From positions 938-64,937 of the forward strand of contig JALOQK010000008.1 in assembly GCA_025453395.1 (NCBI GenBank): DNA of 64,000 nucleotides, read 5' to 3'. The stretch's first letter is position 1. Every line of letters starts with the position of its first letter. The translations under genes were made by a program, and so were the position numbers. The notes beneath the pieces were generated by a model. That model did not search any database, was not told where the DNA came from, and saw only the letters and a list, made by a program, of their open reading frames with translations. Below are positions 1 to 64,000 of the stretch, piece by piece. The DNA is from Candidatus Omnitrophota bacterium. GTDB taxonomy: Bacteria; Omnitrophota; Gorgyraeia; Gygaellales; Profunditerraquicolaceae.

Positions 1-43
<43 letters not shown>

Positions 44-330
44 AATCTTGCCGTAGGCAAGTTCACCTACGGTGAATCTCGTAAGAGAAAGTATAATGGC
101 TCTAAAACTACTTTTTGTTTTGTTTCCTTTTCCGCTTGGCTATAATTTAGAAAGAACGATAGATACACATCTATTTATGCGCCGCTTAGTGCTTCTCGCA
201 CACCTTGCCTTATTTGATGGCAAGTGTGCCGCGTATCAGCTTATAACACCCGGGCATAAATCACCTTGGCATAAATGATTGCCAAGTACGCCCTAGTGGG
301 CTGGATTGCCCGGTGTCGCGCATTCTGCGC

Positions 331-361
331 AACAAAAAAACGCCCCGTAAGTTACAGGGCG
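331..361 (-). terminator. Rho-independent terminator downstream of pilC, separating it from the rRNA leader
   Basis: Hairpin cgccccgtaagttacagggcg (7 bp stem, 1 mismatch) followed on the minus strand by a U7 tract (rc of aaaaaaa at 334-340). Confidence 0.45.
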
Positions 362-537
362 CTTGATTTTACGCCTTAACTTAAGTTAAAATTAAATTTC
401 AGATGATTTTGTCAATATCGCTTTTATTTATTCTCACGATATATTTGACCCGTGAAGATTTTAAATATACATCTTGCAGGGTAAGTAAATATAACAGAAC
501 ATGCTTTAATTGTCAAGAAATTTTTTTTATTTTTTTC

Positions 538-1743
538 TTACCTGTTTATCATCTCCGTAAGCTGGAATATCGGCATAAACAAAGCCACTACTATGCCTCC
601 TATAATCCCGCCTAAGAATACAATGACTAAAGGCTCTATCATGCTTGTAAGCCCTGATACCGCAACATCAACCTGCTCATCATAAAAATCAGCGATCTTA
701 GAAAGCATCTTTTCCAACTGCCCTGTTTGCTCTCCTACGCTTATCATGCGGCAGACCATCGCAGGAAAAATCTTACTTTTAGACAAAGGCTTATATATCG
801 GCTCTCCCTCGCGCACCGCGTTGCGGCAATTAAGGATAGTTTCTTCTATGACCTTATTTCCGGAAGTTGACGCTACTATATCTAAAGCATTCAGAACCGG
901 AACGCCGCTTTTCATTAAGGTGGCGAAGGTGCGCGAAAATTTGGCCACTCCTACTTTGCGAAAAAGCTCACCCGCTACCGGCAGCCTTAATTTTTGATAA
1001 TCAATATTATATCTACCGCGGACAGTGGCGGCATAACGTTTAAAAATAAACCCGGCAACAAAAAACCCTCCTATAACAATAGGGAACCATTTCTTGAAAA
1101 TATCGCTTATCCCCACCAATATCCTTGTTGGTAGCGGCAATGTTCCGCCAAGGCTGTCAAATATACCCTTAAAGGTAGGCACTACCTTTATTAATAACAA
1201 GGAAGTAATCGCAAAGGCAACTATTAAAACTACAACCGGATAAATCATACTGGAGCGCACCTTTCGGCTTAAAGAAGCTGCCTTCTCAAGGTAAGAAGCT
1301 AATCTATCCAAAACCTGATCCAACATACCGGAAGTTTCTCCTGCCTTGGCCATACTGACGAAAAGATCAGAAAATATATTAGGGTGTTTTGCCAAGGCAT
1401 CGCAAAAACTCATCCCGCCCTCTATATCCTGCTGCACGCTGGAAACAACATTTCTTAAGACTGGCTGTTCGATTTGTTCTGCCAATATATTTAAAGACTG
1501 CACCAGTGGAATACCTGCGTCAATCATGGTGGCTAATTGCCGAGAAAATATAACAATATCATCTATGCCGACCTTTCCTGTTTTCTTGCGCACAGAAACA
1601 GCTACCTTGGACTGTTCAATAGCTATAACAAACAACTCCTGCTTATGCAGGATTTCGCTTGCTTCGGTCTCGCTCTTGGCCTCAACTATTCCCTTAATGG
1701 TCTGCCCGCTTTTGCCTTTGGCAATATAATTAAAGGACAACAT
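538..1743 (-). CDS. pilC: Type IV pilus assembly / T2SS platform protein PilC (GspF family)
   Basis: 401 aa. Two GspF repeats with three TM segments. N-terminus MLSFNYIAKGKSGQTIKG...ASEILHKQEL is typical of PilC. Adjacent to PilB genes. Confidence 0.9.
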   Translation of the reverse strand: MLSFNYIAKGKSGQTIKGIVEAKSETEASEILHKQELFVIAIEQSKVAVSVRKKTGKVGIDDIVIFSRQLATMIDAGIPLVQSLNILAEQIEQPVLRNVVSSVQQDIEGGMSFCDALAKHPNIFSDLFVSMAKAGETSGMLDQVLDRLASYLEKAASLSRKVRSSMIYPVVVLIVAFAITSLLLIKVVPTFKGIFDSLGGTLPLPTRILVGISDIFKKWFPIVIGGFFVAGFIFKRYAATVRGRYNIDYQKLRLPVAGELFRKVGVAKFSRTFATLMKSGVPVLNALDIVASTSGNKVIEETILNCRNAVREGEPIYKPLSKSKIFPAMVCRMISVGEQTGQLEKMLSKIADFYDEQVDVAVSGLTSMIEPLVIVFLGGIIGGIVVALFMPIFQLTEMINR

Positions 1744-1762
1744 TTATATATTCCTCCTTGAT

Positions 1763-2824
1763 TTATTCCAAATTCTCCACAATATTCAGAAATGCGCTTA
1801 CTACCTGAGGATCGAATTGAATACCGCTGTTATTTTTTATTTCTGAAACAGCTTCTTCTTTTGTCAGAGGAACCTTACGGTACGAACGCGGCGAACGCAT
1901 AGCCTCGTAGGAGTCCGCCAGATTAATGATCCTTGAGCCCAAACAAATCTCTTCCCTCTTAAGCCCCTTCGGATAGCCAGACCCGTCATAATGTTCATGG
2001 TGTTGGCGGATAAGCTCAATAACTTCTTTCAAGAAAGTAAGCGGCTCTAAGATCTGCGCGGCGGTTGATGGATGACGGCGCATTTCCTGCCATTCTTCGG
2101 GTGTTAATTCCGAAGGCTTAATTAAAATACTATCCTGAATGCCCACTTTTCCTAAATCATGCAGCTCGCATGCCTCTCTTATCATTTCTATTTCCCTGGC
2201 CGGCAATTGCATTTCTTCGGCGATGCTAACCGCGTATTTGGAAACAAGCTGGGAGTGGCTGTGCGTATAATGATCACGAGCGTCTATTACCTGTGCCAGG
2301 ACTTTTATCGTGCGCAAATATGTTGCGCGCAAATCCTCATAAAGATGAGTCAAATTCCGCGCCGAATCTTCTATTCTGCTGGCTAAAAGCGCATTTTGTT
2401 TTTGCAAAGAATTATTTTGTTCCTGAAGATTATGCATGGACTTCCTGTGTGAAACAAGCATGGAATGTAATACAAAAGCCCTCTCAATGGAAAAAGAGGC
2501 TTTCTTATAATCTATGGGATTCTCTATACAATCAAATACCCCTAATGCCTGCAGATCATCCTGGGTAAAATTGACCGGGTTCTGGCTAAAAACTAAAATA
2601 CAGCAATCCGGATCATTCTTCCTTATCTCTTTTAAAAACCAATCAAAAACAGGAATATCCTCATTGACAATCACCACATCAAAAGCGTTATCTTTGAATT
2701 TTTCCAAAGCCAGTCCGATATCGCTTTCAAGATAAACCATCCAGCCTTCCTGATCTTTCTGTTTTTCTTTAAGCCGCGCCATCAAGGAATCGTTATTATC
2801 AACACCTACTACTAATATCTTCAT
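1763..2824 (-). CDS. Response regulator with HD-GYP c-di-GMP phosphodiesterase domain
   Basis: N-terminal CheY-like receiver (MKILVVGVD...). C-terminal HD motif (ELHDLGKVGI) and HHEHYDGSGYPKGL GYP motif. Confidence 0.85.
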   Translation of the reverse strand: MKILVVGVDNNDSLMARLKEKQKDQEGWMVYLESDIGLALEKFKDNAFDVVIVNEDIPVFDWFLKEIRKNDPDCCILVFSQNPVNFTQDDLQALGVFDCIENPIDYKKASFSIERAFVLHSMLVSHRKSMHNLQEQNNSLQKQNALLASRIEDSARNLTHLYEDLRATYLRTIKVLAQVIDARDHYTHSHSQLVSKYAVSIAEEMQLPAREIEMIREACELHDLGKVGIQDSILIKPSELTPEEWQEMRRHPSTAAQILEPLTFLKEVIELIRQHHEHYDGSGYPKGLKREEICLGSRIINLADSYEAMRSPRSYRKVPLTKEEAVSEIKNNSGIQFDPQVVSAFLNIVENLE

Positions 2825-2834
2825 TTTTTGTATC

Positions 2835-4550
2835 CTATTCCTCAGTAGTGATCCTGACCGCCTCTTCCAAAGAAGTAACCCCGTCTCTTACTTTTATAAA
2901 AGCATCATCTCGGAGGGTAAGCATCCCACAATTTTTTATGCAATAATCTTTGATTTCATCAATAGAGCGCTTTTTGGTAATCATCTCTCTTATCTTATCA
3001 TCAATAAGAGAAGTCTCCAGGATTGCTATTCTACCATAAAAACCCGTGTCATTACAATACTTACACCCATAGGAATTATACACCGGCATTCTTTCATCAA
3101 GGCCTAAGTTGCGCAAAACATCTTTGGGCACATCTATCTGTTTGCGGCACTTAAGACACAGTTTTCTGCACAGTCTCTGAGCGCACAACATCACCAGGCT
3201 TGATGAGACTAAAAACGGCTCAACCCCCATATCCAAAAGGCGGCTTATGCTTGATATCGCATCGTTTGTATGCAGCGTTGATAAAACAAGCTGTCCTGTA
3301 AGAGCGGCCTTAATGGCAATATCCGCGGTTTCAAAATCGCGGATCTCCCCGATCATGATTACATCCGGGCTCTGCCTTAATATCGCGCGCAATCCCGAAG
3401 CAAAATCAAGTTTAATCTCATGCCTGACCTGCACCTGCGTGATGCCTTCAATCTGATACTCTACGGGATCCTCAACTGTTACAATATTTTTCTCAGGGGT
3501 ATTTAACTGGTTTAAAACGGAATATAAAGTCGTGGATTTTCCTGAACCCGTGGGGCCGGTAACTAAGATCATGCCAAAAGGCTTGGCAATGGCTTGCTTA
3601 AAAACCTGGGTCGGCCTCTCTGAGAATCCAAGCTTATCCAAACCTATGGAAAGATTGGTCTTATCAAGCGCGCGCAAAACAAATTTTTGCCCGAAAGTAG
3701 TAGGCAGGCTTGAAACACGAAAATCTACTTCCCTGTTTTCAAAACGCACCTTGAACCTGCCATCTTGAGGGATACGGCTTTCGGTAATATCAAGATTCGA
3801 TATAATCTTAAGCCGCGCCAAGACCGCGTTCTGGTTATTCCGAGGGATTTTAAACGCCTCCAATAAAGACCCGTCTATGCGGTAACGCACTCTCAAGCAA
3901 TCGTATTCCGGCTCTAAATGAATGTCTGAAGCCCTGCGGCGCAATGCTTCGCTGAGCATTAAATCCACCATTTTGACAATCGGCGGCTTCTGGCTGTCTT
4001 TAACCGCGCTTGATAATTCTATCTGCTCGCTTCCGATCATCTCTACTGAGTCTTTGGCGTCTTGCGACATGGCTTCGCCAACAGTTTCATTAAAGATATT
4101 CTGGAAACTGGCGGGCTTAGGGGCATAATGAGCGTCGATGGCGTGGACAATTTCTTCTCTGGGGCTTAAGACTATATCAATATCACAACCAGTGCATGAT
4201 TTTAAATCATCCAAGGCAAAAACATTTAACGGATCGGCAATGGCCACGGTCAGGGTATTGCCTATGCGCGACAATGGGACAATCAAAGACTGCCTGGCCA
4301 TATGTTCAGGTATCAACTGTACAATATTAGGGTCAAATTTATATTTAGCTAAATGAAGCGTAGGCACATAAAGGTGCTGTGAAAAAACCGCCAATAGATC
4401 CTCTTCTGAAATAAATCCCTCGTCGATTAAGACTTTACGCAAAGAAGCCTGTTTTGTTTTCTGAATAGCCAAGGCCTTATCCAATTGCTCTTGGCTTAAA
4501 AGCTTGTTGGTAAGTAAAATATTGATAATATTATCTTTCAGCGTGGGCAT
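2835..4550 (-). CDS. pilB: Type IV pilus assembly ATPase PilB (GspE family) with MshEN-type N-domain
   Basis: 571 aa. T2SSE_N domain with both 24-aa MshEN motifs (LLSQEQLDKALAIQ / SLRKVLIDEGFISEEDLLAVFSQ). Walker A GPTGSGKST, Asp and His boxes, C-terminal tetracysteine CxxC...CxxC. Confidence 0.9.
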   Translation of the reverse strand: MPTLKDNIINILLTNKLLSQEQLDKALAIQKTKQASLRKVLIDEGFISEEDLLAVFSQHLYVPTLHLAKYKFDPNIVQLIPEHMARQSLIVPLSRIGNTLTVAIADPLNVFALDDLKSCTGCDIDIVLSPREEIVHAIDAHYAPKPASFQNIFNETVGEAMSQDAKDSVEMIGSEQIELSSAVKDSQKPPIVKMVDLMLSEALRRRASDIHLEPEYDCLRVRYRIDGSLLEAFKIPRNNQNAVLARLKIISNLDITESRIPQDGRFKVRFENREVDFRVSSLPTTFGQKFVLRALDKTNLSIGLDKLGFSERPTQVFKQAIAKPFGMILVTGPTGSGKSTTLYSVLNQLNTPEKNIVTVEDPVEYQIEGITQVQVRHEIKLDFASGLRAILRQSPDVIMIGEIRDFETADIAIKAALTGQLVLSTLHTNDAISSISRLLDMGVEPFLVSSSLVMLCAQRLCRKLCLKCRKQIDVPKDVLRNLGLDERMPVYNSYGCKYCNDTGFYGRIAILETSLIDDKIREMITKKRSIDEIKDYCIKNCGMLTLRDDAFIKVRDGVTSLEEAVRITTEE

Positions 4551-4554
4551 TTTA

Positions 4555-6261
4555 TTATTCGTCAGCTACGGTAACCCTGACAACCTCTTCAATAGTAGTA
4601 AGCCCTCTTAGGGCTGAGTCTATGCCTTCTTCGCGTAAAGTCCTCATCCCCTCTTTCCTGGCTTGATCTTTAATCTGATATTCTTGAGCATGAGAAAGGA
4701 TCATATCCCGTATTTTAACGCTTAAGATAATGACTTCCGCGATAGCAACTCTGCCGCTATAACCAGTATTAAAACATAACGGACATTTCTTGGGGCGGTA
4801 AAATTCACTTTTACTTTTATCTAATTTTAATGCCTCTGCTATTTCCGGGCTTAATGTATATTTTTCTTTACAGTTGGAACAGATCTTACGCACCAACCTT
4901 TGCGCCACAATACCCACCACCGCCGAATTAATCAAGAATGGCTCTACTCCCATATTGATCAGGCGCACAATTGATCCAGCCGCAGTAGTAGTATGCAAAG
5001 TAGAAATAACCAAGTGCCCGGTCAAGGCGCTTTTTATGGCGATGTCCACTGTCTCATAATCACGGATCTCGCCGATCATGATAATGTTAGGGTCTTGCCT
5101 GAGGATTGCGCGCAGGGAACTGGCGAAAGTAAGGCCAATGTCGGGCTTAATGGTCACCTGATTTATCCCATCGAGCTGAAACTCAACCGGATCCTCAACA
5201 GTAACAATGTTTTTATGCGGATCATCCACAAATTTAAGTATGGAATAAAGAGTGGTAGTTTTTCCGCTTCCCGTGGGCCCGGTGACCAAAAACATTCCAT
5301 GCGGCATCTTTGAAGCTTGTTGGATCTTAGTAACATTATTATCAGAAAATCCCAATTTTGCTAAATCCAAGTTGGCTTGGGATTTATCAAGGATACGCAA
5401 TGCCACTTTCTCGCCAAAGCTTGAAGGAATAATGGAAACACGAAAATCTATTTCTCTTCCTGATATGCGCGCCTTAAAACGTCCATCCTGCGGCAGGCGG
5501 TGCTCAGCGATATTAAGATCTGACATGACCTTAACGCGTGAGACTATGGAAGCATGCATGTTAGCCGGGGGCGACTGTTGTTCCTGAAGAACACCGTCAA
5601 TACGAAAACGGACGCGCATTTTCTTGTCCCAAGGCTCGATCAAAATATCTGAAGATTTCTTCTTAACAGCGTCTTCAAGGATAAGATTGGTTACTCTTAT
5701 AACCGGCACTTCGCGGCTGACCCGGGTTAACTCCTGTTCGCTGGGTTGGTTTTCTTTCTCCTCTTTAATAAGTTCAATCCCGGGGACATTTATCTCCTTG
5801 ACCAAATCCTCCATCTCGTCTTTTGTAACATTGGGATAATACAGCTCTATAGCGGCAATAATATCCTGCATCCCGGAAATAATAGGATTAATATTATACC
5901 CGGTCAGGGATTTTACATGGTCAATAGCAAAAATATTCAAAGGATCAACCATAGCCAAAGTAATAGTCTGGCCTATTTTAGAAACGGCTATGATCTGATA
6001 ATGACGGGCGATTTCTACGGGGATTATTCTAGCTGTAGCGGGATCGATCTTAAAACGTTTTAAATCAATAAGCGGCAGGCCCAACCCCTGGCTTAGGATA
6101 GAAACCAAATCCTGTTCCTTGATAAAACCTAAAGAGACAACAATATCGCTTAAGCGGCCTGCCTTTTCCTTCTGGATAGCAATAGCCTTATCCAATTGCT
6201 CGGAAGACAAAAGCTTACTATTAACCAACACTTCTTTAAGACGGTCCTTTAAGGAAAGCAT
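4555..6261 (-). CDS. Second PilB/GspE-family ATPase (tandem paralog) with MshEN-type N-domain
   Basis: 568 aa. MshEN motifs (LKEVLVNSKLLSSEQLDKAIAIQ / RLSDIVVSLGFIKEQDLVSILSQ). Walker A GPTGSGKTT. C-terminal CSNCK...CPLCFNTG zinc motif. Confidence 0.9.
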   Translation of the reverse strand: MLSLKDRLKEVLVNSKLLSSEQLDKAIAIQKEKAGRLSDIVVSLGFIKEQDLVSILSQGLGLPLIDLKRFKIDPATARIIPVEIARHYQIIAVSKIGQTITLAMVDPLNIFAIDHVKSLTGYNINPIISGMQDIIAAIELYYPNVTKDEMEDLVKEINVPGIELIKEEKENQPSEQELTRVSREVPVIRVTNLILEDAVKKKSSDILIEPWDKKMRVRFRIDGVLQEQQSPPANMHASIVSRVKVMSDLNIAEHRLPQDGRFKARISGREIDFRVSIIPSSFGEKVALRILDKSQANLDLAKLGFSDNNVTKIQQASKMPHGMFLVTGPTGSGKTTTLYSILKFVDDPHKNIVTVEDPVEFQLDGINQVTIKPDIGLTFASSLRAILRQDPNIIMIGEIRDYETVDIAIKSALTGHLVISTLHTTTAAGSIVRLINMGVEPFLINSAVVGIVAQRLVRKICSNCKEKYTLSPEIAEALKLDKSKSEFYRPKKCPLCFNTGYSGRVAIAEVIILSVKIRDMILSHAQEYQIKDQARKEGMRTLREEGIDSALRGLTTIEEVVRVTVADE

Positions 6262-6293
6262 CGGCTTTTTAGCGTCATACTTTTCAAAGTTAT

Positions 6294-6737
6294 TTATTCA
6301 CTGTAATATTTGGAAATGGCCTGTTTTATATCTGAAGAAGTAGAAACAAAGGTCTGGATATTGCATCCGGTCAGCATTTCCACATCCTCGATAGCGTGGA
6401 CATTCAAAGGATTAGACATGGCTAAGGTCAAATTATTGCCTATTTTGTCTATCGGGATAAGCACGTATTGCTTGGCAACCCGGCACGGAACAATATTGGC
6501 TACATCAGAGCTTATTTCATAATTACCAAGCGGCAAATACGGAAAACCATACTGCGCGGTTAAGGATTGGGCGATATCTTCTTCCTTGGCAAACCCCAGC
6601 TCCACCATGATCTCTCCGATAAGGCCGCCTCTTTCTTTCTGGCAGTTCAACGCCTTATCAAGCTGGTCTGCGGATACAAGCCCGCGGTCCACCAACAATT
6701 CACCTAATTGCTTATTAATTATTCTTTTTATCGGCAT
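6294..6737 (-). CDS. Stand-alone MshEN (T2SSE_N) domain protein, putative c-di-GMP receptor
   Basis: 147 aa. Both tandem 24-residue MshEN motifs with a 5-aa spacer: QLGELLVDRGLVSADQLDKALNCQ-KERGG-LIGEIMVELGFAKEEDIAQSLTAQ. No ATPase domain. Confidence 0.75.
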   Translation of the reverse strand: MPIKRIINKQLGELLVDRGLVSADQLDKALNCQKERGGLIGEIMVELGFAKEEDIAQSLTAQYGFPYLPLGNYEISSDVANIVPCRVAKQYVLIPIDKIGNNLTLAMSNPLNVHAIEDVEMLTGCNIQTFVSTSSDIKQAISKYYSE

Positions 6738-6740
6738 AAT

Positions 6741-8162
6741 CTAAATAGAAATCCTATTTCCCCCTTGGGCCTTGGCCATTTTTAAAGATTCCCTTGCCTT
6801 TAAGAAAAGCTCATCCGAGCTTACTCCGTCAATGGGGTTTTCGCTTACCGCCCCGCTTATAGTCAGATGCATATCTTGCGCTTGGGGATTACCTAAGGAA
6901 ACTTCTACCTTCTTTCTTACTTCTTCAGCCATGCGTATGGAAGCGCGCTTATTCTTATCTTGAAGCACTACAGCGAATTCGTTATCGCCTGTGCGCGCCG
7001 CGCGGTCAGACTCTGAAATAAAATCCCGGATTATGTTGGCTGTTTTCTTCAAAGCCGCTTCCGTCTGCAAAGCCCCTAATTTATGGCTATAATTCTGAAA
7101 ATTATCTATATTAAATATAACTAAAGAACACGGTTTCTGATAAACAATAGCCCTTTTGATTTCTTCTTGAAGACGGCTTTTAATAAAACTTTCATTATAC
7201 AAGCCGGTAAGGTTGTCTTTAATCTCAAGCTCATCCACCCAACCGGAAAGCATATCATTTTCAACCGCGATAGAAAGCTGCTTGGCAAAAATATCCAGTA
7301 ATTCCACATCTTCTTCATGATAACAAAAATCTTCCCTGTTATTTCCAATTACAAGAATACTGCTTAACGAACCTCTGACAAAAATCGGCAGGCTTAAAAA
7401 ATTCTTCAGCCTAAATCTTTCATAAATAAGTTCGCGGTCTTTTTCCTGGATATAATTGGCTTTATCTACTGTAAGCGGCCTTGTTAAATTGGAGATTTTC
7501 GGAAAAATATCATCGCCCTTGATTACTTTTACCTTAGAAAGATACTGGGCATTAGCTCCATCAACAGCCTTCATGAAAAAATCACCATTGTCGGACTCAC
7601 GCGACAAAATAAAAGCAACATCAGAGTTTGCCAAGGTGCGGGCTTTCTGCACCGAAAGAAGCAATATCTCTTCAAGCTTTAAACCTTGCGAAACAAGCGA
7701 ACTTATCTGAAGAAGGCTGGAAAGCACAAGCACTCTTTTCTGTATTTCCAGATTTATCTTGGTAGTTCTTTCGCTATATCCCTTAAGCTCATCCATATTG
7801 CTGCGGATCTTAGAAGTAAGCTGATTTAAAGCATCCCCCAGGTATCCTACTTCATCACCTTTGCTGGTCTTAACGATATGCTGAAAATCCCCCTTGGCGA
7901 TAATCCGGGCTTGAGCGCTTATTGAAGAAACTCTGTCAAAGACCTCTTTAATGATAAAAAACCCCGTAACAGCTACAATAACACTTATTGTCAATACCCA
8001 CATAATCTGTGGACTTACCGTTAAATTGGTGCTAGGAAGAAAATAATTCATAATAACATAACCTAACACCAAAAAAGGCAATACAAGCATAAGATAAAAG
8101 ACCATCCTCAGCTTGTATTTAAGATTGCCCGGACTTAAAAGGACATTTATCTGTTTATTCAT
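6741..8162 (-). CDS. Membrane sensor with HAMP-GAF and a degenerate GGDEF domain
   Basis: 473 aa. Two N-terminal TM helices and a HAMP-like linker. GGDEF-fold C-terminus in which GG(D/E)EF is replaced by GDNEF (RAARTGDNEFAVVL) and the upstream DxD by NIDNF. Confidence 0.8.
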   Translation of the reverse strand: MNKQINVLLSPGNLKYKLRMVFYLMLVLPFLVLGYVIMNYFLPSTNLTVSPQIMWVLTISVIVAVTGFFIIKEVFDRVSSISAQARIIAKGDFQHIVKTSKGDEVGYLGDALNQLTSKIRSNMDELKGYSERTTKINLEIQKRVLVLSSLLQISSLVSQGLKLEEILLLSVQKARTLANSDVAFILSRESDNGDFFMKAVDGANAQYLSKVKVIKGDDIFPKISNLTRPLTVDKANYIQEKDRELIYERFRLKNFLSLPIFVRGSLSSILVIGNNREDFCYHEEDVELLDIFAKQLSIAVENDMLSGWVDELEIKDNLTGLYNESFIKSRLQEEIKRAIVYQKPCSLVIFNIDNFQNYSHKLGALQTEAALKKTANIIRDFISESDRAARTGDNEFAVVLQDKNKRASIRMAEEVRKKVEVSLGNPQAQDMHLTISGAVSENPIDGVSSDELFLKARESLKMAKAQGGNRISI

Positions 8163-8188
8163 AAAAAGTCCTTTTTAACATGTTAATT

Positions 8189-8217
8189 ATTATACCTTGT
8201 ATCTTATTATATTGCAA
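8189..8217 (-). promoter_or_regulatory. Sigma70-type promoter for the GGDEF-like gene
   Basis: Minus strand reads TTGCAA-N17-TATAAT (rc of 8212-8217 and 8189-8194), about 25 nt upstream of the ATG at 8162. Confidence 0.4.
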
Positions 8218-8223
8218 TATATT

Positions 8224-9909
8224 TTAGAAATTGGCGCATTCCTGTGCCAAAGATTCCTTAGGAATGCCTGTATCAATGAAATCCCAAGGCAGCCTATCTT
8301 CTATTTTGCCTGCCAACAGGTAGTCTTGCGGGTTGATTCCAGAGCTAATAAAAGCATCCTGCCAAAGCTTAAAATTAAACTGGTCGTCCCAGGCCTGAAA
8401 ACGCCCGCCCTGGCTAAAGACATGTTCAATGACCCCGCCTAAACGCCTATCGCCTCTGGAGAATACCGCCTCAATGAAACTCATATGCGGATCATGAAAA
8501 TTAAGCCTTAAACTTTTGTGCTTAGAGGCTTTATCTCTTAGGATCTTTTGCTTAGCAAACATCGCCTCTATGTTATCCATAGCCTGCCACTGAAAACAGG
8601 TATGCGGCTTGGGGATCATCGTATTAACGCTTATATTTATCTGCGCCCGGGGCAAACCGATTTTTCTTCTTAATTCAGAAACCTTTACCGAAAAATCAAT
8701 TATGCCCTCTAAATCCTCTTGCGTTTCAGAAGGCACCCCTGACATAAAATATAATTTTACCCTCTGATAACCTGCCGAATACGCTTTTTCCATGGCATCA
8801 AAGAAAACATCCTCATCAAATTCTTTATTCAGCACCCGGCGCAGCCTTTGGCTGCCTGCTTCAGGGGCAAAAGTAAGCCCGGTCTTTTTCACCTTAGAAA
8901 GAATTCCCGCGATATCGCCGGTTAAGTCTTTGGGTTTTATGGAAGGAAGCGACACGCTTACTGCCTTTTGGCTAAAACAAGCGAATAAATCTTTGAGTAA
9001 TAAATCTACCCGCGGATAGTCGCTGACGCAAAGCCCGGCCAAAGAAATATCCTCATACCCGGTAGAAGAATATATTTCCTGCGCCGTAGAGATAAGTTTG
9101 TCTTTGCTTCTAAAACGCAAAGGATGATAAATTCTATTGGCCTGGCAGAAACGGCACTTATAAGGGCAGCCGCGCATTACCTCAAGCATCATGCGGTCAT
9201 GGATAATCTCGATATAAGGCACAAGCCACTTCACAGGGAAAAAGCTACTGTCCAGATCCTTGATAAAACGCTTTTTTATCTTCTTGGCCGGCAAAGAAGG
9301 CACATAAACGCCTTCTATATGGGAAAACTCTTTAAGCAATTCTTCTTTAAGCAGACTGCCTGATTTATAATCATCTTTGAGCCTTGCATAAAGCCCCACT
9401 ATCTCCGGGAGGGCCTCTTCAGCTTCCCCAATAAGAAAAAGATCAAAGAAATCACGCATCGGTTCAGGGTTAAAACAACAAACACCCCCTGCGATGACAA
9501 GGGGAAAATCTTTATTGCGCTCTACAGATCTCAAAGGGATATTGCCTAAATCAAGCATGCCCAGCACATTCACATAACCCAATTCATATCCTAAAGAAAA
9601 CCCCGCGAAATCAAAATCTTTAAGCGGCCGGGCTTCTTCAAGAGAAGAAAACAAGAGGTTATTCGCGCGCAAAATTTGCTCCATATCCGCAGCAGGGGCA
9701 AAAAACCTTTGGCAGCAAACCCCATCCAGCTGATTTAACAAGCCATAAATTATCCTGATACCTAAATTACTCATCCCAACTTCATACAAATCCGGGAAAC
9801 ATAAAGCAAAGTTTACCTTGTTATCCTCAAATTTCTTTGAGGAAACATTCCATTCTCCCCCGGTATAACGCGCCGGCTTTCTTACCTGTAATAAATAATC
9901 TTCAGTCAT
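8224..9909 (-). CDS. Radical SAM protein, TIGR03960-like (B12-binding-like N-domain plus radical SAM core)
   Basis: 561 aa. CxxxCxxC cluster in EVMRGCPYKCRFCQA. N-terminus MTEDYLLQVRKPARYTGGEW typical of the family. Sits upstream of rodA as in many genomes. Confidence 0.8.
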   Translation of the reverse strand: MTEDYLLQVRKPARYTGGEWNVSSKKFEDNKVNFALCFPDLYEVGMSNLGIRIIYGLLNQLDGVCCQRFFAPAADMEQILRANNLLFSSLEEARPLKDFDFAGFSLGYELGYVNVLGMLDLGNIPLRSVERNKDFPLVIAGGVCCFNPEPMRDFFDLFLIGEAEEALPEIVGLYARLKDDYKSGSLLKEELLKEFSHIEGVYVPSLPAKKIKKRFIKDLDSSFFPVKWLVPYIEIIHDRMMLEVMRGCPYKCRFCQANRIYHPLRFRSKDKLISTAQEIYSSTGYEDISLAGLCVSDYPRVDLLLKDLFACFSQKAVSVSLPSIKPKDLTGDIAGILSKVKKTGLTFAPEAGSQRLRRVLNKEFDEDVFFDAMEKAYSAGYQRVKLYFMSGVPSETQEDLEGIIDFSVKVSELRRKIGLPRAQINISVNTMIPKPHTCFQWQAMDNIEAMFAKQKILRDKASKHKSLRLNFHDPHMSFIEAVFSRGDRRLGGVIEHVFSQGGRFQAWDDQFNFKLWQDAFISSGINPQDYLLAGKIEDRLPWDFIDTGIPKESLAQECANF

Positions 9910-9914
9910 AGTAG

Positions 9915-10019
9915 TAGTGTAAAGCTTAAAGCGAAAAATGCAAAATCATAATTAAAAATTTAAAAGTTTTCAATTTTACGCTATAGTTTTACGCTTTGCG
10001 CTTTGAATTTTTAGCTTTC
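9915..10019. repeat. Palindromic intergenic element (aaagcttaaa...gcgtaaaac / gttttacgc...tttaagcttt family), copy 1
   Basis: About 100 nt with internal inverted repeats. A 38-nt core (aattttacgctatagttttacgctttgcgctttga) reappears inverted at 19320-19395 with 3 mismatches. Confidence 0.5.
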
Positions 10020-11117
10020 TTAAAACACTGTCCTGGTCTTCTCAATATTGGCCAGTATTCCCAAAGATATAAATGTCACCAAGATTGAGGAACCCCCGTA
10101 ACTCATTAATGGCAACGGCACTCCCACCACAGGGACAAGCCCTATATTCATGGCGATATTAATCAATACCTGCAAGCCTAACATAAAGGTAACCCCAAAA
10201 GCAAGAAGCTTACCGAAATAATCACTTGTAGATAAAGCGATGCGTATGCCCTTTTTTAGTATTAATGAATACAGGAACAATAAAACCAATACCCCCACAA
10301 GCCCCCATTCTTCAGAGAAAGTGGCAAAAATAAAATCTGTATGCGCTTCGGGCAAGAAATGCAGCTGGCTTTGCGTGCCGGCAAGCCATCCTTTTCCCAA
10401 AAATCCTCCTGAGCCAATGGCTATCTTAGATTGTATCACTGTATAGCCGGCGCCCAAGGGATCAATGTTGGGATTCAGAAAAACAAGGATCCTATTCTTC
10501 TGATAATCCTTAAGCATCTGCCATAAAATAGGCGCGCAAAGCAAAGATAATAAGAACAGCCCTGCATAGTAACGGATTTTTACCCCGGCCATAAAACTTA
10601 CTGCCAAAAAAACAAATATTACTAATAATCCTGTGCCCAAATCCGGCTGTTTGATAATAATTACAGCGGGGATCATCACTAAAAAAAATGGCAGGATAAA
10701 AGCTCGCAGGATCCCGTATTTATACGCGCCCCATGTGGTATCCATCTTGCTTTGAGTAAAATATCGCGCGATAGACATAACCATTATAATCTTGGCGAAT
10801 TCCGAAGGCTGGAAACTGAAAATTCCGATCCTTAACCATCTTTGCGCGCCAAGCCGAACACTGCCTAACGCCAAAACTAATAGAAGAATAATAAATATAG
10901 CAAAATAGAAAAGATAAGAAACACCCCAAAGATTCCGGTAATTAATGCTGGATATTACCCAGAATAATAACACCCCTAAGAAAACCCAGAGTATTTGACG
11001 TTGATAAATAAACTGCCAACTTTCTGCCTCTTTTTGATAAGTGCTGCTGTATATAGAAAGCACTCCGCAAGCGGTTATCAAAATAGCAATAAAAAGAATT
11101 GAGAGTCTGCTTTTCAT
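10020..11117 (-). CDS. rodA: Rod shape-determining SEDS glycosyltransferase RodA
   Basis: 365 aa polytopic membrane protein of the FtsW/RodA family, immediately downstream of mrdA and the mreBCD genes. Confidence 0.9.
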   Translation of the reverse strand: MKSRLSILFIAILITACGVLSIYSSTYQKEAESWQFIYQRQILWVFLGVLLFWVISSINYRNLWGVSYLFYFAIFIILLLVLALGSVRLGAQRWLRIGIFSFQPSEFAKIIMVMSIARYFTQSKMDTTWGAYKYGILRAFILPFFLVMIPAVIIIKQPDLGTGLLVIFVFLAVSFMAGVKIRYYAGLFLLSLLCAPILWQMLKDYQKNRILVFLNPNIDPLGAGYTVIQSKIAIGSGGFLGKGWLAGTQSQLHFLPEAHTDFIFATFSEEWGLVGVLVLLFLYSLILKKGIRIALSTSDYFGKLLAFGVTFMLGLQVLINIAMNIGLVPVVGVPLPLMSYGGSSILVTFISLGILANIEKTRTVF

Positions 11118-12835
11118 ATAAGCCCTTCCTCAAACATGCGCGTAATAATTTCTTTCGCTATTAAGCAGGCATAATAGCCTGCCTTGCCGTTTTCCAAGAA
11201 AACACAAACAGCAAATTTAGGGCGATCAGATGGGAAAAAACCGGCAAACCATCCGTGCGCAAAAGATCCAGTTACCTGCGCGGAACCTGTTTTGCCTGAT
11301 ACCTTAACTGGCAAATCCGCCAAAATACTGGCTGTACCAGCTGGATCTGATACGGCCTTACGCATGCCATCACTTATGTAATTAACTATCTCTTGCTTGG
11401 AAATAACTTTTATTTTCTTGCCAGAATGCCCCCCTGCGTTATATCCAGCGGCATATTTAGTAACATGCGGAACAACCAAAAAACCACCATTAGCAAAACA
11501 GGCAGTAACTCTTAGTATTTGTATAGGCGTGGTCAATAAATCACCCTGGCCAATAGAAAAATTGGCCGTATCCCCATCATACCATTTTTGATCCCGGCTT
11601 GATTTCTTCCAGGCTACTGATGGCACAAACCCGGATACCTCATATGGAAGATCTATCCCTGTGGTTTTTGCCAAACCAAATCTCAGAGAATAATCTGTTA
11701 TTAGTTGCGGGCCCAAGGCTAAGCCTGTATGATAAAAAAATACATCGCAGGAACCGGCTATGGCCTGTATTAAATCTTGACGGTTATGCGTATCCCAGCA
11801 CTTAAACTGCCGCCTGCCTATTGTTAGAAATCCAGGGCAAATAAAAGAAGTCCCGAGATTTATTTTCTTTTTTTCCAGGCCCGCAACAGCCACAATTAAC
11901 TTAAATATAGAACCAGGCGCATACGAAGCGCTTATCGCGCGATTCAAAAAAGGCGAATGCTTGTCGTTTAAAACCTCTTCAATAGAAGAAGAGCCTTTGA
12001 TAAAAATACCCGGGTCAAAATCCGGGAAACTTGCTAACGCCAGGATTTCCCCTGTATCAGGCTGCATAATAATAACCGCGCCTTTTTGGTTTTGCATCGC
12101 CTGTTGGACGATTTGCTGGATCTTAATATCTAAGGTTAGGCCCACATCGCCACCATTAACAGCAGGCTTATATCCTATTACTCTGACTAATTTTCCGACA
12201 TGATCTACTTCCGCGGATATCGCCCCATCGCCTTGGCGTAAAATATAATCATATTTTTCTTCTGCCCCGCCAAATCCCACAATATCTGCCGGCTTATAAC
12301 CGTAATCGGATAATTTATAAAGCCGCCACTGGTCTATTTGGCTTAGATACCCTAACACATGGCATGCCAGATTGCCATACGGATAATAGCGTAATGGATG
12401 CGGCTGTATGATAATTCCGGGTGAATCAAATTTAGCCTGCTCAAGGGCGATAAGCTTTTTGTTATCAGAAATCGTATCCAAAACAACTGGCAGCGATTCA
12501 GAGATATAACGCGACCTGAATCTCTTCCTAAGCTTCTGCTCATCCTGCTCTAATACAAAGGCGATTTTCCTTAACGCCCTTTCAAGTTCATCTTTATTTT
12601 GCCCTGAAACCATCACATCAAAAGCCAGGTAATTGTCCGCAATAGGATTTCCGTTACGGTCCAAGATCCTTCCTCTTGCGCCTTCTTGAGGCAGAACCCG
12701 GATGCAGTTCTTTTGGCTGAGCAAGCTGAATTTGGCCCCCTGGATTATTGCAAGATTAAAAACCCCAAAGCCCAAAACAACAAAGCTGGCGATAAAAACC
12801 GATATTACAAGTTTTGTCCTGTTCGGATAAGTCAT
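11114..12835 (-). CDS. mrdA: Penicillin-binding protein 2 (elongasome transpeptidase)
   Basis: 573 aa. N-terminal TM. SxxK (SIFK) and KTG (KTGSAQ) motifs. Overlaps mreD and rodA by 4 nt each. Confidence 0.9.
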   Translation of the reverse strand: MTYPNRTKLVISVFIASFVVLGFGVFNLAIIQGAKFSLLSQKNCIRVLPQEGARGRILDRNGNPIADNYLAFDVMVSGQNKDELERALRKIAFVLEQDEQKLRKRFRSRYISESLPVVLDTISDNKKLIALEQAKFDSPGIIIQPHPLRYYPYGNLACHVLGYLSQIDQWRLYKLSDYGYKPADIVGFGGAEEKYDYILRQGDGAISAEVDHVGKLVRVIGYKPAVNGGDVGLTLDIKIQQIVQQAMQNQKGAVIIMQPDTGEILALASFPDFDPGIFIKGSSSIEEVLNDKHSPFLNRAISASYAPGSIFKLIVAVAGLEKKKINLGTSFICPGFLTIGRRQFKCWDTHNRQDLIQAIAGSCDVFFYHTGLALGPQLITDYSLRFGLAKTTGIDLPYEVSGFVPSVAWKKSSRDQKWYDGDTANFSIGQGDLLTTPIQILRVTACFANGGFLVVPHVTKYAAGYNAGGHSGKKIKVISKQEIVNYISDGMRKAVSDPAGTASILADLPVKVSGKTGSAQVTGSFAHGWFAGFFPSDRPKFAVCVFLENGKAGYYACLIAKEIITRMFEEGLI

Positions 12836-13311
12836 TTTATGGATGGATTAATTATATATTCCCAAAGGATATAAGAACCTGCTGCGGAAAAAATAACACC
12901 AACGGCCAATATCCTTAAGAATACACCCCAAGATACGCTTAAGCCGTTTGTCAGCATCAGCCCGTGGATAATCAATGAATAAAACAAAAAACCTGCCGCC
13001 ACCACAGAAATCTTTACAAAGATATTTTCTATTTCTATTTTTCTGGCAACAAAAGAAAATAAAAGGCTGAATACCGGAAATAAAATACAATTTAACCCAA
13101 CCGAACCCGAGATAAAAATATCCTTAGCCAAACCGCAAAACAGGCCGATAATTAAAACCCTCGCGATATTATAACAAAACAATAAACTAAACAACGCGTT
13201 AATCAAAAACAAAAGATCCGGCTTAAGATATAATAACCGCATATCGTTTATAATGCCGGCCTGAAAATACGCGGTTAATAATATAAGCCCCGCTATAAAA
13301 ATACTGCTCAT
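12832..13311 (-). CDS. mreD: Rod shape-determining protein MreD
   Basis: 159 aa polytopic membrane protein between mreC and mrdA. Confidence 0.75.
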   Translation of the reverse strand: MSSIFIAGLILLTAYFQAGIINDMRLLYLKPDLLFLINALFSLLFCYNIARVLIIGLFCGLAKDIFISGSVGLNCILFPVFSLLFSFVARKIEIENIFVKISVVAAGFLFYSLIIHGLMLTNGLSVSWGVFLRILAVGVIFSAAGSYILWEYIINPSIK

Positions 13312-14078
13312 TGCGCAACCACCATTACTTCCTCTGTGTTTGCTAAATCTGAAAAGGGTTTGACAATTGCGTATTTACTTAAGCCTGAGAATTCCTCGCC
13401 TACATAAGTTACCGTGCCAATCATTAAACCTTTAGGGCAGCCTGAGGTTAGCCCGGAGGTAACTATCACATCAGAAACCTGGATGTCCGCATCGCGCGGC
13501 AGATACTTCATATTTAAGCAATTTCCTAACCCGCCACAGATCAAACCTTCCTGACGGCTGCGCATAACTAAAGCAGAAATACTTAAACTAGGATCACTAA
13601 TAAGAAGGACTTTGCTTGTAAAATTACCAGTCTCAACCACCCTGCCCAACAGCCCCTTATAAGACAAAACCGTCATTCCTTTATTGATGCCGCTTGCTTT
13701 TCCTTTATTAATAATAAGGCTTGCTGACCAGTTATCCGGGGAATGCGCGATTACACCCGCCACGCGCACCTTAAATGAAGATTGATCTTTCAGGGAAAGA
13801 AGCTCTCTTAAGCGGGAATTTTCCGCGTCTATTTCATCTATCTTATTTAACATCTGCTTCAGAAGCCCGTTCTCTTCTTCTAATTTAATATTATTTTTAT
13901 AATTACGGTGATAGAAAATAGCGGCCTTTGTTTCATCGGCAAGAAAATTAAACAACGATAACGGCAGGTGTGAAATGTCTAAAGCAATGGGTTTAAGATA
14001 GGAAACGGTTAGAGAACAAACTAAAGCAAAGCCGGCTACTACGAAAGTAAGGGTTAGATTTTTACTGGGTTTAAACAC
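13308..14078 (-). CDS. mreC: Rod shape-determining protein MreC
   Basis: 256 aa. N-terminal TM, coiled coil, C-terminal beta domain. Follows mreB. Confidence 0.85.
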   Translation of the reverse strand: MFKPSKNLTLTFVVAGFALVCSLTVSYLKPIALDISHLPLSLFNFLADETKAAIFYHRNYKNNIKLEEENGLLKQMLNKIDEIDAENSRLRELLSLKDQSSFKVRVAGVIAHSPDNWSASLIINKGKASGINKGMTVLSYKGLLGRVVETGNFTSKVLLISDPSLSISALVMRSRQEGLICGGLGNCLNMKYLPRDADIQVSDVIVTSGLTSGCPKGLMIGTVTYVGEEFSGLSKYAIVKPFSDLANTEEVMVVAQ

Positions 14079-14080
14079 AT

Positions 14081-15154
14081 TTAAGAATGCATCTCAGACT
14101 TTATCGGAACGGTAACTCTCTTGAGGTATTTTATTTCATTAAGCACTTTGCCTGTTCCGTTTGCTACCGCGGTAAGAGGGTCATCGGCAACATGCACCGG
14201 CAGGCCTGTCTCTTCAGAAATTAATTTATCCAAACCTCTTAATAGAGAACCGCCGCCCGCCATCATAATCCCATGCTCAATAAGGTCCGCTGACAATTCC
14301 GGAGGAGTCCTCTCAAGAGAGATCTTAGCAGATTCCACGATTGCCCTTAAGGGCTCTTGCAACGCCTCTCTTATTTCTTCAGAAGTAATGGTGACGGTTT
14401 TAGGCAGGCCCGCGATTAAATCTCTGCCTTTAACCTCAAGGCTCATTTCCTCTTCTAAAGGATAGGCAGAGCCTATTTTTATTTTTATATCTTCAGCAGT
14501 ACGCTCGCCGATCATTAAATTGTAAGTCTTTTTAAGATATTCAATGACCGCCTGATCCATTTCATCTCCGCCAATGCGTATAGAACGGGCAAAGACAATC
14601 CCCGCCAAAGAAATAACCGCGATCTCAGTTGTGCCGCCTCCTATATCTATGATCATATTGCCAATCGGGTCCTGAATCGGCAATCCCACCCCAATAGCCG
14701 CGGCCACAGGCTCTTCAATTAAAAATACTTCCCTGGCGCCAGCGCGCTCAGCTGAATCCTTAACCGCGCGTTTTTCCACTTCCGTAATGCCCGATGGGAT
14801 GGCAATAACAATTCTGGGCCTGACTAAAACCCTGCGATGATGCACCTTCTTAATAAAATACCGCAGCATCGCTTCGGTAATTTCAAAATCCGCAATAACC
14901 CCGTCTTTCATAGGGCGAATGGCGATAATATTGCCCGGGGTCCGGCCTAACATGCGCTTTGCTTCATCCCCTACAGCTAAAACATGGGAAGTCCCGCGCT
15001 CTATAGCTACTACTGAAGGCTCACACAAAACTACGCCTTCTCCTTTAACATAAACCAAAGTAGAGGCGGTGCCTAAGTCTATCCCCATGTCATTAGAGAA
15101 TAAACCTAATATATAATTTATTGTTTTCTTCAGTATCTCAGGGATTTGCGCCAT
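14081..15154 (-). CDS. mreB: Actin-like rod shape-determining protein MreB
   Basis: 357 aa. [18 protein letters not shown] phosphate-1 motif and MreB-type adenosine motif ([15 protein letters not shown]). Confidence 0.95.
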
Positions 15155-15198
15155 AGCAAGGATTTTAACAGAGTTTCAAAGTGCTGTCAAACAAAAAG

Positions 15199-16551
15199 TT
15201 AGATTAAAATAGCCTTTAAAGTGCTTAGAAAATCCGGAAAAGACTTATCAATGCAGCTGACATCATCTAAAATACTCTCATCCCGGGCTGCTAAGGCGGC
15301 AATAATCAGGCTCATGGCAGTCCGATGGTCATTAAAACTTCTTAAGATAGCCGCGTAAAGCTCTGATGGAGCGTTAATAATAACATCTTCCCCGTATTTG
15401 GAAGGCACAACCTTAATATCTACGCCCATACGGGCCAAATTGCTGCGCATAGACTCTATCCTGTCGGTTTCTTTGAAGCGCAACTCCCCTACCCCGTGAA
15501 AAACACTTTTGCCTTTGGCAAGACTTGCAGCTACCATTAATATAGGAAGTTCATCAATTAAAGACGGCACCTGTTTCGCGGATATATTCACGCCGCTTAA
15601 ACGGCTCGTGCTTACAAAGATATCGCCTGCCGGCTCAAAACGGGAAAATTTGTTATTATATTTTTTAATCCTGATCTTACCGCCCATTCTTTTAAGCACC
15701 CTTAAGAAACCAACGCGCGAAGGATTAAGGCTGACATTTTTGATAATCAAAGATGAATTCCTGAAAACAGCTGCTGCCACAATAAAGAAACTCGCCGAAG
15801 AAATATCCCCCGGAATAGTAATGGCTCCCGGAGAAACAAGCTTATCCAGAGCCTCTACAGAAACACTGTTTTTCTTAATTTCAACAGGCGCGCCAAAAAG
15901 TTTAAGCATACGCTCGGTGTGGTCACGCGTTTTAACAGACTCGATAACTGCTGTTTTTCCTTTTGCGCAAAGCCCTGCCAAAAGTACCGCTGACTTTACC
16001 TGAGCTGAGGCAACCGGCATTTTGTAATTAATAGATTTAAGCCCTCCCCCTTGAATAGTTAGAGGGGCATATTCTTCGGATTTAGCGCCTTTCATTCTTA
16101 CTTTTGAGGTTATCTTAGCGCCCATTAATCTCAAAGGAAGGTTAACCCGCAGCATTGGCCGGCGGCCAAGAGACCTGCCTACCTTAATAGAGGCTCTAAA
16201 ATTACAACCTGCTAAAACCCCCAACACAAGGCGCAAGGTCGTGCCGGATTCAGCAATAAAAAGCCTGCCGCTTTGGGGTCTCTTAAGATTCTTAAGCCCT
16301 TTGCCGTGCACTGTTACTAATAACCCGGGAAATCTTTTATTATTGCTCTTACGAAAACAGATATCCACGCCTAATTTTTGCAAAACTTCTATCGTGGAAA
16401 GGCAATCCTGATTGGCGGGAAAATTACTGATCACAACTTTGCTACTTGATAAAGCGCTTATTATAGCGCTTCTATGGGCAATGGACTTATCACCTGAGAA
16501 ACAAATCCTGCCTCTTAACCCTGCAGCCGGCCGAATTAAGAAAAAACACAT
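15199..16551 (-). CDS. aroA: 3-phosphoshikimate 1-carboxyvinyltransferase (EPSP synthase)
   Basis: 450 aa. SGDKSIAHRSAIISAL near the N-terminus and NDHRTAMSLIIAALA near the C-terminus are EPSPS signatures. Confidence 0.85.
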   Translation of the reverse strand: MCFFLIRPAAGLRGRICFSGDKSIAHRSAIISALSSSKVVISNFPANQDCLSTIEVLQKLGVDICFRKSNNKRFPGLLVTVHGKGLKNLKRPQSGRLFIAESGTTLRLVLGVLAGCNFRASIKVGRSLGRRPMLRVNLPLRLMGAKITSKVRMKGAKSEEYAPLTIQGGGLKSINYKMPVASAQVKSAVLLAGLCAKGKTAVIESVKTRDHTERMLKLFGAPVEIKKNSVSVEALDKLVSPGAITIPGDISSASFFIVAAAVFRNSSLIIKNVSLNPSRVGFLRVLKRMGGKIRIKKYNNKFSRFEPAGDIFVSTSRLSGVNISAKQVPSLIDELPILMVAASLAKGKSVFHGVGELRFKETDRIESMRSNLARMGVDIKVVPSKYGEDVIINAPSELYAAILRSFNDHRTAMSLIIAALAARDESILDDVSCIDKSFPDFLSTLKAILI

Positions 16552-17607
16552 TTATTTTTTTATGACCTTATCACCCTCTTGGACTACTTCTTTTAATCCT
16601 GCGGAAGCAAAACCTGCCGCGGACATAGAATCATGCACTTTTTCTACGTTAACTTCTCCCAAAAGCTTATTGTTGCGGGAAACCTGAAAAGTGTCCCCGG
16701 CTTTCACGCCGTCTTTTTCGCCGATATTCAACACCACAAAATCATACTCACGGTTTACTACCGCGATGCTGCCTTCGGGATTAAGCAAGGCCTGCCGGGC
16801 AAGCTCTTTTGCTTTTTGCGCCTCTTTTGCAGCCTGGGCTTTCGCTTCAACCTCTTGCTGATTATCATACTTCTTGGTTGTGCGCTGCATCTCTTTGCGC
16901 ATCTTCTCTTCATTCTTAAGTTTTAACTCGTCTTGTTTTTTCTGGGCAAGCTGCTGGTCTTTCTTTATTTTCTCTTCCAGCTTAAGCTTTGCCTCTTGGG
17001 CTTTCTGTTTTTCCCTGGCTTCCCTGGCTTCTTCTTTTGTGTTTTTCTTGACAGAAACTGCTTGCGGCTTATCTTCAGGGGAAACAACGATAGTGCCTAA
17101 CTGCACGCCTTTAAATTTTTCTTCCAACTGGCGGGATTTTTCTTCCAAGTCTTTAATTTTTACCTCTAAATCTATTTTCTTATTTTCCAGTTCCGCCAAA
17201 CGGGCTTGGATGGTTTTATTTTCTTCCTGCGCGCGGGAAAGCTGTTTGGCCAAATCATCTTTAGAGACAACCTGCTTATTCAGCTCTGCCTTTACTACGC
17301 CAATCTGATCCATGGCATCTTGCTTTGCCGCTTTCTCATTTTCCAATTCAGTATTTAAAGCAGAAACTTTTTTCTCCGTGGAGCTTAATTTATCCTCTAG
17401 GCTGAAGATCGTTTTCTTTGAATCTTCTAATTTCATTTTGGTCAGCTTCTGCTCAGCCCTGACATCTTCAAGCTGTTGCTGGATTTGGGCCTTAGCTAAT
17501 TTTTCCTGATTAAGAAGATAATATAGGCCGCCTGATAAAGCCAAAGATATAATGATAAGAAGTGTTAATATGATAATCGCGACTTTACCTTTTTTATTCA
17601 TGGCCAT
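16552..17607 (-). CDS. Membrane-anchored coiled-coil protein with C-terminal beta-rich domain (unknown function)
   Basis: 351 aa. One N-terminal TM (VAIIILTLLIIISLALSGGLYYLL), about 230 aa of K/E/Q-rich heptad coiled coil, then a C-terminal domain YDFVVLNIGEKDGVKAGDTFQV. Confidence 0.6.
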   Translation of the reverse strand: MAMNKKGKVAIIILTLLIIISLALSGGLYYLLNQEKLAKAQIQQQLEDVRAEQKLTKMKLEDSKKTIFSLEDKLSSTEKKVSALNTELENEKAAKQDAMDQIGVVKAELNKQVVSKDDLAKQLSRAQEENKTIQARLAELENKKIDLEVKIKDLEEKSRQLEEKFKGVQLGTIVVSPEDKPQAVSVKKNTKEEAREAREKQKAQEAKLKLEEKIKKDQQLAQKKQDELKLKNEEKMRKEMQRTTKKYDNQQEVEAKAQAAKEAQKAKELARQALLNPEGSIAVVNREYDFVVLNIGEKDGVKAGDTFQVSRNNKLLGEVNVEKVHDSMSAAGFASAGLKEVVQEGDKVIKK

Positions 17608-17672
17608 TCTCTCCTCCGTTTTTAATTTTTCAAGACCCTTAACTGGTTATTATAAGTAAACTACCGTTAAAA

Positions 17673-18575
17673 TCAAGCTATTTTTAAGAATTCCTGCGGA
17701 ATAGAAGAATCAAACTCTATAGCCTTCTGGCTTGTTGGATGGATAAAAGAAATATATTTCGCGTGCAGCGCCATGCGCGAAAAAGAATTATTCTTGCCGT
17801 ATTTATCATCGCCTAATATAGGATAACCTAAATGCGACAGATGCACCCTTAATTGATGGGTCCTGCCGGTAAACGGCTCTAATTCTACTAAAGTAGAATC
17901 CTTATTGCGTTTGATGACCCGGTAAGAAGTCTTGGCGTATTTATTGCCTGAAGAAAAACTAACTGCCATATTTTTCCTTTTGGAAGGATGCCTTCCGATA
18001 GGAAGCTCAATTACATCATGGTCAAAATCCATAACCCCTTTAACCAAGGCCACATATTTTCTATTAATGGAATGCCGGGCGAATTGTTCAGCCAAACAAA
18101 GGTGGCTGGCGTTATTTTTCGCGATAACCAGAAGCCCGGAAGTATCCTTATCTAAGCGATGCACTATCCCGGGCCGCTCTGGGTTTATTGAAGAAAGATT
18201 TTTAAAACGAAACAGCATCGCGTTGACAAGGGTCTTATCCGGATTCCCCGCGGCAGGATGCACACAAAGCCCGGGCTGCTTATTAATCACCGCCAAGTCA
18301 TCATCTTCATAAATAACATCCAAAGAAATCTCTTGAGCTAATAAAGCGGCGGCCTGCTTCTCTTGAAAAGAAAAAACAATTTCTTCATCCAGATGTAATT
18401 TATAATGGGCGCTTTTTACCGGCTGGCCCTGGATTAAAACACCTCCTTTAGAAATAAAATCCTGGATTTTCTCACGGGAAATGCCTAATTTATTTTCTTT
18501 GGAGAAAGCCGCCAATACCGCATCAACACGTTTGCCAACTTCATTGGCTGTAACCTTTAACCTGTATTCTGGCAT
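17673..18575 (-). CDS. rluD: RluA/RluD-family 23S rRNA pseudouridine synthase
   Basis: 300 aa. N-terminal S4 domain. Catalytic HRLDKDTSGLLVIAKN motif. Confidence 0.85.
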   Translation of the reverse strand: MPEYRLKVTANEVGKRVDAVLAAFSKENKLGISREKIQDFISKGGVLIQGQPVKSAHYKLHLDEEIVFSFQEKQAAALLAQEISLDVIYEDDDLAVINKQPGLCVHPAAGNPDKTLVNAMLFRFKNLSSINPERPGIVHRLDKDTSGLLVIAKNNASHLCLAEQFARHSINRKYVALVKGVMDFDHDVIELPIGRHPSKRKNMAVSFSSGNKYAKTSYRVIKRNKDSTLVELEPFTGRTHQLRVHLSHLGYPILGDDKYGKNNSFSRMALHAKYISFIHPTSQKAIEFDSSIPQEFLKIA

Positions 18576-18578
18576 ATG

Positions 18579-19307
18579 TTAGCGTTTGTTAAGCTGGATC
18601 AGTTTTAGGCAAGCAAAGATAAAAAAACCCGCGCTTATAATCTGGAATAAGCTTAAGCCGTAAAAGAAATGCGGATTATCCGCGCGCAAGAATTCCATAA
18701 AAAACCTCTTGGTTGAGTATAATAAAAGATACCACAAGAATACCTGGCCCTGTCTATGGGGCTTATCCTGTAAGTTCTTCAGGAAAAGAAAAAGCGCAAA
18801 AAGAATAATGCTTGAATAAAGTTGCGTTGGAATAAGAAAGGCGTCATGCGCGGGAAAATACATCCCCCATATTTTGTTTTCCCTGCCGTAGCAACAGCCA
18901 TTTAAAAAACACCCCAGCCTGCCAATGGCATGGCCTAATGCCAAAAACGGCGCCAATAGATCAAGTACCGTGTAGATTCTTAATTTGTTTCTTTTGACAT
19001 AATATAACGCGGTTAATGACCCGGCAGTAAAACCGCCAAACCAGGACATTCCGCCGTGCTGCAGCATGATTATTTCTAAAGGTTCAGCCAAATAATCCCT
19101 AAAATGCTCTACTACAAAAAATATCCGCGCCCCCAAAATCCCCGCGATAAAAGAATAAAAACAAAGATTGTAGATTATGTTGGGATCTATCCCTTGCTTC
19201 TTAGCCTGACGGCAAGCTAAGGATACCGCGGTTAAAAAAGCAACAACCATCATTAAACCGTAGGAATAAATGGTAAATGGACCGATTTGACAGATAATTG
19301 GATGCAT
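18579..19307 (-). CDS. lgt: Prolipoprotein diacylglyceryl transferase
   Basis: 242 aa polytopic membrane protein. N-terminus MHPIICQIGPFTIYSYGLMMVVAF and Lgt signature region GHAIGRLGCFLNGCCYG. Confidence 0.9.
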   Translation of the reverse strand: MHPIICQIGPFTIYSYGLMMVVAFLTAVSLACRQAKKQGIDPNIIYNLCFYSFIAGILGARIFFVVEHFRDYLAEPLEIIMLQHGGMSWFGGFTAGSLTALYYVKRNKLRIYTVLDLLAPFLALGHAIGRLGCFLNGCCYGRENKIWGMYFPAHDAFLIPTQLYSSIILFALFLFLKNLQDKPHRQGQVFLWYLLLYSTKRFFMEFLRADNPHFFYGLSLFQIISAGFFIFACLKLIQLNKR

Positions 19308-19400
19308 AATTTTAATTTAAAGCTTAAAACGCAAAGCGTAAAACCATAGCGTAAAATTAAAAATTTTGAATTTTGAATTATAGTTTTGCGTTTTTCGTTT
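19308..19400. repeat. Palindromic intergenic element, copy 2 (inverted relative to copy 1)
   Basis: Its reverse complement matches 9960-10015 (aattttacgctatGgttttacgctttgcgTttta). Internally palindromic (aaaacgcaaagcgtaaaacc / ggttttacgc...). Confidence 0.5.
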
Positions 19401-19872
19401 TACGCTTATTTGTTATTAATATTGTCCATCCTAACAACATTGCTCCTGCTGTTATCGCCGAATCCGCGATATTGAACACCGGCCAGATACGAAAATCCAG
19501 AAAATCAACCACATAACCAAACATCAAACGGTCAATAAGATTTCCCAGGCCGCCGGCAAGGATCAAGGTTAAAGAAAAATTACAAAGGTTGTTCTTATAG
19601 CCCTCTTTTTTAAGCTTGCGGATTATAAAAAAACTCACCAGCAAAGTAATGGCGATAAAAATCCAGCGTTGATATTTGAATAGGCCAAATGCCGCGCCGC
19701 GGTTATGCACCAAAGTAACATGAAAAACATTCTGGATAACCGGGATAGATTGATAAAGGTATAGTTTTGAGGAAACAAAGGCCTTACTAAGCTGATCAGC
19801 AATAATAAGGCCAAAGAGAAATAAAGAAAATTTAAAGAAAGGTTTTATTTTTTTTCCAGTTTTTCCTGACAT
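19378..19872 (-). CDS. lspA: Lipoprotein signal peptidase II
   Basis: 164 aa. Conserved NRGAAFGLF and FNIADSAI motifs. Classic ileS-lspA linkage. Confidence 0.9.
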   Translation of the reverse strand: MSGKTGKKIKPFFKFSLFLFGLIIADQLSKAFVSSKLYLYQSIPVIQNVFHVTLVHNRGAAFGLFKYQRWIFIAITLLVSFFIIRKLKKEGYKNNLCNFSLTLILAGGLGNLIDRLMFGYVVDFLDFRIWPVFNIADSAITAGAMLLGWTILITNKRKTKNAKL

Positions 19873-20228
19873 TTAACACAAAGCCGGGCATAAGGCACTG
19901 CTTTAAGGCGAGTCTTGGAAATAGTCTTCTTACAGCTCTCACAAAAGCCGTAACTTCCTTCATCTATTTTCTTCATCGCGTCATCCAGCTCATAAAGGAA
20001 TTTGCGGTCATTTGAAGCGATGCCCAAAGAAAATTCACGGTCATAGGTATCGGTAGCCACATCAGCCATATGATAAGTATAGCCTGATATATCTCCGGAT
20101 GCCTCTTTCTGTGATTTTTTAAGCGTGTCCTCGGAAATATGGTTGATATCGTCAATAACGCCGTCCTTGACCTTAATCAATAATCTCTTAAACTCAATCA
20201 ACTCTTTTTTATTCATTTTCTTCTTCAC
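19845..20228 (-). CDS. DksA/TraR-family C4 zinc-finger protein
   Basis: 127 aa. C-terminal CESCKKTI...CVKCQEK four-cysteine finger preceded by a coiled-coil region. Confidence 0.75.
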   Translation of the reverse strand: MKKKMNKKELIEFKRLLIKVKDGVIDDINHISEDTLKKSQKEASGDISGYTYHMADVATDTYDREFSLGIASNDRKFLYELDDAMKKIDEGSYGFCESCKKTISKTRLKAVPYARLCVKCQEKLEKK

Positions 20229-23047
20229 GCTGAAATCCCCCCTATGGCTTTAAGGCAAGTCTTACAGATTGACGGATGCGCATCATCTTCCCCCACCGAA
20301 TGCGAATAATTCCAACAGCGCATGCATTTTACCCCATCTGCTTTACTGGCGGCCAGGCATACATCCGGAAAAACGGTATTACGCCAATCTCCACCAGAAA
20401 TAAGATCTTTGGATTCTTCCACAATCACAGAAGAAACTTTAAAGGCCTCACAGAGCTGTTGGCTTAAGCTGCGTAAGAATGTATACTGATTAGGGGACTT
20501 TGTCAATATATTTATTTTGGCGTCAAAAGAACTGCCGATTATTCCGGCAATGCGCTTCTCTTCTAAAGCCTTGGCAACATCGGGGACCATCTTAAGGACC
20601 TCTTCCATATCTTGATAAGCCAAAGAGCCATGGACCTTGCCGGATTCCAACAAAGACAAAATAAGCCTGGTATCTGGATATTCCAAAAGATGCACACTGG
20701 CGGCATCTTTATCTTTAGAAGTTTTAGGCATATAAAACCATATTTCTTCAGCGGTAAAAGACAAAATCGGCGCGACTACCCTTACGATCGCATTTAACAA
20801 ATCATATATCGCCGTCTGAGCAGACCTTCTTTCAAGGGAATCTGCCCCGTATGTATACAATCTGCCCTTTACCATATCCAAATAATACATGGATAGATCT
20901 TCATTGCAAAAATCATAAATACCTTTATAGGCTTTATAAAATTCAAATTCTTCATAGCCGTTTGTTATAACTTTATCAAGCGCAAGGCAACTTTTATAGA
21001 GTATCCATTTATCAAGCATGCCCATATCATCATAGCTTATTCTGTCTTTATCGGGATTAAAATCATAGAGGTTGCTTAAGATAAACCTGCAGGTGTTGCG
21101 CACTTTACGGTAACCTTCCGAGAGCCTTTGCAGGATTTCTTTGGATATTCTTATATCCTCGTTGTAATCGCTTGAAGCCACCCACAGGCGCAAAATATCC
21201 GCGCCATAGTCTTTTATAATATCAAATGGAGAAACCACATTGCCTTGCGACTTGGACATTTTTCTTCCCTGACCATCCACCACAAAACCATGGGTTAGGA
21301 CACTTTTAAATGGCGCCTGATTATCAATGCAGACAGCCGGGATAAGCGAAGACTGGAACCACCCCCTATGCTGGTCTGAACCCTCAAGGTACAAAGAAGC
21401 GGGAAATTCCAATTCACTTCTTTTCTTTAATACTGACTGGCTGCTTACTCCGGAATCAAACCATACATCAAGGATATCTGTGCCTTTAGAGAATATTTTT
21501 CCCGCGCAGCAAGGGCATTGGATGTCTTTATATAAAAACTCCTGCACGCCAGATTCAAACCAAACATCCGTTCCATTTTCTTTAACCATCTGGCGGAATA
21601 CCTCAATAACCTTATTATCCAGGAATTCTTCTTTGCAATTATTGCATACCAAAGAGGGAATCGGCACCCCCCAATATCTTTGACGCGATAAACACCAATC
21701 CGGGCGCAAGCCCACCATTGAACCAATGCGCTCTTTTCCCGAAGAGGGAATCCACTTCACCTTATTTTGGATTACTTCAAGTAAAGCCTGCCTGAGATTA
21801 TTATGTTCAAGTTTTAAGAACCATTGATTTGTCGCTCTGAAAATAACCGGTGACTTGCAGCGCCAGCAATGCGGATAAGAATGCGGATATTTCATGCTAT
21901 AAACAAGCATCCCTAAACTATCCAATTTTTGTATGATCGGATCATTGGCAGAAAATACCTGCATCCCTTTAAATTCACCGGTAGAAGCGTCAAAATTCCC
22001 CCGGTTATCAACCGGCATAATAATATCCAACTTGTATTTTATCCCGGTGAAATAATCGTCATTGCCATGCCCGGGAGCGGTATGCACCAAACCAGTGCCT
22101 TCTTCATGTGAAACATAATCTGCCAAAACTACTTTTCCTTTTCTATCTAAAAAAGGATGCTCATAAACAAGCCCATCCAGCTTTTCGCCTTTAATGCGGG
22201 AAATAACCGCACATTGGCCAAGGCCGGTATTTTTTATAACTGTATCGAGCAGGCTTTCGGCAATAACTAAAATTCCTTTCGCAGTGTTTACCAAAACATA
22301 TTCCAGTTTTTGATGCACTGCTACTGCCACATTAGCCAGAAGCGTCCAGGGGGTGGTAGTCCAAATCAATAAATAAGCGTCTTGGCCATCTAAGGGATTG
22401 GTTAATTTAAATTTCACATAAACAGAGGGAGAAACATGATCCTCGTATTCAACCTCTGCCTCGGCAAGGGCGGTTTCACATTTATAACACCAGTTAACCG
22501 GCTTTAATCCTCTATAGATATACCCCTTCTGCGCCAGTTTGCCAAAAGAATCCACTATCCCCTCTTCATACTGGCGTGATAAAGTAAGATACGGATTATC
22601 CCAATCCCCGAATATACCTAAACGCTTAAACTGTTCTTTCTGCAAACCCACATATTTCATCGCGTAATCATGCGCTTTCTTGCGGAAATCAAGCTGCGAT
22701 ATCTGGGTTTTATTGATCTTTAATTCCTTTAACAACTGATGCTCAATGGGCAACCCATGGCAATCCCAACCCGGAACATAGGCGCAATTAAAAGCACGCA
22801 TGGTTTTATATTTAAGAATGATATCCTTAAGTGTCTTGTTTAAGGCATGGCCTATATGTATATCCCCGTTGGCATAAGGCGGCCCGTCATGCAAAATATA
22901 TTTTGGCAAACCTTGAGTTTTATTCTGGATAGAAACGTAAATATTCTTCTTCTCCCACTGCTCAAAAATAACGGGCTCTTTCTTGGGCAGATCCGCCTTC
23001 ATGGGAAAATCAGTTTTAGGAAGATTAAGAGTAAGTTTATAGTCCAT
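20225..23047 (-). CDS. ileS: Isoleucyl-tRNA synthetase
   Basis: 940 aa. HIGH (DIHIGHALNK) and KMSKS motifs. N-terminus MDYKLTLNLPKTDFPMKADLPKKEP is canonical for IleS. C-terminal zinc-binding cysteines. Confidence 0.97.
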   Translation of the reverse strand: MDYKLTLNLPKTDFPMKADLPKKEPVIFEQWEKKNIYVSIQNKTQGLPKYILHDGPPYANGDIHIGHALNKTLKDIILKYKTMRAFNCAYVPGWDCHGLPIEHQLLKELKINKTQISQLDFRKKAHDYAMKYVGLQKEQFKRLGIFGDWDNPYLTLSRQYEEGIVDSFGKLAQKGYIYRGLKPVNWCYKCETALAEAEVEYEDHVSPSVYVKFKLTNPLDGQDAYLLIWTTTPWTLLANVAVAVHQKLEYVLVNTAKGILVIAESLLDTVIKNTGLGQCAVISRIKGEKLDGLVYEHPFLDRKGKVVLADYVSHEEGTGLVHTAPGHGNDDYFTGIKYKLDIIMPVDNRGNFDASTGEFKGMQVFSANDPIIQKLDSLGMLVYSMKYPHSYPHCWRCKSPVIFRATNQWFLKLEHNNLRQALLEVIQNKVKWIPSSGKERIGSMVGLRPDWCLSRQRYWGVPIPSLVCNNCKEEFLDNKVIEVFRQMVKENGTDVWFESGVQEFLYKDIQCPCCAGKIFSKGTDILDVWFDSGVSSQSVLKKRSELEFPASLYLEGSDQHRGWFQSSLIPAVCIDNQAPFKSVLTHGFVVDGQGRKMSKSQGNVVSPFDIIKDYGADILRLWVASSDYNEDIRISKEILQRLSEGYRKVRNTCRFILSNLYDFNPDKDRISYDDMGMLDKWILYKSCLALDKVITNGYEEFEFYKAYKGIYDFCNEDLSMYYLDMVKGRLYTYGADSLERRSAQTAIYDLLNAIVRVVAPILSFTAEEIWFYMPKTSKDKDAASVHLLEYPDTRLILSLLESGKVHGSLAYQDMEEVLKMVPDVAKALEEKRIAGIIGSSFDAKINILTKSPNQYTFLRSLSQQLCEAFKVSSVIVEESKDLISGGDWRNTVFPDVCLAASKADGVKCMRCWNYSHSVGEDDAHPSICKTCLKAIGGISA

Positions 23048-23051
23048 TTTT

Positions 23052-23106
23052 CAGCTATCAGCTATCAGCTATCAGCTATCAGCTATCAGCTATCAGCTAT
23101 CAGCTA
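23052..23106. repeat. Tandem heptanucleotide array (CAGCTAT)x~8 abutting the ileS start codon
   Basis: Perfect 7-nt repeats read directly at 23052-23106. On the minus strand the mRNA leader reads (ATAGCTG)n AAAA ATG. Confidence 0.95.
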
Positions 23107-23141
23107 AAAAAGCTGAAGACTGAAAGCTGAAGGCTGAAAGC
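23107..23141. repeat. Degenerate heptamer array (RCTGAAR)x4 between the mtnP stop and the CAGCTAT array
   Basis: The sequence read directly is gctgaag actgaaa gctgaag gctgaaa. Confidence 0.8.
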
Positions 23142-23999
23142 TTAAATATATTTTCCTATAATTATCTTTAAATCCTTTTTTACTTTCGCCGGAATCATTT
23201 TTCTATCAGTGACAATCGCGCATTTTAAGGCATCCTGACAAGAACATACGCGCTTGTCAGGCAGCGCTTTAACGATCTGAATAATCATTTTCTTGGCGTT
23301 TTCAATATTCCTTTGCAGATTTTGCATCACCATATCCACCGTCACGCTTGCGTGCTTGGGATACCAGCAGTCATAATCTGTAACAGCGGCCAAAGTAGAG
23401 TAACATATCTCTGCTTCTCGGGATAGTTTTGCTTCAGCCATATTGGTCATTCCAATTATGTCCATGCCCCAACTTCGGTAAAGATTCGATTCAGCCAAAG
23501 TTGAGAATGCCGGGCCTTCCATGTTAATATAAGTCCCGCGAGGATGAATGTCTAATTTCAGCTTCTCGCCCGCAGCATAAACTACCTTTGCCAAATCTTG
23601 GCAAACAGGATGCGCGAAAACTATATGCGCCACAATGCCTTCATCAAAAAATGTCATCGCGCGAGCGTTATTAGTGCGGTCCACAAACTGATCAATAACC
23701 ACAAAATCAAGCGGCTTGAATTCTTCTTTAAGGCTGCCGCAGGCGCTTATGGAAACAATGCTTTCCACGCCAAGTTTCTTCATCCCATAAATATTGGCGC
23801 GGTAATTTATTTGGCTGGGAGAAATACAATGCCCTCTTCCGTGGCGAGGAAGAAAAACAACTTCTTTGCCCTCTATTTTCCCGGTAATAAATTTATCTGA
23901 AGGCTTGCCAAAAGGAGTGCTTAATGCGACCTCTTTTATGCCCTTCAAACTATCAATCTGATATAAACCGCTACCGCCAATAATCCCCAATTTAGACAT
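23142..23999 (-). CDS. mtnP: S-methyl-5'-thioadenosine phosphorylase
   Basis: 285 aa PNP/MTAP fold. Glycine-rich N-terminus LGIIGGSGLY. Confidence 0.88.
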   Translation of the reverse strand: MSKLGIIGGSGLYQIDSLKGIKEVALSTPFGKPSDKFITGKIEGKEVVFLPRHGRGHCISPSQINYRANIYGMKKLGVESIVSISACGSLKEEFKPLDFVVIDQFVDRTNNARAMTFFDEGIVAHIVFAHPVCQDLAKVVYAAGEKLKLDIHPRGTYINMEGPAFSTLAESNLYRSWGMDIIGMTNMAEAKLSREAEICYSTLAAVTDYDCWYPKHASVTVDMVMQNLQRNIENAKKMIIQIVKALPDKRVCSCQDALKCAIVTDRKMIPAKVKKDLKIIIGKYI

Positions 24000-24008
24000 T
24001 TTGTCCTC

Positions 24009-24830
24009 CTAGGCAGCTAATTCTTTAGCCCTTTTAATAGACGCCATGATCGCGTCTTTTAATGTCCCGCCAGAATTAAGCACATCTAAGCCTGCCTGGG
24101 TTGTCCCGCCTTTAGATGCCACCTGCTGACGCAGCCCTACAGGATCCGCGCCATTCTCAAGCATTTTGTCTGCCCCGCGCAAAGTAATCAAAGACATAAA
24201 ATGTGCCTGATCAGGGCTGAACCCTAAAGACCTTGCCGCATCCTCAAGCTCGGCGGTAAAATTTTCCATAAAACCAGACCAGTTATTTTTATAAGCTTCC
24301 GGGTTATTGGCTACCGCGTTAAAAAACCACCCCGGCCCACTGCCGGAAATCGCGGTAGCTTCATCCATTTTCGCTTCGTCAATAGCCATAACTTCTCCCA
24401 TATACTCAAATACATCTTGCGCGAAATCAAAATCTTCAAGGCTGGCGTATTTACCAGAGCACAAGCAAGTCATCCCATAACCAATACGAGCAGGCATATT
24501 TGGCATAACCCTAACCACCCTAACCACCCCTAAAAGGTTTTCTATATAAGAAGTGCCCAGGCCGGCTGCGATAGAAATAAAAAGTTTATCCAGAATATGC
24601 GGGTACTTTTTTATTTGGCCTAAAAGTTCTGCGAAATCCTGCGGTTTCACCGCCAAAATTATCGCGTCCGCTTTCTCCAGTAATTCCTGGATAGAACCTA
24701 CCGCTTGGATATCTTCAACAGAAGATACCCTAGCCTTATCCTTTTCATAGGCAAAAACCGTATAAGTATTTTTTATCTTTGAGGCGATTGCCTGGCCCAT
24801 GTTGCCTAAACCGATTATCCCTATTTTCAT
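24009..24830 (-). CDS. proC: Pyrroline-5-carboxylate reductase
   Basis: 273 aa. N-terminal NADP Rossmann motif IGIIGLGNMGQAIA. ProC C-terminal dimerisation domain. Confidence 0.9.
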   Translation of the reverse strand: MKIGIIGLGNMGQAIASKIKNTYTVFAYEKDKARVSSVEDIQAVGSIQELLEKADAIILAVKPQDFAELLGQIKKYPHILDKLFISIAAGLGTSYIENLLGVVRVVRVMPNMPARIGYGMTCLCSGKYASLEDFDFAQDVFEYMGEVMAIDEAKMDEATAISGSGPGWFFNAVANNPEAYKNNWSGFMENFTAELEDAARSLGFSPDQAHFMSLITLRGADKMLENGADPVGLRQQVASKGGTTQAGLDVLNSGGTLKDAIMASIKRAKELAA

Positions 24831-24836
24831 TTTATC

Positions 24837-25526
24837 TTACCTTTCAAATATCGCTCTGCCTAATCTTATTATTGTGGCGGCTTCTTCAATAGCAATTTCA
24901 AAATCATCGCTCATGCCCATGGAAAGCTGTAAGCTATAAGCTGTAAGCTTTAAGCTGTAAATCTTATCCCTTAATTCCCTAAGCTGGCGAAAATAGGGAC
25001 GCGCTTCTTCGGGCGCACTAACTAAAGGGGCGATGGTCATTAAACCTTTTAATTTTATATTTTTTAAAGAAGCGATCTGTTTTATAACCAAAACCGCGTC
25101 ATCAGGACTTAAACCAAATTTTGTTTCTTCTGGAGAAGTCTTTATCTGTAGTAATATCTGCTGTACTTTATTGATCTTGGCAGCCTGCCTATCGATTTCC
25201 TCTGCCAGGCGCAGGCTATCTACAGAATGAATCAAATCAAAGATCCTAACCGCATCTTTTACTTTATTAGTCTGCAAGTGGCCGATCATATGCCATTTAA
25301 TGGCAAATGGCAAATGGCAAATGGCAGACAGCTGATTAAATTTCAAAACAGCTTCTTGGACTTTATTCTCGCCGATATCAGATATGCCCTGTTGTAAAAC
25401 CTCTTGTATTTCTTGGGCGCTTCTGCCCTTGGCTACCGCAACAATAGTTATTTCAGAAGGGTCGCGGTTTGCTTTAAGGCAGGCCTGACCGACACGAAAA
25501 CTAACATCAGCCAATCCATTATACAT
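24837..25526 (-). CDS. yggS: YggS/YlmE-family PLP homeostasis protein
   Basis: 229 aa. HMIGHLQTNK and LSMGMSDDF signatures. Carries two in-frame heptamer-repeat insertions. Confidence 0.85.
   Translation of the reverse strand: MYNGLADVSFRVGQACLKANRDPSEITIVAVAKGRSAQEIQEVLQQGISDIGENKVQEAVLKFNQLSAICHLPFAIKWHMIGHLQTNKVKDAVRIFDLIHSVDSLRLAEEIDRQAAKINKVQQILLQIKTSPEETKFGLSPDDAVLVIKQIASLKNIKLKGLMTIAPLVSAPEEARPYFRQLRELRDKIYSLKLTAYSLQLSMGMSDDFEIAIEEAATIIRLGRAIFER
24924..24960. repeat. Heptamer tandem array (AAGCTNT)x5 inside the yggS coding sequence
   Basis: aagctgt aagctat aagctgt aagcttt aagctgt. Encodes YSLKLTAYSLQ just before the LSMGMS motif. Confidence 0.9.
25299..25326. repeat. Heptamer tandem array (AATGGCA)x4 inside the yggS coding sequence
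   Basis: Four perfect copies. Encodes the atypical insert HLPFAIKW immediately before the conserved HMIGHLQTNK. Confidence 0.9.
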
Positions 25527-25547
25527 AAAAACCCCTGAGGCACAATC

Positions 25548-26804
25548 TTAAAAATACTCCAGGTACAAAGCCTTGGCTTGATCAACTAACCTCTGTAATG
25601 GTTTGCGGCTAGCGTCATGAGGAAAAATAAACCCGGGCAATTTATCGTTTTCCAAAACCTCAACTAAAATGCCAAGGCAGGTAAGATACCCCAAATATTT
25701 CATCCCGGAAAGTTTAGGGTGGTTGATCAATGAAGAAACTCTCTGGGAGCTGACACGGGCAAGCTGCACCGGAAAAGAAAAAACAGACTCTGCTTTCTCC
25801 AAGAAACCTTCCTGTAAAACTGTGCCTCCGTATAAAACAAAATTAGTCACTTGGTTACTATTAAAATTAACAAAGGCATTTTTCTTGATTTCTTCAAGCA
25901 AACACTTTGCGCTATTGGTCACAACATCAACGATAAGCTTATGGCTTATCGGCTTATAGATATTATCCCTTTTGATTAAGATTTCTTTATCTACTGCAGG
26001 CGAAGCTGCCAAATAAATACTGCCGTATGTTTTCTTTACTTCTTCAGCCAAAGAATAAGGAATTCCTATTTCTTTAGAAATGGCCAGCGTAATATCATCT
26101 CCTCCGATGGGCAAATTGTGCACTTCTTTTAACATGCCATTTTCTAAGATAACAAGCTGCGTTATGTCGCTTCCAATATCGCAGAAAATACTTAAACCCT
26201 GCTTCATTTTCTCTTCAAAAAGAAGCTTGCTGGTAATCATCCCTGAATAAAATACCTCTTTTAAGTCAAGCCCCGCCTGACTTATAGCGCCAGTTAAATT
26301 CTGAAGGCAAGAAAGGCGCGCGCAAATAAGGTACAAATCTACCTGCAAACGGTGGCTGTATAGGCCTATTGGGTTGACAATATCTGCTTTATTATCAATA
26401 GCGTAACCAAAAGGCACCTCTGCAATAATCTCATCTTCCATGTTAGATCCCAAAATCCGCGCCTGAAGATTGGCTTTTTCTACATCAAAAGAAGTAATTA
26501 CCTTATTGCCTCTTTCCGCCAAAGGGATGATCGCATGGCTATGACGGGCGCTTATATCCTCACCGGCGATATTAGCATAAACATATTTTATCTGAATGCC
26601 GGAATTATTTCTAATCTTCTTGAATAAACTGCCTAAGGCTTTTACCAATTCTATTGAATCAACAACCGACCCTCTTCTTAGGCCGCAGGAAGGGATACTT
26701 TCAAAGAAAACCTCAGCAATCTTGCCTTGGGCAAGCCTTGCTACAGCCACAGATATCTTGCTTGATCCTATATCTAACGCGCAGATACTACGTTTACTGA
26801 ACAT
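25548..26804 (-). CDS. ftsA: Cell division protein FtsA
   Basis: 418 aa actin-fold. ALDIGSSKI phosphate-1 motif. Position downstream of ftsQ at the end of the dcw cluster. C-terminal extension. Confidence 0.9.
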   Translation of the reverse strand: MFSKRSICALDIGSSKISVAVARLAQGKIAEVFFESIPSCGLRRGSVVDSIELVKALGSLFKKIRNNSGIQIKYVYANIAGEDISARHSHAIIPLAERGNKVITSFDVEKANLQARILGSNMEDEIIAEVPFGYAIDNKADIVNPIGLYSHRLQVDLYLICARLSCLQNLTGAISQAGLDLKEVFYSGMITSKLLFEEKMKQGLSIFCDIGSDITQLVILENGMLKEVHNLPIGGDDITLAISKEIGIPYSLAEEVKKTYGSIYLAASPAVDKEILIKRDNIYKPISHKLIVDVVTNSAKCLLEEIKKNAFVNFNSNQVTNFVLYGGTVLQEGFLEKAESVFSFPVQLARVSSQRVSSLINHPKLSGMKYLGYLTCLGILVEVLENDKLPGFIFPHDASRKPLQRLVDQAKALYLEYF

Positions 26805-26821
26805 GTGATCCTTATCCTTTT

Positions 26822-27583
26822 TTAGTCAGTCTCATAGAATTTGATTGCCGGCTCCTTAAAACGTAAATCCACATACTTGATATTTATATTACTTTTTGAC
26901 GACTGATTAAGCAGGTTTCCCAAAAGGCTTATTTTTTCTTTTAAGTCTGCCAGGTCAAACCTCACTTCTATTCCCCTGCCAAAAGGCAATGGATAGATCA
27001 TGCAAGAAAAACCTTCCGGCGGGCTTGCGTCTATTTCCCGCAAGGCATAGCCCTTAAGGCTTTTCTTTTCCCTAAAAGCTGTGGCTATTTCTATGGCCAA
27101 TTTTAATTCACGCACCTGGTATTTCTTGCCTGACTGGGCGCCGAATATCTTTGTATCAAGCCCGGTGATTACCGGCATTCCGGTAACGGGAGAATTTTCT
27201 TCGCAAAGAAATAATACCCCTTCTTCATCGGTATAAAAATACCGGTATAATTTCACAAAGGCCACGGGAGACCTTTTCAAAAAATCAACCCATAAGATAC
27301 CGGGCAATAAACGGGTAATCCTGATCTTGCTGTAACCGGAATACCTATTCTCAAGTTGAAGCGACAAAGCCCGCAGATCGACTGAGAAGATATTGCGCCC
27401 CTTCAAATAAGAAAGGTTGAATTCATTATTTTTAGACGCTACCTCTTGGATTATGAAATATTCCGATTGCCTTAAGAACATGGAGATGCCGGATACGCAA
27501 GAAGCAACGCCTAAAACAAGAATTATAAGTATAACCCCTATAGCAAAGAATTCTTTGTTTTTCTTAAAGGCTTTGGCAGACAT
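26822..27583 (-). CDS. ftsQ: Cell division protein FtsQ/DivIB
   Basis: 253 aa. Single N-terminal TM, POTRA-like region. Position between ddl and ftsA. Confidence 0.7.
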   Translation of the reverse strand: MSAKAFKKNKEFFAIGVILIILVLGVASCVSGISMFLRQSEYFIIQEVASKNNEFNLSYLKGRNIFSVDLRALSLQLENRYSGYSKIRITRLLPGILWVDFLKRSPVAFVKLYRYFYTDEEGVLFLCEENSPVTGMPVITGLDTKIFGAQSGKKYQVRELKLAIEIATAFREKKSLKGYALREIDASPPEGFSCMIYPLPFGRGIEVRFDLADLKEKISLLGNLLNQSSKSNINIKYVDLRFKEPAIKFYETD

Positions 27584-28520
27584 TTCTCTTGTAAGCTAAT
27601 TCAATAAGCCTAAGGCATAGCTGGCTAAAATCAACTCCGATAAACTTCGCCGCTTTGGGAAGAAGGCTGGTGGAGGTCATCCCGGGTATAGCGTTAACTT
27701 CTAAAATATACGGGATATTATCCCCTCCAAGCATCATATCCACCCGCGAACAACCAAAACACCCTAAAAGCCTATGCGCTTTTACCGCCTGTTCTTGCGC
27801 CTTCCAAAAAGTATTTTCATCAAGTAAAGCGGGGATTATATACTGGGTTGTTGAAGATTTATATTTTGATTCATAATCAAAGATCTCGCCCTGATATTTA
27901 ATCTCAATCACCGGAAGCGGTTTATCGTCTAATATCCCCACAGTAAGCTCTCTGCCCTGGATAAACTCTTCCAAAACAACCCGATTATCTACTGCAAAAG
28001 CGCGCTCTATGGAAGAAATCAAATCCTGGGGAAAAGAAACCACAGACAAGCCAATACTTGAACCTGCGCACGCAGGTTTTACTACAAGAGGATATTTCAG
28101 CTCTTTATATTTCAACTTATCCCTATCAAAGGAATCTCTATCTATAATAAGATAAGCCTTGGGCATAAAAATCCCTTCCTCTTCAAAAATCTTGCGAGAC
28201 GCTATTTTATCCATTGCCAGGCGGCTGGCTGGCACGCCTGATCCAGTGTAAGGCAAAGATAGGCTTTCTAAAACTTCCTGTATCCCCCCGTCTTCGCCAA
28301 AACTTCCATGAAGCGCGATAAAGGCGCAATCCAAACTGTGCTTCTTGAGGATTTCCGCGTTCTGGGTTTTATCATCGCTTTTAATATCAATGGCAACCAC
28401 ATCAAGATTCAGGCATTTTAAATGCTCATAAACAGCCATCCCTGATTTAAACGAAACCTCCCTTTCAGTAGAAGGCCCGCCCATCAATACCCCAATTCTT
28501 CCTATTTTTTCTATTTCCAT
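27564..28520 (-). CDS. ddl: D-alanine--D-alanine ligase
   Basis: 318 aa ATP-grasp. N-terminus IGVLMGGPSTEREVSFKSG and C-terminal EVNAIPGMTSTSLLPKAA are Ddl signatures. Confidence 0.92.
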   Translation of the reverse strand: MEIEKIGRIGVLMGGPSTEREVSFKSGMAVYEHLKCLNLDVVAIDIKSDDKTQNAEILKKHSLDCAFIALHGSFGEDGGIQEVLESLSLPYTGSGVPASRLAMDKIASRKIFEEEGIFMPKAYLIIDRDSFDRDKLKYKELKYPLVVKPACAGSSIGLSVVSFPQDLISSIERAFAVDNRVVLEEFIQGRELTVGILDDKPLPVIEIKYQGEIFDYESKYKSSTTQYIIPALLDENTFWKAQEQAVKAHRLLGCFGCSRVDMMLGGDNIPYILEVNAIPGMTSTSLLPKAAKFIGVDFSQLCLRLIELAYKRNVCQSL

Positions 28521-29425
28521 ATTTTTATTTCTGGCTGAAGCTCTATGCCAAACTTTCTTTTGACCTTAAGGCGTGCCAAATCCATCAAGGATAAAATATC
28601 GCTTGTTTTAGCGCGACCATCATTAATAATAAAATTAGCGTGCTTTGCGCTTATATAAGCCCCGCCAATGCGCTTGCCCTTAAGGCCGCAGGCGTCAATA
28701 AGTTTACCGGCAGACTGGCTTTTGGGGTTTTTAAACACGCACCCTGCGGAAAACCCGGACACCAGCTGTTTTTTCCTCCGGTATAAACAATAATCTTTTA
28801 TCATCCGCCTGATAACTTCTTTTTTTTGCGCCTTAAATCTAAAGCGGGCACTCAAAATAATGTACTTGCCTAAATTGCTTGCTCGATAGGCAAATTTTAT
28901 TCTATCTCTTGGAATAGCTTTTATCTTCCCGGCGGCATCCATCACTGTCACAGACAAAACTATATCCTGCATCCACCGTTTTTTATAAGCTTGCCCGGCG
29001 TTGCCAACTATCGCCCCTCCCACTGTCCCGGGAATGCCAGACAAAAATTCAAAGCCTCCCAGCCCCAGAGAAACCGCGTAAGAAACAACAGCCCCCAACG
29101 GGCATCCAGCGCCTGCCTCTATAAAATTGCGCGCCTTTTTTATTTTCTTGAAAAAAGGCGCTGACAACTGAATCACTGCGCCTTTTTTCCCCTGGTCTGA
29201 AATCAAAAGGTTGCTGCCTAAACCAATAATTGAATATGATATATTATATCTTTTTAGGCACTTTAGCAATAATTTTAAATCCTCTACTGTGCAAGGCTTA
29301 ATAAAATACTCTGCTTTCCCGCCCAGCCTAAAAGTAGTATGCCTGGATAAGGGATAATTAAGTTTTATTTTTATTCTGTTTTGACAATTCTTCGGCAATC
29401 TCATCAGATATTCTGGTAATATCAC
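28511..29425 (-). CDS. murB: UDP-N-acetylenolpyruvoylglucosamine reductase
   Basis: 304 aa. FAD-binding motifs SRHTTFRLGGKAEYF and IIGLGSNLL. Overlaps murC by 68 nt, so an internal start is possible. Confidence 0.9.
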   Translation of the reverse strand: MILPEYLMRLPKNCQNRIKIKLNYPLSRHTTFRLGGKAEYFIKPCTVEDLKLLLKCLKRYNISYSIIGLGSNLLISDQGKKGAVIQLSAPFFKKIKKARNFIEAGAGCPLGAVVSYAVSLGLGGFEFLSGIPGTVGGAIVGNAGQAYKKRWMQDIVLSVTVMDAAGKIKAIPRDRIKFAYRASNLGKYIILSARFRFKAQKKEVIRRMIKDYCLYRRKKQLVSGFSAGCVFKNPKSQSAGKLIDACGLKGKRIGGAYISAKHANFIINDGRAKTSDILSLMDLARLKVKRKFGIELQPEIKIWK

Positions 29426-30740
29426 CCGCTCCCAATGTAAGAATTAGATCTTCTTTATTGAGGCCATCTATGACATGTTCTTTTATTTTATCTTTAGGCG
29501 TAAAGCACACCCGAGATCCCGGCATGGCCTTGGCTATTGCCAGGGCAAGATTTTGCGCATCCACTCCAGGAATAGGCTTTTCGCTTGCGGGGTAAATATC
29601 AGTGATGATCAATACGTCTGCCCCGGAAAAACATTTTGTAAACTCATCAAATAAACGCTGGGTGCGGCTGTAACGATGCGGCTGGAATATCACGACCATG
29701 CGCTTGTATTTAAGGTTATTTACCGCGGAAAGCGTGGCTTTTATCTCCGTAGGATGATGCGCGTAATCATCAATAAGCGCGCAACGGGAGTCTTGATATT
29801 TTACCTGGATACGCCTACCCGAACCTTTATAACCCTGAAGGGCGCTACTGATAATTGATTTATTAATCCCCAATTTCAAACCCAAGGCCACAACGCTTAA
29901 AGAATTTGAAATATTGTGCTTGCCCCCTAAAGATAATTTAAACCTGCCGATATTCTTATTCTTATAAATACAATCAAATTCTGAAGATAGTCCGTCCATC
30001 TTAATATTTGAAGCATAAATATGGTTATCTTTACCCAGGCCGAAGAATAAGAAATCTTCCGTGTATTTGGATAAAATCTGGCGCAAGTTAGAGTCGTCTC
30101 CGCAGGCAAACACACAGCCTCCAACAGCAGTTTTATCAATAAAATCAGAAAAACACCTTTTGAGATAATTAAAATCACGGTAATAATCCATATGTTCGTC
30201 GTCTAAATTCGTAATAACCGAATATAAAGGATTGTAATAAAGAAACGAACCGTCGGATTCATCCGCCTCAGCGACAAAAAATCCGCCATCCCCATGGCAG
30301 GCGTTATCCTGGATATTATTCAATATCCCGCCTATAACAACGCTTGGGCACATCTTGGCTTCCATCAAAAGGCAGGAAATAAGAGACGCGGTCGTGGTTT
30401 TCCCGTGAGCGCCTGTTACCGTAATTACTTTTTGCTCGCGCATAAGCTCTGCCAAAGCCTGGGCGCGCTTAATAACTCTGCGGGAAGATCTTCTTGCCTC
30501 CGCCAGCTCCGGATTGTCTTCTGCAATTGCTGATGAATAAACCACCAGGTCGGCATCGCCTAGATTTTCTTTGGCATGCCCAATAAAAATATCCGCCCCC
30601 TTAGAACGCAATAATGATATCAGACTAGTTTCTTTAACATCGGAGCCGCTCACGCGCGCGGCACCCCTGGTAATAAAAAGTTTGGCAATCCCGCTCATGC
30701 CGATGCCGCCGATGCCTATAAAATGAACATGCCTATTCAT
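29358..30740 (-). CDS. murC: UDP-N-acetylmuramate--L-alanine ligase
   Basis: 460 aa Mur ligase. HFIGIGGIGMSGIA N-terminal motif and P-loop GAHGKTTT. Confidence 0.92.
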   Translation of the reverse strand: MNRHVHFIGIGGIGMSGIAKLFITRGAARVSGSDVKETSLISLLRSKGADIFIGHAKENLGDADLVVYSSAIAEDNPELAEARRSSRRVIKRAQALAELMREQKVITVTGAHGKTTTASLISCLLMEAKMCPSVVIGGILNNIQDNACHGDGGFFVAEADESDGSFLYYNPLYSVITNLDDEHMDYYRDFNYLKRCFSDFIDKTAVGGCVFACGDDSNLRQILSKYTEDFLFFGLGKDNHIYASNIKMDGLSSEFDCIYKNKNIGRFKLSLGGKHNISNSLSVVALGLKLGINKSIISSALQGYKGSGRRIQVKYQDSRCALIDDYAHHPTEIKATLSAVNNLKYKRMVVIFQPHRYSRTQRLFDEFTKCFSGADVLIITDIYPASEKPIPGVDAQNLALAIAKAMPGSRVCFTPKDKIKEHVIDGLNKEDLILTLGAGDITRISDEIAEELSKQNKNKT

Positions 30741-31518
30741 TCTTGAAAGAACTCTCCCATTTATCCCCTAATGCTTTTAAACCGTTTATAGGATAGGCTG
30801 ATTTTATAGCCTGATCCATATCCTTTTTATCCCTCAAATATCTGCAGAAATAAACAAAATAATCCTTGCCGAAATTAGCGATAAGATAATCCACGATGCT
30901 GACCGACTCCATATAAAACAAATCGATTTTATCCTTATCTTCCAGCATGGACGGGTTTAAGCGGATTAACTGCGAAAATGGGATAAATTCCCCTTTGCTA
31001 TATGCCTTTTGCAGTATATAACGCAGGCCTATGTACCTTGTTTTCTGGTGATAAGAAGCCACTGCTTCATCCAGCCATACCGGCACAGCAGGGTTACCCA
31101 CTCCAACAAATTCCCGAAAGATAATATGCGCCATTTCATGGGATAATATCTGTTCAGAGAAACCTGAAGGCTTAGCATAGCTGTAGATCTCTTTTTCTTT
31201 TAGAGAGGCGTGTCCTCCCGCCCATTGCGGCTGTCCGGTCAACCTATGGTATTGTTCTTTGGTATCATATATGTATATCTTGGCGCGGTCATCCCAGAGC
31301 CAAAAGTCAAACCTCCTGAATCCTAATTCATCAGCAATAAGATTATAGTAGTTTTCCGCGCTTGACATTAGGTTATTTATAAAATCCTCCGGGGCATTCT
31401 GGTAGCAAACAATAAAATGCGTGCCTTTCTTCTCTTGCCACTTTTCATCAGCAAAAGAACTCTTAAAATAAAATAAAACAACCGCCAGGGCGATAGTGAC
31501 CGCTATGTTTATTTTCAT
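30733..31518 (-). CDS. Secreted HExxH zinc-metallopeptidase-like protein inserted between murG and murC
   Basis: 261 aa. N-terminal signal/TM (MKINIAVTIALAVVLFYF). HEMAH motif (ILSHEMAHIIF) with a downstream Glu (WLDEAV). Confidence 0.6.
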   Translation of the reverse strand: MKINIAVTIALAVVLFYFKSSFADEKWQEKKGTHFIVCYQNAPEDFINNLMSSAENYYNLIADELGFRRFDFWLWDDRAKIYIYDTKEQYHRLTGQPQWAGGHASLKEKEIYSYAKPSGFSEQILSHEMAHIIFREFVGVGNPAVPVWLDEAVASYHQKTRYIGLRYILQKAYSKGEFIPFSQLIRLNPSMLEDKDKIDLFYMESVSIVDYLIANFGKDYFVYFCRYLRDKKDMDQAIKSAYPINGLKALGDKWESSFKNE

Positions 31519-31521
31519 CTT

Positions 31522-32619
31522 TTAGGGCAAGAAAAATGAATCCGCAAGCCTGATCATATTGCCTAAAGCATCTATACTGGCCAAAGGCTGGTATGATTGG
31601 CGCATCTTTAGCAGATTTTCTTCAGAACAAACCAAGGGCTCTATTATCTGATTTAAAACTAAGGCGCTTAAATCACAATCTTGGACAATCGAACAAGCCC
31701 CGCACTGCGCGAGGACTTGGGCGTTAGCTTTTTGATGGCAGCGCGCATAAGGATATGGCACTAAAACCGCCGGAAGCTTATAGCGGATCAGCTCGCTTAT
31801 GGTCATCGCTCCGGAACGCGCAACAGAAAAACAAGAAGCGCTATACGCGTAGTGCATTTTATCAAAATAACTAAACAGCTTGTACTCTATATTTAAGCTT
31901 TTGTATTCTTCCTGAAGAAAAGCGTAATCATTGGCCCCGCAAATATGTATAACCTGAAGTTTAGCACAAAATTTACATTCTTTCAAAAAACTGATAAAGG
32001 CGCTGTTTATGCTGCTACTGCCTTGGCTTCCTCCGGAAACAAGTATGGTAAATTTACAAGCAGAGAAACCAAAATAAGACAACGCTTCTTGCTGGGGCAA
32101 AATAACCAAATCCTTACGTAAAGGGTTCCCGGTAAAGGCCACTTTACTTCTTGAAAAAGTTAAATAACCCTTTGTCCCTTCAAAAGACACTGCTATTTTA
32201 TCCGCAAAATATGACAAAAAAACAGTTGCCGCGCCCGGGACAACATTCTGCTCATGGATTAGGGTATTGGCCCTGAATAACCAGCCCCAGAAAACAAAAG
32301 CAACGCTGGTGATACTGCCGAAACCAACTACCAGGTCGGGCCTAAAATTTAAAACATCCCTTGCTGCTTCCAAAGAACTCTTAAAAGTTTTAAGAACATT
32401 CAAGAGGTTTTTTATTTTTAAGGACGGTTTCAATGAAAAAATAGCAACATATTTTACCTTTACATTAAGAAGCTCGATTTCCCGCCTGACAACGCTATTG
32501 ACAGGCAAAACCAGAAGTATTTCTGCAGCATCTTTCTTATCTTTTAAGCCTTGGATAAAAGCCAAAGCCGGAAAGATATGCCCGCCGCTTGCCCCAGAAA
32601 CAACTAGGATCTTTTTCAC
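31522..32619 (-). CDS. murG: Undecaprenyldiphospho-muramoylpentapeptide beta-N-acetylglucosaminyltransferase
   Basis: 365 aa GT28. N-terminus ILVVSGASGGHIFPALA (G-loop). Confidence 0.92.
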   Translation of the reverse strand: MKKILVVSGASGGHIFPALAFIQGLKDKKDAAEILLVLPVNSVVRREIELLNVKVKYVAIFSLKPSLKIKNLLNVLKTFKSSLEAARDVLNFRPDLVVGFGSITSVAFVFWGWLFRANTLIHEQNVVPGAATVFLSYFADKIAVSFEGTKGYLTFSRSKVAFTGNPLRKDLVILPQQEALSYFGFSACKFTILVSGGSQGSSSINSAFISFLKECKFCAKLQVIHICGANDYAFLQEEYKSLNIEYKLFSYFDKMHYAYSASCFSVARSGAMTISELIRYKLPAVLVPYPYARCHQKANAQVLAQCGACSIVQDCDLSALVLNQIIEPLVCSEENLLKMRQSYQPLASIDALGNMIRLADSFFLP

Positions 32620-33710
32620 GGATAGTCCCCTGTGCGCGCGATATTCATAATAATGCCAACGCTTACCATATCAAATATGAATGAGGACCCTCCGTAGCTT
32701 ATAAAAGGTAACGGCAGCCCCTTAGTCGGCATAACCCCACAGGAAACCCCGATATTGACTACCGCCTTAAAGGCAATCATTGAAACAAGGCCCAAAATAA
32801 GGAAATACCCGAACCTGTCCAAAGTGTTACGGGCGATTTTCACGCATTGCCAGATAAAAAGCATAAAAAGCATAATCACGCACAATGTCCCGATCAGGCC
32901 TAATTCTTCTCCGATAATTGAAAAAATAAAATCCGTGTGCGCTGCTGGAAGGTAAAAAAGCTTCTGTTTGGAATGGCCCAGGCCTTCGCCAAAAAAGCCT
33001 CCTGAGCCAATGGCCACCTGTGATTGAATAACCTGAAAACCGCTTCCTTTGGCATCCGCCCATGGATCCAAAAAAGCAAGTATCCTCGCTCTGCGGTAAG
33101 GCACGCTAAAAACCAAAAGGTATAGCGCTGGCAAGCTTAATAGAAATAAATAGACTAAATAGCTCTTTCTTACCCCGGCGACAAAAAGCATAGTAAAGAT
33201 AACAAGGCCTAAAGAAACTGTTGTCCCCAGATCAGGCTGAACCAAGATCAATAGAGCAGTCATGCCTAACGCCATGATAACCGGCATAAACCCTCTCCAA
33301 AAGGATTTAATCAAATCACCTTTTCTGGCGATAAAATCAGCGGTATAAATAATAAGCGCCAGATTTGCCAATTCCGATGGCTGAAAACTTAAGAACTTAA
33401 ACCGAAACCATCTGCGGGCGCCTGATATCTCCCTGCCAATTCCCGGAATAAGCACTAGAACAAGCAGGATCAATGAAATAACAAGAAAAGGCTTGGCAAA
33501 GCGCCTAAATTTATGATAATCCATGGCCATAGCCAGAAATGAAAGGAAAATCCCGATAATAAGAAAAGCGATATGCCGCTTAAGAAAAAACAGGCTGTCA
33601 TTCTGCTTTTCCATGGCATAGATTCCGGAAGAGCTATAGATCATTACTATCCCGACACAAATCAATATAACAGTAATTGCGAAAAGATTTATACGTAAGT
33701 TTCTAATCAT
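32616..33710 (-). CDS. ftsW: SEDS-family cell division protein FtsW
   Basis: 364 aa polytopic membrane protein of the FtsW/RodA family at the canonical dcw position between murD and murG. Confidence 0.9.
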   Translation of the reverse strand: MIRNLRINLFAITVILICVGIVMIYSSSGIYAMEKQNDSLFFLKRHIAFLIIGIFLSFLAMAMDYHKFRRFAKPFLVISLILLVLVLIPGIGREISGARRWFRFKFLSFQPSELANLALIIYTADFIARKGDLIKSFWRGFMPVIMALGMTALLILVQPDLGTTVSLGLVIFTMLFVAGVRKSYLVYLFLLSLPALYLLVFSVPYRRARILAFLDPWADAKGSGFQVIQSQVAIGSGGFFGEGLGHSKQKLFYLPAAHTDFIFSIIGEELGLIGTLCVIMLFMLFIWQCVKIARNTLDRFGYFLILGLVSMIAFKAVVNIGVSCGVMPTKGLPLPFISYGGSSFIFDMVSVGIIMNIARTGDYP

Positions 33711-33712
33711 TG

Positions 33713-34966
33713 CTATAACTTTAATACCTCTTTCTTAAAAACTTCCCCCCGCTGTTTATAGTTATCAAACATATCAAAACTGGAGCACATAGGAGACAAA
33801 AGAACATAATCGCCGCTGTTGGCATTTAAAAAAGCCTTAACCACCGCGTCACGCATAGAAGAAGCTTCTATAACCGGTATTTTCTTAAAGATACACCGGC
33901 GGATTTTGTCTTTTGCTTCTCCGATCAAAACAGCAAGCCTGACTTTCCCGGCAGCCTCTTTAAGCATTAATCCGTAATCTACTCCCTTGTCTTTTCCTCC
34001 GGCAATTAAAACAACATCTGAATTGATATTTCTTAAAGCCCAAACGCAAGATTCAACAGTAGTGGCCTTAGAGTCATTAATAAAGCTTACCCCTTTTTTC
34101 TTAGCCACAAATTCCATGCGATGCGCCAGGCCTTTAAATGCGCTGAACACTTTAAGACAAGTCTTACGCGCAATACCCAAGAGTTCTCCAACCTTGATTA
34201 CCGCCTGCTGATTAGGATTCAATTTGCCATCTGGCTCGTACCAAACAATCTCAGAAAGAGCGCTTTTGGAAACTTTCTTTAGCAGCTTGTCCTTGCTGTT
34301 AAGAACAAGATAATCTGAAGGGCCCTGATTTATGAAAATACGTTTCTTGGCCTCTAAGTATTCCCGCATATCTTTATGGCGGTCAAGATGATTGCGGTTA
34401 AAATTCAGAATAAGGGCTATTTTAGGACGAAAATTATAGCAGCTCTCCAGCTGAAAAGAACTGACTTCTAAAGAAACGAAATCTTCCGGGCGCATCTTCT
34501 TGACTAAAGACGTAAAAGGCGTGCCGATATTCCCGCAAACAAACACCCTGCGGGAACTGGCTTCTATGATCTTGCCGATCAAAGTTGTAACCGTGGTCTT
34601 GCCATTTGAACCGGTAACCGCGATGATTGAAGCATCACACAACATCCACCCTACTTCTATCTCGCTTATCGCAGGAATATTCTTTTCTTTAGCCCAAAGA
34701 ACTGGCTGGCTTACGGGGGTTACGCCCGGGGAGAGGACCAGCAGATCGCTTTTCTGAATTAAATCCTTACTGTGTTTGCCGGTTTCCACAAAAATATTTT
34801 TATCTTTTAGCTTCTTAGCTAGACAACGAACCGGTGCATCGTCCTTATTATCGGTAACGCTAACCCTAGACCCCAAATCATGAAGCAAATTCGCGCAGGA
34901 AAAACCGGAACTAGCTAAACCTACCACAGTTATTCTCTTGTCGCGGAAAAATTCAATATTTCTCAT
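33713..34966 (-). CDS. murD: UDP-N-acetylmuramoylalanine--D-glutamate ligase
   Basis: 417 aa. N-terminal Rossmann VVGLASSG. P-loop GSNGKTT. Confidence 0.92.
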   Translation of the reverse strand: MRNIEFFRDKRITVVGLASSGFSCANLLHDLGSRVSVTDNKDDAPVRCLAKKLKDKNIFVETGKHSKDLIQKSDLLVLSPGVTPVSQPVLWAKEKNIPAISEIEVGWMLCDASIIAVTGSNGKTTVTTLIGKIIEASSRRVFVCGNIGTPFTSLVKKMRPEDFVSLEVSSFQLESCYNFRPKIALILNFNRNHLDRHKDMREYLEAKKRIFINQGPSDYLVLNSKDKLLKKVSKSALSEIVWYEPDGKLNPNQQAVIKVGELLGIARKTCLKVFSAFKGLAHRMEFVAKKKGVSFINDSKATTVESCVWALRNINSDVVLIAGGKDKGVDYGLMLKEAAGKVRLAVLIGEAKDKIRRCIFKKIPVIEASSMRDAVVKAFLNANSGDYVLLSPMCSSFDMFDNYKQRGEVFKKEVLKL

Positions 34967-34967
34967 A

Positions 34968-36056
34968 TTACCGTATCTTTAAAGTAACGATGGTAAATAA
35001 AGCCAGAAGGCTGGCGATAATCCAAAACCGCACGATAACTTTATTTTCCTGCCATCCTGAAAAGCGAAAATGATGGTGTATCGGCGCAATCTTAAATATC
35101 CGCTTCTTGAAGAAACGGAAAGAAAATACCTGTAAGATAACTGATAGCGCTTCTACGACAAAAATCCCTCCCACTATCCCTAAAAGAAATTCTTTTTTAA
35201 TGAAAACCGCTACCGCCCCCAAACATCCGCCTAAGGCGAGGGAACCCACATCTCCCATAAAAATAGACGCCGGATAACAATTAAACCACAAAAAACCTAA
35301 ACCCGCGCCCAGGATACTGGCGCATAAAACTGTTAATTCTCCCGCCCCTCTTATATAGGGTATTAATAAGTAACTGCTGAATTTGATATTCCCGGAAACA
35401 TAACTTAAGACGCTAAAGGCAACCGCCACCATTATTACGCATCCAATAGCCAAACCATCAAGCCCGTCAGTCAGATTTACCGCGTTTGAAGTTCCGGTAA
35501 TAACCAAAACCACAAATAAAATATATAAAATTCCTAAATCAATAGAAACATCTTTTAGAAACGGTATATCTAATTTAGTACTTATCTGAGGATCAAGATA
35601 AATAAAAGCCCCCAAGATAAATCCTAAAGTTATTTGGCTGATTAGTTTCTGTGAAGCATTCATCCCCTTGGCGCGGTGTTTTATCTGCTTTAGGTAATCA
35701 TCGGCAAAACCAGTGGCCCCCAGCCAAACAATCACCAGTATCGATAAGAGTATATATTTATCGGTCATGTCAGCCCACAAAAACAAGGATATTAAAATCG
35801 CGGCAATAATGAATATTCCCCCCATGGTCGGAGTATCACGCTTAAAGCTGTGCTGTTTATCCAAATCCGCGCTATCGCCTTTGTTAATCTTCTCGGTAAG
35901 CTTATATTGTTTTAATATCTTAATCACCAATGGCCCAAAAATAAGGCTTAACAGAAAAGCGGTGATCGCTGCCATGGCCGCGCGAAAAGTGATATATTGA
36001 AATATATTCAAAAAAGGCAATATATCTCTTAAGGGATATAAAAGACTGTGTAACAT
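34968..36056 (-). CDS. mraY: Phospho-N-acetylmuramoyl-pentapeptide transferase
   Basis: 362 aa polytopic membrane protein. NAVNLTDGLDGLA catalytic motif. Confidence 0.95.
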   Translation of the reverse strand: MLHSLLYPLRDILPFLNIFQYITFRAAMAAITAFLLSLIFGPLVIKILKQYKLTEKINKGDSADLDKQHSFKRDTPTMGGIFIIAAILISLFLWADMTDKYILLSILVIVWLGATGFADDYLKQIKHRAKGMNASQKLISQITLGFILGAFIYLDPQISTKLDIPFLKDVSIDLGILYILFVVLVITGTSNAVNLTDGLDGLAIGCVIMVAVAFSVLSYVSGNIKFSSYLLIPYIRGAGELTVLCASILGAGLGFLWFNCYPASIFMGDVGSLALGGCLGAVAVFIKKEFLLGIVGGIFVVEALSVILQVFSFRFFKKRIFKIAPIHHHFRFSGWQENKVIVRFWIIASLLALFTIVTLKIR

Positions 36057-36057
36057 T

Positions 36058-37407
36058 TTACGTAATTACTCCTTCCATTTTCATAGAACGTGAGCCCTTA
36101 ACTAAAATCAGATCGTGCTTATCCGGATTCACCTTATCCAAAAGAATGTTTTTTGCTTCTTGGGCGCTTTCGCATGTAAAAACAGATTGCGCGCCGTTTT
36201 TAACAGCCTGCTTTGCCGCGTATTTGGCTAATTTGCCAACGCAAATAATAACGTCACAGACACCCGCCGCAAATTCTCCGGATTCTTTATGAAAATTCTT
36301 GGAGTTCTCCCCCAGCTCCAACATATCTGCCATGACCAGTATCCTTCTTTTCTTTACCGGATAATCCTTCAGGGCCTGCAAAGCCATCTTTAAAGAAAGC
36401 GGATTGCAGTTATAAGTATCATCAATAAATTTTAGGCTCCCCTTTTTAATTATGCTTAATCTGCCTTGCGGAAATTTGAAATTTCTTAATCTTGAAGCGA
36501 TCTGTTTATAGCTTACTCCCAAAATCCTAGCTGTGGCCACAGAAGATAAGGCATTATACACATTATATTGCCCGCAAGTAGATAAAGCAACTCTTTGTCT
36601 GTTATTCACCACAAACATGGCCTTTTCTTTAAAAAGCCTGACAGAAGAAGCCTGAAAGTCGCTTTTTTTATTTATCCCGAAACCTATCGAGATGGGGCTT
36701 TTAACGCCTGATGCTTTACGGTATAAAAAAGGATCGTCATAGTTGAATACCGCTATACCCTTGGGCCTTAGGTTACGGATAAGGCTATATTTCTCAGAAA
36801 ATACTCCTTGGAGGTCCTTTAAATACTCCAAATGCGAACAGCCAATATTAGTAATCACTCCGATATCAGGGGAAGCGATCTGGGCTAAATATTCAATCTC
36901 GCCAAAATGGTTAGTGCCTAATTCTAAAACCACCACTTGGTGTTTTCCTGAAAGCTCAAGAAGCGTCATGGGCAGACCAATATGATTATTTTTCGTGCCC
37001 TTGGTTTTAAGCACCTTAAACGCGCCCGATAAAACCCATGAGAGCATATCCTTGGTTGTAGTCTTTCCATTACTGCCGGTGACAGCGATCACAACAGGAT
37101 TGAATTTATTCCTTACATAAGAAGCCAGATAACCTAAAACCTTAAGGGTGTCTTTCCCGACTAAGAAAGTTACGCTCTTAGGCACTTGAGCGGATAAATC
37201 CTTCTGGGCGATAATACACCCGGCGCCATTTTTAACTGCTTGCTTTATAAAATCATGCCCATCCAGACGCTTGCCCTTTATGGCCACAAAAATATCGCCG
37301 GCAGCAACCTGGCGGGAATCAATGACAACTTTCCTAAAGGAATTTTTGCTGCCTGCCTGCGCCAAAGAAATGCGGCCATGGATAATTAATTCTTTTATCT
37401 TAAACAT
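36058..37407 (-). CDS. murF: UDP-MurNAc-tripeptide--D-alanyl-D-alanine ligase
   Basis: 449 aa Mur ligase. P-loop AVTGSNGKTTTKDML. Confidence 0.9.
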   Translation of the reverse strand: MFKIKELIIHGRISLAQAGSKNSFRKVVIDSRQVAAGDIFVAIKGKRLDGHDFIKQAVKNGAGCIIAQKDLSAQVPKSVTFLVGKDTLKVLGYLASYVRNKFNPVVIAVTGSNGKTTTKDMLSWVLSGAFKVLKTKGTKNNHIGLPMTLLELSGKHQVVVLELGTNHFGEIEYLAQIASPDIGVITNIGCSHLEYLKDLQGVFSEKYSLIRNLRPKGIAVFNYDDPFLYRKASGVKSPISIGFGINKKSDFQASSVRLFKEKAMFVVNNRQRVALSTCGQYNVYNALSSVATARILGVSYKQIASRLRNFKFPQGRLSIIKKGSLKFIDDTYNCNPLSLKMALQALKDYPVKKRRILVMADMLELGENSKNFHKESGEFAAGVCDVIICVGKLAKYAAKQAVKNGAQSVFTCESAQEAKNILLDKVNPDKHDLILVKGSRSMKMEGVIT

Positions 37408-38843
37408 TTTAAAGCAACCTTGCGATCGTCAAAATCAATTCTTTTGTTTTTTAATATCTGGTAATGCTCATGGCCTTTACCGGCGATAAGAACAACCTCG
37501 CCTTTATCTGCCAGGGAAATAGCCTTCTTGACCGCCTTTTCCCTGTCCGTAATAATTTCATAATTATTCTTACTAATGCCAGAAACGATATCTTGGATAA
37601 TCTTATGCGGATCTTCCTGCCGCGGGTTATCGTTGGTAATAATGGCATGATCGGCTAATTGCGTAACCACTTTGCCCATTTTAGGGCGCTTCAGAGAATC
37701 CCTGTCCCCTCCGCAACCAAAAACTACAATAACTTTATTGCCTGATATGCCTCTAAGCGCGCCGATCACATTCCTCAAGGCGTCATCGGTATGGGCATAA
37801 TCCACAAAAACGTTAATCCCTTTTCTATTAGCCACGCGCTCTAATCTGCCTCGGACAGTCTTAAAGTTTTCTATGGCAGATACGATATTCTTTAAGGCAA
37901 TTGCTTCTTTTAACCCCCAAGAAAAAGCTGCCAGGACATTATAGACATTATGCCTGCCAATTAAAGAAGTCTTTAAAGAAACTTCTCTTTTCCCAAACTT
38001 AATACAAAAACTTGTCCCGCTATAACTGCATTTAATATCTTCTGCCCGGACATCAGCTTTATTCTCTATCCCATAGGTTATAACATCTGTTTTTATAAAA
38101 GGCATCATTTTCCTGCCATAGGCATCATCAATATTGACTACCGCAAAATTTCTTCCCCTCAGAGACTTAAAAAGTTTCAATTTCGCCTGAAAATAACTGT
38201 CCATATCATGGTGATAATCTAAATGATCCTGTGTAATATTAGTAAATACCGCAGAGCTAAATTTAATCCCGCCAACCCTATTTTGATCTAAGGCGTGAGA
38301 AGAAACCTCCATAACAAGATAATCAACTTTGCCGTTTTGCATACTGCTTAGTATCTGGGCAAGCTCGAGCGGGCCGGGGGTAGTATTAACAGGGGAGAAA
38401 TATTTATTATTAAAACGGTAATTGATTGTTCCGATAACACCGGGGTTGTTAAGCGCTTTCTTTAGGATAGCTTCAATAATATAAGAAACTGTGGTCTTGC
38501 CATTGGTGCCGGTAATGCCGATAACTTTTATCTCTTCAGATGGCCTGCCATAAAAAGCGTTCGATATTACTGCTAAGGCCTGGCGGCTATCTTTTACTTT
38601 TACTACATGGATATTCCTATCTTTACAGCGATCTTCATCCTGGAGAATAATACACTTTGCCCCAAGGCGCAGCGCCTCGGGAATAAAATCATGGGCATCA
38701 CAACAAGCCCCTTTGATCGCCACAAAAACAGAATCTTTTGTTACTTGCTTGGAATCACAAAAAATTCCTTTGACCAGGAAATCGTTTCCGCAAGAAACAA
38801 GCTTGCCTTGCCCTAAAGATTTCAGAAGTTTCTTTATGCGCAT
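37395..38843 (-). CDS. murE: UDP-MurNAc-L-Ala-D-Glu--2,6-diaminopimelate (or Lys) ligase
   Basis: 482 aa Mur ligase. P-loop GITGTNGKTTVSYII. DNPR motif (ITNDNPRQEDP) suggests meso-DAP type. Confidence 0.92.
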   Translation of the reverse strand: MRIKKLLKSLGQGKLVSCGNDFLVKGIFCDSKQVTKDSVFVAIKGACCDAHDFIPEALRLGAKCIILQDEDRCKDRNIHVVKVKDSRQALAVISNAFYGRPSEEIKVIGITGTNGKTTVSYIIEAILKKALNNPGVIGTINYRFNNKYFSPVNTTPGPLELAQILSSMQNGKVDYLVMEVSSHALDQNRVGGIKFSSAVFTNITQDHLDYHHDMDSYFQAKLKLFKSLRGRNFAVVNIDDAYGRKMMPFIKTDVITYGIENKADVRAEDIKCSYSGTSFCIKFGKREVSLKTSLIGRHNVYNVLAAFSWGLKEAIALKNIVSAIENFKTVRGRLERVANRKGINVFVDYAHTDDALRNVIGALRGISGNKVIVVFGCGGDRDSLKRPKMGKVVTQLADHAIITNDNPRQEDPHKIIQDIVSGISKNNYEIITDREKAVKKAISLADKGEVVLIAGKGHEHYQILKNKRIDFDDRKVALKCLR

Positions 38844-38845
38844 TC

Positions 38846-40546
38846 TTACTTGGCCTCCAATCCTACAGGAAGCTGTTTGGTATTAAGATATTTCAATGAA
38901 TCTTCGGCTACTTTCTTAAACACCGGAGCTGAAACCACGCCTCCGTAATAAGAGCCGTGCGGCTCATCCACAACTACGACAATGGCAATTTTGGGGTCTT
39001 CTGCCGGGGCAAAACCAACAAAGGACGCCATAAATTTTGAATGCGAATAGCCCCTGCCCTCTATTTTCTGAGCAGTGCCGGTCTTACCGGCGGCTTTAAC
39101 TGAATCCATCTTGGCTAAAGTCCCTGTTCCCTTTTCTACAACCCCTGTAAGTATATTGCGCACCCTGACTGCTGTATCTATAGAAATAACCTTGCGAATC
39201 AATACCGGAGAAAATGATTTGAGCGTCTCTGCGTATTTATCCCTTATTTCTTTTATTAAATACGGTTTCATCAGTTGCCCGCCGTTAGCAATAACAGAAA
39301 TTGCGCTTACAAGCTGCAAAGCAGTAACCCCGACCTCTTGCCCCATGGGCACTGCGGTAATTGATGTCTTCGACCATACGCGCAAATCCCTGACCATGCC
39401 GGAGATTTCCCCAGAGATATCTATGCCAAGCTTATTCCCAAAACCAAAAAGTTTTATATACCTATATAAAAGCGGCGCCCCTAAAACTTGTGCCGCCTTA
39501 CAAGTGCCGATATTGCTAGATTGCTCTATAACTTCGCTGAAGGCCAACCACCCATGCGAAGTGTGGTCATGCAAGATATGCCCTGCTATATAATAAGCCC
39601 CGTTCTCACAATAGAACCTATCGGTTTCTTTAACTTTATTTTCCTCTAAAGAAGCGCAAGCAGTAACAATCTTGAATACTGAACCCGGCTCAAACATATC
39701 CGCTATCGCACGGTTACGTATATCATCCTTGGAACTTTTAGAATAGTTATTTAAATCATAGCTAGGACGATTCGCCAAGGCCAATATTGCGCCTGTATGC
39801 GGATCCATGACAATAATACTTGCCCCATTCGCGCGGTAATGCTTAAACACCTTGTCTAATTCCCTCTCAGCGATATACTGAATAACCTCATCAATAGTTA
39901 AGATTACATCATTGCCATCCTTGGGCAGCATCATTTCTTGCCCAAAATCAAGTTTGTTCTGGCGGGCATCGCGCAAGAATATCGCCCATCCGGGCTGCCC
40001 TTTTAAATATTGATCACACTTTGCCTCTATGCCTTCAAGGCCTGAATTATCAAGCCCCGCAAAACCAACAACATGGGCTGCCAGATAAGAATTTGGGTAA
40101 CAACGCTTAGTTTCCTTAATCAAACCTATGCCTTTTATTTTTTCTGCTCTAAGCTTTAAACTTTGTTCCGGGGTAATCTTGCGGGCTACCCAAACAAAAG
40201 ATTTCTTGCGCGACAATTTCTCTCTGACAGAATCATAATCTAAATATAAAATGGAAGACAACCTGCGGGCAGCATTGTCTTTTTTATCCTCCTGCATGTC
40301 TTTGGGGCTGGCGTAAACCGAATCCACGCTTATATTGATTGCCAAGGGATGCATAGTGCTATCGTATATTGCCCCGCGGCGAGGCTCTATCTCCACAAAC
40401 AGATTATGCTGTTTATTGGCTAAGGCGTTTAGGTATTGCGAACGGAAGAATTGTATATAGAGAAGCCGAAGAATGCAGATAACAAAAATAATAAAGAAGA
40501 GTATGAATACAGCGTTAAAGCGGCGGCGGTAATTGGTAATATACAC
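38846..40546 (-). CDS. ftsI: Penicillin-binding protein 3 (septal transpeptidase FtsI)
   Basis: 566 aa. N-terminal TM. SxxK (SVFK), SxN and KTG (KTGTAQ) motifs. dcw position after ftsL. Confidence 0.9.
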   Translation of the reverse strand: MYITNYRRRFNAVFILFFIIFVICILRLLYIQFFRSQYLNALANKQHNLFVEIEPRRGAIYDSTMHPLAINISVDSVYASPKDMQEDKKDNAARRLSSILYLDYDSVREKLSRKKSFVWVARKITPEQSLKLRAEKIKGIGLIKETKRCYPNSYLAAHVVGFAGLDNSGLEGIEAKCDQYLKGQPGWAIFLRDARQNKLDFGQEMMLPKDGNDVILTIDEVIQYIAERELDKVFKHYRANGASIIVMDPHTGAILALANRPSYDLNNYSKSSKDDIRNRAIADMFEPGSVFKIVTACASLEENKVKETDRFYCENGAYYIAGHILHDHTSHGWLAFSEVIEQSSNIGTCKAAQVLGAPLLYRYIKLFGFGNKLGIDISGEISGMVRDLRVWSKTSITAVPMGQEVGVTALQLVSAISVIANGGQLMKPYLIKEIRDKYAETLKSFSPVLIRKVISIDTAVRVRNILTGVVEKGTGTLAKMDSVKAAGKTGTAQKIEGRGYSHSKFMASFVGFAPAEDPKIAIVVVVDEPHGSYYGGVVSAPVFKKVAEDSLKYLNTKQLPVGLEAK

Positions 40547-40621
40547 TATTTATAAATATATGAATTCACTCTCCCGGCGTAATTACCGGAAGACAGAAAA
40601 ATCAAGGTTAAATATTTTCTT

Positions 40622-40972
40622 TTAAGGCTTGATGGTCTTGGCCTGAGCCTCGCGAACCGTGCCTAACAAGCGGGCAAATATATTCTCTTTGCCGACCGCT
40701 TGAGAAGCTAAAACGTGCGTTGATCTTGGGCTATATAGCCTTACCAACTGATAAGAATTTGGCATGCTGTAATCGCTGTTGTCGTAAATTTTATCGCCGA
40801 TCCGGGTCAAGGACGTATTCTTTTCAATATTATAACGCAGCAGGTTATTCTTATCAAGAAGTTCCTGGAAGAAAACAGCTTTTTTCTGAGTGATATAGGC
40901 AAAGCGCACAATCTCGGTCTGTTGGTGCACATAAAGAAGCGAGAGAAAAGTAATTGTTGTAAGCGACAACAT
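40622..40972 (-). CDS. ftsL: Cell division protein FtsL (start probably at the internal Met)
   Basis: Single-TM coiled-coil protein between rsmH and ftsI. The longest ORF (to 41068) overlaps rsmH by 77 nt. Internal MLSLTTITFLSLLY start at 40972 lies just downstream of the rsmH stop. Confidence 0.55.
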   Translation of the reverse strand: MLSLTTITFLSLLYVHQQTEIVRFAYITQKKAVFFQELLDKNNLLRYNIEKNTSLTRIGDKIYDNSDYSMPNSYQLVRLYSPRSTHVLASQAVGKENIFARLLGTVREAQAKTIKP

Positions 40973-40991
40973 AAAACTGCCTAATTTCACT

Positions 40992-41882
40992 TTATATCCT
41001 TTCTGCCACCCGCAACTTAGCGCTGCGGCAGGCGCGATTGCCTTTAATTTGTTCCCATGACGGCTCAAGAGGTTTACGGGTAATAATCTTTAATAATCCG
41101 CTTTTCTCTTTCTCGCGGAAAGCTAATTTCACAATCCTGTCTTCCAGGGAATGGAATGATATAACAGCAATCCGCCCGTTTTTTCTTAATAGCCCAATGG
41201 CCTTTACTATGGCCTGGCCTAGAATTTCAAGCTCGCGGTTAACCGCGATGCGCACCGCCTGAAAGGTCCGGGTAGCCGGATGTATGCGCTGGTGCCCTCT
41301 ATAAGGAACGGCCTTAAGCACAATCCGCGAAAGCTCTGCAGTTGTAGCAATAGGGTGCTTTTGCCTTTCCTGCACCAAAAAACGGGCAATGCGATTATGC
41401 CATCTCTCTTGGCCAAAATTACGCAAGATGCCGGATAATTCTTCTTCATTTAAATTATTCACTAGATCATAGGCGGATATATAGCTATCCTGATCAAGAC
41501 GCATGTCTAAAGGGCCGTCCTTGCTGAAACTAAACCCTCTGGCGGGGTCGTCAAGTTGATAAGAAGAAACGCCTAAATCAAGGATTATGCCGTCTACCTG
41601 CTGAACAGCTAAACCCAAAAGCACCTTATCTAAATCTACAAAATTGCTATGGATAAAAACACAATTATTTTGATAATCAGATAATCTTTCAGCGGCTATC
41701 TTCAGGGAGTTGCTATCTTTATCTATGCAGATAAGTTTACCCGAAGGCCCGATGCGTTTAATAATTTCACTGCTGTGTCCGGCAGTGCCAACAGTAGCAT
41801 CAACTATAACCTTGCCTTCAGAAAGGCCAAGATATTCTAAAACCTGTTCCAGCATCACCGGATTATGATATTTTATTTCCAT
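40992..41882 (-). CDS. rsmH: 16S rRNA (cytosine1402-N4)-methyltransferase
   Basis: 296 aa. N-terminus YHNPVMLEQVLEYL and SAM motif VDATVGTAGHS. Confidence 0.95.
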   Translation of the reverse strand: MEIKYHNPVMLEQVLEYLGLSEGKVIVDATVGTAGHSSEIIKRIGPSGKLICIDKDSNSLKIAAERLSDYQNNCVFIHSNFVDLDKVLLGLAVQQVDGIILDLGVSSYQLDDPARGFSFSKDGPLDMRLDQDSYISAYDLVNNLNEEELSGILRNFGQERWHNRIARFLVQERQKHPIATTAELSRIVLKAVPYRGHQRIHPATRTFQAVRIAVNRELEILGQAIVKAIGLLRKNGRIAVISFHSLEDRIVKLAFREKEKSGLLKIITRKPLEPSWEQIKGNRACRSAKLRVAERI

Positions 41883-41887
41883 AGCCT

Positions 41888-42328
41888 TTAAGCGTTATCT
41901 ATAAGTTTTTCAGCAATGGATTCAAAAGACTGCTGGGAGTTGTTATAGAATTCGTTCCATTTATCGCGCGACCAGATCTCAACCCTGTTAGAAACACCAA
42001 CCACCACCACATCTTTTTTGATCAAAGCGTAGTCTTTCAAATACTGCGGAAGAAGAATCCTGCCTTGTTTATCCGGCACGATCTCTGAGGCCCCGGAAAA
42101 ATAAAGCCGGTTAAAATTTCGGCTCTCCTGCTTAGTAAAAGACAAAGCCTTAAATTTATTTTCCTGCGTGCGCCACTCTTCCTCGGCAAACATAAAAAGG
42201 CAGCGGTCAAGGCCGCGGGTAATGAAAAATCTCTCAATGAAATTATTCTTTGCCGCTTCACGAAAACGAGACGGCAGGATCAAGCGACCTTTACGGTCTA
42301 TAGAATGGAAATATTCACCGTAGAACAT
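41888..42328 (-). CDS. mraZ: Transcriptional regulator MraZ
   Basis: 146 aa. Duplicated MraZ domains with DRKGRLILP and DKQGRILLP motifs. First gene of the dcw cluster. Confidence 0.92.
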   Translation of the reverse strand: MFYGEYFHSIDRKGRLILPSRFREAAKNNFIERFFITRGLDRCLFMFAEEEWRTQENKFKALSFTKQESRNFNRLYFSGASEIVPDKQGRILLPQYLKDYALIKKDVVVVGVSNRVEIWSRDKWNEFYNNSQQSFESIAEKLIDNA

Positions 42329-42383
42329 AAATGACCTTCCTTGCTCACCACTTTACTCCACTTTTAACCACTTTGTATTCCCA

Positions 42384-42412
42384 AGTATATGTATTTTTAC
42401 TTTTTTTGTCAA
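42384..42412 (-). promoter_or_regulatory. Near-consensus sigma70 promoter upstream of mraZ (Pmra)
   Basis: Minus strand reads TTGACA-N17-TATACT (rc of 42407-42412 and 42384-42389), giving a ~50-nt leader before the mraZ ATG. Confidence 0.55.
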
Positions 42413-42531
42413 GATAAAAAAAAGCCTATAATGGGCTATCACAACCGATAGTGCCCCAAAGATATACAAAACATATATATTGTGGTATTTATAGGAGGTT
42501 TTTTAGGGAATTTGTGGGGGCTTTAGAGAAA

Positions 42532-43440
42532 TTAAGCGAAGAATTTATGACAAGCCAAAATATCTTTTTCTATTTGCCGCTTTAAAGATTGCAGGCTGGA
42601 GAATTTCTTATCATTGCGGATTTTATTCAGGAAAAATACTTCCATGTTCTTGCCGTAGATACTGCGGGAAAAATCAAAAATATGGACTTCAATATGCACT
42701 TTTGGTTTGCAAAATTTTTTATGCAAAGTAGGCCGCGTCCCGATATAAGAAATACCATTGTAAATCTTGCCTTCCAAAAACACCTTAACCGCGTATATGC
42801 CTGAGGCCGGCAATACTTCATGATGCGGATTTAAATTAGCAGTAGGCACGCCTAATCTACGAGCTAAAGCATTTCCTTTTATCACTGTGCCTAAAATGCT
42901 AACCGGCCTTAATAAAAAATGCCTGGCCCTGTTAAGCTTTCCGGTTTTGATAAGCTGGCGGATATAGGTACTGCTGACCGGCTCTCCATTTACTTTAATC
43001 GTATCAAAAACCCTAAGTTTAAATCCGTATTCGCCGGAAAACTTTTTAAGAAACTGCGCGTCTCCTTTGGCATTATGCCCGAAACGAAAATTATTACCTA
43101 CGTATATAAAACTAGGCTTGATGCGCTTAAAAATAATATTTTTGATAAAGCTGTATGCGGAAATAAGAGAAAATGAGGCGGTAAATCTAATTACCACGCA
43201 GACATCAACCCCCAGACAAGCCAATAGATGCAGGCGATGGTCTAAAGAATATAAACTTTGCTTGGCCTTAGGATGAGGATGAAAAGTAACTACAACGCTT
43301 TTTGACCCGATTGACGCCGCCTTGGCACAGGCTTCTTCTAAGATTTTCTGGTGCGCCAGATGCATCCCGTCAAACACGCCAAGAGATAAAACACAAGATT
43401 TTGTGCCGCGGATATCTTTCAGATTATAGATTACGCGCAT
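42532..43440 (-). CDS. ribF: Bifunctional riboflavin kinase / FMN adenylyltransferase
   Basis: 302 aa. N-terminal nucleotidyltransferase (LGVFDGMHLAHQ), C-terminal flavokinase domain. Confidence 0.9.
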   Translation of the reverse strand: MRVIYNLKDIRGTKSCVLSLGVFDGMHLAHQKILEEACAKAASIGSKSVVVTFHPHPKAKQSLYSLDHRLHLLACLGVDVCVVIRFTASFSLISAYSFIKNIIFKRIKPSFIYVGNNFRFGHNAKGDAQFLKKFSGEYGFKLRVFDTIKVNGEPVSSTYIRQLIKTGKLNRARHFLLRPVSILGTVIKGNALARRLGVPTANLNPHHEVLPASGIYAVKVFLEGKIYNGISYIGTRPTLHKKFCKPKVHIEVHIFDFSRSIYGKNMEVFFLNKIRNDKKFSSLQSLKRQIEKDILACHKFFA

Positions 43441-44419
43441 TAACCACCCTGGATGTTTCTTTTATTATATCTTGTTCAATCCTGCCTATACCGCCTTCTA
43501 AAGTACAACCGCTTGCGCACTTATGCCCTCCTCCGCCAAATAAAGAAGCGATCTTATTCACATCAATCTTTCCTTGAGAACGAAAATTCACCCTGACTTT
43601 GCTTCTATCTTCTGGCAGTTTGCGCAATAAAACCGCCGCCTGCACGCCTTTGAGCGCGCGGATATGGCTTAAAATATACTCTGGCAGATCAAAATCGTCT
43701 TTCTTTGATAAGGCTGCCTCCGGAATAACTACCCATGCCAATTTTCCGTTACAGGCGGTTTTTACCTGTGAAATAATCTTTGCCGCTTTTTTAAGCGAAG
43801 ATATCCGGATATCTTCATATATCTTGCGGTAAATCTCAGAAACGCCGATCTTCATAAAAGGCATTAAATCCGCGACCGCCTGATGCGTAAAAGAAGATGT
43901 GGTATTGTACCTAAATGATCCCGTATCAGTCATAATCCCGGTGTAAAGGGCATTTGATGATACGCGGTCAAACTTTATTTTAGATTTCTTAAACAGGCGA
44001 TATACAATTTCAGAACATGAAGAAGCGCCAGCAAGCACCAGATTTACATCTGCGAAATAAGTATTAGAAATATGATGGTCGATATTAAGCACAAAAGCTT
44101 TTTTTGTTTTATTAAGCTGCCAGACCTTGCCGCATCTATCTTCCGAGGAACAATCCACCAGGCAAAAACAATCAAAATTATTTTCCCGCTTAAGATTTCT
44201 TAAAAGCTTTATTTTATTTATCCCCGGCATAAAACTATATTCTTCCGGAGCAGGGTCATCATTCACGATTATAACTTTCTTGCCTAATGCTTTCAAAAGC
44301 TGGGCAATAGCTAATTCCGAACCCAAGGCATCACCCTCCAGATTCTTATGGCTGGTGACTAAAAAACTTTTATGTCCGCGTATACACCTGAGCGCTTTAT
44401 CCATAAATGCTGCCTCCAA
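43424..44419 (-). CDS. nrnA: DHH/DHHA1 phosphoesterase NrnA (nanoRNase / pAp phosphatase)
   Basis: 331 aa. DHH motif (NIDHHISN) and DHHA1 GGGGH motif (LFGGGGHKCASG). Confidence 0.8.
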   Translation of the reverse strand: MEAAFMDKALRCIRGHKSFLVTSHKNLEGDALGSELAIAQLLKALGKKVIIVNDDPAPEEYSFMPGINKIKLLRNLKRENNFDCFCLVDCSSEDRCGKVWQLNKTKKAFVLNIDHHISNTYFADVNLVLAGASSCSEIVYRLFKKSKIKFDRVSSNALYTGIMTDTGSFRYNTTSSFTHQAVADLMPFMKIGVSEIYRKIYEDIRISSLKKAAKIISQVKTACNGKLAWVVIPEAALSKKDDFDLPEYILSHIRALKGVQAAVLLRKLPEDRSKVRVNFRSQGKIDVNKIASLFGGGGHKCASGCTLEGGIGRIEQDIIKETSRVVNARNL

Positions 44420-44429
44420 AGAAAAAACA

Positions 44430-44789
44430 TCATTCTTTATTATTTTTCTTATCCATTTCTTTTATCTGATCAATGACCTGCTGGATCTTGACGCTATACT
44501 CGCTTGAGCGGTCTTCCCTGAAGTCTATCTCCGGGACAAAGCGCAGTTGAACACGCTCTGCGATTAAACGGCGCACAAACCCTAATGCCGAATCAAGCGC
44601 CTGCTTACTTTTCTTATATTCCTGCTCGCCGCCTAAGACGCTAAAGAAAACTTTGGCATAGCGCAAGTCCTGGGTCAATTCCACGCGCGTAATAGTTACA
44701 AAGCCTAAACGCGGGTCATTGATTTCGCGCTGCAGGATATTGCTTATTTCTTTATGAATTTGTTCCGCGACTTTCTCATACCTGGCCAT
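44430..44789 (-). CDS. rbfA: Ribosome-binding factor A
   Basis: 119 aa. KH-like fold. RLGFVTITRVELTQDLRYAKVFFSVLG is the RbfA signature. Confidence 0.9.
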   Translation of the reverse strand: MARYEKVAEQIHKEISNILQREINDPRLGFVTITRVELTQDLRYAKVFFSVLGGEQEYKKSKQALDSALGFVRRLIAERVQLRFVPEIDFREDRSSEYSVKIQQVIDQIKEMDKKNNKE

Positions 44790-45550
44790 TTTTCCTCCAA
44801 AAGTTGTAACTGCTCTCTAACCGGAAGAGCCGTCTTCAGGATAGATAGCCGTTGCAGATTTTCTATCTGCCGAAGCGGGTCTTTTTCATTCAAACAAAGG
44901 CGCAGCTCACGGGAAATCCTATACCCGGAAATCCTGGAAAACATTTCCAGTTTCAGCGCATCATTGATCCCTTGCAGAGTGCGCGCGTCTATCTTAAAAC
45001 CAAGCCGCTGCTGTAAACGTGCCGCCCGTAATATCCGCGTAGGATCATCAATAAAGCTTAAATCATGCAAAAACCTTATGGTTTTATCGCGCAGGTCTTT
45101 TAAACCGCCAAAAATATCAATCAAATAACCGTAGTCATCAGGATTCAAGCTTATCGCCATAGCATTAATGGTAAAATCCCTGCGCCGCAAGTCATCGAGG
45201 ATAGAGCCGGGAGAAACTACCGGAAGCGATCCTGGATGAGGGTATTTCTCCACCCTTGAACGGGCGATATCTATTTTTAACCCACCGTCAAAAATAACAG
45301 TGGCGGTAAAAAATTTTTTGTAATAAGCTACCTTAAGAAGGCGCTGTTTCTTGCGAAGAAACTCCAGAAATCTTACAACATCTGCCTCTAAACAGATATC
45401 TATATCCAGGTTTTTCTTCCTTAAAAGCAAATCCCGCACGCAACCTCCGACAAGGAAAATCCGCGCGCTGCTTGCTTCAGATGCTTCTTGCAGCAAAGCA
45501 ATTATGGCTTTAACCTGCGATGGTAATTTATTCATTAAATTTTTCATCAT
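44744..45550 (-). CDS. Short class-II nucleotidyltransferase (CCA-adding / poly(A) polymerase head domain only)
   Basis: GGCVRDLLL...DIDI (motif A) and RRDFTINAMA (motif C) are present, but the body and tail domains are absent (~268 aa). The track's 45562 start is a GTG. An ATGATG at 45550 with a GGGGGAAG Shine-Dalgarno is more likely. Confidence 0.7.
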   Translation of the reverse strand: MMKNLMNKLPSQVKAIIALLQEASEASSARIFLVGGCVRDLLLRKKNLDIDICLEADVVRFLEFLRKKQRLLKVAYYKKFFTATVIFDGGLKIDIARSRVEKYPHPGSLPVVSPGSILDDLRRRDFTINAMAISLNPDDYGYLIDIFGGLKDLRDKTIRFLHDLSFIDDPTRILRAARLQQRLGFKIDARTLQGINDALKLEMFSRISGYRISRELRLCLNEKDPLRQIENLQRLSILKTALPVREQLQLLEEKWPGMRKSRNKFIKK

Positions 45551-45555
45551 TTCTT

Positions 45556-45627
45556 CCCCCACAACTAAACCCCACCCTTAACCCCTGCCTACCGGCAGGC
45601 AGGCACAACCCATAACCCATAACTGAC
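45556..45627. repeat. C-rich / G4-prone tract with (AACCCAT)x2 heptamers and a cctgcctaccggcaggcagg palindrome
   Basis: Runs CCCCC, CCCC, CCC, CCCC on the + strand, so the minus-strand transcript has 4 or more G-runs. Heptamer aacccat aacccat aactgac. Confidence 0.6.
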
Positions 45628-45635
45628 CCTATCAT

Positions 45636-46523
45636 TTAAGGGCGCGGATGATACATCCTGTGGATGCTTTTTAAACGGTCTTTATTTATATGTGTATATA
45701 TCTGCGTGGTAGAGATATTCGCATGTCCTAACATCTCCTGCACAGAACGCAAGTCCGCTCCATGTTCTAAAAGATGCGTGGCAAAAGAATGACGCAAGAT
45801 ATGCGGCTTGATATGCTTCTTGATCCCGGCCTGGCGGCTGTAACGCTGGATTATTTTCCATAAAGATTGCCGGGAAAGCCGCCCTCCTAAGCGGCTTATA
45901 AAAAGATATTCACTTTCTTTCTTGCCTAAAAGTTTAGGCCGCGATGATTCCAAATATTTACGCACACAAGCAATTGCCTTTTTACCTACGGGCACCACTC
46001 TTTCTTTATTGCCTTTACCTATGCAACGCAAGAAGCCAACATCTAAATTAACCTCTTTAAGTTTTAAATGCGCTGACTCGGAAACACGCATTCCGGTAGC
46101 GTACAATATTTCTAATATCGCCTTATCCCGGATGCCTTGGGTGTCCCGGGAATCTGGCGCGTTCAACAACGCTTCCACTTCGCTTAAAGAGAGAGTCTCC
46201 GGGATTTTCTTCCACAGCTTAGGCGAATCTACTAAACTTGTAGGATCTTCCTTCAATACCCTCTCACGCACTAAAAAGCGATAAAAAGATTTTATCGCTG
46301 CCAGGCGGCGGGAAATCGAAACCGCCGAAATACCTCTATCTTTTTGTTTAAGCATGAAGCCGCTTATATTATTACGGTTTGTCTGGGACAAAAGCGCAAT
46401 CTTCTGCGATTCTAAAAAAGCAAAATATGCCTCCAAGTCATCGCGGTAAGAATTTATGGTATTAACAGCCAGACCGCGCTCTACAGAAATATAATCCAAA
46501 AATGAATCAATCAACTCTCTCAT
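45636..46523 (-). CDS. Tyrosine site-specific recombinase XerC/XerD
   Basis: 295 aa. N-terminal SAM-like core-binding domain. C-terminal HILRHSFATHLLEHGADLRSVQEMLGHANISTTQIYTHI with the catalytic Tyr. Confidence 0.85.
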   Translation of the reverse strand: MRELIDSFLDYISVERGLAVNTINSYRDDLEAYFAFLESQKIALLSQTNRNNISGFMLKQKDRGISAVSISRRLAAIKSFYRFLVRERVLKEDPTSLVDSPKLWKKIPETLSLSEVEALLNAPDSRDTQGIRDKAILEILYATGMRVSESAHLKLKEVNLDVGFLRCIGKGNKERVVPVGKKAIACVRKYLESSRPKLLGKKESEYLFISRLGGRLSRQSLWKIIQRYSRQAGIKKHIKPHILRHSFATHLLEHGADLRSVQEMLGHANISTTQIYTHINKDRLKSIHRMYHPRP

Positions 46524-46526
46524 ATC

Positions 46527-47150
46527 TTATAGATAGGGGTTATGTGTTTTCTCATAAGCTATAGTAGAACTTGCCCCGTGCCCGGGATAAACAACCGTTT
46601 TATCGGGAAGAATAAAAAGTTTTTCTTTTATCCCTTTGATTAAACTCTTTTCACTGCCGCCTGTAAAATCCGTTCTTCCAATGCCTTCACGGAAAAGGCA
46701 ATCTCCGGTAAAAACAATATCCTCTTTTGGGTTTTCCATATATAAAGCCATCCCTCCGGGGGAATGCCCCGGGATATGAAGCACCCTTAAGCTTATGCCT
46801 GATTCTTCGATCAATTGCCCGTCTGTTACTGTGCGAATTTGCCCTTTAACACTGTAACCGCAAGAGAAAAAACCGGAAAGATTAAGCATAGGGTCTCTTA
46901 ATAAAGCCAGGTCATCCTGATGCACATAGACCGGCGCGCCGAATTCATCATCGCAGCCGATATGGTCATAATGCGCGTGGGTATTAATAACCGCCGCCGC
47001 AGTTAAGCCATATTTATCTAATGATTTCTTGATCTTTCTAAGGTCATCTCCGGGATCAATGACAATCGCTGTGGAGTTTTTTTCTTTTGCCACAACATAA
47101 CAATTAACCTCAAGAGAGCCCACCACTACTGTTTCAAGTATAATGCCCAT
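46527..47150 (-). CDS. MBL-fold metallo-hydrolase (glyoxalase II-like)
   Basis: 207 aa. THAHYDH metal-binding motif and downstream His/Asp ligands. Confidence 0.8.
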   Translation of the reverse strand: MGIILETVVVGSLEVNCYVVAKEKNSTAIVIDPGDDLRKIKKSLDKYGLTAAAVINTHAHYDHIGCDDEFGAPVYVHQDDLALLRDPMLNLSGFFSCGYSVKGQIRTVTDGQLIEESGISLRVLHIPGHSPGGMALYMENPKEDIVFTGDCLFREGIGRTDFTGGSEKSLIKGIKEKLFILPDKTVVYPGHGASSTIAYEKTHNPYL

Positions 47151-47151
47151 A

Positions 47152-49992
<2,841 letters not shown>

Positions 49993-50021
49993 GGGCTTAT
50001 TCTGGTGAGATGATTTTAAAA

Positions 50022-50094
50022 TCGGGGGAGTGGGACTTGAACCCACGGCCTCAGCGTCCCGAACGCTGCGCTCTACCAAGCTGAGCCACCCCCC
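50022..50094 (-). tRNA. tRNA-Pro (anticodon CGG)
   Basis: rc reads CGGGGGGTGGCTCAGCTTGGTAGAGCGCAGCGTTCGGGACGCTGAGGCCGTGGGTTCAAGTCCCACTCCCCCGA. Cloverleaf with a 7-bp acceptor stem, GTTCAAGTC T-loop and anticodon loop TTCGGGA. Confidence 0.9.
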
Positions 50095-50120
50095 GTTATT
50101 TTCCGAAATTTAACTTTACA

Positions 50121-50149
50121 AGTATAGCAGATTTCCGGCGGGCGAACAA
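50121..50149 (-). promoter_or_regulatory. Candidate promoter for tRNA-Pro
   Basis: Minus strand reads TTGTTC-N17-TATACT, about 20 nt upstream of the tRNA 5' end. Confidence 0.35.
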
Positions 50150-50157
50150 GCGCAAAA

Positions 50158-50724
50158 TTAGACAACGCCATGCATGTCGAATTCCAAATTAACTTTATCT
50201 GAAGGCCCCTTAAAAGACAAGGTGGTATTTTTAAGGGTATGCGGGATAATATAAACAAAAAGGGAATTTGAAAGCTTCTGCATTATAGTCAGGCTTATTC
50301 CATCCACGGCAATAGAACCTTTAGGAGAAACATACTTAATGAATTGCTGAGGAAAGAAAATCTGGAAGAAAGTATTTCCTTCGCGTATGCCTTTCTTGCG
50401 GATAAGCCCTTCACAATGGACATGGCCATTTACTAAATGCCCGGAAACCCTGTCGCCAAATTTAAGCGCCTTTTCCAAGTTCACCTTATCCAAAGGCCTT
50501 AAACTCTTAAGATTGCTATCCTTTAATGTCTGCGGCATTGCCTCAAAAGAAAGCATTTTATCTTTTTGCCCCACCAAAGTAAGGCATACTCCATTGACCG
50601 CTATGCTGTCCCCGAGATTAAGGCCTTCAGTAATCTTAGAAGCGATAATTTGGATAAGCGTAACATTGCCCCGGCGGGAAATAAGATGGACGCTTCCTAA
50701 TTCTTCCACAATTCCGCTAAACAT
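50158..50724 (-). CDS. ribE: Riboflavin synthase alpha subunit (B. subtilis RibE nomenclature)
   Basis: 188 aa. N-terminus MFSGIVEELG and internal duplicated lumazine-binding halves. Confidence 0.9.
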   Translation of the reverse strand: MFSGIVEELGSVHLISRRGNVTLIQIIASKITEGLNLGDSIAVNGVCLTLVGQKDKMLSFEAMPQTLKDSNLKSLRPLDKVNLEKALKFGDRVSGHLVNGHVHCEGLIRKKGIREGNTFFQIFFPQQFIKYVSPKGSIAVDGISLTIMQKLSNSLFVYIIPHTLKNTTLSFKGPSDKVNLEFDMHGVV

Positions 50725-51808
50725 AGGCCTGAAAGAGAAAATCTTCCCCTATTTTATTCACCGTTACATCTTTTAATTTAAAAGCGCTCTGCACTTTTTC
50801 TATGCCTTTGCCCATGACTGAAGAGATTGCCTCTTTCCCCCCGATAATCTTGGGGCTGGTAAAAAACATGATCTTATCCACCAGCTTCTCGTCAAAAAGA
50901 GACCCCACCAATGTGCCTCCGCCCTCTACAAGAATGTTAGTTATCTGAAGCCGGGCCAATTTCTTCAAAGCATCCCTTAAATTCACCTGCCCATTCTGGG
51001 ATTCTTTAACCTCAAGAATCCTCGCCTTAGAAGAAAGATCGCCTCTGTTCTGAGTTTCTTGAGCCGGCTTAACCGGCAGAGTAACAATAATCACTTCGCT
51101 TTTCTTTTTAAAAATATTGGCACCGGGTGGAGTGCTTAACTGACTGTCCACAATAATCTTTTTTAGTTCTTTCTGGGAAAACCAGGGGTCAAGATAAGGA
51201 TTATCCCTTAATACGGTATTAACCCCCACCATGATCGCGTCAAAACCGGCCCTTTTCTGATGGGCAAAAGCGCGAGAACGGTCAGATGTAATCCATTTAG
51301 AATCTCCCGTACGCGTGGCAATCTTTCCGTCTAAAGACTGGGCGATCTTAACAGTAATAAAAGGCACATTCCTGGTAATATATTTAATGAAAACTTCATT
51401 CAATTTTCTCAATTCGTCTTCCATTACTCCAACTTCTACTTTTATCCCATTCTGCTTTAAGATTTCCACTCCCCTTGTATTATTCAATGGGTTTGGATCG
51501 ATCATCCCCACAACAACTTTCTTTATCTTGCTTCTTATGATCGCCTCAATACAAGGAGGAGTCCTGCCGTAATGCGCGCAAGGCTCTAAAGTAACATACA
51601 AACAAGCACCTTCTGCCTTGCTGCCCGCCTGCTCTAAAGCCATAACTTCAGCATGGACACTACCAGCTTTCTTATGATAACCGGTTGCGACTATTTTTCC
51701 GTGCTTTACCAAAACAGCCCCCACCATAGGATTAGGGCTAGTCTTACCCTTGCCTTTTAAAGCAAGCTTCATCGCTTGACGCATATAATACTGATTATTC
51801 TTATTCAT
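50717..51808 (-). CDS. ribD: Bifunctional diaminohydroxyphosphoribosylaminopyrimidine deaminase / 5-amino-6-(5-phosphoribosylamino)uracil reductase
   Basis: 363 aa. Deaminase zinc motifs HAEVMAL and LEPCAHYGRTPPC. C-terminal reductase domain. Confidence 0.92.
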   Translation of the reverse strand: MNKNNQYYMRQAMKLALKGKGKTSPNPMVGAVLVKHGKIVATGYHKKAGSVHAEVMALEQAGSKAEGACLYVTLEPCAHYGRTPPCIEAIIRSKIKKVVVGMIDPNPLNNTRGVEILKQNGIKVEVGVMEDELRKLNEVFIKYITRNVPFITVKIAQSLDGKIATRTGDSKWITSDRSRAFAHQKRAGFDAIMVGVNTVLRDNPYLDPWFSQKELKKIIVDSQLSTPPGANIFKKKSEVIIVTLPVKPAQETQNRGDLSSKARILEVKESQNGQVNLRDALKKLARLQITNILVEGGGTLVGSLFDEKLVDKIMFFTSPKIIGGKEAISSVMGKGIEKVQSAFKLKDVTVNKIGEDFLFQAYV

Positions 51809-52625
51809 TTATTTTCCTGGCTTGTTTTAATTTCTCTACTAACTCATAGGGGATCTTTGCCTGCCCGATTTTCACATCCGGCTTGGCTTTACCATGATAA
51901 TCAGAACCACCGGTAACTAAAAGCTTATACTTATCCGCCATCTCAAGATAATATTGCGTAAGAACAAAATTGTGCTCCGGATAATAAACTTCTAAACCCT
52001 GCAAACCGTAACCGACAAACTCTTCAATAAGCTTGTCGTTTCTTAATAGATAAGGGTGCGCCAATACCGCGATGCCTCCAAAATCCTTGATAAATTTTAT
52101 CGCCTCAATAATAGTAAAACGAAAACCACAGACATAGGCCGGGCCATTATCTCCGATATATTTCTGAAACGCCTCTTGGGTTGTCTTGATCAAGCCCTTT
52201 GCAAACATCGCCCGCGCGACATGCAATCTGCCTACTGTGCCCTCACCGCCAATATCAAAGACATCTTTAGGATCTAAATCCACTCCTATATTCTTTAGCT
52301 TAGAGCAGATTTTATATACGCGTTCTTGGCGGATAGTCTTCAAGGATTCGAGTTTATCTTGAAAACTTTTCGATAAATAATCAATAAAATAACCCAACAA
52401 ATGAACCTCTATCCCGCCATGATCAACGCTAAGCTCTATCCCCGGGATAACTTCCAAGCCCTGCTGTTGGGCGTAAAAGCTGGCGGCAAGCAATCCCGAA
52501 ACAGTATCATGGTCAGTAATCGAAATAGCCGCGAGATTTGTCTTTTTTACTTTAGCAATAAGCTGTTCGGGCTCAACTGTGCCATCGGAAAAAGTAGTAT
52601 GCAGATGCAGATCGGCAAAACTCAT
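51801..52625 (-). CDS. PHP-family (histidinol-phosphatase-like) metal-dependent phosphoesterase embedded in the rib operon
   Basis: 274 aa. N-terminal DLHLHTTFSDG and downstream ITDHD motifs of the PHP domain. 4-8 nt overlaps with nusB and ribD. Confidence 0.8.
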   Translation of the reverse strand: MSFADLHLHTTFSDGTVEPEQLIAKVKKTNLAAISITDHDTVSGLLAASFYAQQQGLEVIPGIELSVDHGGIEVHLLGYFIDYLSKSFQDKLESLKTIRQERVYKICSKLKNIGVDLDPKDVFDIGGEGTVGRLHVARAMFAKGLIKTTQEAFQKYIGDNGPAYVCGFRFTIIEAIKFIKDFGGIAVLAHPYLLRNDKLIEEFVGYGLQGLEVYYPEHNFVLTQYYLEMADKYKLLVTGGSDYHGKAKPDVKIGQAKIPYELVEKLKQARKINE

Positions 52626-53047
52626 AAATCCTTGATGTGTTTTTGTTTTTCCTGCTTGATTTTATCAACAATGCCGTTTACAAACTTTCCGGATTCAGGC
52701 GCGGAGAATTTCTTGGCTAAATCCACAGCTTCATTGATAGCAACCTTAGGCGGAATATCATCGCAAAACATCAATTCATAGCAGCTCAAGCGCAGGACGT
52801 TCCTATCCACCACCGCCATTCTATCCAGCCTCCAGTTAGTGGCATATTGCGAAATGATCTTATCAAGAGCTTCCTTATGGTCAAGCACGCCCTGAACTAA
52901 CTGATTAGCAAAACTCTGCGAAACCTGCTCTACATCTTCACGGCTAGACCAGAAGTCAGGCATAGTCTTATCATCAAACTGGCCTGTTATGTCAATCTGA
53001 TATAAAATCTGCAGAGCGCATTCCCGCGCTAATGTGCGTTTACGCAT
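52622..53047 (-). CDS. nusB: Transcription antitermination factor NusB
   Basis: 141 aa. RECALQILYQ N-terminus. Position after ribH as in many bacteria. Confidence 0.9.
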   Translation of the reverse strand: MRKRTLARECALQILYQIDITGQFDDKTMPDFWSSREDVEQVSQSFANQLVQGVLDHKEALDKIISQYATNWRLDRMAVVDRNVLRLSCYELMFCDDIPPKVAINEAVDLAKKFSAPESGKFVNGIVDKIKQEKQKHIKDL

Positions 53048-53049
53048 TT

Positions 53050-53514
53050 TTAGATTTTCTCCATGATGTTTGCCATCTCTATAGCGCTTATGGCAGCGTC
53101 TTTACCTTTATTGCCGTCTTTGGTGCCAGCGCGTTCAATAGCCTGTTCAATTGTATCAGCGGTAATCACCCCAAAAATAACCGGCAAACCTGCATCTAAA
53201 GAAACCTTGGCTGTGCCTTTTGAAACTTCCGCAGCCACATAATCGAAATGCGGAGTAGAACCGCGTATTACTGTGCCTAAACAGATAAGCGCGTCGTAGG
53301 TTTTAGATTCAGCCATTTTTGATGCTACTAAAGGCAACTCAAATGCCCCCGGCGCCCAAACCAATGTTATATCTTTCTCGTCAGCTCCATGCCTTACCAA
53401 AGTATCAATACAGCCAGCAACCAATTGCTTAGTCACAAAATCATTAAACCGCGAAGCAATGAGCGCGAATTTCTTTTGTTTTGCGATTAAGTTTCCCTCT
53501 ATTGTTTTTACCAT
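53050..53514 (-). CDS. ribH: 6,7-dimethyl-8-ribityllumazine synthase
   Basis: 154 aa. [16 protein letters not shown] and [14 protein letters not shown] motifs. GGAGGA Shine-Dalgarno upstream. Confidence 0.92.
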
Positions 53515-53535
53515 GTTTCCTCCTTTTTTTTATCA

Positions 53536-53696
53536 ACTAAATATATAATCCCAATAACCAATGACCAAATCTCAATCACCAAATAAATTCCAATAATCAA
53601 TAACCAATTTACCAAACAGGTTTGGTAAATTGGGCAATTGGTAATTGGTTATTGTTTGATTATTGGTGCTTGATAATTGGTTATTAATCATATGAA
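53536..53696. repeat. Long imperfect palindrome built from CCAAT/ATTGG units between ribBA and ribH
   Basis: Arms ...ccaataatcaataaccaatttaccaaac / gtttggtaaattgggcaattggtaattggttattgtttgattattgg centred on ccaaacaggtttgg (53612-53625). Confidence 0.5.
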
Positions 53697-53719
53697 CTAT
53701 TGATATTTATGCCCACTAT

Positions 53720-54931
53720 TCACCTTATATCTAAATGATGACCCATCTTCTCTTTTTTAGTCTTAAGATACCTGTAATTAACATTGTTAGGCTCTATCTC
53801 TATGGGAAGCCGCTCAACAACTTTAAGCCCATACCCTTCAAGCCCTACTATCTTGCGTGGATTATTGGTCATAAGACGGATATTCTTTATTCCTAAATCC
53901 ACCAAAATCTGCGCCCCAATGCCATAGTCGCGTAAGTCCGGCTTAAAACCTAAAGCCTGATTTGCCTCTACTGTATCAAGGCCTTTATCCTGAAGCGCGT
54001 AGGCGCGGATTTTCTCTACCAAACCAATGCCTCTGCCCTCCTGATTCATGTATAAGATGACACCTTTTTTCTCTTTTTCAATAAGCTGCATGGCTTTTTT
54101 AAGCTGCCTGCCGCAGTCACAACGTAAAGATGAAAAAACATCCCCGGTTAAACATTCTGAATGCACCCTGACTAAAACATTTTCATTGCCAAATTCACCC
54201 ATAGCCAAGACTGTATGCACCTGATTATTCACCAAATCTTTATACAGAATAAGCTTATAAGTACCGTATTCGGTTGGGACATCTGTTTCTGCAACCCGCT
54301 TAATTAATTTTTCATAACGCCTGCGGTACTGAATTAAATCTGCGATGGAACATATTCTTAGGTTATGCCTAGAGGCAAATTCCTTCAACTGAGGCAATCT
54401 TGCCATAGTGCCGTCTTCATTCATGATCTCGCAAATAACCCCGGCCGGATACAAGCCAGCGAGTTTAGCTAAATCCACGCAAGCTTCAGTATGGCCAGAA
54501 CGCACCAAGACCCCGCCCTTCTGCGCCCTTAAGGGAAACAAATGGCCCGGACGGATCAAATCTTCCGGCAAAGACTGCGGATTAATCAACACTTCTATTG
54601 TATGTGCGCGGTCATGCGCTGAAATGCCAGTGGCAATCCCTCTGGAAGCATCCACAGAAACCATCCAAGCGGTAGAAAATTTGTCTTTGTGGAAAGAAAT
54701 GTTTTTATCCATAAACATAGGCCCTAAATTAAGCGCGCTAAGCCTTTCTTCTTCCATGGGCACGCAAATAAGGCCTCTGCCGAATTTAGCCATAAAATTA
54801 ATGTGTTCGGCCTTAACAAAAGAGGCAGCCATCAAAAGGTCGCCTTCGTTCTCGCGGGATTCATCATCCACGACTACGACCATTTTGCCGTTTTTTAAGT
54901 CTTCTAAGATTTCTGGAATTGAGTTAAACAT
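53720..54931 (-). CDS. ribBA: Bifunctional 3,4-dihydroxy-2-butanone-4-phosphate synthase / GTP cyclohydrolase II
   Basis: 403 aa. DHBP synthase N-half (RENEGDL) and GTP cyclohydrolase II C-half with CxxC zinc ligands ([20 protein letters not shown]). Confidence 0.92.
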
Positions 54932-55011
54932 AGTTTAGCTGGATATAGTCTAATTTTTTTACATTGTTTCTGATTATACCCGGCGCAACTTGATGCGCCG
55001 GTATGTTGTCT

Positions 55012-55048
55012 TCTACAACAAAAGGCCCGAAGAACATTCTCTTCGGGC
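55012..55048 (-). terminator. Intrinsic terminator of the FMN riboswitch expression platform
   Basis: Minus-strand hairpin GCCCGAAGA-gaatgt-TCTTCGGGC (9-bp stem) followed by CUUUUGUUGU. Confidence 0.5.
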
Positions 55049-55065
55049 GAATAGATATTACTATT

Positions 55066-55376
55066 AATCATCTTCTCTCATCTGGACTTTGCGCAGATAG
55101 CGCACGCCGATCCTTAAAATAGGATCGGGCGACGCCTACTATGCGTGCCTGGCTACCCCCAATTCAATTTGATGAATTGGGGTGCCTTTTCTAGGCTACC
55201 ATCGGTACTGGAATTACACCAGTTCATGCCTGTTTAAGGCTTGCGGACTGTTACACCCGGCGCAATTTGATGCGCCGGTGTGCGCTTGCCTAAGCTACAC
55301 CCGGCGCAATTTGATGCGCCGGTGTGCGCTTGCTGCGCTACCGCCGGTCGGGAATTTCACCCTGCCCTGAAGATTA
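55066..55376 (-). ncRNA. FMN riboswitch (RFN element) in the ribBA leader, with an expanded variable region
   Basis: The 5' part reads CTTCAGGGCAGGGTGAAATTCCCGACCGGCGGTAG and the 3' part AAGTCCAGATGAGAGAAGATGAT, the conserved aptamer termini. It is upstream of the rib operon and followed by a terminator. Confidence 0.75.
55252..55333. repeat. Tandem direct duplication (2 x 38 nt, 44-nt period) of a hairpin element inside the riboswitch, with a third diverged copy at 54977-55003
   Basis: tacacccggcgcaatttgatgcgccggtgtgcgcttgc occurs perfectly at 55252-55289 and 55296-55333. Each copy contains the hairpin ccggcgca-atttga-tgcgccgg. Confidence 0.85.
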
Positions 55377-55382
55377 AGCTTT

Positions 55383-55410
55383 ATTATATAGGTAAAAGTA
55401 TCCTTGTCAA
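55383..55410 (-). promoter_or_regulatory. Sigma70 promoter driving the FMN riboswitch / rib operon
   Basis: Minus strand reads TTGACA-N16-TATAAT. The aptamer begins ~8 nt downstream of the predicted TSS. Confidence 0.5.
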
Positions 55411-55432
55411 TATATTTAATCAAAGGTATAAT
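55404..55432 (+). promoter_or_regulatory. Divergent sigma70 promoter for pncC, giving a near-leaderless transcript
   Basis: Plus strand reads TTGTCA-N17-TATAAT. The -10 ends 8 nt before the ATG at 55441. Its -35 overlaps the minus-strand -35 on the quasi-palindrome cTTGTCAa. Confidence 0.45.
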
Positions 55433-55440
55433 GTTATATT

Positions 55441-55905
55441 ATGGAAACCATTGCCAAACAAATACATACGCTGCTGATTAAGAATAAAAAGACTGTTGCT
55501 GTGGCTGAATCCTGCACTGGAGGATACACCTGCATGCTTCTCACTCAATTTCCAGGCAGTTCTGCTTATTTCTTAGCTGGGATAGTAGCCTATCACAATA
55601 GCTCTAAAACAAAACTATTGGGTATTTCCAAAGAGATCTTAAAAAAACACGGGGCGGTAAGCGCCATTGTAGCAAGAAAAATGGCTGAGCATATCCGTAA
55701 AACTACCGGCGCAAACTTAAGCATCGGAATAACCGGCATTGCCGGCCCATCTGGAGCAACAAAAAATAAACCCATAGGAACAGTATTTATCGGCTTGTCA
55801 GGAAAAAGGCAAATTGTTAAAAGATTTCTATTGCGCGGCACAAGAATGGATATACAGAAAAAAACTGCTTTAAAAGCCTTGCAACTATTAAAAAAAATAA
55901 TATGA
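55441..55905 (+). CDS. pncC: CinA C-terminal-domain protein / NMN amidohydrolase PncC
   Basis: 154 aa. VAVAESCTGG motif and GIAGPSGAT region are typical of the CinA C-domain. Confidence 0.8.
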   Translation: METIAKQIHTLLIKNKKTVAVAESCTGGYTCMLLTQFPGSSAYFLAGIVAYHNSSKTKLLGISKEILKKHGAVSAIVARKMAEHIRKTTGANLSIGITGIAGPSGATKNKPIGTVFIGLSGKRQIVKRFLLRGTRMDIQKKTALKALQLLKKII

Positions 55906-56474
55906 GGGCCTTTATCGCTATAGAACTTGACCTTGCAGCAAAGAAAAAAATATCTTCCCTGCAGCAAGAACTAAAAAACCTGTCTTGCGATGTAAAGTGG
56001 GTTGATAGCGACAACCTGCATTTAACCTTAAAGTTTCTTGGGCAGGTCCCAGAAGAACAAACAGATCAAATCTGTTCTGTGCTGGAGAAGATGGCAAAAG
56101 AAAAAACGCCCTACTCTATTGCCCTTGATTGCATAGGAGCATTTCCAAACCCCAGAAACCCTAAAGTAATCTGGGTGGGAACTAGAAAGCAAAATCAACA
56201 AACACAGAATATATTCAATCAAATAGAAGAGGATTTAAGCCATCTGGGGATACCGAGAGAGGAAAAAGATTTCTCTTGCCACATAACTCTGGGCAGATCA
56301 AGAAATACGCTTAAATGCCAAAGGATTGCCTCAGGCGTAGAGAAACTGGATAAGAAAATACTTGAAAACCCTATTGAATTTACAGTGCAGAAAATAACTC
56401 TTTTTGAAAGCAAGCTCTCAAAGGAGGGGCCGGCTTACCGACAGCTTAAAGCAGCCCACCTTAAAACTGCCTGA
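55902..56474 (+). CDS. thpR: RNA 2',3'-cyclic phosphodiesterase (2'-5' RNA ligase family, ThpR/LigT)
   Basis: 190 aa. Two H-x-T-x motifs (HLTLKFLG and HITLGR). Confidence 0.85.
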   Translation: MRAFIAIELDLAAKKKISSLQQELKNLSCDVKWVDSDNLHLTLKFLGQVPEEQTDQICSVLEKMAKEKTPYSIALDCIGAFPNPRNPKVIWVGTRKQNQQTQNIFNQIEEDLSHLGIPREEKDFSCHITLGRSRNTLKCQRIASGVEKLDKKILENPIEFTVQKITLFESKLSKEGPAYRQLKAAHLKTA

Positions 56475-56911
56475 AGAATCATATTAGTGTAAAAGGCGGC
56501 CACTAAATCATCCGCCACAATCCCCCATCCTGCTTTTGCCGACTGAACAAGATACCCCGGATAGGGCTTAATAGTATCCATGGCCCTGAACAAAATAAAA
56601 GCCATCAGGATTACTTTTACGCTGTAACACGGCAGCAAAGCTAACGCAAGAAGCATCCCAAGGACTTCATCTATCACAACTGCCCCGGGGTCTTTCTTAT
56701 GGAAAAGCCTCTCCGCGCTTTTCCCTAGAGCTACTCCTAAAACAGCTAACAATAAAACCAAAGAAAAATATATGGCCGGGCTTGATTTAACCAATAAAAA
56801 CAAAAATATCCCCGCGATACTGGCGAATGTCCCTGGAGCTGCCGGAAGATAACCAATATAAAAGAATGTAACAATAACCTCAACCAATTTATTTTTAAAG
56901 CGCATTTGCAT
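56435..56911 (-). CDS. pgpA: Phosphatidylglycerophosphatase A
   Basis: 158 aa membrane protein. FFYIGYLPAAPGTFASIAG is the PgpA signature. Convergent 40-nt overlap with thpR. Confidence 0.85.
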   Translation of the reverse strand: MQMRFKNKLVEVIVTFFYIGYLPAAPGTFASIAGIFLFLLVKSSPAIYFSLVLLLAVLGVALGKSAERLFHKKDPGAVVIDEVLGMLLALALLPCYSVKVILMAFILFRAMDTIKPYPGYLVQSAKAGWGIVADDLVAAFYTNMILQAVLRWAALSCR

Positions 56912-56995
56912 GTTCTTAATCTTATTGGATAGAATGAGTAGTTAGTATGGGTAGCAAGGTTAGGATGAGAATTAGAATGAGGGAAATATTCTTAA

Positions 56996-57051
56996 TAATT
57001 CCCCGCAACCCACCCCCATCCCCGACTCACAACTCAGAACTCAGAACTCAT
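56996..57051. repeat. C-rich (G4-prone on minus strand) tract followed by an (AACTCAG)x3 heptamer array
   Basis: ccccgcaacccacccccatcccc then gactcac aactcag aactcag aactcat, in the pgsA-pgpA intergenic region. Confidence 0.6.
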
Positions 57052-57058
57052 CCTATCT

Positions 57059-57637
57059 TTAAAGCTTAGTAATAATCTTACGATTCTTCCAGAAATAAGA
57101 AAAACCCGAATAGAGTGTCATGCCCACGGTAATAAACATTAAGATATTTATCCCCTGACGGAAGAATTGTTCCCAACCCGGGCTCCAGTTAAAATATTCT
57201 AACATTGTTTCCTTAAGCACGATAAACCCTAAGATAAGAAGGATCGCCGCCATTTGGGAGACTGTTTTATGTTTTCCGGAACGGCTGGCTGAAAGGACTT
57301 TTCCTTTATTAAGCGCAAACAGCCTTAATGATGTTACCAGCAACTCACGTGATATAATAAACACAAACATCCACGCATCAATCAATTGCATCTGCACGAA
57401 TACCGCGAAAGCTGAAATCACAAGGATCTTATCTGCAATAGGGTCCATAAGCTTGCCGAAATCCGTGACCATGTTCCTTTTATGGGCGATCCTGCCGTCA
57501 AAATAATCTGAAATAGCCGCCAAGATAAATACTGCCAAGGCTATGATCTTTGCCCAAAGCCCGTGCACAAACAAAAAGAACATGAACACAAACGATAAAA
57601 TAATCCTTAACACAGTCAAACGATTAGCTAAATTCAT
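57059..57637 (-). CDS. pgsA: CDP-diacylglycerol--glycerol-3-phosphate 3-phosphatidyltransferase
   Basis: 192 aa. CDP-alcohol phosphatidyltransferase motif DYFDGRIAHK...DPIADK. Confidence 0.9.
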   Translation of the reverse strand: MNLANRLTVLRIILSFVFMFFLFVHGLWAKIIALAVFILAAISDYFDGRIAHKRNMVTDFGKLMDPIADKILVISAFAVFVQMQLIDAWMFVFIISRELLVTSLRLFALNKGKVLSASRSGKHKTVSQMAAILLILGFIVLKETMLEYFNWSPGWEQFFRQGINILMFITVGMTLYSGFSYFWKNRKIITKL

Positions 57638-58890
57638 CAGATTGCCTCTCCTACCAAGTCGTATTCCATGGTATCTGTAATCTTAACTCTTACTAAATCG
57701 CCCGCCAAGAGTTTTCTCTTGAACTTTACAAAAACGTTTCCGTCAACTTCCGGAGCATCATGCTGGCTTCTGCCGATATAAACGCCATTTTCTTCTTCTT
57801 CAATAAGCACATCAACAACCTGCCCCATCATGCGCAGATTAACACCAGTGGATATCTGCTGCTGTAGTTGCATAATCTGATCAAAACGCTCCTGTTTAAC
57901 TTTCTCAGGGACCTGATTCTTCATTTTAAATGCCGGGGTGCCTTCTTCCGGAGAATAAATAAAAACCCCCAGCCTTTCAAATTTAACTTCTTTAACAAAA
58001 TTCAAAAGCTGTTTAAAATCTCTATCCGTCTCTTGAGGAAAACCCACGATAAAAGCTGTCCTGATAGCTGCCTGCGGGATTTTTCCCCTTATTGCGCCAA
58101 TTATCTGGCGAATATTATTTTGTGAAACACTCCTGCGCATCAACTTCAGGATGCGATCTGAAATATGCTGCAACGGCAGATCTATATACTTAAGAAGCCG
58201 CCTGTTATAACGCATAATCTCAAGCAGATCATTAATAACTTTGATGTCCGGATAAAGATATAACAAACGTACCCAATCAATATTCCGGGTATTTTCTAGT
58301 ATCTTCTTTACAAGCAAAGATAACCTGCTTTGCCCGTATAGGTCGCGCCCGTAAGAACTTATATCCTGCCCAATGATATTAAGTTCACGCACACCCTGTT
58401 TATCAAAGAGCTTTGCCTGTTTTATTAAGGTTTCAAGGGGTAAACTTTTTAAGCGGCCCTTGATCTTTGGGATGATACAAAAGCTGCAGCTGTTGAAACA
58501 CCCCTCGCAAATCTTTAAATACGCCAGATGATTAGCTGTCAGCGGATACCTTTTATTTTGGGCGGACAAATCAAAACTGCCGATAAAGGCATCAACCTCG
58601 GGTAACTCTTTTTGCAACTTTTCTTTATACCTTTGCGCCAAGCAACCGCAGACGATAATCTTCTTAATTTTCCCGGACTTTTTAAGCTGGATCAAATCAA
58701 GTATTACGTCAATGGACTGCTTCTTGGCATCATTTATAAAAGAACAGGTATTAACTATCCCCGTGTCTGCTTTATCAATATCAACTATTTTATAGCCCTT
58801 ACGGTCAAGCTGGCCAAGCAATAGCTCTGAATCTACTAAGTTGCGCGCACAGCCTAAACTTATGATGCCGATCTTCTTCTCTGGCAGCAT
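57637..58890 (-). CDS. rimO: Ribosomal protein S12 methylthiotransferase RimO (MiaB-like radical SAM)
   Basis: 417 aa. N-terminal MTTase domain KIGIISLGCARNLVDSE, radical SAM CEGCFNSCSFC cluster, C-terminal TRAM domain. Confidence 0.85.
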   Translation of the reverse strand: MLPEKKIGIISLGCARNLVDSELLLGQLDRKGYKIVDIDKADTGIVNTCSFINDAKKQSIDVILDLIQLKKSGKIKKIIVCGCLAQRYKEKLQKELPEVDAFIGSFDLSAQNKRYPLTANHLAYLKICEGCFNSCSFCIIPKIKGRLKSLPLETLIKQAKLFDKQGVRELNIIGQDISSYGRDLYGQSRLSLLVKKILENTRNIDWVRLLYLYPDIKVINDLLEIMRYNRRLLKYIDLPLQHISDRILKLMRRSVSQNNIRQIIGAIRGKIPQAAIRTAFIVGFPQETDRDFKQLLNFVKEVKFERLGVFIYSPEEGTPAFKMKNQVPEKVKQERFDQIMQLQQQISTGVNLRMMGQVVDVLIEEEENGVYIGRSQHDAPEVDGNVFVKFKRKLLAGDLVRVKITDTMEYDLVGEAI

Positions 58891-58891
58891 G

Positions 58892-59698
58892 CTATTTTAT
58901 TTGCAGGCCCTGCTTTGTAACAAGAATATTATTTACCGCCTGATTTTTTCTGCCCAGAGAAGAAATCATCTTGCCATTTATCTCTATATCCACGCAAGAG
59001 GCGTCACTTAAGGAAAATTCAATTTTTTCTTTGGCAACCCAAGTTTCAAATCTTCCTTTCTTAAGAATACTCTGAAACATAACTTTACCGTCGCTTCTTA
59101 ATTTAATATAACAATTTTCCCGGGCGCGAATACTTAAACGGATAAGATCATCTATCACAATCGGGGCTGGCGCAGACCTGACAGAAGCGGGAGAATTCCT
59201 CTGCTTCGGGGCAAACTGCCGGCTATGAGATACTGCTTTAGAGCGCAAAAAATAGGAAGCCTTTTTAATCAAGCGCGCGGCTATAAAAACAACCAACACA
59301 ATAACAAGAATAAACACAAAGTTTCTGGCGTTACGCCTAACAAAAACAATAACCGGAGATTTTAACAGATTAAAAGAACTTTTCTTCTGCGGAATATGCG
59401 CCTTAATATTCTGTTGATGCTCTTCTTGGACATGCATTTTGCCCGCAACGATCTTGGATTCCGGAACAAATTCCTTATAGTCCTGGCCTAAAGATTGGGC
59501 GTATATCTTTAAGAAACCTTTTAGGTAAATGGGGTCAACGCTTACAAAATTATCTTCTTCAATCGAACGCAGAATATTAAGGTGGATTTTAGTTTTTTTA
59601 TGGACATCTTCTAAGGTTAACCCCTTAGAAAGCCTTATTTCTTTTAGCCTGTTTCCTATGCCCTGATTATCCATTTTCTGCCTCTGTTTCTTTGACAC
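58892..59698 (-). CDS. rodZ: Cytoskeleton protein RodZ-like (HTH, TM, C-terminal DUF4115)
   Basis: 268 aa. N-terminal XRE-type HTH (IGNRLKEIRLSKGLTLEDV), central TM (FVFILVIVLVVFIAARL), C-terminal beta domain. Confidence 0.7.
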   Translation of the reverse strand: MSKKQRQKMDNQGIGNRLKEIRLSKGLTLEDVHKKTKIHLNILRSIEEDNFVSVDPIYLKGFLKIYAQSLGQDYKEFVPESKIVAGKMHVQEEHQQNIKAHIPQKKSSFNLLKSPVIVFVRRNARNFVFILVIVLVVFIAARLIKKASYFLRSKAVSHSRQFAPKQRNSPASVRSAPAPIVIDDLIRLSIRARENCYIKLRSDGKVMFQSILKKGRFETWVAKEKIEFSLSDASCVDIEINGKMISSLGRKNQAVNNILVTKQGLQIK

Positions 59699-61904
59699 CG
59701 CTGGAATTATTCATTACCGACTGCTTGATCCACTCTTCACGGTTGATAAGGATCTGCCGGGCTTTACTGCCCTCAAACGGCCCGACTATGCCTTCGGCTT
59801 CCATCATATCCAGAATGCGCGCAGCCCTGGTATATCCCAGGCGCAAACGGCGCTGAATGATCGATGCTGATGCCTGGTTTGTCTCCATAACTATTCTTAC
59901 CGCATCGTCAAAAAGCTCATCCCTTTGATCGCCCATCATATTTGAACGCTGCTGTTCCTTCAATATCGCTTCATTATAAACCGGCTTGGCTTGAGCGCTT
60001 ATAAAACCAATTACTTTTTCTATTTCTTTATCCTTGACTAATGAGCCTTGAGCGCGGGTTAACTTTTCTTCCCCGGGCTTTAAGAAAAGCATATCCCCTT
60101 TTCCTAAAAGCTTATCCGCTCCGTTCATATCCAAAACCGTGCGGGAATCAACCTTAGAGGCAACCTTAAATGAGACGCGCGCAGGAAAGTTAGCTTTAAT
60201 AACCCCTGTCACAACATCAACCGAAGGCCGCTGTGTGGCTAAAACAAGATGGATCCCCACCGCGCGGGATAATTGCGCCAAACGGGTAATCGCGCTTTCA
60301 ATCTGATCGCGCGAAACCATCATCAGATCTGCCAACTCGTCAATAATCACCACAATATAAGGCATGCCGGGAGCAGGGTCTTTTTTCTGATTATAGGATT
60401 CAATATTGCGGGTACCTTCTTTGGCTAGAAGCTGATAGCGGTCTTCCATTTCCCCGACAATCCATCCCAAAGCTGCGGAGGCCTTTTTGGCGTCTGTAAC
60501 CACCGGGCACATCAAGTGCGGCAGGCCATTATATGCAGCTAATTCCACCATCTTAGGATCAACCATCACCAGCTTTAATTCATGCGGAGCTAACTTATAT
60601 AAAAGCGACAAAATAAGCGAATTCACGCAAACAGTTTTTCCGCTTCCGGTTGTTCCGGCAATCAAAAGATGCGGCATGTCCGACAAATCCGCGATAACCG
60701 GATGGCCGGAAATATCCTTGCCAAAAACAACGGGCAGTTTGTATTTTGCGTGCTGGAACTGTTCGTGAACAAAGACCTCTTTTAAATAAACAATACTGCC
60801 TTGGGAATTTGGCACCTCAATGCCGACCCTGGCCTTTCCCGGTATAGGAGCGACAATGCGCACTGACGGGGCCTTCATTGCCAAAGAAATATCGTCATTC
60901 AAAGCGACAATACGGTTTAATTTCATCCCCGGAGCAGGCTCTAACTCATAACGGGTGATCACCGGGCCGCGTTCAATATCTGTAACCTTAACCTGGATCC
61001 CAAAATCATTCAAGGTATCCTCAAGTATGCGCGCGTTTTCCTGAAGGTCCTCTTTTAACTGCCTCTCTTCAGGAGGAGGCGGAGATTCCAAAAGATCAAG
61101 CCCAGGCAAAACATAGCCGCCGATTTTTACTTCCTCCTGGCGCACTTTTATTTGAGATTCTTGCGGCTTACTTTTTATCTGGATATTCGGTTTAGCCGCC
61201 AATGAAGAGGTAAGGTTATTTTCTTTGATAACTACTGGCTGGCCGGCTGTCTTAAGCTGGAATTTAAGCTTTTTATCTTCTTTGGCCTGTTTTTCAGAGT
61301 TTGCAGATGCGCGATTAACGTCAAATTTGACCTTTACTTTATTTTTAGCAAGAGCATTGAAATTTCCGAACAGGATATTCTTGAATTTCTCCGAGAAGAA
61401 ACGCACAACAACAGAAATAAGCATTTCGGTAACAAGAGCAAAAGATAAAAGCGCCAAGGTAATAAATATAATATACCCGCCCAGCTTTCCGAAATAGGCG
61501 TTTACAAAACGCGCTGATATAAACCCTAATGCCCCGCCGTGGGAAAAACTTACTATTTGATCTTTATCGCTTGCTAATCCGATGATAGAGCTTATTGAAA
61601 TAAGAAATAATACTATGCCTAATATACGGATCAAGCGTAAATCAAGTTTTTCATGCTTAAAAAGCTTAATGCCTAAAAATAGAACCAAAAGCGGGATAAA
61701 ATAGCTGGCCCAGCCAAAAAGAAATAGGCATGCTCCAGCAAGGTAGGCCCCAAATGTGCTGATCAGGTTTTTAGCAGGGATATTCGGATGCGAAGTATAA
61801 AAGGCAAGGTCAAAGACAGTAAAAGAAACAAGGCTTGCTAAGATTATAAGCCCTATGGCTATAAGGATTACGCCTTTTATTTCATTGAATCTTCTTTCTT
61901 TCAC
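59667..61904 (-). CDS. ftsK: DNA translocase FtsK/SpoIIIE
   Basis: 745 aa. N-terminal 4-TM domain, linker, motor with Walker A GTTGSGKT, C-terminal gamma (winged-helix KOPS-reading) domain. Confidence 0.9.
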   Translation of the reverse strand: MKERRFNEIKGVILIAIGLIILASLVSFTVFDLAFYTSHPNIPAKNLISTFGAYLAGACLFLFGWASYFIPLLVLFLGIKLFKHEKLDLRLIRILGIVLFLISISSIIGLASDKDQIVSFSHGGALGFISARFVNAYFGKLGGYIIFITLALLSFALVTEMLISVVVRFFSEKFKNILFGNFNALAKNKVKVKFDVNRASANSEKQAKEDKKLKFQLKTAGQPVVIKENNLTSSLAAKPNIQIKSKPQESQIKVRQEEVKIGGYVLPGLDLLESPPPPEERQLKEDLQENARILEDTLNDFGIQVKVTDIERGPVITRYELEPAPGMKLNRIVALNDDISLAMKAPSVRIVAPIPGKARVGIEVPNSQGSIVYLKEVFVHEQFQHAKYKLPVVFGKDISGHPVIADLSDMPHLLIAGTTGSGKTVCVNSLILSLLYKLAPHELKLVMVDPKMVELAAYNGLPHLMCPVVTDAKKASAALGWIVGEMEDRYQLLAKEGTRNIESYNQKKDPAPGMPYIVVIIDELADLMMVSRDQIESAITRLAQLSRAVGIHLVLATQRPSVDVVTGVIKANFPARVSFKVASKVDSRTVLDMNGADKLLGKGDMLFLKPGEEKLTRAQGSLVKDKEIEKVIGFISAQAKPVYNEAILKEQQRSNMMGDQRDELFDDAVRIVMETNQASASIIQRRLRLGYTRAARILDMMEAEGIVGPFEGSKARQILINREEWIKQSVMNNSSGVKETEAENG

Positions 61905-61908
61905 TTTA

Positions 61909-63990
61909 TTAAGAAGCTTGATCTGCTTGTTTCTTACTTAAGTTGATGCGGCCCATTTCATCAATGCCGATGACCTTGACTTTTATCTCATCGCCGAGCT
62001 TGACTACTTCTTCCACATTCTTAACAAAACGATCGGATAATTCCGAAACATGCACTAAGCCTTCTTTCTTAGGGGCAATCTCACAAAAGGCCCCAAAAGG
62101 CATTATTCTTTTTACTTTACCATTATAGATTCTGCCAACTTCGATATCATCGCTAATAGCCTTAATCATCCGGATAGCATCTTCTGCTTTAGCTGTATCA
62201 GTAGCGCCGATCATCACGGTACCGTCATCCTGGATATCAATAGTTGTGCCGGTGGCGGCAATAATAGCCTTAATATTCTTTCCTCCGGGGCCGATAAGCT
62301 CTCCAATTTTCTCTGGATTAACTTTAATCCTGATAATCCGCGGGGCATAAGAACAGACTTCCTGGCGAGCCGAAGAAATAACGCTATCCATCTTATCTAG
62401 TATGATAAACCTTGCTTCTTTCGCCTGATTCAAACAACGTTCAAGCAAGTTTAAATCTATGTAATCAACTTTTAAATCCATCTGAACAGCAGTTACCCCT
62501 TTACGGGTACCCGCGACTTTAAAATCCATATCCCCGAAATGGTCCTCTACTCCGGCAATATCAGTCAAAACAATGTTCTCGCCGCCTTCACGGATAAGGC
62601 CTAAGGCCACGCCGCTGACATTGCTTTTAATCGGAACTCCGGCGTCCATCAAGGAAAGGCTTGCGGCGCAAACCGTAGCCATACTAGACGACCCGTTGGA
62701 TTCTAATATTTCTGAAACTACTCTTGTGGTATAAGGAAATTTTTCTTTATCCGGCATTACCGCCAAAAGCGCTTTCTCGGCTAATGCGCCGTGGCCGATT
62801 TCACGCCTTCCGGGGCCGCGTACCGGGCCAGTTTCCCCTACGCTAAAAGGAGGAAAACTATAATGCAGCATAAAAGACTTGGATTTTTCTCCCTCCAAGG
62901 CCTCAACCAATTGCTCATCATCGCCTGTACCAAGAGTTGTAACCGAAAGGCTCTGGGTCTGTCCTCTTGTAAAAAGCCCTGATCCGTGTGTGCGCGGCAG
63001 GATCCCGACTTCGCAGGAAATCTGCCTGATATCATTGAATTTACGGCCATCTACACGAGCTTTATCATGAACTATTTTCTGCCTGACCTGCTTTTTCTCT
63101 ATTTCATGCAGGGCGGATTTTATCTGAGCAGGCAAATAACCAGCAGGAACAAGAATATTCTCTATTTCTTTAGAAAGAAGGTCAACGGATTCTTCTCTTT
63201 GCTCTTTTTTGGCCAAATTATATACTTCTTTTAACTTATCTGCTGATAACTCTTCTGTCTTTTTCAATAATTCTGGGTCAATAGTCTTATACTCTACGGT
63301 TGCCTTGGGCCTACCGTAACTGGCGGCAAAATCTTTTTGCAGCTTTAAGACAGGCTTGATATTCTCAAAACCAAAAGCTACCGCTTCTTTAAAAAGCTCC
63401 TCGGATATTTCCTGCGCCTTTGATTCAAGCATAATAATACCTTTATCATTGGCAGCTACCACTATATCAAATTCACTTTTCTCTAATTGCGCGTAGGTAG
63501 GATTTAAAACAAGGTTGCCGTTTAAACGGGCGACCCGGCAGCAAGCCAAGGGGCCATTAAAAGGGATATCGGATATCGACAAAGCCGCCGAAGCTCCGGT
63601 TACCGCCAAGATATCCGGGTCGTTTTCTCCGTCACTTGACAAAACAATAGCCATAATCTGCACATCATTATAAAGCCCTTTTGGAAAAAGCGGGCGGATT
63701 GGACGGTCAATAAGCCGCGCAGTCAAAATTTCGTTTTCTGAGGGCCGGCCCTCCCTTTTAAAGAAGCCTCCGGGGATCCTTCCCGCGGCGTAAGTCTTTT
63801 CCTGATATTCTACGGTAAGAGGGAAAAAATCTATGCCCTCCCGGGGCAGCTTAGACATACATACCGTGACCAAAACTACCGTGCCGCCACAGACAACAGT
63901 AACCGAACCATTGGCCTGTTTGGCCAACTTCCCGGTACTTATAATAATGTCCTGCTGGCCGAACTTTAATTGTGTTTTATTAAACTGCAT
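61909..63990 (-). CDS. pnp: Polynucleotide phosphorylase
   Basis: 693 aa. Two RNase PH domains, KH ([10 protein letters not shown]) and S1 domains. N-terminus [29 protein letters not shown] is canonical. Confidence 0.95.
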
Positions 63991-64000
63991 ACTTTCTGCC

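What the first reader, a model, noticed from the sequence alone, without database searches (positions are those of the whole stretch)
538..8162. Compact c-di-GMP-wired type IV pilus / T2SS-like motor module abutting an rRNA operon
Six co-directional genes encode PilC, an HD-GYP response regulator, two PilB/GspE ATPases, a stand-alone MshEN domain protein and a degenerate GGDEF sensor. That puts three MshEN-type c-di-GMP receptor domains, one c-di-GMP phosphodiesterase and one likely inactive cyclase-fold protein in a single locus with the pilus motor. No pilin, PilM/N/O/P, secretin or PilT gene is present in the window. Downstream of pilC is a terminator and then the 16S leader. This looks like a self-contained second-messenger control unit for a pilus or secretion motor rather than a canonical pil operon.
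Basis: partly seen in the sequence, partly recalled or inferred. Interest (0 to 1): 0.7.

Follow-up and report, generated by a model that had tools for sequence, protein, structure and literature searches.

The report
Omnitrophota type IV pilus motor module
The six genes are real and make up the motor half of a type IV pilus machine kept by hundreds of Omnitrophota species, but relatives show it is a rearranged piece of an ordinary pilus operon, and only one of its three supposed c-di-GMP sensor domains still looks able to bind the messenger.

Summary
Six co-directional minus-strand genes (8162-538) encode a membrane HAMP-GAF protein with a dead GGDEF domain, a free-standing 147-aa MshEN/GSPII protein, two PilB-type ATPases (45% identical, all catalytic motifs intact), a pseudo-receiver-HD-GYP phosphodiesterase and PilC. 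A hairpin plus T-run and the 5' end of a 16S rRNA follow. No pilin, PilMNOPQ or PilT gene lies in the 64 kb.

- The contig is from Candidatus Omnitrophota. The same order, MurA-MreBCD-PBP2-RodA-rSAM-GGDEF*-MshEN-PilB1-PilB2-HD-GYP-PilC-rrn, recurs in 44 of 51 species genomes that span it.
- In more divergent Omnitrophota the same block reads GGDEF*-PilT-MshEN-PilB-PilB-PilC-pilin-PilMNO(P)Q. So this is the motor part of a canonical T4aP operon. In this lineage the locus has no PilT or structural genes, has an HD-GYP gene, and ends at the rrn operon.
- Both PilB N-domains lack the glycines whose mutation abolishes c-di-GMP binding in MshE. Only the free-standing MshEN keeps the pocket.
- There is no active cyclase. 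HD-GYP is absent from some relatives.

I rate it a new variant of a known kind, of moderate interest. The unusual parts are the dual PilB paralogues and the GSPII domain encoded as a separate protein.

The parts
8189..8217 (-). promoter-like site (TTGCAA-17-TATAAT) in the 61-nt gap between the radical-SAM gene and the first gene of the module
   Evidence: 10 of 12 matches. A consensus match only; function is inferred.
6741..8162 (-). membrane HAMP-GAF-GGDEF* protein (473 aa). It has two TM helices (20-38 and 53-71) joined by a 14-aa loop. The cyclase fold is catalytically dead (GDNEF, no RxxD I-site).
   Evidence: Pfam. TM segments. Family-wide degeneracy: G-D-[DN]-E-F, [TS]E[IV]D at the I-site, GTP-binding N/D not conserved, n=76. 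Even more degenerate in deeper lineages: RIDNSTF, RIENDQF.
6294..6737 (-). free-standing full-length MshEN/GSPII domain protein (147 aa). It is the only plausible c-di-GMP receptor of the locus.
   Evidence: Pfam MshEN. NCBIfam NF053729 c-di-GMP_motif 62.9 bits against a cut-off of 38. [quoted passage not shown] Motif residues are invariant except position 1, which is Q10 and L39. It is the most conserved of the six proteins, median 73% identity.
4555..6261 (-). PilB1, a T4aP-type extension ATPase (568 aa). The N-terminal MshEN domain has degenerate c-di-GMP motifs.
   Evidence: T2SSE 5e-138. Best solved relative is Geobacter PilB. Walker A/B, Asp and His boxes and the four Zn cysteines are invariant in 75 orthologues. 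Position 3 of the motifs is T/K and S, and position 24 of motif II is G.
2835..4550 (-). PilB2, a second T4aP-type extension ATPase (571 aa), 45% identical to PilB1. Its MshEN motifs are degenerate.
   Evidence: T2SSE 3e-131. 45% identity to PilB1. PDB hits. Catalytic motifs are invariant in 64 orthologues. Position 3 of the motifs is I and R.
1763..2824 (-). pseudo-receiver-HD-GYP protein (353 aa), a predicted c-di-GMP phosphodiesterase
   Evidence: HD_5 8e-39. H..HD..H..HHExxDGxGYP is invariant in 56 orthologues. The position equivalent to CheY D57 is N here and K/R in most orthologues, never D. The gene is absent in 4 of 51 related loci.
538..1743 (-). PilC platform protein (401 aa)
   Evidence: T2SSF x2, 2.8e-66. 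Best NCBIfam families are T4P PilC, below their cut-offs. Three hydrophobic segments.
488..516 (-). near-consensus sigma-70 promoter (TTGACA-17-TATATT with TG) just after pilC, probably rrn P1
   Evidence: 11 of 12 matches. A TTGACA-type promoter is found in this position in 45 of 49 related loci.
338..364 (-). GC-rich hairpin plus T-run. It is the likely end of pil transcripts, but it lies downstream of the promoter above, inside the rrn leader.
   Evidence: Found in 35 of 49 loci by strict criteria. RNAalifold gives 11 pairs, 7 with compensatory changes.
1..42 (-). 5' end of the 16S rRNA (the operon runs off the window)
   Evidence: Rfam SSU_rRNA_bacteria positions 1-42, E 1e-7. Full 16S-tRNA-tRNA-23S follows pilC in 7 of 7 long orthologous loci. 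The 16S 5' motif lies 326-816 nt after pilC in 45 of 48 loci.

Best explanation
The locus is the cytoplasmic and inner-membrane motor half of the type IVa pilus machine of Candidatus Omnitrophota, expressed as a six-gene operon.

Two paralogous, catalytically intact PilB-type hexameric ATPases work on one PilC platform to polymerise pilins that are encoded elsewhere in the genome. The PilB1/PilB2 duplication is older than the split between the Omnitrophota lineages sampled here.

Three signalling-derived proteins ride with the motor.
1. A free-standing GSPII/MshEN domain looks like the detached first N-terminal domain of a PilF-like multi-GSPII ATPase. I infer that it docks on the ATPases in trans and is the only c-di-GMP-binding site left, because the ATPases' own N-domains have lost the essential glycines.
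2. A membrane-anchored HAMP-GAF protein ends in a GGDEF fold that is a non-catalytic pseudo-enzyme. I infer it acts as a scaffold or input device.
3. Only in the window's lineage, a pseudo-receiver-HD-GYP phosphodiesterase is present. I infer that it lowers local c-di-GMP.

Compared with deeper relatives, this lineage's locus lacks pilT and the pilin-pilMNOPQ genes, and the single rrn operon follows pilC.

Shown here: gene content, motif states, orthology, synteny, and the complete operon in relatives. Inferred: ligand binding, protein contacts, the direction of regulation, and the direction of the evolutionary changes.
For: Domain calls and motif states.

Both ATPases score best against T4aP PilB. 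TIGR02538 gives 626.8 and 619.3 bits, and Geobacter PilB gives 5e-164 and 6e-157.

All ATPase motifs and the Zn cysteines are invariant in 64-75 orthologues.

Synteny. At least 586 species genomes carry a relative of the free-standing MshEN, and the best 80 are nearly all labelled Omnitrophota. All six genes lie in the same order in 44 of 51 loci that span the module. The rrn operon follows directly.

Deeper Omnitrophota loci L089, L090 and L091 carry PilT(355-361 aa)-MshEN-PilB1-type-PilB2-type-PilC-prepilin, preceded by GGDEF* in L089 and L091. The prepilin begins KGFTLVEIM. PilM, PilO and a secretin follow in L089, and PilM, PilN and PilO in L090. PilB1/PilB2 orthology is preserved in all three.

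The motor genes are more conserved than MurA, PBP2 or RodA in the same genomes. Median identities are 73, 69, 68 and 63% against 53, 50 and 60%.

The free-standing MshEN has a confident model (pLDDT 86.6) that matches PilF GSPII-A and MshEN. It keeps G at position 3, G at position 10, the leucine clusters and Q at position 24 in both halves. Its motif II starts with Leu, as in the 6-nM binder PilF GSPII-B. A Lys-to-Leu change at position 1 of that domain's motif I (K167L) binds at 2 nM (PMC11731258).

Seymour et al. report most T4aP components in nearly all Omnitrophota genomes (PMC10066038).
Against: No structural pilus gene, prepilin peptidase or PilT was found in this lineage. They are absent from the 64 kb window and from the 3.5 kb beyond the rrn operon in one 647-kb contig. 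So the partners of the motor in this lineage were not demonstrated.

Both ATPases and PilC fall below NCBIfam's equivalog cut-offs.

c-di-GMP binding by the free-standing MshEN is uncertain.
- Position 1 of motif I is Gln, which lies outside the tested R/K/L set.
- None of the half-motifs fits the published patterns.
- The model resembles the non-binding PilF GSPII-A (TM 0.85) more than ligand-bound MshEN (TM 0.72).
- In GSPII-A even a restored consensus did not bind until inter-subdomain contacts were removed (PMC12002112).

No active diguanylate cyclase was seen in the window.
Confidence: 0.7

Rival explanations
1. No second-messenger wiring. The free-standing MshEN is a rigid, non-binding adaptor, a 'landing pad' like PilF GSPII-A, that recruits partners to the ATPases. 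The GGDEF* protein is a scaffold. HD-GYP is a late, dispensable passenger, or it acts on another nucleotide.
For: The best fold and sequence match of the free-standing protein is the non-binding PilF GSPII-A. None of the motifs fits the published patterns. The GGDEF fold is dead in every lineage. HD-GYP is missing in 4 of 51 relatives and in all three deep loci. There is no cyclase in the window. The landing-pad idea for GSPII-A comes from PMC12002112.
Against: Every pocket residue of the free-standing protein except position 1 is invariant in 85-117 sequences. That is hard to explain without a ligand. Leu at position 1 is compatible with nM binding. NCBIfam's c-di-GMP_motif model scores it at 62.9 bits against a cut-off of 38. 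HD-GYP catalytic residues are invariant where the gene exists.
Confidence: 0.3
2. The locus is a self-contained c-di-GMP control unit with three MshEN receptors, one phosphodiesterase and one inactive cyclase. It governs a pilus or secretion motor and is distinct from a canonical pil operon.
For: The domain inventory is correct. All three N-domains pass NCBIfam NF053729. The locus as such is conserved in hundreds of genomes without structural genes.
Against: The essential position-3 glycines are replaced in both halves of both ATPases, family-wide (mutational basis). The orthologous block is part of a complete T4aP operon in deeper lineages. The GGDEF and HD-GYP genes are each dispensable in some relatives.
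Confidence: 0.12
3. In this lineage one PilB paralogue has taken over retraction, replacing the PilT missing from the locus. The pair would then be an extension and retraction couple.
For: PilT lies between GGDEF* and MshEN in the deep loci (between RodA and MshEN in L090, which lacks GGDEF*). It is absent there in 77 of 77 window-type loci, where the largest gap is 384 nt.
Against: Both PilB paralogues already coexist with PilT in the deep lineages, so the duplication did not arise to replace PilT. Both keep the PilB architecture: N1D, the Zn motif and a length of about 570 aa. PilT could be encoded elsewhere; this was not testable here.
Confidence: 0.1
4. The module drives a type II secretion pseudopilus, or secretion of the giant Omnitrophota proteins, rather than a pilus.
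For: PilB1 scores almost as well against GspE (605 bits) as against PilB (619 bits). PilC hits GspF at 397 bits. Secretion and pilus genes flank giant genes in Omnitrophota (bioRxiv 10.64898/2026.06.07.730766).
Against: The GspE, GspF and XpsF cut-offs are not met. Orthologous loci carry PilT, a type IVa prepilin, PilM, PilN, PilO and a secretin, not GspC, GspL or GspM. No giant gene lies in the window.
Confidence: 0.05

Closest known systems
Thermus thermophilus PilF (T4aP/DNA-uptake ATPase with three N-terminal GSPII domains)
   Same: A PilB-type ATPase core with a Zn tetracysteine motif, preceded by more than one GSPII/MshEN domain of unequal c-di-GMP competence. The free-standing protein here is most like PilF GSPII-A by sequence (74.5 bits) and by fold (TM 0.85). 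Its motif II starts with Leu, as in the 6-nM binder GSPII-B.
   Different: Here the extra GSPII domain is a separate 147-aa polypeptide, encoded 32 nt upstream of PilB1 (adjacent or overlapping in relatives). There are two ATPase paralogues. The domains attached to the ATPases are the degenerate ones, whereas in PilF the outermost domain is the non-binder.
Vibrio cholerae MshE / MshEN domain (PDB 5HTL)
   Same: The same fold (TM 0.72) and the same two-fold 24-residue pocket layout. NCBIfam's c-di-GMP_motif model is passed.
   Different: The position-1 arginines are absent: Q and L in the free-standing protein. The position-3 glycines are lost in both ATPases. No half-motif fits the strict or relaxed published pattern.
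Acinetobacter baylyi PilB + TfpB, two extension motors for one T4aP (PMC8213720; review PMC11656802)
   Same: Two PilB-family ATPases serve one T4aP system. The question of separate hexamers or hetero-oligomers is open there too.
   Different: These are not TfpB orthologues: NF053534 gives 453 and 447 bits against a cut-off of 850. Here the two genes are adjacent, 4 nt apart in this window, and conserved across every Omnitrophota lineage sampled. No CpiA-like inhibitor was seen.
FimX-PilZ-PilB control of T4P assembly in Pseudomonas and Xanthomonas (review PMC11656802)
   Same: Degenerate c-di-GMP-turnover domains and a pseudo-receiver that lacks the phospho-aspartate act as regulators of PilB's N-terminal domain.
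   Different: There is no EAL or PilZ domain here. The degenerate GGDEF lacks an I-site and is membrane-anchored behind HAMP and GAF. The candidate receptor is an MshEN domain.
Xanthomonas RpfG (REC-HD-GYP) acting with GGDEF proteins and PilZ on pilus ATPases. Cited from my own knowledge of Ryan et al. 2010 and 2012; not checked here.
   Same: A REC-HD-GYP protein and a GGDEF-domain protein are linked to pilus motor ATPases.
   Different: The receiver here cannot be phosphorylated. The GGDEF is catalytically dead. Physical interaction is untested.
Canonical T4aP operon of deeper Omnitrophota lineages (L089-L091)
   Same: Orthologous GGDEF*, MshEN, PilB1, PilB2 and PilC in the same order, in two of the three loci in the same place after mreBCD-pbp2-rodA(-rSAM).
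   Different: Those loci have PilT before MshEN, a prepilin after PilC, PilM/N/O and a secretin in those that extend far enough, and no HD-GYP. In the window's lineage the locus ends at the rrn operon.

Membership tests
T4aP assembly ATPase PilB (TIGR02538) | T2SSE ATPase core with Walker A, Asp box, Walker B and His box | tested here: met
   All motifs are present in both proteins and invariant in 64-75 orthologues.
T4aP assembly ATPase PilB (TIGR02538) | tetracysteine Zn motif and an N-terminal GSPII/N1D domain | tested here: met
   CxxC...CxxC is invariant. MshEN domains lie at about residues 1-145.
T4aP assembly ATPase PilB (TIGR02538) | score at or above NCBIfam's equivalog cut-off (675.65 bits) | tested here: not met
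   626.8 bits (PilB2) and 619.3 bits (PilB1). This is the best-scoring family for both, but below the cut-off.
T4aP assembly ATPase PilB (TIGR02538) | encoded with PilC, PilT, prepilin and PilMNOPQ | tested here: inconclusive
   Only PilC is present in this window. The feature is fully met at the orthologous locus of deeper Omnitrophota.
MshEN c-di-GMP receptor domain | GSPII/MshEN two-subdomain fold | tested here: met
   Free-standing protein: AF2 pLDDT 86.6; TM 0.85 to PilF GSPII-A and 0.72 to 5HTL. For the ATPases, sequence homology only.
MshEN c-di-GMP receptor domain | profile match to the 53-residue c-di-GMP motif (NF053729, cut-off 38 bits) | tested here: met
   62.9 bits (free-standing), 48.5 (PilB1), 43.9 (PilB2).
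MshEN c-di-GMP receptor domain | two 24-residue motifs RLGxx[LVI][LVI]xxG[LVI][LVI]xxxxLxxxLxxQ, or the relaxed pattern of Wang et al. 2016 | tested here: not met
   0 of 6 half-motifs match either pattern.
MshEN c-di-GMP receptor domain | Gly at motif position 3 in both halves (G11I/L and G40I variants of MshE bind c-di-GMP poorly or not at all) | tested here: not met
   This verdict applies to the two ATPases. PilB1 has T/K and S, PilB2 has I and R, family-wide; mutational basis. The free-standing protein does meet it: G12 and G41 are invariant.
MshEN c-di-GMP receptor domain | position 1 is R, K or L (extended consensus, PMC11731258) | tested here: inconclusive
   In the free-standing protein, motif II starts with L39 (fits) and motif I with Q10 (an untested residue; K9 precedes it).
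MshEN c-di-GMP receptor domain | measured c-di-GMP binding | not testable with these tools
   Needs ITC or DRaCALA.
HD-GYP c-di-GMP phosphodiesterase | HD metal site and the HHExxDGxGYP motif | tested here: met
   invariant in 56 orthologues.
Two-component response regulator (REC) | phospho-acceptor Asp (CheY D57), with T87 and K109 | tested here: not met
   The D57 position is N here and K/R in the family, never D. T87 is S here and L in the family. K109 is N here. The Pfam score of 23.9 bits is below the 30.2 cut-off.
GGDEF diguanylate cyclase | GG[DE]EF active site and GTP/metal-binding residues | tested here: not met
   GDNEF here, G-D-[DN]-E-F in the family, RIDNSTF and RIENDQF in the deep lineages.
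GGDEF-type c-di-GMP receptor (I-site) | RxxD five residues upstream of the signature | tested here: not met
   SESD here, [TS]E[IV]D in the family.
Type II secretion system (GspE/GspF) | equivalog scores, and GspC/L/M/D plus pseudopilins in the neighbourhood | tested here: not met
   GspE 566 and 605 bits against a cut-off of 630; GspF 397 against 424. Relatives carry T4aP parts instead.
TfpB second extension ATPase (NF053534) | equivalog score of at least 850 bits | tested here: not met
   453 and 447 bits.

The most novel reading that the evidence does not exclude
Omnitrophota run their type IVa pilus with a split, heteromeric extension motor. Two PilB paralogues whose own c-di-GMP sites are dead form mixed hexamers, or alternate, on a single PilC. 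They receive their second-messenger input in trans from a free-standing GSPII domain with a variant (Q/L) pocket. A membrane HAMP-GAF pseudo-cyclase and, in one large lineage, a pseudo-receiver HD-GYP set the local ligand level. This would be a phylum-wide alternative design for T4P motor control in ultra-small, probably host-attached bacteria.
Probability: 0.25. Interest if true: 0.6.

Novelty: new variant of a known kind. Interest (0 to 1): 0.4.

Why it matters
Type IV pili are thought to mediate attachment of Omnitrophota to other cells (PMC10066038). The phylum is uncultured, ultra-small and probably predatory or parasitic.

The motor genes here are more conserved than core cell-wall enzymes in the same genomes. 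That points to a central role.

The locus offers a natural experiment on two open questions in the pilus field: why some systems use two extension ATPases, and how the N-terminal GSPII domains regulate PilB. Here evolution has separated a ligand-competent-looking GSPII domain from two ATPases with ligand-dead ones.

The proteins are small, soluble and easy to express, so binding and complex formation can be tested directly without culturing the organism.

The result also cautions against reading a Pfam MshEN hit as a c-di-GMP receptor. The Pfam model matched only the C-terminal subdomain, not the binding motif.

Tried and rejected
1. Apparent PilB1-PilB2 gene fusions in L035 and L060 would have argued for a hetero-oligomer. 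Both proved to be artefacts of 100-N masked stretches at the junction.

2. I tested whether pilin-pilMNOPQ sits just beyond the rrn operon in this lineage. In the one long contig that could be read (L092, 647 kb), the 3.5 kb after rrn holds an EF-hand-like repeat protein, an ORF6N protein and hypotheticals, with no pilus genes. A second long contig ended too early.

3. A six-frame prepilin-motif search of the window found nothing.

4. Rfam searches of the pilC-16S spacer, at gathering and at E<=1, found only the 16S end and a chance Phe_leader hit.

5. RNAalifold on the promoter-to-hairpin segment supported only the terminal hairpin, not a larger structured RNA. An invariant second TTGACA in that segment has no usable -10 at 16-18 nt, so I did not call it a P2 promoter.

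6. The supplementary tables of Seymour et al. that list T4P loci were cut in the stored copy.

7. The idea that free-standing MshEN proteins are a new architecture was rejected. Many clusters of 145-210 aa at 40-60% identity exist in the global library.

8. The radical-SAM gene upstream (TIGR03960) was considered as part of the module and rejected. From my own knowledge, it is an old neighbour of rodA in other phyla. L090 has the pil genes without it.

Full report
**What is in the window**

All long genes of the 64-kb window lie on the minus strand. The six ORFs named in the finding are present at the stated coordinates, and their Pfam matches leave no doubt.
- 8162-6741: HAMP, GAF and GGDEF.
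- 6737-6294: a protein consisting of an MshEN domain only.
- 6261-4555 and 4550-2835: MshEN plus T2SSE (E 5e-138 and 3e-131).
- 2824-1763: a weak receiver domain plus HD_5/HD.
- 1743-538: two T2SSF repeats.

The gaps between the genes are 3, 32, 4, 10 and 19 nt, so this is one operon. A promoter-like site lies in the 61-nt gap upstream. The first 42 bases of the window are the 5' end of a bacterial 16S rRNA on the same strand.

The rest of the window is housekeeping. It holds the radical-SAM gene TIGR03960, rodA, pbp2, mreDCB, murA, lgt, lspA, ileS, the whole dcw cluster, riboflavin genes, ftsK, rodZ and pnp. No pilin, PilM/N/O/P/Q or PilT is among them, and a six-frame prepilin-motif search found nothing.

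**Where it comes from and how conserved it is**

The exact proteins occur on a 65-kb JGI metagenome contig, which NCBI labels Candidatus Omnitrophica.

The 147-aa MshEN protein has more than 100 listed relatives at 72-83% identity, nearly all of 147-149 aa. A scan of one genome per GTDB species found at least 586 genomes with a relative, and the best 80 are nearly all labelled Omnitrophota.

In those 80 loci plus four metagenome contigs the order is fixed: MurA-MreB-MreC-MreD-PBP2-RodA-rSAM-GGDEF-MshEN-PilB1-PilB2-HD-GYP-PilC. Of the 51 species loci that span the module:
- 44 have all six genes in this order;
- 4 truly lack HD-GYP;
- 2 truly lack the GGDEF gene;
- 1 has an HD-GYP gene after PilC.

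In 7 of 7 long loci PilC is followed directly by a co-directional 16S-tRNA-tRNA-23S operon. In 45 of 48 loci the 16S 5' end lies 326-816 nt after pilC.

Across these genomes the motor proteins are more conserved than core wall enzymes. Median identities are MshEN 73%, PilB1 69%, PilB2 68% and PilC 63%, against MurA 53%, PBP2 50% and RodA 60%.

**The decisive comparison**

A more distant free-standing homologue (53% identical) from the 50%-identity representative library also belongs to Omnitrophota. Three loci from that deeper group show what the module is.
- L089: GGDEF*-PilT-MshEN-PilB-PilB-PilC-prepilin-PilM-x-PilO-x-secretin.
- L090: MurA-MreBCD-PBP2-RodA-PilT-MshEN-PilB-PilB-PilC-prepilin-TPR-GT2-PilM-PilN-PilO.
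- L091: RodA-rSAM-GGDEF*-PilT-MshEN-PilB-PilB-PilC-prepilin.

The first ATPase there is orthologous to PilB1 and the second to PilB2. The 355-361-aa ATPase carries the PilT signature AIRSLIREGK. The 110-aa protein begins KGFTLVEIM, a classical type IVa prepilin.

So the block is the motor part of a canonical T4aP operon, and the PilB duplication and the free-standing MshEN are old. Compared with these loci, the window's lineage has no PilT between GGDEF and MshEN; the largest gap there is 384 nt in 77 loci. It has an HD-GYP gene between PilB2 and PilC, and the rrn operon sits where the pilin genes sit in the relatives. I read this as the derived state, but the direction of change is inferred.

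In one long contig of the window's lineage the 3.5 kb beyond rrn holds no pilus genes. Where the structural genes are in this lineage was therefore not established here. Seymour et al. report most T4aP components in nearly all Omnitrophota genomes (PMC10066038).

**State of the signalling domains**

The Pfam MshEN model matched only residues about 60-145, the C-terminal subdomain. The c-di-GMP pocket is formed by two 24-residue motifs at about residues 7-62 (PMC5013675).

None of the six half-motifs fits the strict pattern or the authors' relaxed pattern. All three domains do pass NCBIfam's 53-residue c-di-GMP_motif profile.

Residue by residue, over 64-117 orthologues:
- PilB1 has T/K and S at position 3 of the two halves, K at position 10, and G at position 24 of motif II.
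- PilB2 has I and R at position 3, and N and P/S at position 1.

In MshE, G11 and G40 substitutions gave poor or no binding. In PilF GSPII-A, Ser at position 1 and His or Arg at position 24 prevent binding, and Ala at position 3 lowers affinity. I therefore predict that both ATPase N-domains do not bind c-di-GMP in the canonical way.

The free-standing protein keeps L2, G3, G10, L17, L21 and Q24 in both halves, invariantly. It deviates only at position 1, with Q10 (116 of 117 sequences) and L39 (117 of 117). Leu at position 1 of motif II is exactly what the 6-nM binder PilF GSPII-B has. Its K167L variant, which puts Leu at position 1 of motif I, binds at 2 nM, and the consensus has been extended to R/K/L (PMC11731258). 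In MshE, changes of Arg9 altered affinity less than five-fold. Binding by the free-standing protein is therefore plausible; I put it at about even odds.

Its AF2 model is confident (pLDDT 86.6). The model is closest to the non-binding PilF GSPII-A (TM 0.85) and next to ligand-bound MshEN (TM 0.72). That keeps the adaptor alternative alive.

The GGDEF domain is dead throughout the family. It reads G-D-[DN]-E-F in this lineage and RIDNSTF or RIENDQF in the deep lineages. It has no RxxD I-site, and the GTP-binding residues are not conserved. The protein has two TM helices joined by a 14-residue loop, so it is not a periplasmic ligand sensor.

The HD-GYP catalytic residues are invariant. Its receiver domain has N, or K/R in orthologues, at the phospho-acceptor position, and never Asp. 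It is a pseudo-receiver.

**The two ATPases**

They are 45% identical. Both match Geobacter and Myxococcus T4aP PilB best. Both have PilB as the top NCBIfam family, although below its cut-off.

Walker A/B, the Asp and His boxes and the four Zn cysteines are invariant in all orthologues, so both are working enzymes under strong selection.

A precedent for two extension ATPases on one pilus exists in Acinetobacter baylyi, with PilB and TfpB (PMC8213720; review PMC11656802). The proteins here are not TfpB orthologues.

Apparent PilB1-PilB2 fusions in two genomes were artefacts of masked N runs.

**Mechanism proposed**

Shown: a conserved operon encodes two active PilB paralogues, one PilC, a free-standing GSPII domain with a nearly intact pocket, a dead-GGDEF membrane protein and an intact HD-GYP with a pseudo-receiver. 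Its orthologues sit in complete T4aP operons.

Inferred:
- The two ATPases power extension on the shared PilC, either as mixed hexamers or alternately.
- The free-standing GSPII domain docks on them, like the detached first domain of a PilF-type ATPase, and supplies the only c-di-GMP site.
- HAMP-GAF-GGDEF* acts as a membrane scaffold or input.
- HD-GYP lowers local c-di-GMP in the lineage that has it.

The core set, present in every locus that spans it, is MshEN + PilB1 + PilB2 + PilC. GGDEF* and HD-GYP are accessories.

**Comparison and novelty**

Every component belongs to a known kind, and free-standing MshEN proteins are common globally. Full-text searches found no description of this gene set in Omnitrophota or elsewhere.

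The combination is unusual in two ways. It has dual adjacent PilB paralogues with degenerate N-domains plus a trans-encoded, pocket-conserving GSPII domain, fixed across the Omnitrophota lineages sampled. In one large lineage it is also severed from the structural genes and parked against the rrn operon. I rate it a new variant of a known kind, of moderate interest.

**Side observation**

The pilC-16S spacer has a conserved layout. A near-consensus promoter appears in 45 of 49 loci. About 140 nt further lies a covarying GC-rich hairpin with a T-run, found in 35 of 49 loci by strict criteria, with 7 of 11 pairs showing compensatory changes. A boxA-like block then follows ahead of the 16S. Whether it attenuates rrn transcription, ends a short RNA, or only stops pil read-through is open.

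Noticed in passing
window 537..43 (minus strand); the same spacer in L003-L088: The pilC-16S spacer has a conserved layout. A near-consensus sigma-70 promoter (window 516..488) occurs in 45 of 49 loci. A median of 143 nt downstream lies a covarying GC-rich hairpin plus T-run (window 364..338), found in 35 of 49 loci, with 7 of 11 pairs showing compensatory changes. A boxA-like block (window about 165..140, ...TTCTTTCTAAATTATAGCCAAGCGG...) and the 16S follow. A terminator-like hairpin between the probable rrn promoter and boxA is odd. It could be an attenuator, the end of a short RNA, or a boxB-like element. Rfam finds nothing here.
   Followed up: partly
window about 413..408 (minus strand); alignment A2 columns 78-83: A second TTGACA, within ATTGACAAATTTnGGTAGTTAAT, is almost invariant between the promoter and the hairpin in 22 aligned loci. 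It has no usable -10 element at 16-18 nt. It may be a protein-binding site or an RNA motif.
   Followed up: partly
L089 13181-13311; window 8224-9909: In L089 the complete T4aP operon is followed by a DUF2344 gene. From my own knowledge, that is the usual partner of the TIGR03960 radical-SAM gene, which precedes the pil module in the window and in L091. The pil operon may therefore have been inserted between a normally adjacent rSAM-DUF2344 pair. Where DUF2344 lies in the window's lineage is unknown.
   Followed up: no
L035 about 9000-9100; L060 about 12280-12380: Both genome records carry a run of exactly 100 N at the PilB1/PilB2 junction. This mimics a 1170-aa PilB-PilB fusion when ORFs are called mechanically.
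   Followed up: yes
window 8224-64000: The pil module sits at the end of a long minus-strand run of cell-envelope and division genes: ftsK, rodZ, the mraZ-to-ftsA dcw cluster, murA, mreBCD, pbp2, rodA. The block from murA to the rrn operon is syntenic across dozens of species whose MurA is only about 53% identical.
   Followed up: partly
L092 17573-18145: Directly after the rrn operon in a 647-kb Omnitrophota contig lies a secreted-looking protein made of EF-hand-like D-x-[DN]-x-D-G repeats. An ORF6N (phage antirepressor-like) gene follows it.
   Followed up: no
proteins P0121, P0122, P0126, P0132: The best-scoring global relatives of the 147-aa protein are very long proteins (1040-1345 aa) with 4-7 tandem MshEN domains. 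Their organisms and contexts are unknown.
   Followed up: no

Follow-up and report, generated by a model that had tools for sequence, protein, structure and literature searches.

To our knowledge, among c-di-GMP receptor domains only MshEN and one other are broadly distributed, and nearly all functional work on it has dealt with the domain as the cis-regulatory N-terminus of an enzyme. The N-domain of Vibrio cholerae MshE (VcMshE, PDB 5HTL) carries two motifs of 24 residues with a 5-residue spacer between them, and their published extended consensus is (R/K/L)LGxx(L/V/I)(L/V/I)xxG(L/V/I)(L/V/I)xxxxLxxxLxxQ in two copies (Wang et al. 2016). The VcMshE substitutions G11L and G40I abolish detectable c-di-GMP binding (PMC5013675). 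The motif is necessary, but not sufficient, for binding (PMC12002112). Thermus thermophilus PilF is a pilus ATPase with several MshEN domains, GSPII-A to GSPII-C, in a (MshEN)3-T2SSE arrangement, of which only some bind c-di-GMP. GSPII-A does not bind it even with the consensus restored (PMC12002112), and GSPII-B, which has no Arg at its motif starts (K167 in motif I and L196 in motif II), binds it with a Kd of 6 nM (PMC11731258). A hydrophobic replacement at the motif start was proposed, for GSPII-B, as a predictor of high affinity (PMC11731258). In several systems, c-di-GMP binding leaves the ATPase rates unchanged (review PMC11656802).

A c-di-GMP-binding type of MshEN without an ATPase is found in Pseudomonas aeruginosa PA3740 (MshEN followed by a diverged T2SSE_N1), which has been tied to surface motility (Wang 2016); by the description in Supplementary Table 4 of that paper, its N1 is highly diverged, it belongs to beta- and gamma-proteobacteria and no pilB adjacency is described. 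The same table holds many architectures and no plain single MshEN, and no description of a stand-alone MshEN or T2SSE_N partner of PilB was found in the literature searched. A cyanobacterial EbsA paper, considered as a precedent for a stand-alone MshEN, was a false lead. In Xanthomonas and Pseudomonas, PilBs without MshE-type motifs and c-di-GMP residues receive c-di-GMP input in trans through PilZ-FimX, from proteins docking on the PilB N-domain (PMC8389850). These are unrelated proteins, a non-binding PilZ adaptor and a degenerate EAL receptor, whereas the trans factor proposed here would be a paralog of the PilB N-domain itself; Pfam gives it no match to PilZ or the EAL domain of FimX, and the likeness to PilZ-FimX would be functional only.

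A sequence-only reading of the window, by which we mean the whole 64-kb stretch of DNA analysed, from a Candidatus Omnitrophota MAG, had proposed a 147-aa ORF consisting only of a T2SSE_N domain and adjoining two PilB ATPases. The ORF (6294..6737) is real and lies on the minus strand, which that reading had left unstated, with an ATG start and its stop codon at 6294-6296. The product matched Pfam MshEN (PF05157) with an E value of 2e-18 and 66.6 bits against a cut-off of 23.1, and NCBIfam NF053729 ('c-di-GMP_motif') with 62.9 bits against a cut-off of 38, over all 53 model positions (residues 10-62). The MshEN_C, or T2SSE_N1-like, alpha/beta subdomain follows at residues 63-147 (6297..6551, minus strand; Pfam match at residues 63-146). 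Searched against PDB sequences with phmmer, the protein gave full-length matches to PilF GSPII-A, the Geobacter and Myxococcus PilB N-domains and VcMshE 5HTL. No domain besides MshEN was found with the Pfam and NCBIfam profiles and the PDB sequences; there is no PF00437 (T2SSE ATPase) match, the polypeptide stops at residue 147, and TIGR02538 aligned only over model positions 2-137 of 564, with 78 bits against a cut-off of 675. The protein is one complete free-standing MshEN domain and nothing else. Although JGI names several of its homologs 'type IV pilus assembly protein PilB', it does not belong to the PilBs. It is 100% identical to NCBI MUF05_06745, a 'hypothetical protein' of Ca. Omnitrophica.

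The predicted fold is the two-subdomain MshEN fold also seen in VcMshE, a four-helix bundle followed by an alpha/beta T2SSE_N1 subdomain, in the one AF2 model of five that is confident (pLDDT 86; the other four have a pLDDT of only 64-68). The model shows helices at residues 3-17, 23-36, 40-46 and 52-63, then a three-stranded sheet with helices. Its top Foldseek match was 5HTL (E 3e-11, TM 0.71-0.74), and its best superposition, with a TM of 0.87, was on the non-binding GSPII-A, the closest overall structural match. The protein has I6 and a hydrophobic residue at 116 in common with GSPII-A and is without the GSPII-A T5/D8 N-cap. The alpha/beta subdomain is likely a protein-protein contact surface.

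The module predicted to bind c-di-GMP, 53 residues that make up the four-helix bundle of MshEN_N, is encoded at 6552..6710 on the minus strand, and the translation exactly equals QLGELLVDRGLVSADQLDKALNCQ/KERGG/LIGEIMVELGFAKEEDIAQSLTAQ, with motif I at residues 10-33, the spacer at residues 34-38 and motif II at residues 39-62. These two motifs had been called canonical; the string, the spacing and the register are exact, but the term overstates the match, and by alignment they are near-canonical, not canonical. VcMshE, a member of the same Pfam family, aligns in register (residues 1-133 to 1-133, phmmer), with both 24-residue motifs and the 5-residue spacer in place, and the key Gly, Leu and Gln residues are kept: G11, G18, G40, G47, L10, L25, L29, L58, Q32 and Q61 in VcMshE numbering (residue numbers of the stand-alone protein are those of VcMshE + 1). 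The differences from VcMshE are that the protein is unattached to an ATPase, that both lead arginines are replaced (Arg9 by Gln, Arg38 by Leu), that Leu39 and Leu54 are Ile and Asp108 is Asn, and that binding is only predicted. Compared with the extended consensus, every Gly and Gln and most hydrophobic positions match. Motif I opens with Q, outside the R/K/L of the consensus, and motif II begins L-I-G, has Ile in place of Leu54 and, in the protein encoded in the window, carries M and A at two positions of the core. In the ortholog alignment, the Q and L lead residues and the Ile at 39 and 54 are fixed across the stand-alone family, as are the other deviations except the M, which is L in most members. 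The Leu at the start of motif II is shared with GSPII-B, as is a motif I that opens with a residue other than Arg. Conservation among the stand-alone orthologs is close to complete at the VcMshE positions G11 (86/86), G40 (85/86), L10, L25, L58 and Q61 (86/86 each) and Q32 (83/86).

The two adjoining ATPases are equally real, with MshEN and T2SSE domains and T2SSE E values of the order of 1e-131 to 1e-138. PilB-a (568 aa; 4555..6261, minus strand) is a type IV pilus assembly ATPase with a T2SSE E value of 5e-138 and a TIGR02538 score of 619 bits, and its paralog PilB-b (571 aa; 2835..4550, minus strand; T2SSE E 3e-131) is 45% identical to it. The last gene of the module encodes the PilC platform protein (538..1743, minus strand), with two T2SSF repeats (Pfam T2SSF E 3e-66; NCBIfam PilC models 422 bits). 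The stand-alone protein is 33-42% identical to the N-domains of PilB-a and PilB-b. In the MshEN motif of PilB-a, G11 is K, G18 is K, G40 is S and Q61 is displaced; none of 80 PilB-a orthologs has Gly at G11 or at G40 (Ser in 80/80 at the latter), and in another clade Gly was found in 0/117 at each of the two positions. The motif of PilB-b is more strongly degenerate, with R9 replaced by N, G11 by I, G18 by K and G40 by R, and R38 by S in the window and by P in most orthologs; Gly occurs at G11 in 0/72 and at G40 in 0/72 of its orthologs. By alignment, both PilBs have lost the indispensable glycines, and the stand-alone protein still has the c-di-GMP-contacting residues of VcMshE and PilF GSPII-B. 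Both ATPases nevertheless pass the 38-bit cut-off of NF053729 (PilB-a with 48.5 bits, PilB-b with 43.9 bits), and we therefore infer their loss of binding from the VcMshE point mutants. In PilF all the domains are on one polypeptide, whereas here the putative binder has a gene of its own and the putative non-binders sit on two separate ATPases.

Several hundred Omnitrophota species genomes encode the stand-alone protein at 70-83% identity, and the family has 553 confirmed pattern matches in species-representative genomes. Matches of 220 aa or less in the representative search are only partly valid as stand-alone proteins (at least one of them, P0264, is a contig-end fragment), and stand-alone status was counted only in loci with verified gene context. 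In these, the ORF is separate, with 146-168 aa, in 86/86 loci examined, and PilB-a, PilB-b and PilC come after it in every case; the gap to PilB-a ranges from -4 to 219 nt, and start/stop overlap with pilB-a is frequent. The gene is co-oriented with those for PilB-a, PilB-b and PilC across Omnitrophota, and often translationally coupled. Distant homologs with 41-51% identity (L087, L089 and L096) keep the MshEN-PilB-PilB-PilC order between unrelated flanks, with the same motif pattern. On the short contigs L093 and L092, one or more stand-alone ORFs are followed by at least one PilB-like gene before the contig ends. PilB-PilB-PilC is kept in every distant contig that reaches that far, and PilC comes invariably after the two PilBs, distant loci included.

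An ORF that is homologous to PilB N-termini and sits within a pilB array could be what is left of the 5' end of a third, disrupted and decaying pilB, or could have been called in error. The coordinates and the conservation rule this out, and we give it practically no weight. An intact full-length pilB, PilB-a with its own N-domain, begins 32 nt downstream, a gap which leaves no room for ATPase remnants. The length is constant across the 86 loci (among the best 120 homologs the range is 147-215 aa, with nearly all at 147-152 aa), and start and stop codons are conserved together with the N-terminus, MPI[KR][KR]IINKQLG. Strong purifying selection acts on the gene across hundreds of species: over 34 species, the mean pairwise identity of the stand-alone protein is 0.74-0.79, on a par with the PilB ATPase cores and above PilC (0.69) and RodA (0.66), and its C-subdomain (residues 63-147) is the most conserved part (0.79).

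The exception to the separate ORF is a small Omnitrophota clade in which it is fused to a PilB-a ortholog. Three Ca. Omnitrophota proteins of 754-767 aa (P0131, P0330 and P0331) consist of a stand-alone-like MshEN, a low-complexity linker of roughly 45 aa and a PilB-a ortholog that has its own degenerate MshEN, with PilB-b and PilC encoded next. The leading MshEN has both glycines; in its motif I, Thr takes the place of L10. These are (MshEN)2-T2SSE ATPases and represent the fused equivalent of the split module, with a covalent linkage there, whereas the split form is the rule in Omnitrophota. As Rosetta-stone evidence, the fusion, rare as it is with three sequences, argues for a functional link between the predicted sensor and the motor. 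The gene is genomically associated with PilBs devoid of their own c-di-GMP-binding residues in the 86/86 loci, in the distant loci and in the fusion, as would be looked for in a trans-acting regulator.

A free MshEN might also act as a decoy or inhibitor which, with or without c-di-GMP, would compete for a docking site with the PilB-a and PilB-b N-domains, or cap the ATPase, and so lower or time extension, like CpiA. Small proteins that regulate PilB in trans have been described (review PMC11656802), and an identity of 33-42% to the domains it would displace suits a competitor. However, natural fusion to the PilB-a N-terminus better fits an integral positive subunit, and conservation at the level of the ATPase cores with frequent overlap of the pilB-a start suggests stoichiometric co-production, which makes a decoy quite unlikely.

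In the window, the MshEN gene is preceded by that of a HAMP-GAF-GGDEF protein (6741..8162, minus strand; Pfam), whose stop codon lies 3 nt ahead of the MshEN start codon, and the module includes the gene of a pseudo-receiver and HD-GYP protein, a putative c-di-GMP phosphodiesterase (1763..2824, minus strand; Pfam HD_5 E 8e-39), both taken as accessory. The REC match of the latter is weak and below cut-off; 56 orthologs share its HD and GYP motifs. The GGDEF active site is degenerate (TGDNEF) without an RxxD I-site, and it is degenerate too in the orthologs tallied (GDNEF, GDDEF, GGNEF, SDDEF and others). On these grounds the neighbour was ruled out as a local c-di-GMP source, and no active cyclase is visible within the window. 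A receptor or buffer partnered with these enzymes rather than with the motor, regulating or scaffolding the HD-GYP and degenerate GGDEF proteins or sequestering the nucleotide, would account for the 3-nt spacing and for the adjacency of GGDEF and MshEN in about 80/86 close loci. Yet the GGDEF gene is missing from distant loci and the HD-GYP gene from some of them, which rules out both as obligate partners; deeper lineages dispense with them and retain PilB-PilB-PilC, and the fusion partner is PilB-a. We regard such a partnership as very unlikely.

The operon boundaries are only suggestive. A promoter-like site, TTGCAA-17-TATAAT, found by a promoter scan as a weak hit in the gap before the GGDEF gene (8189..8217, minus strand), is a possible operon start; the number of such sites in the region is not above shuffle expectation, which is why we leave the boundaries at this strength. 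A terminator-like hairpin after pilC (12-bp stem and T-run; 338..364, minus strand) is a possible operon end. An Rfam scan of the window showed no c-di-GMP riboswitch and one tRNA only. No pilin was seen downstream of pilC in the window, and no other pilus genes among the scanned ORFs, which are housekeeping (dcw genes, MreB-RodA and others).

The absence of a c-di-GMP enzyme gene beside the module in several distant loci bears also on a c-di-GMP-independent role, in which MshEN_C, being N1-like, would bridge PilB hexamers to PilC, to a PilM-like platform or to each other, with the bundle kept for folding or contacts. The N1 domains of GspE-type ATPases are protein-docking modules, and the AF2 model matches the PilB(N)-PilZ complexes 7LKM and 7LKO in Foldseek (matches to the GspE-GspL and EpsE-EpsL complexes are very weak, with E values above the significance threshold). 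The C-subdomain is, as given above, the most conserved part, and presence of the motif does not guarantee binding, as with GSPII-A. Against a purely structural subunit, HD-GYP and GGDEF-type genes flank the gene in the close family, and folding hardly accounts for the invariance of G11/G40 and Q32/Q61, which is confined to the stand-alone protein, because PilB-a and PilB-b hold the fold without these glycines. We therefore consider this role somewhat unlikely.

We propose, with a probability of roughly 0.55, that the 147-aa protein serves a type IV pilus motor with two PilB paralogs and PilC as its detached c-di-GMP-sensing subunit. A trans-acting regulator or adaptor, as the sequence-only reading had put it, is supported by the comparative sequence data, and further so because the two adjoining PilBs are without the glycines that, when mutated, cost VcMshE its binding (PMC5013675); c-di-GMP binding and PilB binding are both properties that we infer. 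The layout kept across Omnitrophota suggests that signal sensing by the pilus motor has moved to a separate subunit. Weighing against the detached sensor are the Q start of motif I, the Ile at L39/L54, the failure of GSPII-A to bind with a restored consensus, the likeness to GSPII-A at I6 and 116 and in the best AF2 superposition, and the low pLDDT of four of the five models, as well as the NF053729 scores of the PilBs, the degenerate GGDEF with no active cyclase visible in the window, and the rarity of the fusion and its Thr at L10.

Mechanistically, the four-helix bundle would clamp one c-di-GMP between the two 24-residue motifs, with the backbone amides of G12/E13 and G41/E42 reading the guanines, the clusters L26/L30/I40 and L11/I55/L59 stacking on them, Q33 and Q62 binding ribose-phosphate, and L39 and K9/Q10 capping the bases. 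The conserved alpha/beta subdomain would dock on PilB-a, and perhaps on PilB-b or PilC. Pilus assembly would then be turned on or off in trans according to c-di-GMP occupancy, which the co-encoded HD-GYP enzyme may control locally, analogous to the action of the cis-linked MshEN domain in MshE and in PilB of other bacteria.

A bolder proposal, which we hold to be unlikely, is that the free MshEN serves as a shared, exchangeable, c-di-GMP-loaded 'key' choosing which PilB paralog engages the single PilC platform, so that the messenger level would switch between two motor states, for example two pilus functions, or extension and a PilB-driven alternative mode. Such motor selection, undescribed for type IV pili, would be a phylum-wide trait of Omnitrophota. 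The bacteria of this phylum are ultra-small and possibly host-dependent.

The locus may be viewed as a natural split MshEN, in which the predicted sensing-competent domain is separate, the ATPases keep putatively sensing-incompetent copies and the rare fusion provides an internal control. If confirmed, it would offer a clean system for the effect of MshEN on the PilB hexamer, a new class of PilB cofactor and a first approach to pilus control by c-di-GMP in the uncultured phylum Omnitrophota. Several hundred database entries of the family are labelled 'hypothetical protein' or, wrongly, 'PilB'.

The stand-alone MshEN ORF, at 6294-6737 on the minus strand, has an ATG start codon and a product of 147 amino acids. 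One complete MshEN domain accounts for the entire protein, Pfam, NCBIfam and phmmer agreeing with the sequence-only reading of an MshEN/T2SSE_N domain on its own. Pfam PF05157 matched residues 63-146 (E 2e-18); the 53-position NCBIfam model NF053729 'c-di-GMP_motif', whose cut-off is 38 bits, scored 62.9 bits over residues 10-62; and phmmer matched the protein over its full length to domains of solved structure, GSPII-A of Thermus thermophilus PilF and the N-domains of Geobacter and Myxococcus PilB. The phmmer alignment to Vibrio cholerae MshE (VcMshE, PDB 5HTL) pairs residues 1-133 of both proteins. The best AlphaFold2 model, computed from a 40-sequence family alignment, had a pLDDT of 86 (64-68 for the remaining four) and has an alpha/beta subdomain C-terminal to a four-helix bundle; its top Foldseek matches were 5HTL (E 3e-11) and PilF GSPII-A (TM 0.87). 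By sequence and fold, the protein belongs to the MshEN domain family; it is not a PilB, because the ATPase domain is absent. The 53-residue string quoted in the sequence-only reading is exactly the translation of 6552-6710 (minus strand); its motifs are near-canonical rather than canonical, with Arg9->Gln10, Arg38->Leu39, Leu39->Ile40 and Leu54->Ile55 (query number = VcMshE + 1). The protein fits the MshEN motif approximately, and ligand binding is putative.

The pilus/c-di-GMP cluster and its upstream genes all lie on the minus strand. In transcription order, mreB, mreC, mreD, PBP2 and rodA (10020-15154) come first, followed by the genes of a Radical-SAM protein (8224-9909), a HAMP-GAF-GGDEF protein (6741-8162), the stand-alone MshEN, the pilus ATPases PilB-a (4555-6261) and PilB-b (2835-4550), both correctly placed beside it by the sequence-only reading, a pseudo-receiver/HD-GYP protein (1763-2824) and, last, the platform protein PilC (538-1743). 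A promoter-like site lies 5' of the GGDEF gene, in a region where such sites are no more numerous than expected by chance; 3' of pilC there is a strong hairpin resembling a terminator. The window has no PilT or pilin gene. Between the GGDEF stop codon and the MshEN start codon there are 3 nt, and between the MshEN stop codon and the PilB-a start 32 nt, which leaves no space for ATPase-domain remnants. With this gap, a complete N-domain in PilB-a itself and a conserved ORF, the protein is not the fragment of a disrupted third pilB.

The database entry with 100% identity, annotated as 'hypothetical protein', comes from a Candidatus Omnitrophica MAG. The best 120 homologs have 147-215 aa, nearly all 147-152 aa, and identities of mostly 72-83%, with a few 213-215-aa entries at 62-63%; nearly all named entries among them are labelled Omnitrophota. 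Peptide patterns specific to the family, of which up to two can match one locus, were run against a single genome from each GTDB species and gave at least 553 confirmed matches, i.e. at least a few hundred species. By similarity and synteny, the best 80 loci are all from Omnitrophota MAGs or SAGs, some records being labelled otherwise. Records titled 'uncultured Planctomycetales bacterium' (many) or 'Margulisiibacteriota' (one), among them loci L010-L012, L018 and L053, are probably mislabelled Omnitrophota MAGs, since they show 70-78% identity and identical synteny.

The gene order RodA-RadSAM-GGDEF-MshEN-PilBa-PilBb-HDGYP-PilC is essentially invariant in 86 loci, as far as contigs reach. The MshEN ORF (146-168 aa, mode 149) is separate in every one of them and lies -4 to 219 nt from pilB-a, stop and start codons overlapping in many. 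Across 34 species with every gene complete, mean pairwise identity is 0.74 and 0.79 for the two subdomains of the stand-alone MshEN, 0.74-0.79 for the PilB ATPase cores, 0.69 for PilC, 0.66 for RodA, 0.59 for HD-GYP and 0.47-0.61 for the GGDEF protein. Conservation across loci and species rules out a pseudogene or mis-called ORF. In the close family, mreB-mreC-mreD-PBP2-rodA and the Radical_SAM_N2 radical-SAM gene (8224-15154, minus strand) are always upstream of the pilus/c-di-GMP module; such fixed linkage of elongasome (cell-shape) genes to pilus motor genes is unusual.

In MshEN, the guanines of c-di-GMP are read by the backbone amides of G11/D12 and G40/D41 and stacked on by two triangular Leu clusters, Q32 and Q61 bind the ribose-phosphate, and G18 and G47 make helix turns; binding by the G11L and G40I variants is not detectable (Wang et al., PMC5013675). 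The stand-alone MshEN of the 86 loci keeps G11, L10, L25, L58 and Q61 in all, G40 in 85, G47 and Q32 in 83 each and G18 in 74. In PilB-a (80 loci), G11 is never Gly (T/I/K/R/Q), G40 is always Ser, G18 and G47 are mostly Lys and Q61 is shifted by one residue; in PilB-b (72 loci), G11 is never Gly (I/L/V/A/M/T), R38 is mostly Pro and G40 is Arg/Lys in 70 and Ser in one. Another Omnitrophota clade added 117 PilB-a orthologs, none with Gly at either position. Judging from these sequences, the MshEN fold evidently survives the loss of G11/G40; since the glycines are invariant in the stand-alone protein alone, their invariance points to c-di-GMP contact and not to folding. NF053729 scores 48.5 bits on PilB-a and 43.9 bits on PilB-b, both above the model threshold, and the label 'degenerate' is therefore a residue-level reading from the VcMshE mutants.

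The replaced lead arginines of the stand-alone MshEN are not disqualifying for putative binding. PilF GSPII-B has K167 and L196 at these positions, yet it binds at 6 nM, and more weakly after K167/L196 are changed to Arg; the consensus therefore needs widening to (R/K/L)LG..., and hydrophobicity of the first motif residue has been proposed to predict high affinity (Neissner et al., PMC11731258). In the stand-alone family, Leu is invariant as first residue of motif II, and Lys-Gln ahead of LG in motif I is near-invariant, this Gln falling outside the published consensus. Limits on a c-di-GMP-sensor reading come from PilF GSPII-A, which is still non-binding after its consensus is restored, its helix alpha-1 being locked by an N-cap and an I6-L116 contact (PMC12002112). 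The stand-alone MshEN differs from GSPII-A in lacking the N-cap residues (R5 and N8 instead) but has I6 and I116. A ligand-independent adaptor, for which the non-binding GSPII-A would speak and against which the retained glycines stand, is unlikely, though the most serious of the alternatives.

Among 1.84 billion cluster representatives, searched exhaustively, there are many ~150-aa single-domain proteins at 40-60% identity, some of them contig-end fragments. Whether the gene is separate or fused has a double answer: separate in the 86 loci, it is fused to the PilB-a ortholog in P0131, P0330 and P0331 (754-767 aa, 66-84% mutual identity, one annotated Ca. Omnitrophota). Their N-terminal MshEN is 41% identical to the stand-alone protein versus 34-35% to either PilB N-domain, and a ~45-aa low-complexity linker joins it to a PilB part (49% to PilB-a vs 44% to PilB-b) with its own degenerate MshEN; a PilB-b ortholog and PilC are encoded next. 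The fusion is the strongest sign, and an indication, that the stand-alone MshEN may act on or with PilB-a; beside it, a decoy or inhibitor is improbable.

Verified distant loci keep the core MshEN-PilB order but not the flanking genes. L087 (45% identity to the query) reads RodA-MshEN-PilB-PilB-HDGYP-PilC-pilin, without GGDEF and RadSAM; L089 (51%) reads REC-MshEN-PilB-PilB-PilC, without HD-GYP; L096 reads MshEN-PilB-PilB-PilC-PilS-PilR; and L093 (40%) has two stand-alone MshEN genes, then PilB. In all four, the motifs of the stand-alone protein read xLG...Q/LLG...Q, and other residues take the place of the glycines in the PilB genes. The tandem of L093 (110-1037 of a metagenomic contig; 149 and 153 aa) carries xLG/LLG in both copies, next to a PilB with degenerate motifs.

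In the proposed mechanism, one c-di-GMP molecule would sit in the N-terminal bundle, and the C-terminal subdomain, which is highly conserved, would attach to PilB-a and possibly to PilB-b or PilC; whether the ligand is bound would then control pilus assembly in trans. A precedent is PilZ-FimX, the route of c-di-GMP input in Xanthomonas/Pseudomonas, where PilB N-domains likewise lack the MshE residues (PMC8389850). PilB-a and PilB-b (2835-6261) are 45% identical, each with a full-length T2SSE match, Walker A (GPTGSGKT/ST) and Cys-X2-Cys pairs, and the pair ahead of a single PilC is conserved across Omnitrophota, deep lineages included. The operon-encoded HD-GYP protein, whose HD and GYP motifs are intact in 56/56 orthologs, could set the local c-di-GMP level; its N-terminal receiver-like domain, below the Pfam cut-off, appears to be a pseudo-receiver with Asn at the phospho-acceptor position. 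The active-site motif of the GGDEF protein is degenerate (TGDNEF here; among the orthologs tallied, GDNEF, GDDEF, GGNEF, SDDEF or ANNEF), its RxxD inhibitory site is missing, and it probably does not act as a cyclase; the window shows no active cyclase, a further limit on the sensor reading. That the stand-alone MshEN is a partner of c-di-GMP enzymes is improbable as well: the GGDEF gene adjoins it, but only in the close family.

The catalogue of Wang et al. lists MshEN fusions to ATPases, glycosyltransferases, REC, HD-GYP, CheA and others, besides PA3740 (MshEN with diverged N1) and (MshEN_N)2 (PMC5013675), and a plain single MshEN protein is absent from it. Nor does a single-MshEN partner appear in a 2024 review of PilB cofactors, and full-text literature searches found no description of a stand-alone MshEN partner of PilB. 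The free-standing architecture as such is not new, because MshEN-only proteins occur elsewhere; the novelty lies in three features together: a split, putative sensor conserved across the phylum, complementary loss of sensing residues in two tandem PilBs and a fused counterpart in one clade. A 209-aa Nitrospirota MshEN-only protein (L094/L095, 7001-7630) lies away from any pilB, adjoining a small TPR protein with a PilZ gene near, so that free MshEN proteins are found in further settings too. In P0161, P0179 and P0167 (~48% identity), the same domain is fused to PilZ or to a DnaA-type ATPase domain, architectures not seen in the 2016 catalogue; the PilZ fusion unites two distinct types of c-di-GMP receptor domain in a single protein.

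The ORFs scanned in 20225-63990 are housekeeping genes, including IleRS, RibF, LigA, riboflavin genes, RodZ, FtsK and PNPase, and FtsA with MraW suggests a dcw-type cell-division cluster. No riboswitch was found in the window at Rfam gathering thresholds. An XerC/D-like tyrosine recombinase lies at 45636-46523, and the sole tRNA of the window at 50022-50095 (minus strand). A DHH/DHHA1 (NrnA-like) protein is encoded at 43424-44419 (minus strand), unlinked to the pilus cluster; such enzymes can degrade pGpG and nanoRNAs, and this one may be relevant to c-di-GMP turnover.

Follow-up and report, generated by a model that had tools for sequence, protein, structure and literature searches.

The window, that is, the whole 64,000-nucleotide stretch of Candidatus Omnitrophota DNA analysed here, contains at positions 6741-8162 an ORF of 473 amino acids, which runs from ATG to stop on the minus strand; the plus-strand reading of this interval was discarded, as that frame is full of stop codons. 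Hereafter, GGDEF* is used as a label for the degenerate-GGDEF protein encoded there and for its domain. A public record, 'MAG: diguanylate cyclase [Candidatus Omnitrophica bacterium]', matches the product at 100% identity. The layout of the protein is as follows:

6741..8162, minus strand: GGDEF* gene, encoding a TM-HAMP-coiled coil-GAF-GGDEF* protein of 473 aa (ORF, translation, Pfam domains)
7938..8123, minus strand: membrane hairpin, with helices at aa 14-41 and 51 to about 75 and a loop of about 9 residues (AlphaFold secondary structure, hydrophobic sequence)
7683..7937, minus strand: probable HAMP domain (aa 76-125) and coiled coil (aa 126-160) (Pfam, homologue records, AlphaFold model)
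7263..7676, minus strand: GAF domain (aa 163-300), presumed cytoplasmic input (Pfam, 38.4 bits)
6753..7220, minus strand: GGDEF-fold domain (aa 315-470), catalytically degenerate (Pfam, 95.2 bits; Foldseek)

No periplasmic sensor domain was found between the two membrane helices, which are joined by the short loop only. In the Pfam search, HAMP (PF00672) reached 21.9 bits at aa 76-120, just under its cutoff of 25; PF00672 is on record for most GGDEF* homologues, and the AlphaFold model shows a helix (51-89), a loop (90-103) and a second helix (104-159) in this region. The coiled coil is the best-conserved part of the protein, with the lowest mean entropy of all segments (0.74 bits). The GAF match (PF01590, cutoff 22.4) spans profile positions 2-133 of 133. 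No other domain of the protein is conserved less, 90% or more being reached at 10 of 120 positions, and its matches in the PDB were weak and generic GAF domains only.

The C-terminal domain matched the GGDEF profile over nearly its full length (PF00990, E 4.5e-27, cutoff 23.8, profile positions 3-161 of 161), and TIGR00254 scored 93.2 bits vs. a cutoff of 37.4. Foldseek comparisons gave TM-scores of 0.85-0.88 to the isolated GGDEF domains of WspR, DosC and GcbC; judging from the AlphaFold model of the protein (mean pLDDT 81), the GGDEF fold is predicted to be intact. Assignment to a named cyclase family was rejected, as the NCBIfam equivalogs PleD, DgcA, SiaD and DgcR all fell far under their cutoffs, the best being DgcA (NF041606) with 84 bits vs. 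370. No EAL domain was detected in the protein by Pfam and NCBIfam profile searches.

Operon context and neighbouring proteins

The genes that follow GGDEF* encode pilus-motor components and an HD-GYP phosphodiesterase domain, and a promoter candidate precedes it:

8189..8217, minus strand: sigma-70-like promoter candidate TTGCAA-17-TATAAT, within the 61 bp that separate GGDEF* from the radical-SAM gene
6294..6737, minus strand: stand-alone MshEN/GSPII-domain protein of 147 aa, 3 nt past the GGDEF* stop codon (Pfam MshEN)
4555..6261, minus strand: PilB-type assembly ATPase 1 (PilB1), MshEN and T2SSE domains (Pfam)
2835..4550, minus strand: PilB-type assembly ATPase 2 (PilB2), MshEN and T2SSE domains (Pfam)
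1763..2824, minus strand: receiver-like domain and HD-GYP phosphodiesterase domain (Pfam HD_5, 133 bits)
538..1743, minus strand: PilC platform protein, T2SSF (Pfam, 221.6 bits over two stretches)

The order RodA, radical SAM, GGDEF*, stand-alone MshEN protein, PilB1, PilB2, HD-GYP (where present) and PilC was found in approximately 40 loci and holds even where GGDEF* identity is as low as 31-35%. A syntenic orthologue is carried by every one of the Omnitrophota species genomes returned by the scan, roughly 40 in number, and Velamenicoccus archaeovorus LiM, whose genome is complete, shares the GGDEF*-pil gene order. Full-length syntenic matches in the genome scan came solely from Omnitrophota and from a few MAGs labelled 'uncultured Planctomycetia', in which the gene order is the same as in Omnitrophota. 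A spread beyond the phylum was discounted, as other phyla yielded canonical GGDEF proteins only. The gap between GGDEF* and the stand-alone MshEN gene has a median of 18 nt and is at most 30 nt in 24 of 39 loci. From the sequence, GGDEF* appears to be the first gene of an Omnitrophota type IV pilus motor operon. The preliminary description suggested that it could couple membrane or GAF-sensed signals to the adjacent pilus motor genes; the synteny, strongly conserved over about 40 species, and the tight abutment favour such a link, as an association of genes only.

Promoter-like sites occur in the region at a chance-level count, and the candidate at 8189..8217 is to be taken as a hint only. As a side observation, it is backed by a gap of at least 49 nt between the radical-SAM gene and GGDEF* in 36/36 orthologous loci (median 79 nt).

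The canonical MshEN domain contains two 24-residue motifs, RLGxx(L/V/I)(L/V/I)xxG(L/V/I)(L/V/I)xxxxLxxxLxxQ, in which Arg1, Gly3 and Gln24 are critical (PMC12002112). Like MshE of V. cholerae and PilF of T. thermophilus, three neighbours of GGDEF* in the window carry an MshEN/GSPII domain, and all three pass NF053729, the model of the c-di-GMP motif (62.9, 48.5 and 43.9 bits, cutoff 38). The highest of these scores belongs to the stand-alone protein, which in the PDB best matches GSPII-A at the N-terminus of PilF. The consensus RLGxx(L/V/I)(L/V/I)xxG...Q occurs twice in such domains, but the motifs of the stand-alone protein read QLG..Q and LIG..Q, with Gln and Leu for Arg, and the first-position Arg is absent from both phylum-wide. 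In GSPII-A of PilF, binding is abolished by a Ser in place of the motif-II Arg (PMC12002112). The two ATPases scored 619 (PilB1) and 627 bits (PilB2) with TIGR02538, under its cutoff of 676. The motifs of PilB1 (RLK..Q, RLS..Q) lack both Gly3 residues and those of PilB2 (NII..Q, SLR..Q) lack both Arg1 and Gly3, consistently over approximately 40 species.

In the HD-GYP protein, the HD and HHExxDGxGYP motifs are intact, both in the sequence and in alignments to 5z7c and 4mcw, while its receiver domain scored 23.9 bits, under the Pfam cutoff. Of the orthologous loci that could be assessed for it, 21 gave a match to this gene, and the remaining loci extending as far as PilC gave none; the Gygaella operon has an AGDEF cyclase-like protein in this slot. 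A giant Omnitrophota ORF carries a canonical GGEEF, and GGDEF and PilZ genes near giant genes of Omnitrophota have been published. Together with the intact HD-GYP and the AGDEF protein, these genes rule out a phylum devoid of c-di-GMP signalling. The 20 further large ORFs scanned in the window are housekeeping genes, with no other c-di-GMP genes among them.

Degenerate motifs throughout the family

Three sites of the GGDEF domain depart from the canonical motifs:

7098..7112, minus strand: NIDNF in place of D-x-D-x-F, aa 351-355 (translation, alignments to solved cyclases)
7005..7016, minus strand: SESD in place of the RxxD inhibitory site (translation, alignments to solved cyclases)
6975..6989, minus strand: GDNEF in place of GG(D/E)EF, aa 392-396 (translation, alignments to 3ign, 9t28 and 6zxm)

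The first and the last of these had already been read from the letters in the preliminary description, and their register was upheld by phmmer alignments to 3ign, WspR (9t28) and DgcR (6zxm). In all three, ARTGDNEF lies under (G/A/S)R(Y/F)GGEEF and FNIDNF under FDIDHF, IDVDYF or IDIDKF; SESD, at the RxxD site five residues before the hairpin, lies under RQSD, RSSD and RKSD of the solved cyclases. The remaining 45 PDB GGDEF matches span the same residues, and one register holds throughout. Further, a regex search over the whole protein found no GG[DE]EF, [GAS]G[DE]EF, G[GAS][DE][DE]F or DxD, so that no alternative register restores the motifs.

The carboxylate metal ligands of active cyclases are PleD D327, the first Asp of DxD, and E370, the third residue of GGDEF; both positions are Asn in the window protein (N351 and N394). 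For the guanine contacts, PleD N335 and D344, the alignments place Ser359 and Glu368 under the Asn and Asp of 'vNDtyGHlaGD'. Of the two residues of the C-terminal helix that act on phosphate and the transition state, PleD K442 and R446, the former is kept (K464), and the latter, the Arg of the C-terminal GRN, is Gly468 here and Lys or Arg in 108/120 relatives.

All 120 closest homologues show the degenerate pattern, and so do all 38 orthologues identified by synteny in other species of Omnitrophota. Among the 120, the position of PleD G369 has become Asp in 118 and that of D344 has become Glu in every one; the second hairpin Gly is Asp in 89% of orthologues. The family hairpin reads G-D-[N79/D40]-E-F. 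At the first Asp of DxD, 72 sequences have N and 45 have D; by metal-ligand pair, 67 are N/N, 35 are D/D and 15 are mixed. Some orthologues carry both carboxylates (DIDNF and GDDEF). The I-site Arg is Thr or Ser in 112/120 and Arg in none. RxxD is kept in orthologues of Velamenicoccia and Gygaella (REID) and in some remote members of the family (REID, RPID). Among representatives at 50% identity, the hairpin is more variable still, almost random (GNHEF, EDNEF, SDTEF and others), despite which the ENPxDG loop is near-invariant. In the same scan, the nearest homologues from outside Omnitrophota, which account for about 40 of the 45 domains aligned, were all fully canonical (DxDxFK, ND, GHxxGD, RxxD and GG(D/E)EF).

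Recent pseudogenisation or a sequencing error was ruled out by the intact ORF, the pattern in all relatives and the high conservation. With 49 of 159 positions conserved at 90% or more across 158 orthologues, the dead GGDEF domain appears to be under strong constraint. No description of this family was found in literature searches.

Because the metal ligands, the second hairpin Gly and the guanine contacts are replaced family-wide, it is very improbable that GGDEF* acts as a diguanylate cyclase, in agreement with the preliminary description, and the loss of cyclase activity is well supported by sequence. The suggestion that it could instead be a c-di-GMP- or GTP-binding receptor fared less well: in its known forms it is disfavoured by the missing I-site Arg (SESD; 0/120) and by a hypervariable guanine-Asn position. 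As judged from its motifs, GGDEF* would be an output domain devoid of any known c-di-GMP or GTP site, and a non-canonical ligand may occupy the remodelled pocket.

Conserved pocket and competing explanations

Across 158 orthologues, the equivalents of several pocket residues are strongly conserved (D329, 96%; F331, 97%; R366, 100%; F372, 98%; K442, 94%), as is the Glu at the PleD D344 position (97%); Lys or Arg occupies the R446 position in most, and the equivalent of PleD E371 is kept. Two positions are hypervariable, that of the guanine-binding Asn (H, Q, Y, R, S, T; entropy 2.4 bits) and that of the phosphate-contacting K332 (entropy 2.5 bits). The two metal-ligand positions co-vary, switching jointly between Asp/Asp and Asn/Asn, with 10 same-branch changes vs. 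2.1 expected (P about 5e-6, a rough NJ and parsimony estimate), and both side chains would therefore still face one functional site. The conserved pocket and the co-variation suggest that the old active site still matters, and ligand binding fits them better than a pure scaffold does. The Asp/Asp orthologues, about 30%, could still bind Mg2+.

These observations speak for a receptor that holds a nucleotide in the remodelled active site (e.g. GTP, pGpG or c-di-GMP in product mode) and whose occupancy sets the output, instead of the GAF domain or alongside it: pocket residues conserved at 94-100%, metal-ligand positions that switch together and a share of orthologues that could bind Mg2+ would all be in line with it. 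However, the positions for base recognition and phosphate contact are the hypervariable ones, the second hairpin Gly is Asp in most orthologues, the hairpin of distant members is almost random, and the window protein is itself of the Asn/Asn form and has Gly for R446; we therefore give this receptor a low, if appreciable, probability. Binding of c-di-GMP at the I-site, after the manner of PelD, PopA, CdgA or SgmT, is very unlikely. It would suit a PelD-like architecture (membrane anchor, GAF, degenerate GGDEF), the RxxD kept in Velamenicoccia, Gygaella and some remote members, and the family-specific, invariant KNK(R/K) and ENPxDG loops, predicted from GGDEF topology to lie at the I-site end of the sheet. 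Yet the site reads SESD in the window protein, its Arg is absent from all 120 closest homologues, and the equivalent of PleD R390 is Glu or variable; in characterised proteins, mutation of the RxxD Arg abolishes I-site binding.

That GGDEF* is still an active nucleotidyl cyclase, be it a non-canonical diguanylate cyclase or one with another product, has a probability close to negligible, even though its public annotation says so, its fold, the E371 equivalent and K442 are retained, and both carboxylates are there in some orthologues. Both metal ligands of the window protein are amides, the hairpin Gly is Asp, the guanine contacts and R446 are replaced, the best equivalog (DgcA) stays far under its cutoff, and a hairpin unconserved across the wider family is incompatible with a conserved catalytic centre. 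The upstream genes raise a different explanation, in which GGDEF* would serve the cell envelope or rod shape together with mreBCD, pbp2, rodA and the radical-SAM gene, its adjacency to pil genes being conserved gene order only. In its favour, the block mreB-mreC-mreD-pbp2-rodA-radical SAM directly precedes GGDEF* on the same strand in every sufficiently long locus, and no terminator was predicted between the radical-SAM gene and GGDEF*. Since this synteny is equally conserved, linkage alone does not single out pili. A rod-shape role is nonetheless quite improbable: the radical-SAM gap never falls under 49 nt, whereas GGDEF* abuts the stand-alone MshEN gene; in one sub-clade, a gene for a PilT-family ATPase is inserted directly after GGDEF*; and in locus L058, where the order is altered (a short GGDEF*, then radical SAM), GGDEF* still adjoins the pil block.

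Proposed role and known counterparts

The reading that we favour, to which we give roughly even chances, is by analogy that of a membrane-anchored pseudo-cyclase, a sensor and adaptor acting on pilus motors by protein contact; that GGDEF* regulates pili at all we infer from synteny. The protein is probably dimeric. On sensing a signal, the GAF domain or the membrane part would shift the register of the coiled coil, and with it the placement of the dead GGDEF domains in the dimer; the conserved surface of these domains would then bind or release a partner, so that recruitment or activity of the motor would be gated at the membrane. The most plausible partner would be the stand-alone MshEN protein, co-translated with GGDEF*, or else the PilB motors through their MshEN domains, a conjecture drawn from FimX-PilZ-PilB. 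Against this reading counts, at the level of sequence comparison, that GGDEF* changes faster than the partners proposed for it (identity across species of 31-57%, vs. 54-80% for the stand-alone MshEN protein).

In Xanthomonas, FimX (a degenerate GGDEF-EAL protein), a small non-binding PilZ adaptor and the N1 domain of PilB form a complex, in which the adaptor, from a c-di-GMP-receptor superfamily and itself not c-di-GMP-binding, docks on the N-terminal domain of PilB (PMC11656802). The likeness to FimX-PilZ-PilB of Xanthomonas and Pseudomonas is that a multidomain signalling protein with a dead GGDEF works with the PilB assembly ATPase, while here a dead GGDEF adjoins a small MshEN-type protein devoid of the key Arg, and then two PilB genes. 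The GGDEF domain of FimX (3hva) is a detectable sequence relative of GGDEF* (E 2.8e-8). However, FimX is soluble, has the architecture REC-PAS-GGDEF*-EAL* and senses c-di-GMP via its EAL domain, whereas the window protein is membrane-anchored, HAMP-GAF-GGDEF* and devoid of EAL; the candidate adaptor is MshEN/GSPII rather than PilZ, and there are two PilB paralogues. We thus treat the resemblance as a functional analogy only.

PelD, the regulator of the Pel polysaccharide in Pseudomonas aeruginosa, combines a membrane anchor, a GAF and a degenerate GGDEF domain and is encoded in the operon of the machine that it controls. The window protein shares these three parts and likewise lies within a machine's operon, but PelD binds c-di-GMP at an intact RxxD I-site (SESD here), has no HAMP and has a far more diverged GGDEF domain (vs. 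95 bits here), and its output is a polysaccharide synthase, where a pilus motor is proposed for GGDEF*. CdgA (Bd3125) of Bdellovibrio is a degenerate GGDEF protein linked to type IV pilus-dependent behaviour. The same holds for SgmT of Myxococcus (PMC3509222). Both are found in predatory or pilus-motile bacteria, and a predatory or parasitic life with type IVa pili has been proposed for Omnitrophota; in contrast to GGDEF*, they bind c-di-GMP at the I-site, have other domain architectures and are not known to be encoded in a pilB operon. The best sequence or structure matches of GGDEF* were Dcsbis/PA2771 (4zmu), PadC (5llw), WspR, DgcR and DgcA (NF041606). Active GAF-GGDEF or coiled-coil cyclases share with it a GAF or other sensor, a helical linker and the GGDEF fold, but have the full canonical set of DxD, N, D, RxxD and GG(D/E)EF, none of which is intact in the window protein. 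Control of the relative placement of two GGDEF domains by helix register was probably inherited from such cyclases.

A bolder idea, to which we assign a low probability, is that of an obligate, Omnitrophota-specific pairing between GGDEF* and the stand-alone MshEN protein with its Arg-less motifs, which would create a composite ligand site or a c-di-GMP-independent switch. In the former version, the KNK(R/K) loop of GGDEF* would supply the arginines missing from the stand-alone MshEN protein; in the latter, the pair would determine whether PilB1 or PilB2 engages the PilC platform. If true, pilus motors would be controlled in a new way in this phylum of ultra-small predators or parasites, and the repeated flips from Asp/Asp to Asn/Asn would tell lineages that have kept a metal-dependent ligand from those that have not.

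For the family as a whole, the public name 'diguanylate cyclase', carried by hundreds of sequences, is almost certainly wrong, and the misnamed family would inflate counts of c-di-GMP synthases in Omnitrophota. Degenerate GGDEF regulators, pilus-linked ones included, are an already familiar theme, which limits the surprise; this family is a clean example in which both known nucleotide sites have been lost and strong selection has been kept, and its natural Asp/Asp vs. Asn/Asn series lets one ask what the old metal site still does. Omnitrophota are uncultured and ultra-small and have been proposed to live as predators or parasites that use type IVa pili to attach to other cells and prey on them (PMC10066038). 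GGDEF* heads what appears to be their pilus motor operon, which makes it the obvious candidate for a sensor controlling the timing of pilus formation.

Loss of the catalytic and inhibitory sites in GGDEF*

The features of GGDEF*, the sensor protein with a degenerate GGDEF domain, were as follows:

6741-8162, minus strand: GGDEF* gene, one intact ORF of 473 aa
aa 76-120: HAMP (Pfam, 21.9 bits, slightly under the cutoff of 25; recorded for most homologues)
aa 163-300: GAF domain (Pfam, 38.4 bits)
aa 315-470: GGDEF domain (full-length Pfam match, 95.2 bits, E 4.5e-27)

The plus-strand frame of the same interval contains stop codons throughout. In an AlphaFold2 model (46 homologues as input, mean pLDDT 81), two membrane helices (residues 14-41 and 51-~75) are joined by a loop of only about nine residues, so that GGDEF* has no periplasmic sensor domain. 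This hairpin is followed by the HAMP helix-loop-helix and an unbroken helix to residue 159; next comes the GAF fold, which a linker helix (283-311) connects to a GGDEF fold of normal shape. By employing Foldseek, the whole protein was matched to the sensor-coiled-coil-GGDEF cyclases PadC (5llw) and Dcsbis (4zmu), and its last domain to isolated GGDEF domains with TM-scores of 0.85-0.88. At the fold and profile level GGDEF* belongs to the GGDEF superfamily, and a 100% identical public entry carries the title 'MAG: diguanylate cyclase [Candidatus Omnitrophica bacterium]'.

The preliminary description had read GDNEF and NIDNF in place of the GGDEF and DxD motifs. A phmmer search against all PDB sequences gave 48 matches, and the alignments to 3ign, WspR (9t28) and DgcR (6zxm), from which the register was taken, shared a single one (3/3):

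FNIDNF: under FDIDHF, IDVDYF and IDIDKF; NIDNF at nt 7098-7112 by direct translation
SH: under ND
GALQTE: under GHLAGD
SESD: under RQSD, RSSD and RKSD; nt 7005-7016 by direct translation
ARTGDNEF: under GRYGGEEF; GDNEF at nt 6975-6989 by direct translation
AKAQGGN: under AKESGRN

Both degenerate motifs were thus borne out by alignment and translation, and the degeneracy was wider than claimed. In PleD numbering, with residue roles as in the PleD structures, the metal ligands D327 and E370 are both Asn, the hairpin glycine G369 is Asp, the guanine contacts N335 and D344 are Ser and Glu, the I-site arginine R359 is Ser and the phosphate contact R446 is Gly, while the equivalents of D329, F331, R366, E371, F372 and K442 are retained. 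An alternative register that would restore the motifs fails, since a pattern search of the entire protein found no GG[DE]EF, [GAS]G[DE]EF or DxD. Of the features that define active cyclases, GGDEF* lacks the hairpin, the metal ligands and the guanine contacts, and of the C-terminal helix it keeps the Lys but not the Arg; the canonical I-site, by which I-site receptors are defined, is absent. With metal ligands, hairpin glycine and guanine contacts all replaced, we are highly confident that GGDEF* is not a diguanylate cyclase, in agreement with the preliminary description.

Distribution and constraint of the degenerate domain in Omnitrophota

The best 120 homologues were all of about 470 aa, with 49-60% identity, and belonged to Omnitrophota where named. 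Their hairpin reads G-D-[N 79 / D 40]-E-F, with Asp at the second glycine in 118/120; the leading residue of the DxD motif is Asn in 72 sequences and Asp in 45. At the D344 position Glu was present in all 120, the N335 position was occupied by His, Gln, Tyr, Arg and others, and the I-site Arg position held Thr or Ser in 112/120 and Arg in none. An HMM search against 1.8 billion cluster representatives retrieved a wider family of 440-490 aa, in which the hairpin is nearly free to vary (GNHEF, EDNEF, SDTEF, GGNEF and a few GGDEF); the family retains Glu at the D344 position and two loops, ENP(I/L)DG and (E)KNK(R/K), and canonical multidomain cyclases appeared only further down the match list.

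When GTDB was scanned with a single genome for each species, full-length matches came from Omnitrophota only, among them the Candidatus Velamenicoccus archaeovorus LiM genome, which is complete; a few were MAGs labelled Planctomycetia, with the same synteny as in Omnitrophota. By contrast, about 40 of 45 aligned GGDEF domains from the scan's other loci, all but one of which belonged to other phyla, were canonical at all listed positions. The degeneracy is therefore a derived character shared by the Omnitrophota family and not the decay of a single gene.

Selection acts on the dead domain. Among 158 orthologues, 49/159 positions of the GGDEF domain were at least 90% conserved vs. 10/120 in the GAF domain, with the GAF-GGDEF linker and the coiled coil (126-160) more conserved than any other segment. 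Such a profile is as expected for a dimer that transduces signals and in which the output domain retains a specific task. Further, the former metal-ligand pair is correlated (Asn/Asn in 67 sequences, Asp/Asp in 35, mixed in 15). In a rough test, employing Fitch parsimony on a neighbour-joining tree built without both columns, the two positions changed 30 and 22 times, 10 of them on the same branch vs. 2.1 expected (hypergeometric P ~5e-6). This co-variation suggests that both side chains face a common site, kept with or without metal.

Position in the pilus-motor operon

The neighbouring genes were arranged as follows, with PilB1 and PilB2 denoting two PilB-type ATPases:

minus strand, upstream block: mreB, mreC, a 159-aa ORF at the mreD position, pbp2 and rodA
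8224-9909, minus strand: TIGR03960 B12-binding radical-SAM gene (621 bits)
6294-6737, minus strand: stand-alone MshEN protein of 147 aa, starting 3 nt past the GGDEF* stop codon
4555-6261, minus strand: PilB1, with N-terminal MshEN
2835-4550, minus strand: PilB2, with N-terminal MshEN
1763-2824, minus strand: receiver-like + HD-GYP protein, preceding the platform protein PilC

The order recurs in three contigs found by exact protein look-up and, among different Omnitrophota species, at about 40 loci whose GGDEF* identity falls as low as 31-35%. In the window 61 bp separate the radical-SAM gene from GGDEF*; this gap was at least 49 nt in 36/36 loci (median 79), and that between GGDEF* and the MshEN gene had a median of 18 nt (≤30 nt in 24/39 loci). 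The upstream gap in the window holds TTGCAA-17-TATAAT, promoter-like matches occurring in this region only at chance frequency.

Several loci depart from this arrangement. In one sub-clade (L019, L022, L025, L026, L039 and L040), GGDEF* and the MshEN-only gene are separated by an inserted gene of about 1.1 kb. The L026 copy (11425-12489) encodes a retraction ATPase of the PilT/PilU family (TIGR01420, 483 bits) and has a near-identical counterpart in L019; in the other four loci a gap of 1.1-1.2 kb was measured. An HD-GYP match was present in 21 of the orthologous loci with assessable position and in none of the others reaching PilC. In Candidatus Gygaella obscura and a relative (L030, 15265-19901; L037, 15273-19903), this slot is occupied by a protein of 1395 aa. 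It combines an almost canonical N-terminal GGDEF domain (DLDNFKGIND, GHLAGD, AGDEF; N and D kept) with an AAA_16/STAND ATPase and HEAT repeats, and a second MshEN-only gene follows. By gene order, gaps and variants, GGDEF* thus takes the place of a first gene in a pilus-motor operon, one into which c-di-GMP-type parts have been recruited repeatedly.

In the HD-GYP protein both the HD and the HHExxDGxGYP motif are intact, and it aligns with V-cGAP3 (5z7c, E 4.9e-39) and PmGH (4mcw). Among solved structures, 5z7c is its best relative; as this phosphodiesterase is specific for 3'3'-cGAMP, the HD-GYP protein need not act on c-di-GMP. The receiver-like domain is under the Pfam cutoff, with Asn at the expected phospho-Asp (VIVNEDIP).

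The MshEN consensus, RLGxx(L/V/I)(L/V/I)xxG(L/V/I)(L/V/I)xxxxLxxxLxxQ, occurs twice; in Thermus PilF, Arg1, Gly3 and Gln24 matter, and replacing the motif-II Arg with Ser abolishes binding (PMC12002112). All three proteins passed the curated motif model NCBIfam NF053729 (cutoff 38), with deviations conserved across the phylum (~40 species):

Stand-alone MshEN (62.9): motif I QLG..Q, motif II LIG..Q; Arg1 absent in both
PilB1 (48.5): motif I RLK..Q, motif II RLS..Q; Gly3 absent
PilB2 (43.9): motif I NII..Q, motif II SLR..Q; Arg1 and Gly3 absent

Other observations concern the surrounding genes. The tandem PilB1 and PilB2 are full-length, each with Walker A and tetracysteine motifs, and are conserved together across the phylum; with 619 and 627 bits they fall slightly short of the TIGR02538 cutoff for the PilB equivalog (676). 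In 36 of the examined Omnitrophota loci, the radical-SAM gene sits between the pilus operon and rodA. The ORF at the MreD position (12832-13311, minus strand) matched no Pfam family, its orthologue in L001, one of the contigs found by look-up, being called MreD; nor did a 351-aa ORF (16552-17607, minus strand) between MurA-like and pseudouridine synthase genes, whose counterpart in L001-L003 is likewise without a family.

At the window start, a 16S rRNA gene is represented by its 5' end (positions 1-46, minus strand), which has 97.8% identity to the 16S start directly downstream of pilC in L001; 16S-tRNA-tRNA-23S occupies this place in L001 and L010. In this lineage the pilus-motor operon therefore lies immediately upstream of the rRNA operon, and this arrangement probably also accounts for the nearby contig end. 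Between the pilC stop and the 16S start, stretch 338-516 (minus strand) contains a near-consensus sigma-70-like promoter candidate with extended -10 (TTGACA-17-TG-TATATT, 11/12 matches) and, ~120 nt beyond, a strong terminator-like hairpin (12-bp stem and T-run). It folds better than shuffled sequence (z = -2.8), matched no Rfam family, and could be an rRNA leader/promoter region or a small RNA.

Candidate roles of GGDEF*

We consider it fairly probable that GGDEF* regulates the pilus motors. It would form a parallel dimer, as in enzymatically active relatives, in which a GAF ligand or the membrane state may shift the coiled-coil register and thereby reposition the two GGDEF domains; with catalysis lost, the output would be partner binding. 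As the partner we tentatively suggest either the MshEN-only protein, co-translated with GGDEF*, or the N-terminal domains of the PilB proteins. Precedent exists in Xanthomonas, where FimX, a dead GGDEF-EAL protein, acts with PilZ and the PilB N1 domain, PilZ being a small adaptor that belongs to a family of c-di-GMP receptors but does not itself bind the ligand (PMC11656802). Dead GGDEF*, Arg-less MshEN-only protein and PilB would, by analogy, parallel this trio; GGDEF* is not itself a FimX, as it has no EAL domain.

The other readings were judged less probable. GGDEF* might be a non-canonical nucleotide receptor with a remodelled former active-site pocket; this stays alive because the metal-ligand positions co-vary, and pocket residues are retained, but the base-contact and K332 positions are hypervariable, and we regard it as unlikely. 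A function with the upstream rod-shape genes is more doubtful still. An I-site receptor is very improbable for the window protein and more plausible for the RxxD-bearing orthologues of Velamenicoccia, and residual cyclase activity is scarcely credible. The best explanation overall, to which we give an even chance, is a pseudo-cyclase sensor acting on pilus motors.

Inactive GGDEF proteins, pilus-linked ones included, are a well-known kind, and the family would not surprise a c-di-GMP specialist. New are a TM-HAMP-GAF-GGDEF* family with neither known nucleotide site, its phylum-wide lead of a dual-PilB operon with an Arg-less stand-alone MshEN protein, and the paired Asp/Asn switching at the old metal site. 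No description of the family was found in the searchable literature; papers on Omnitrophota treat type IVa pili and giant-protein GGDEF domains and do not mention this gene. The family is useful for annotation and provides a lead on pilus control in an uncultured phylum of proposed predators.
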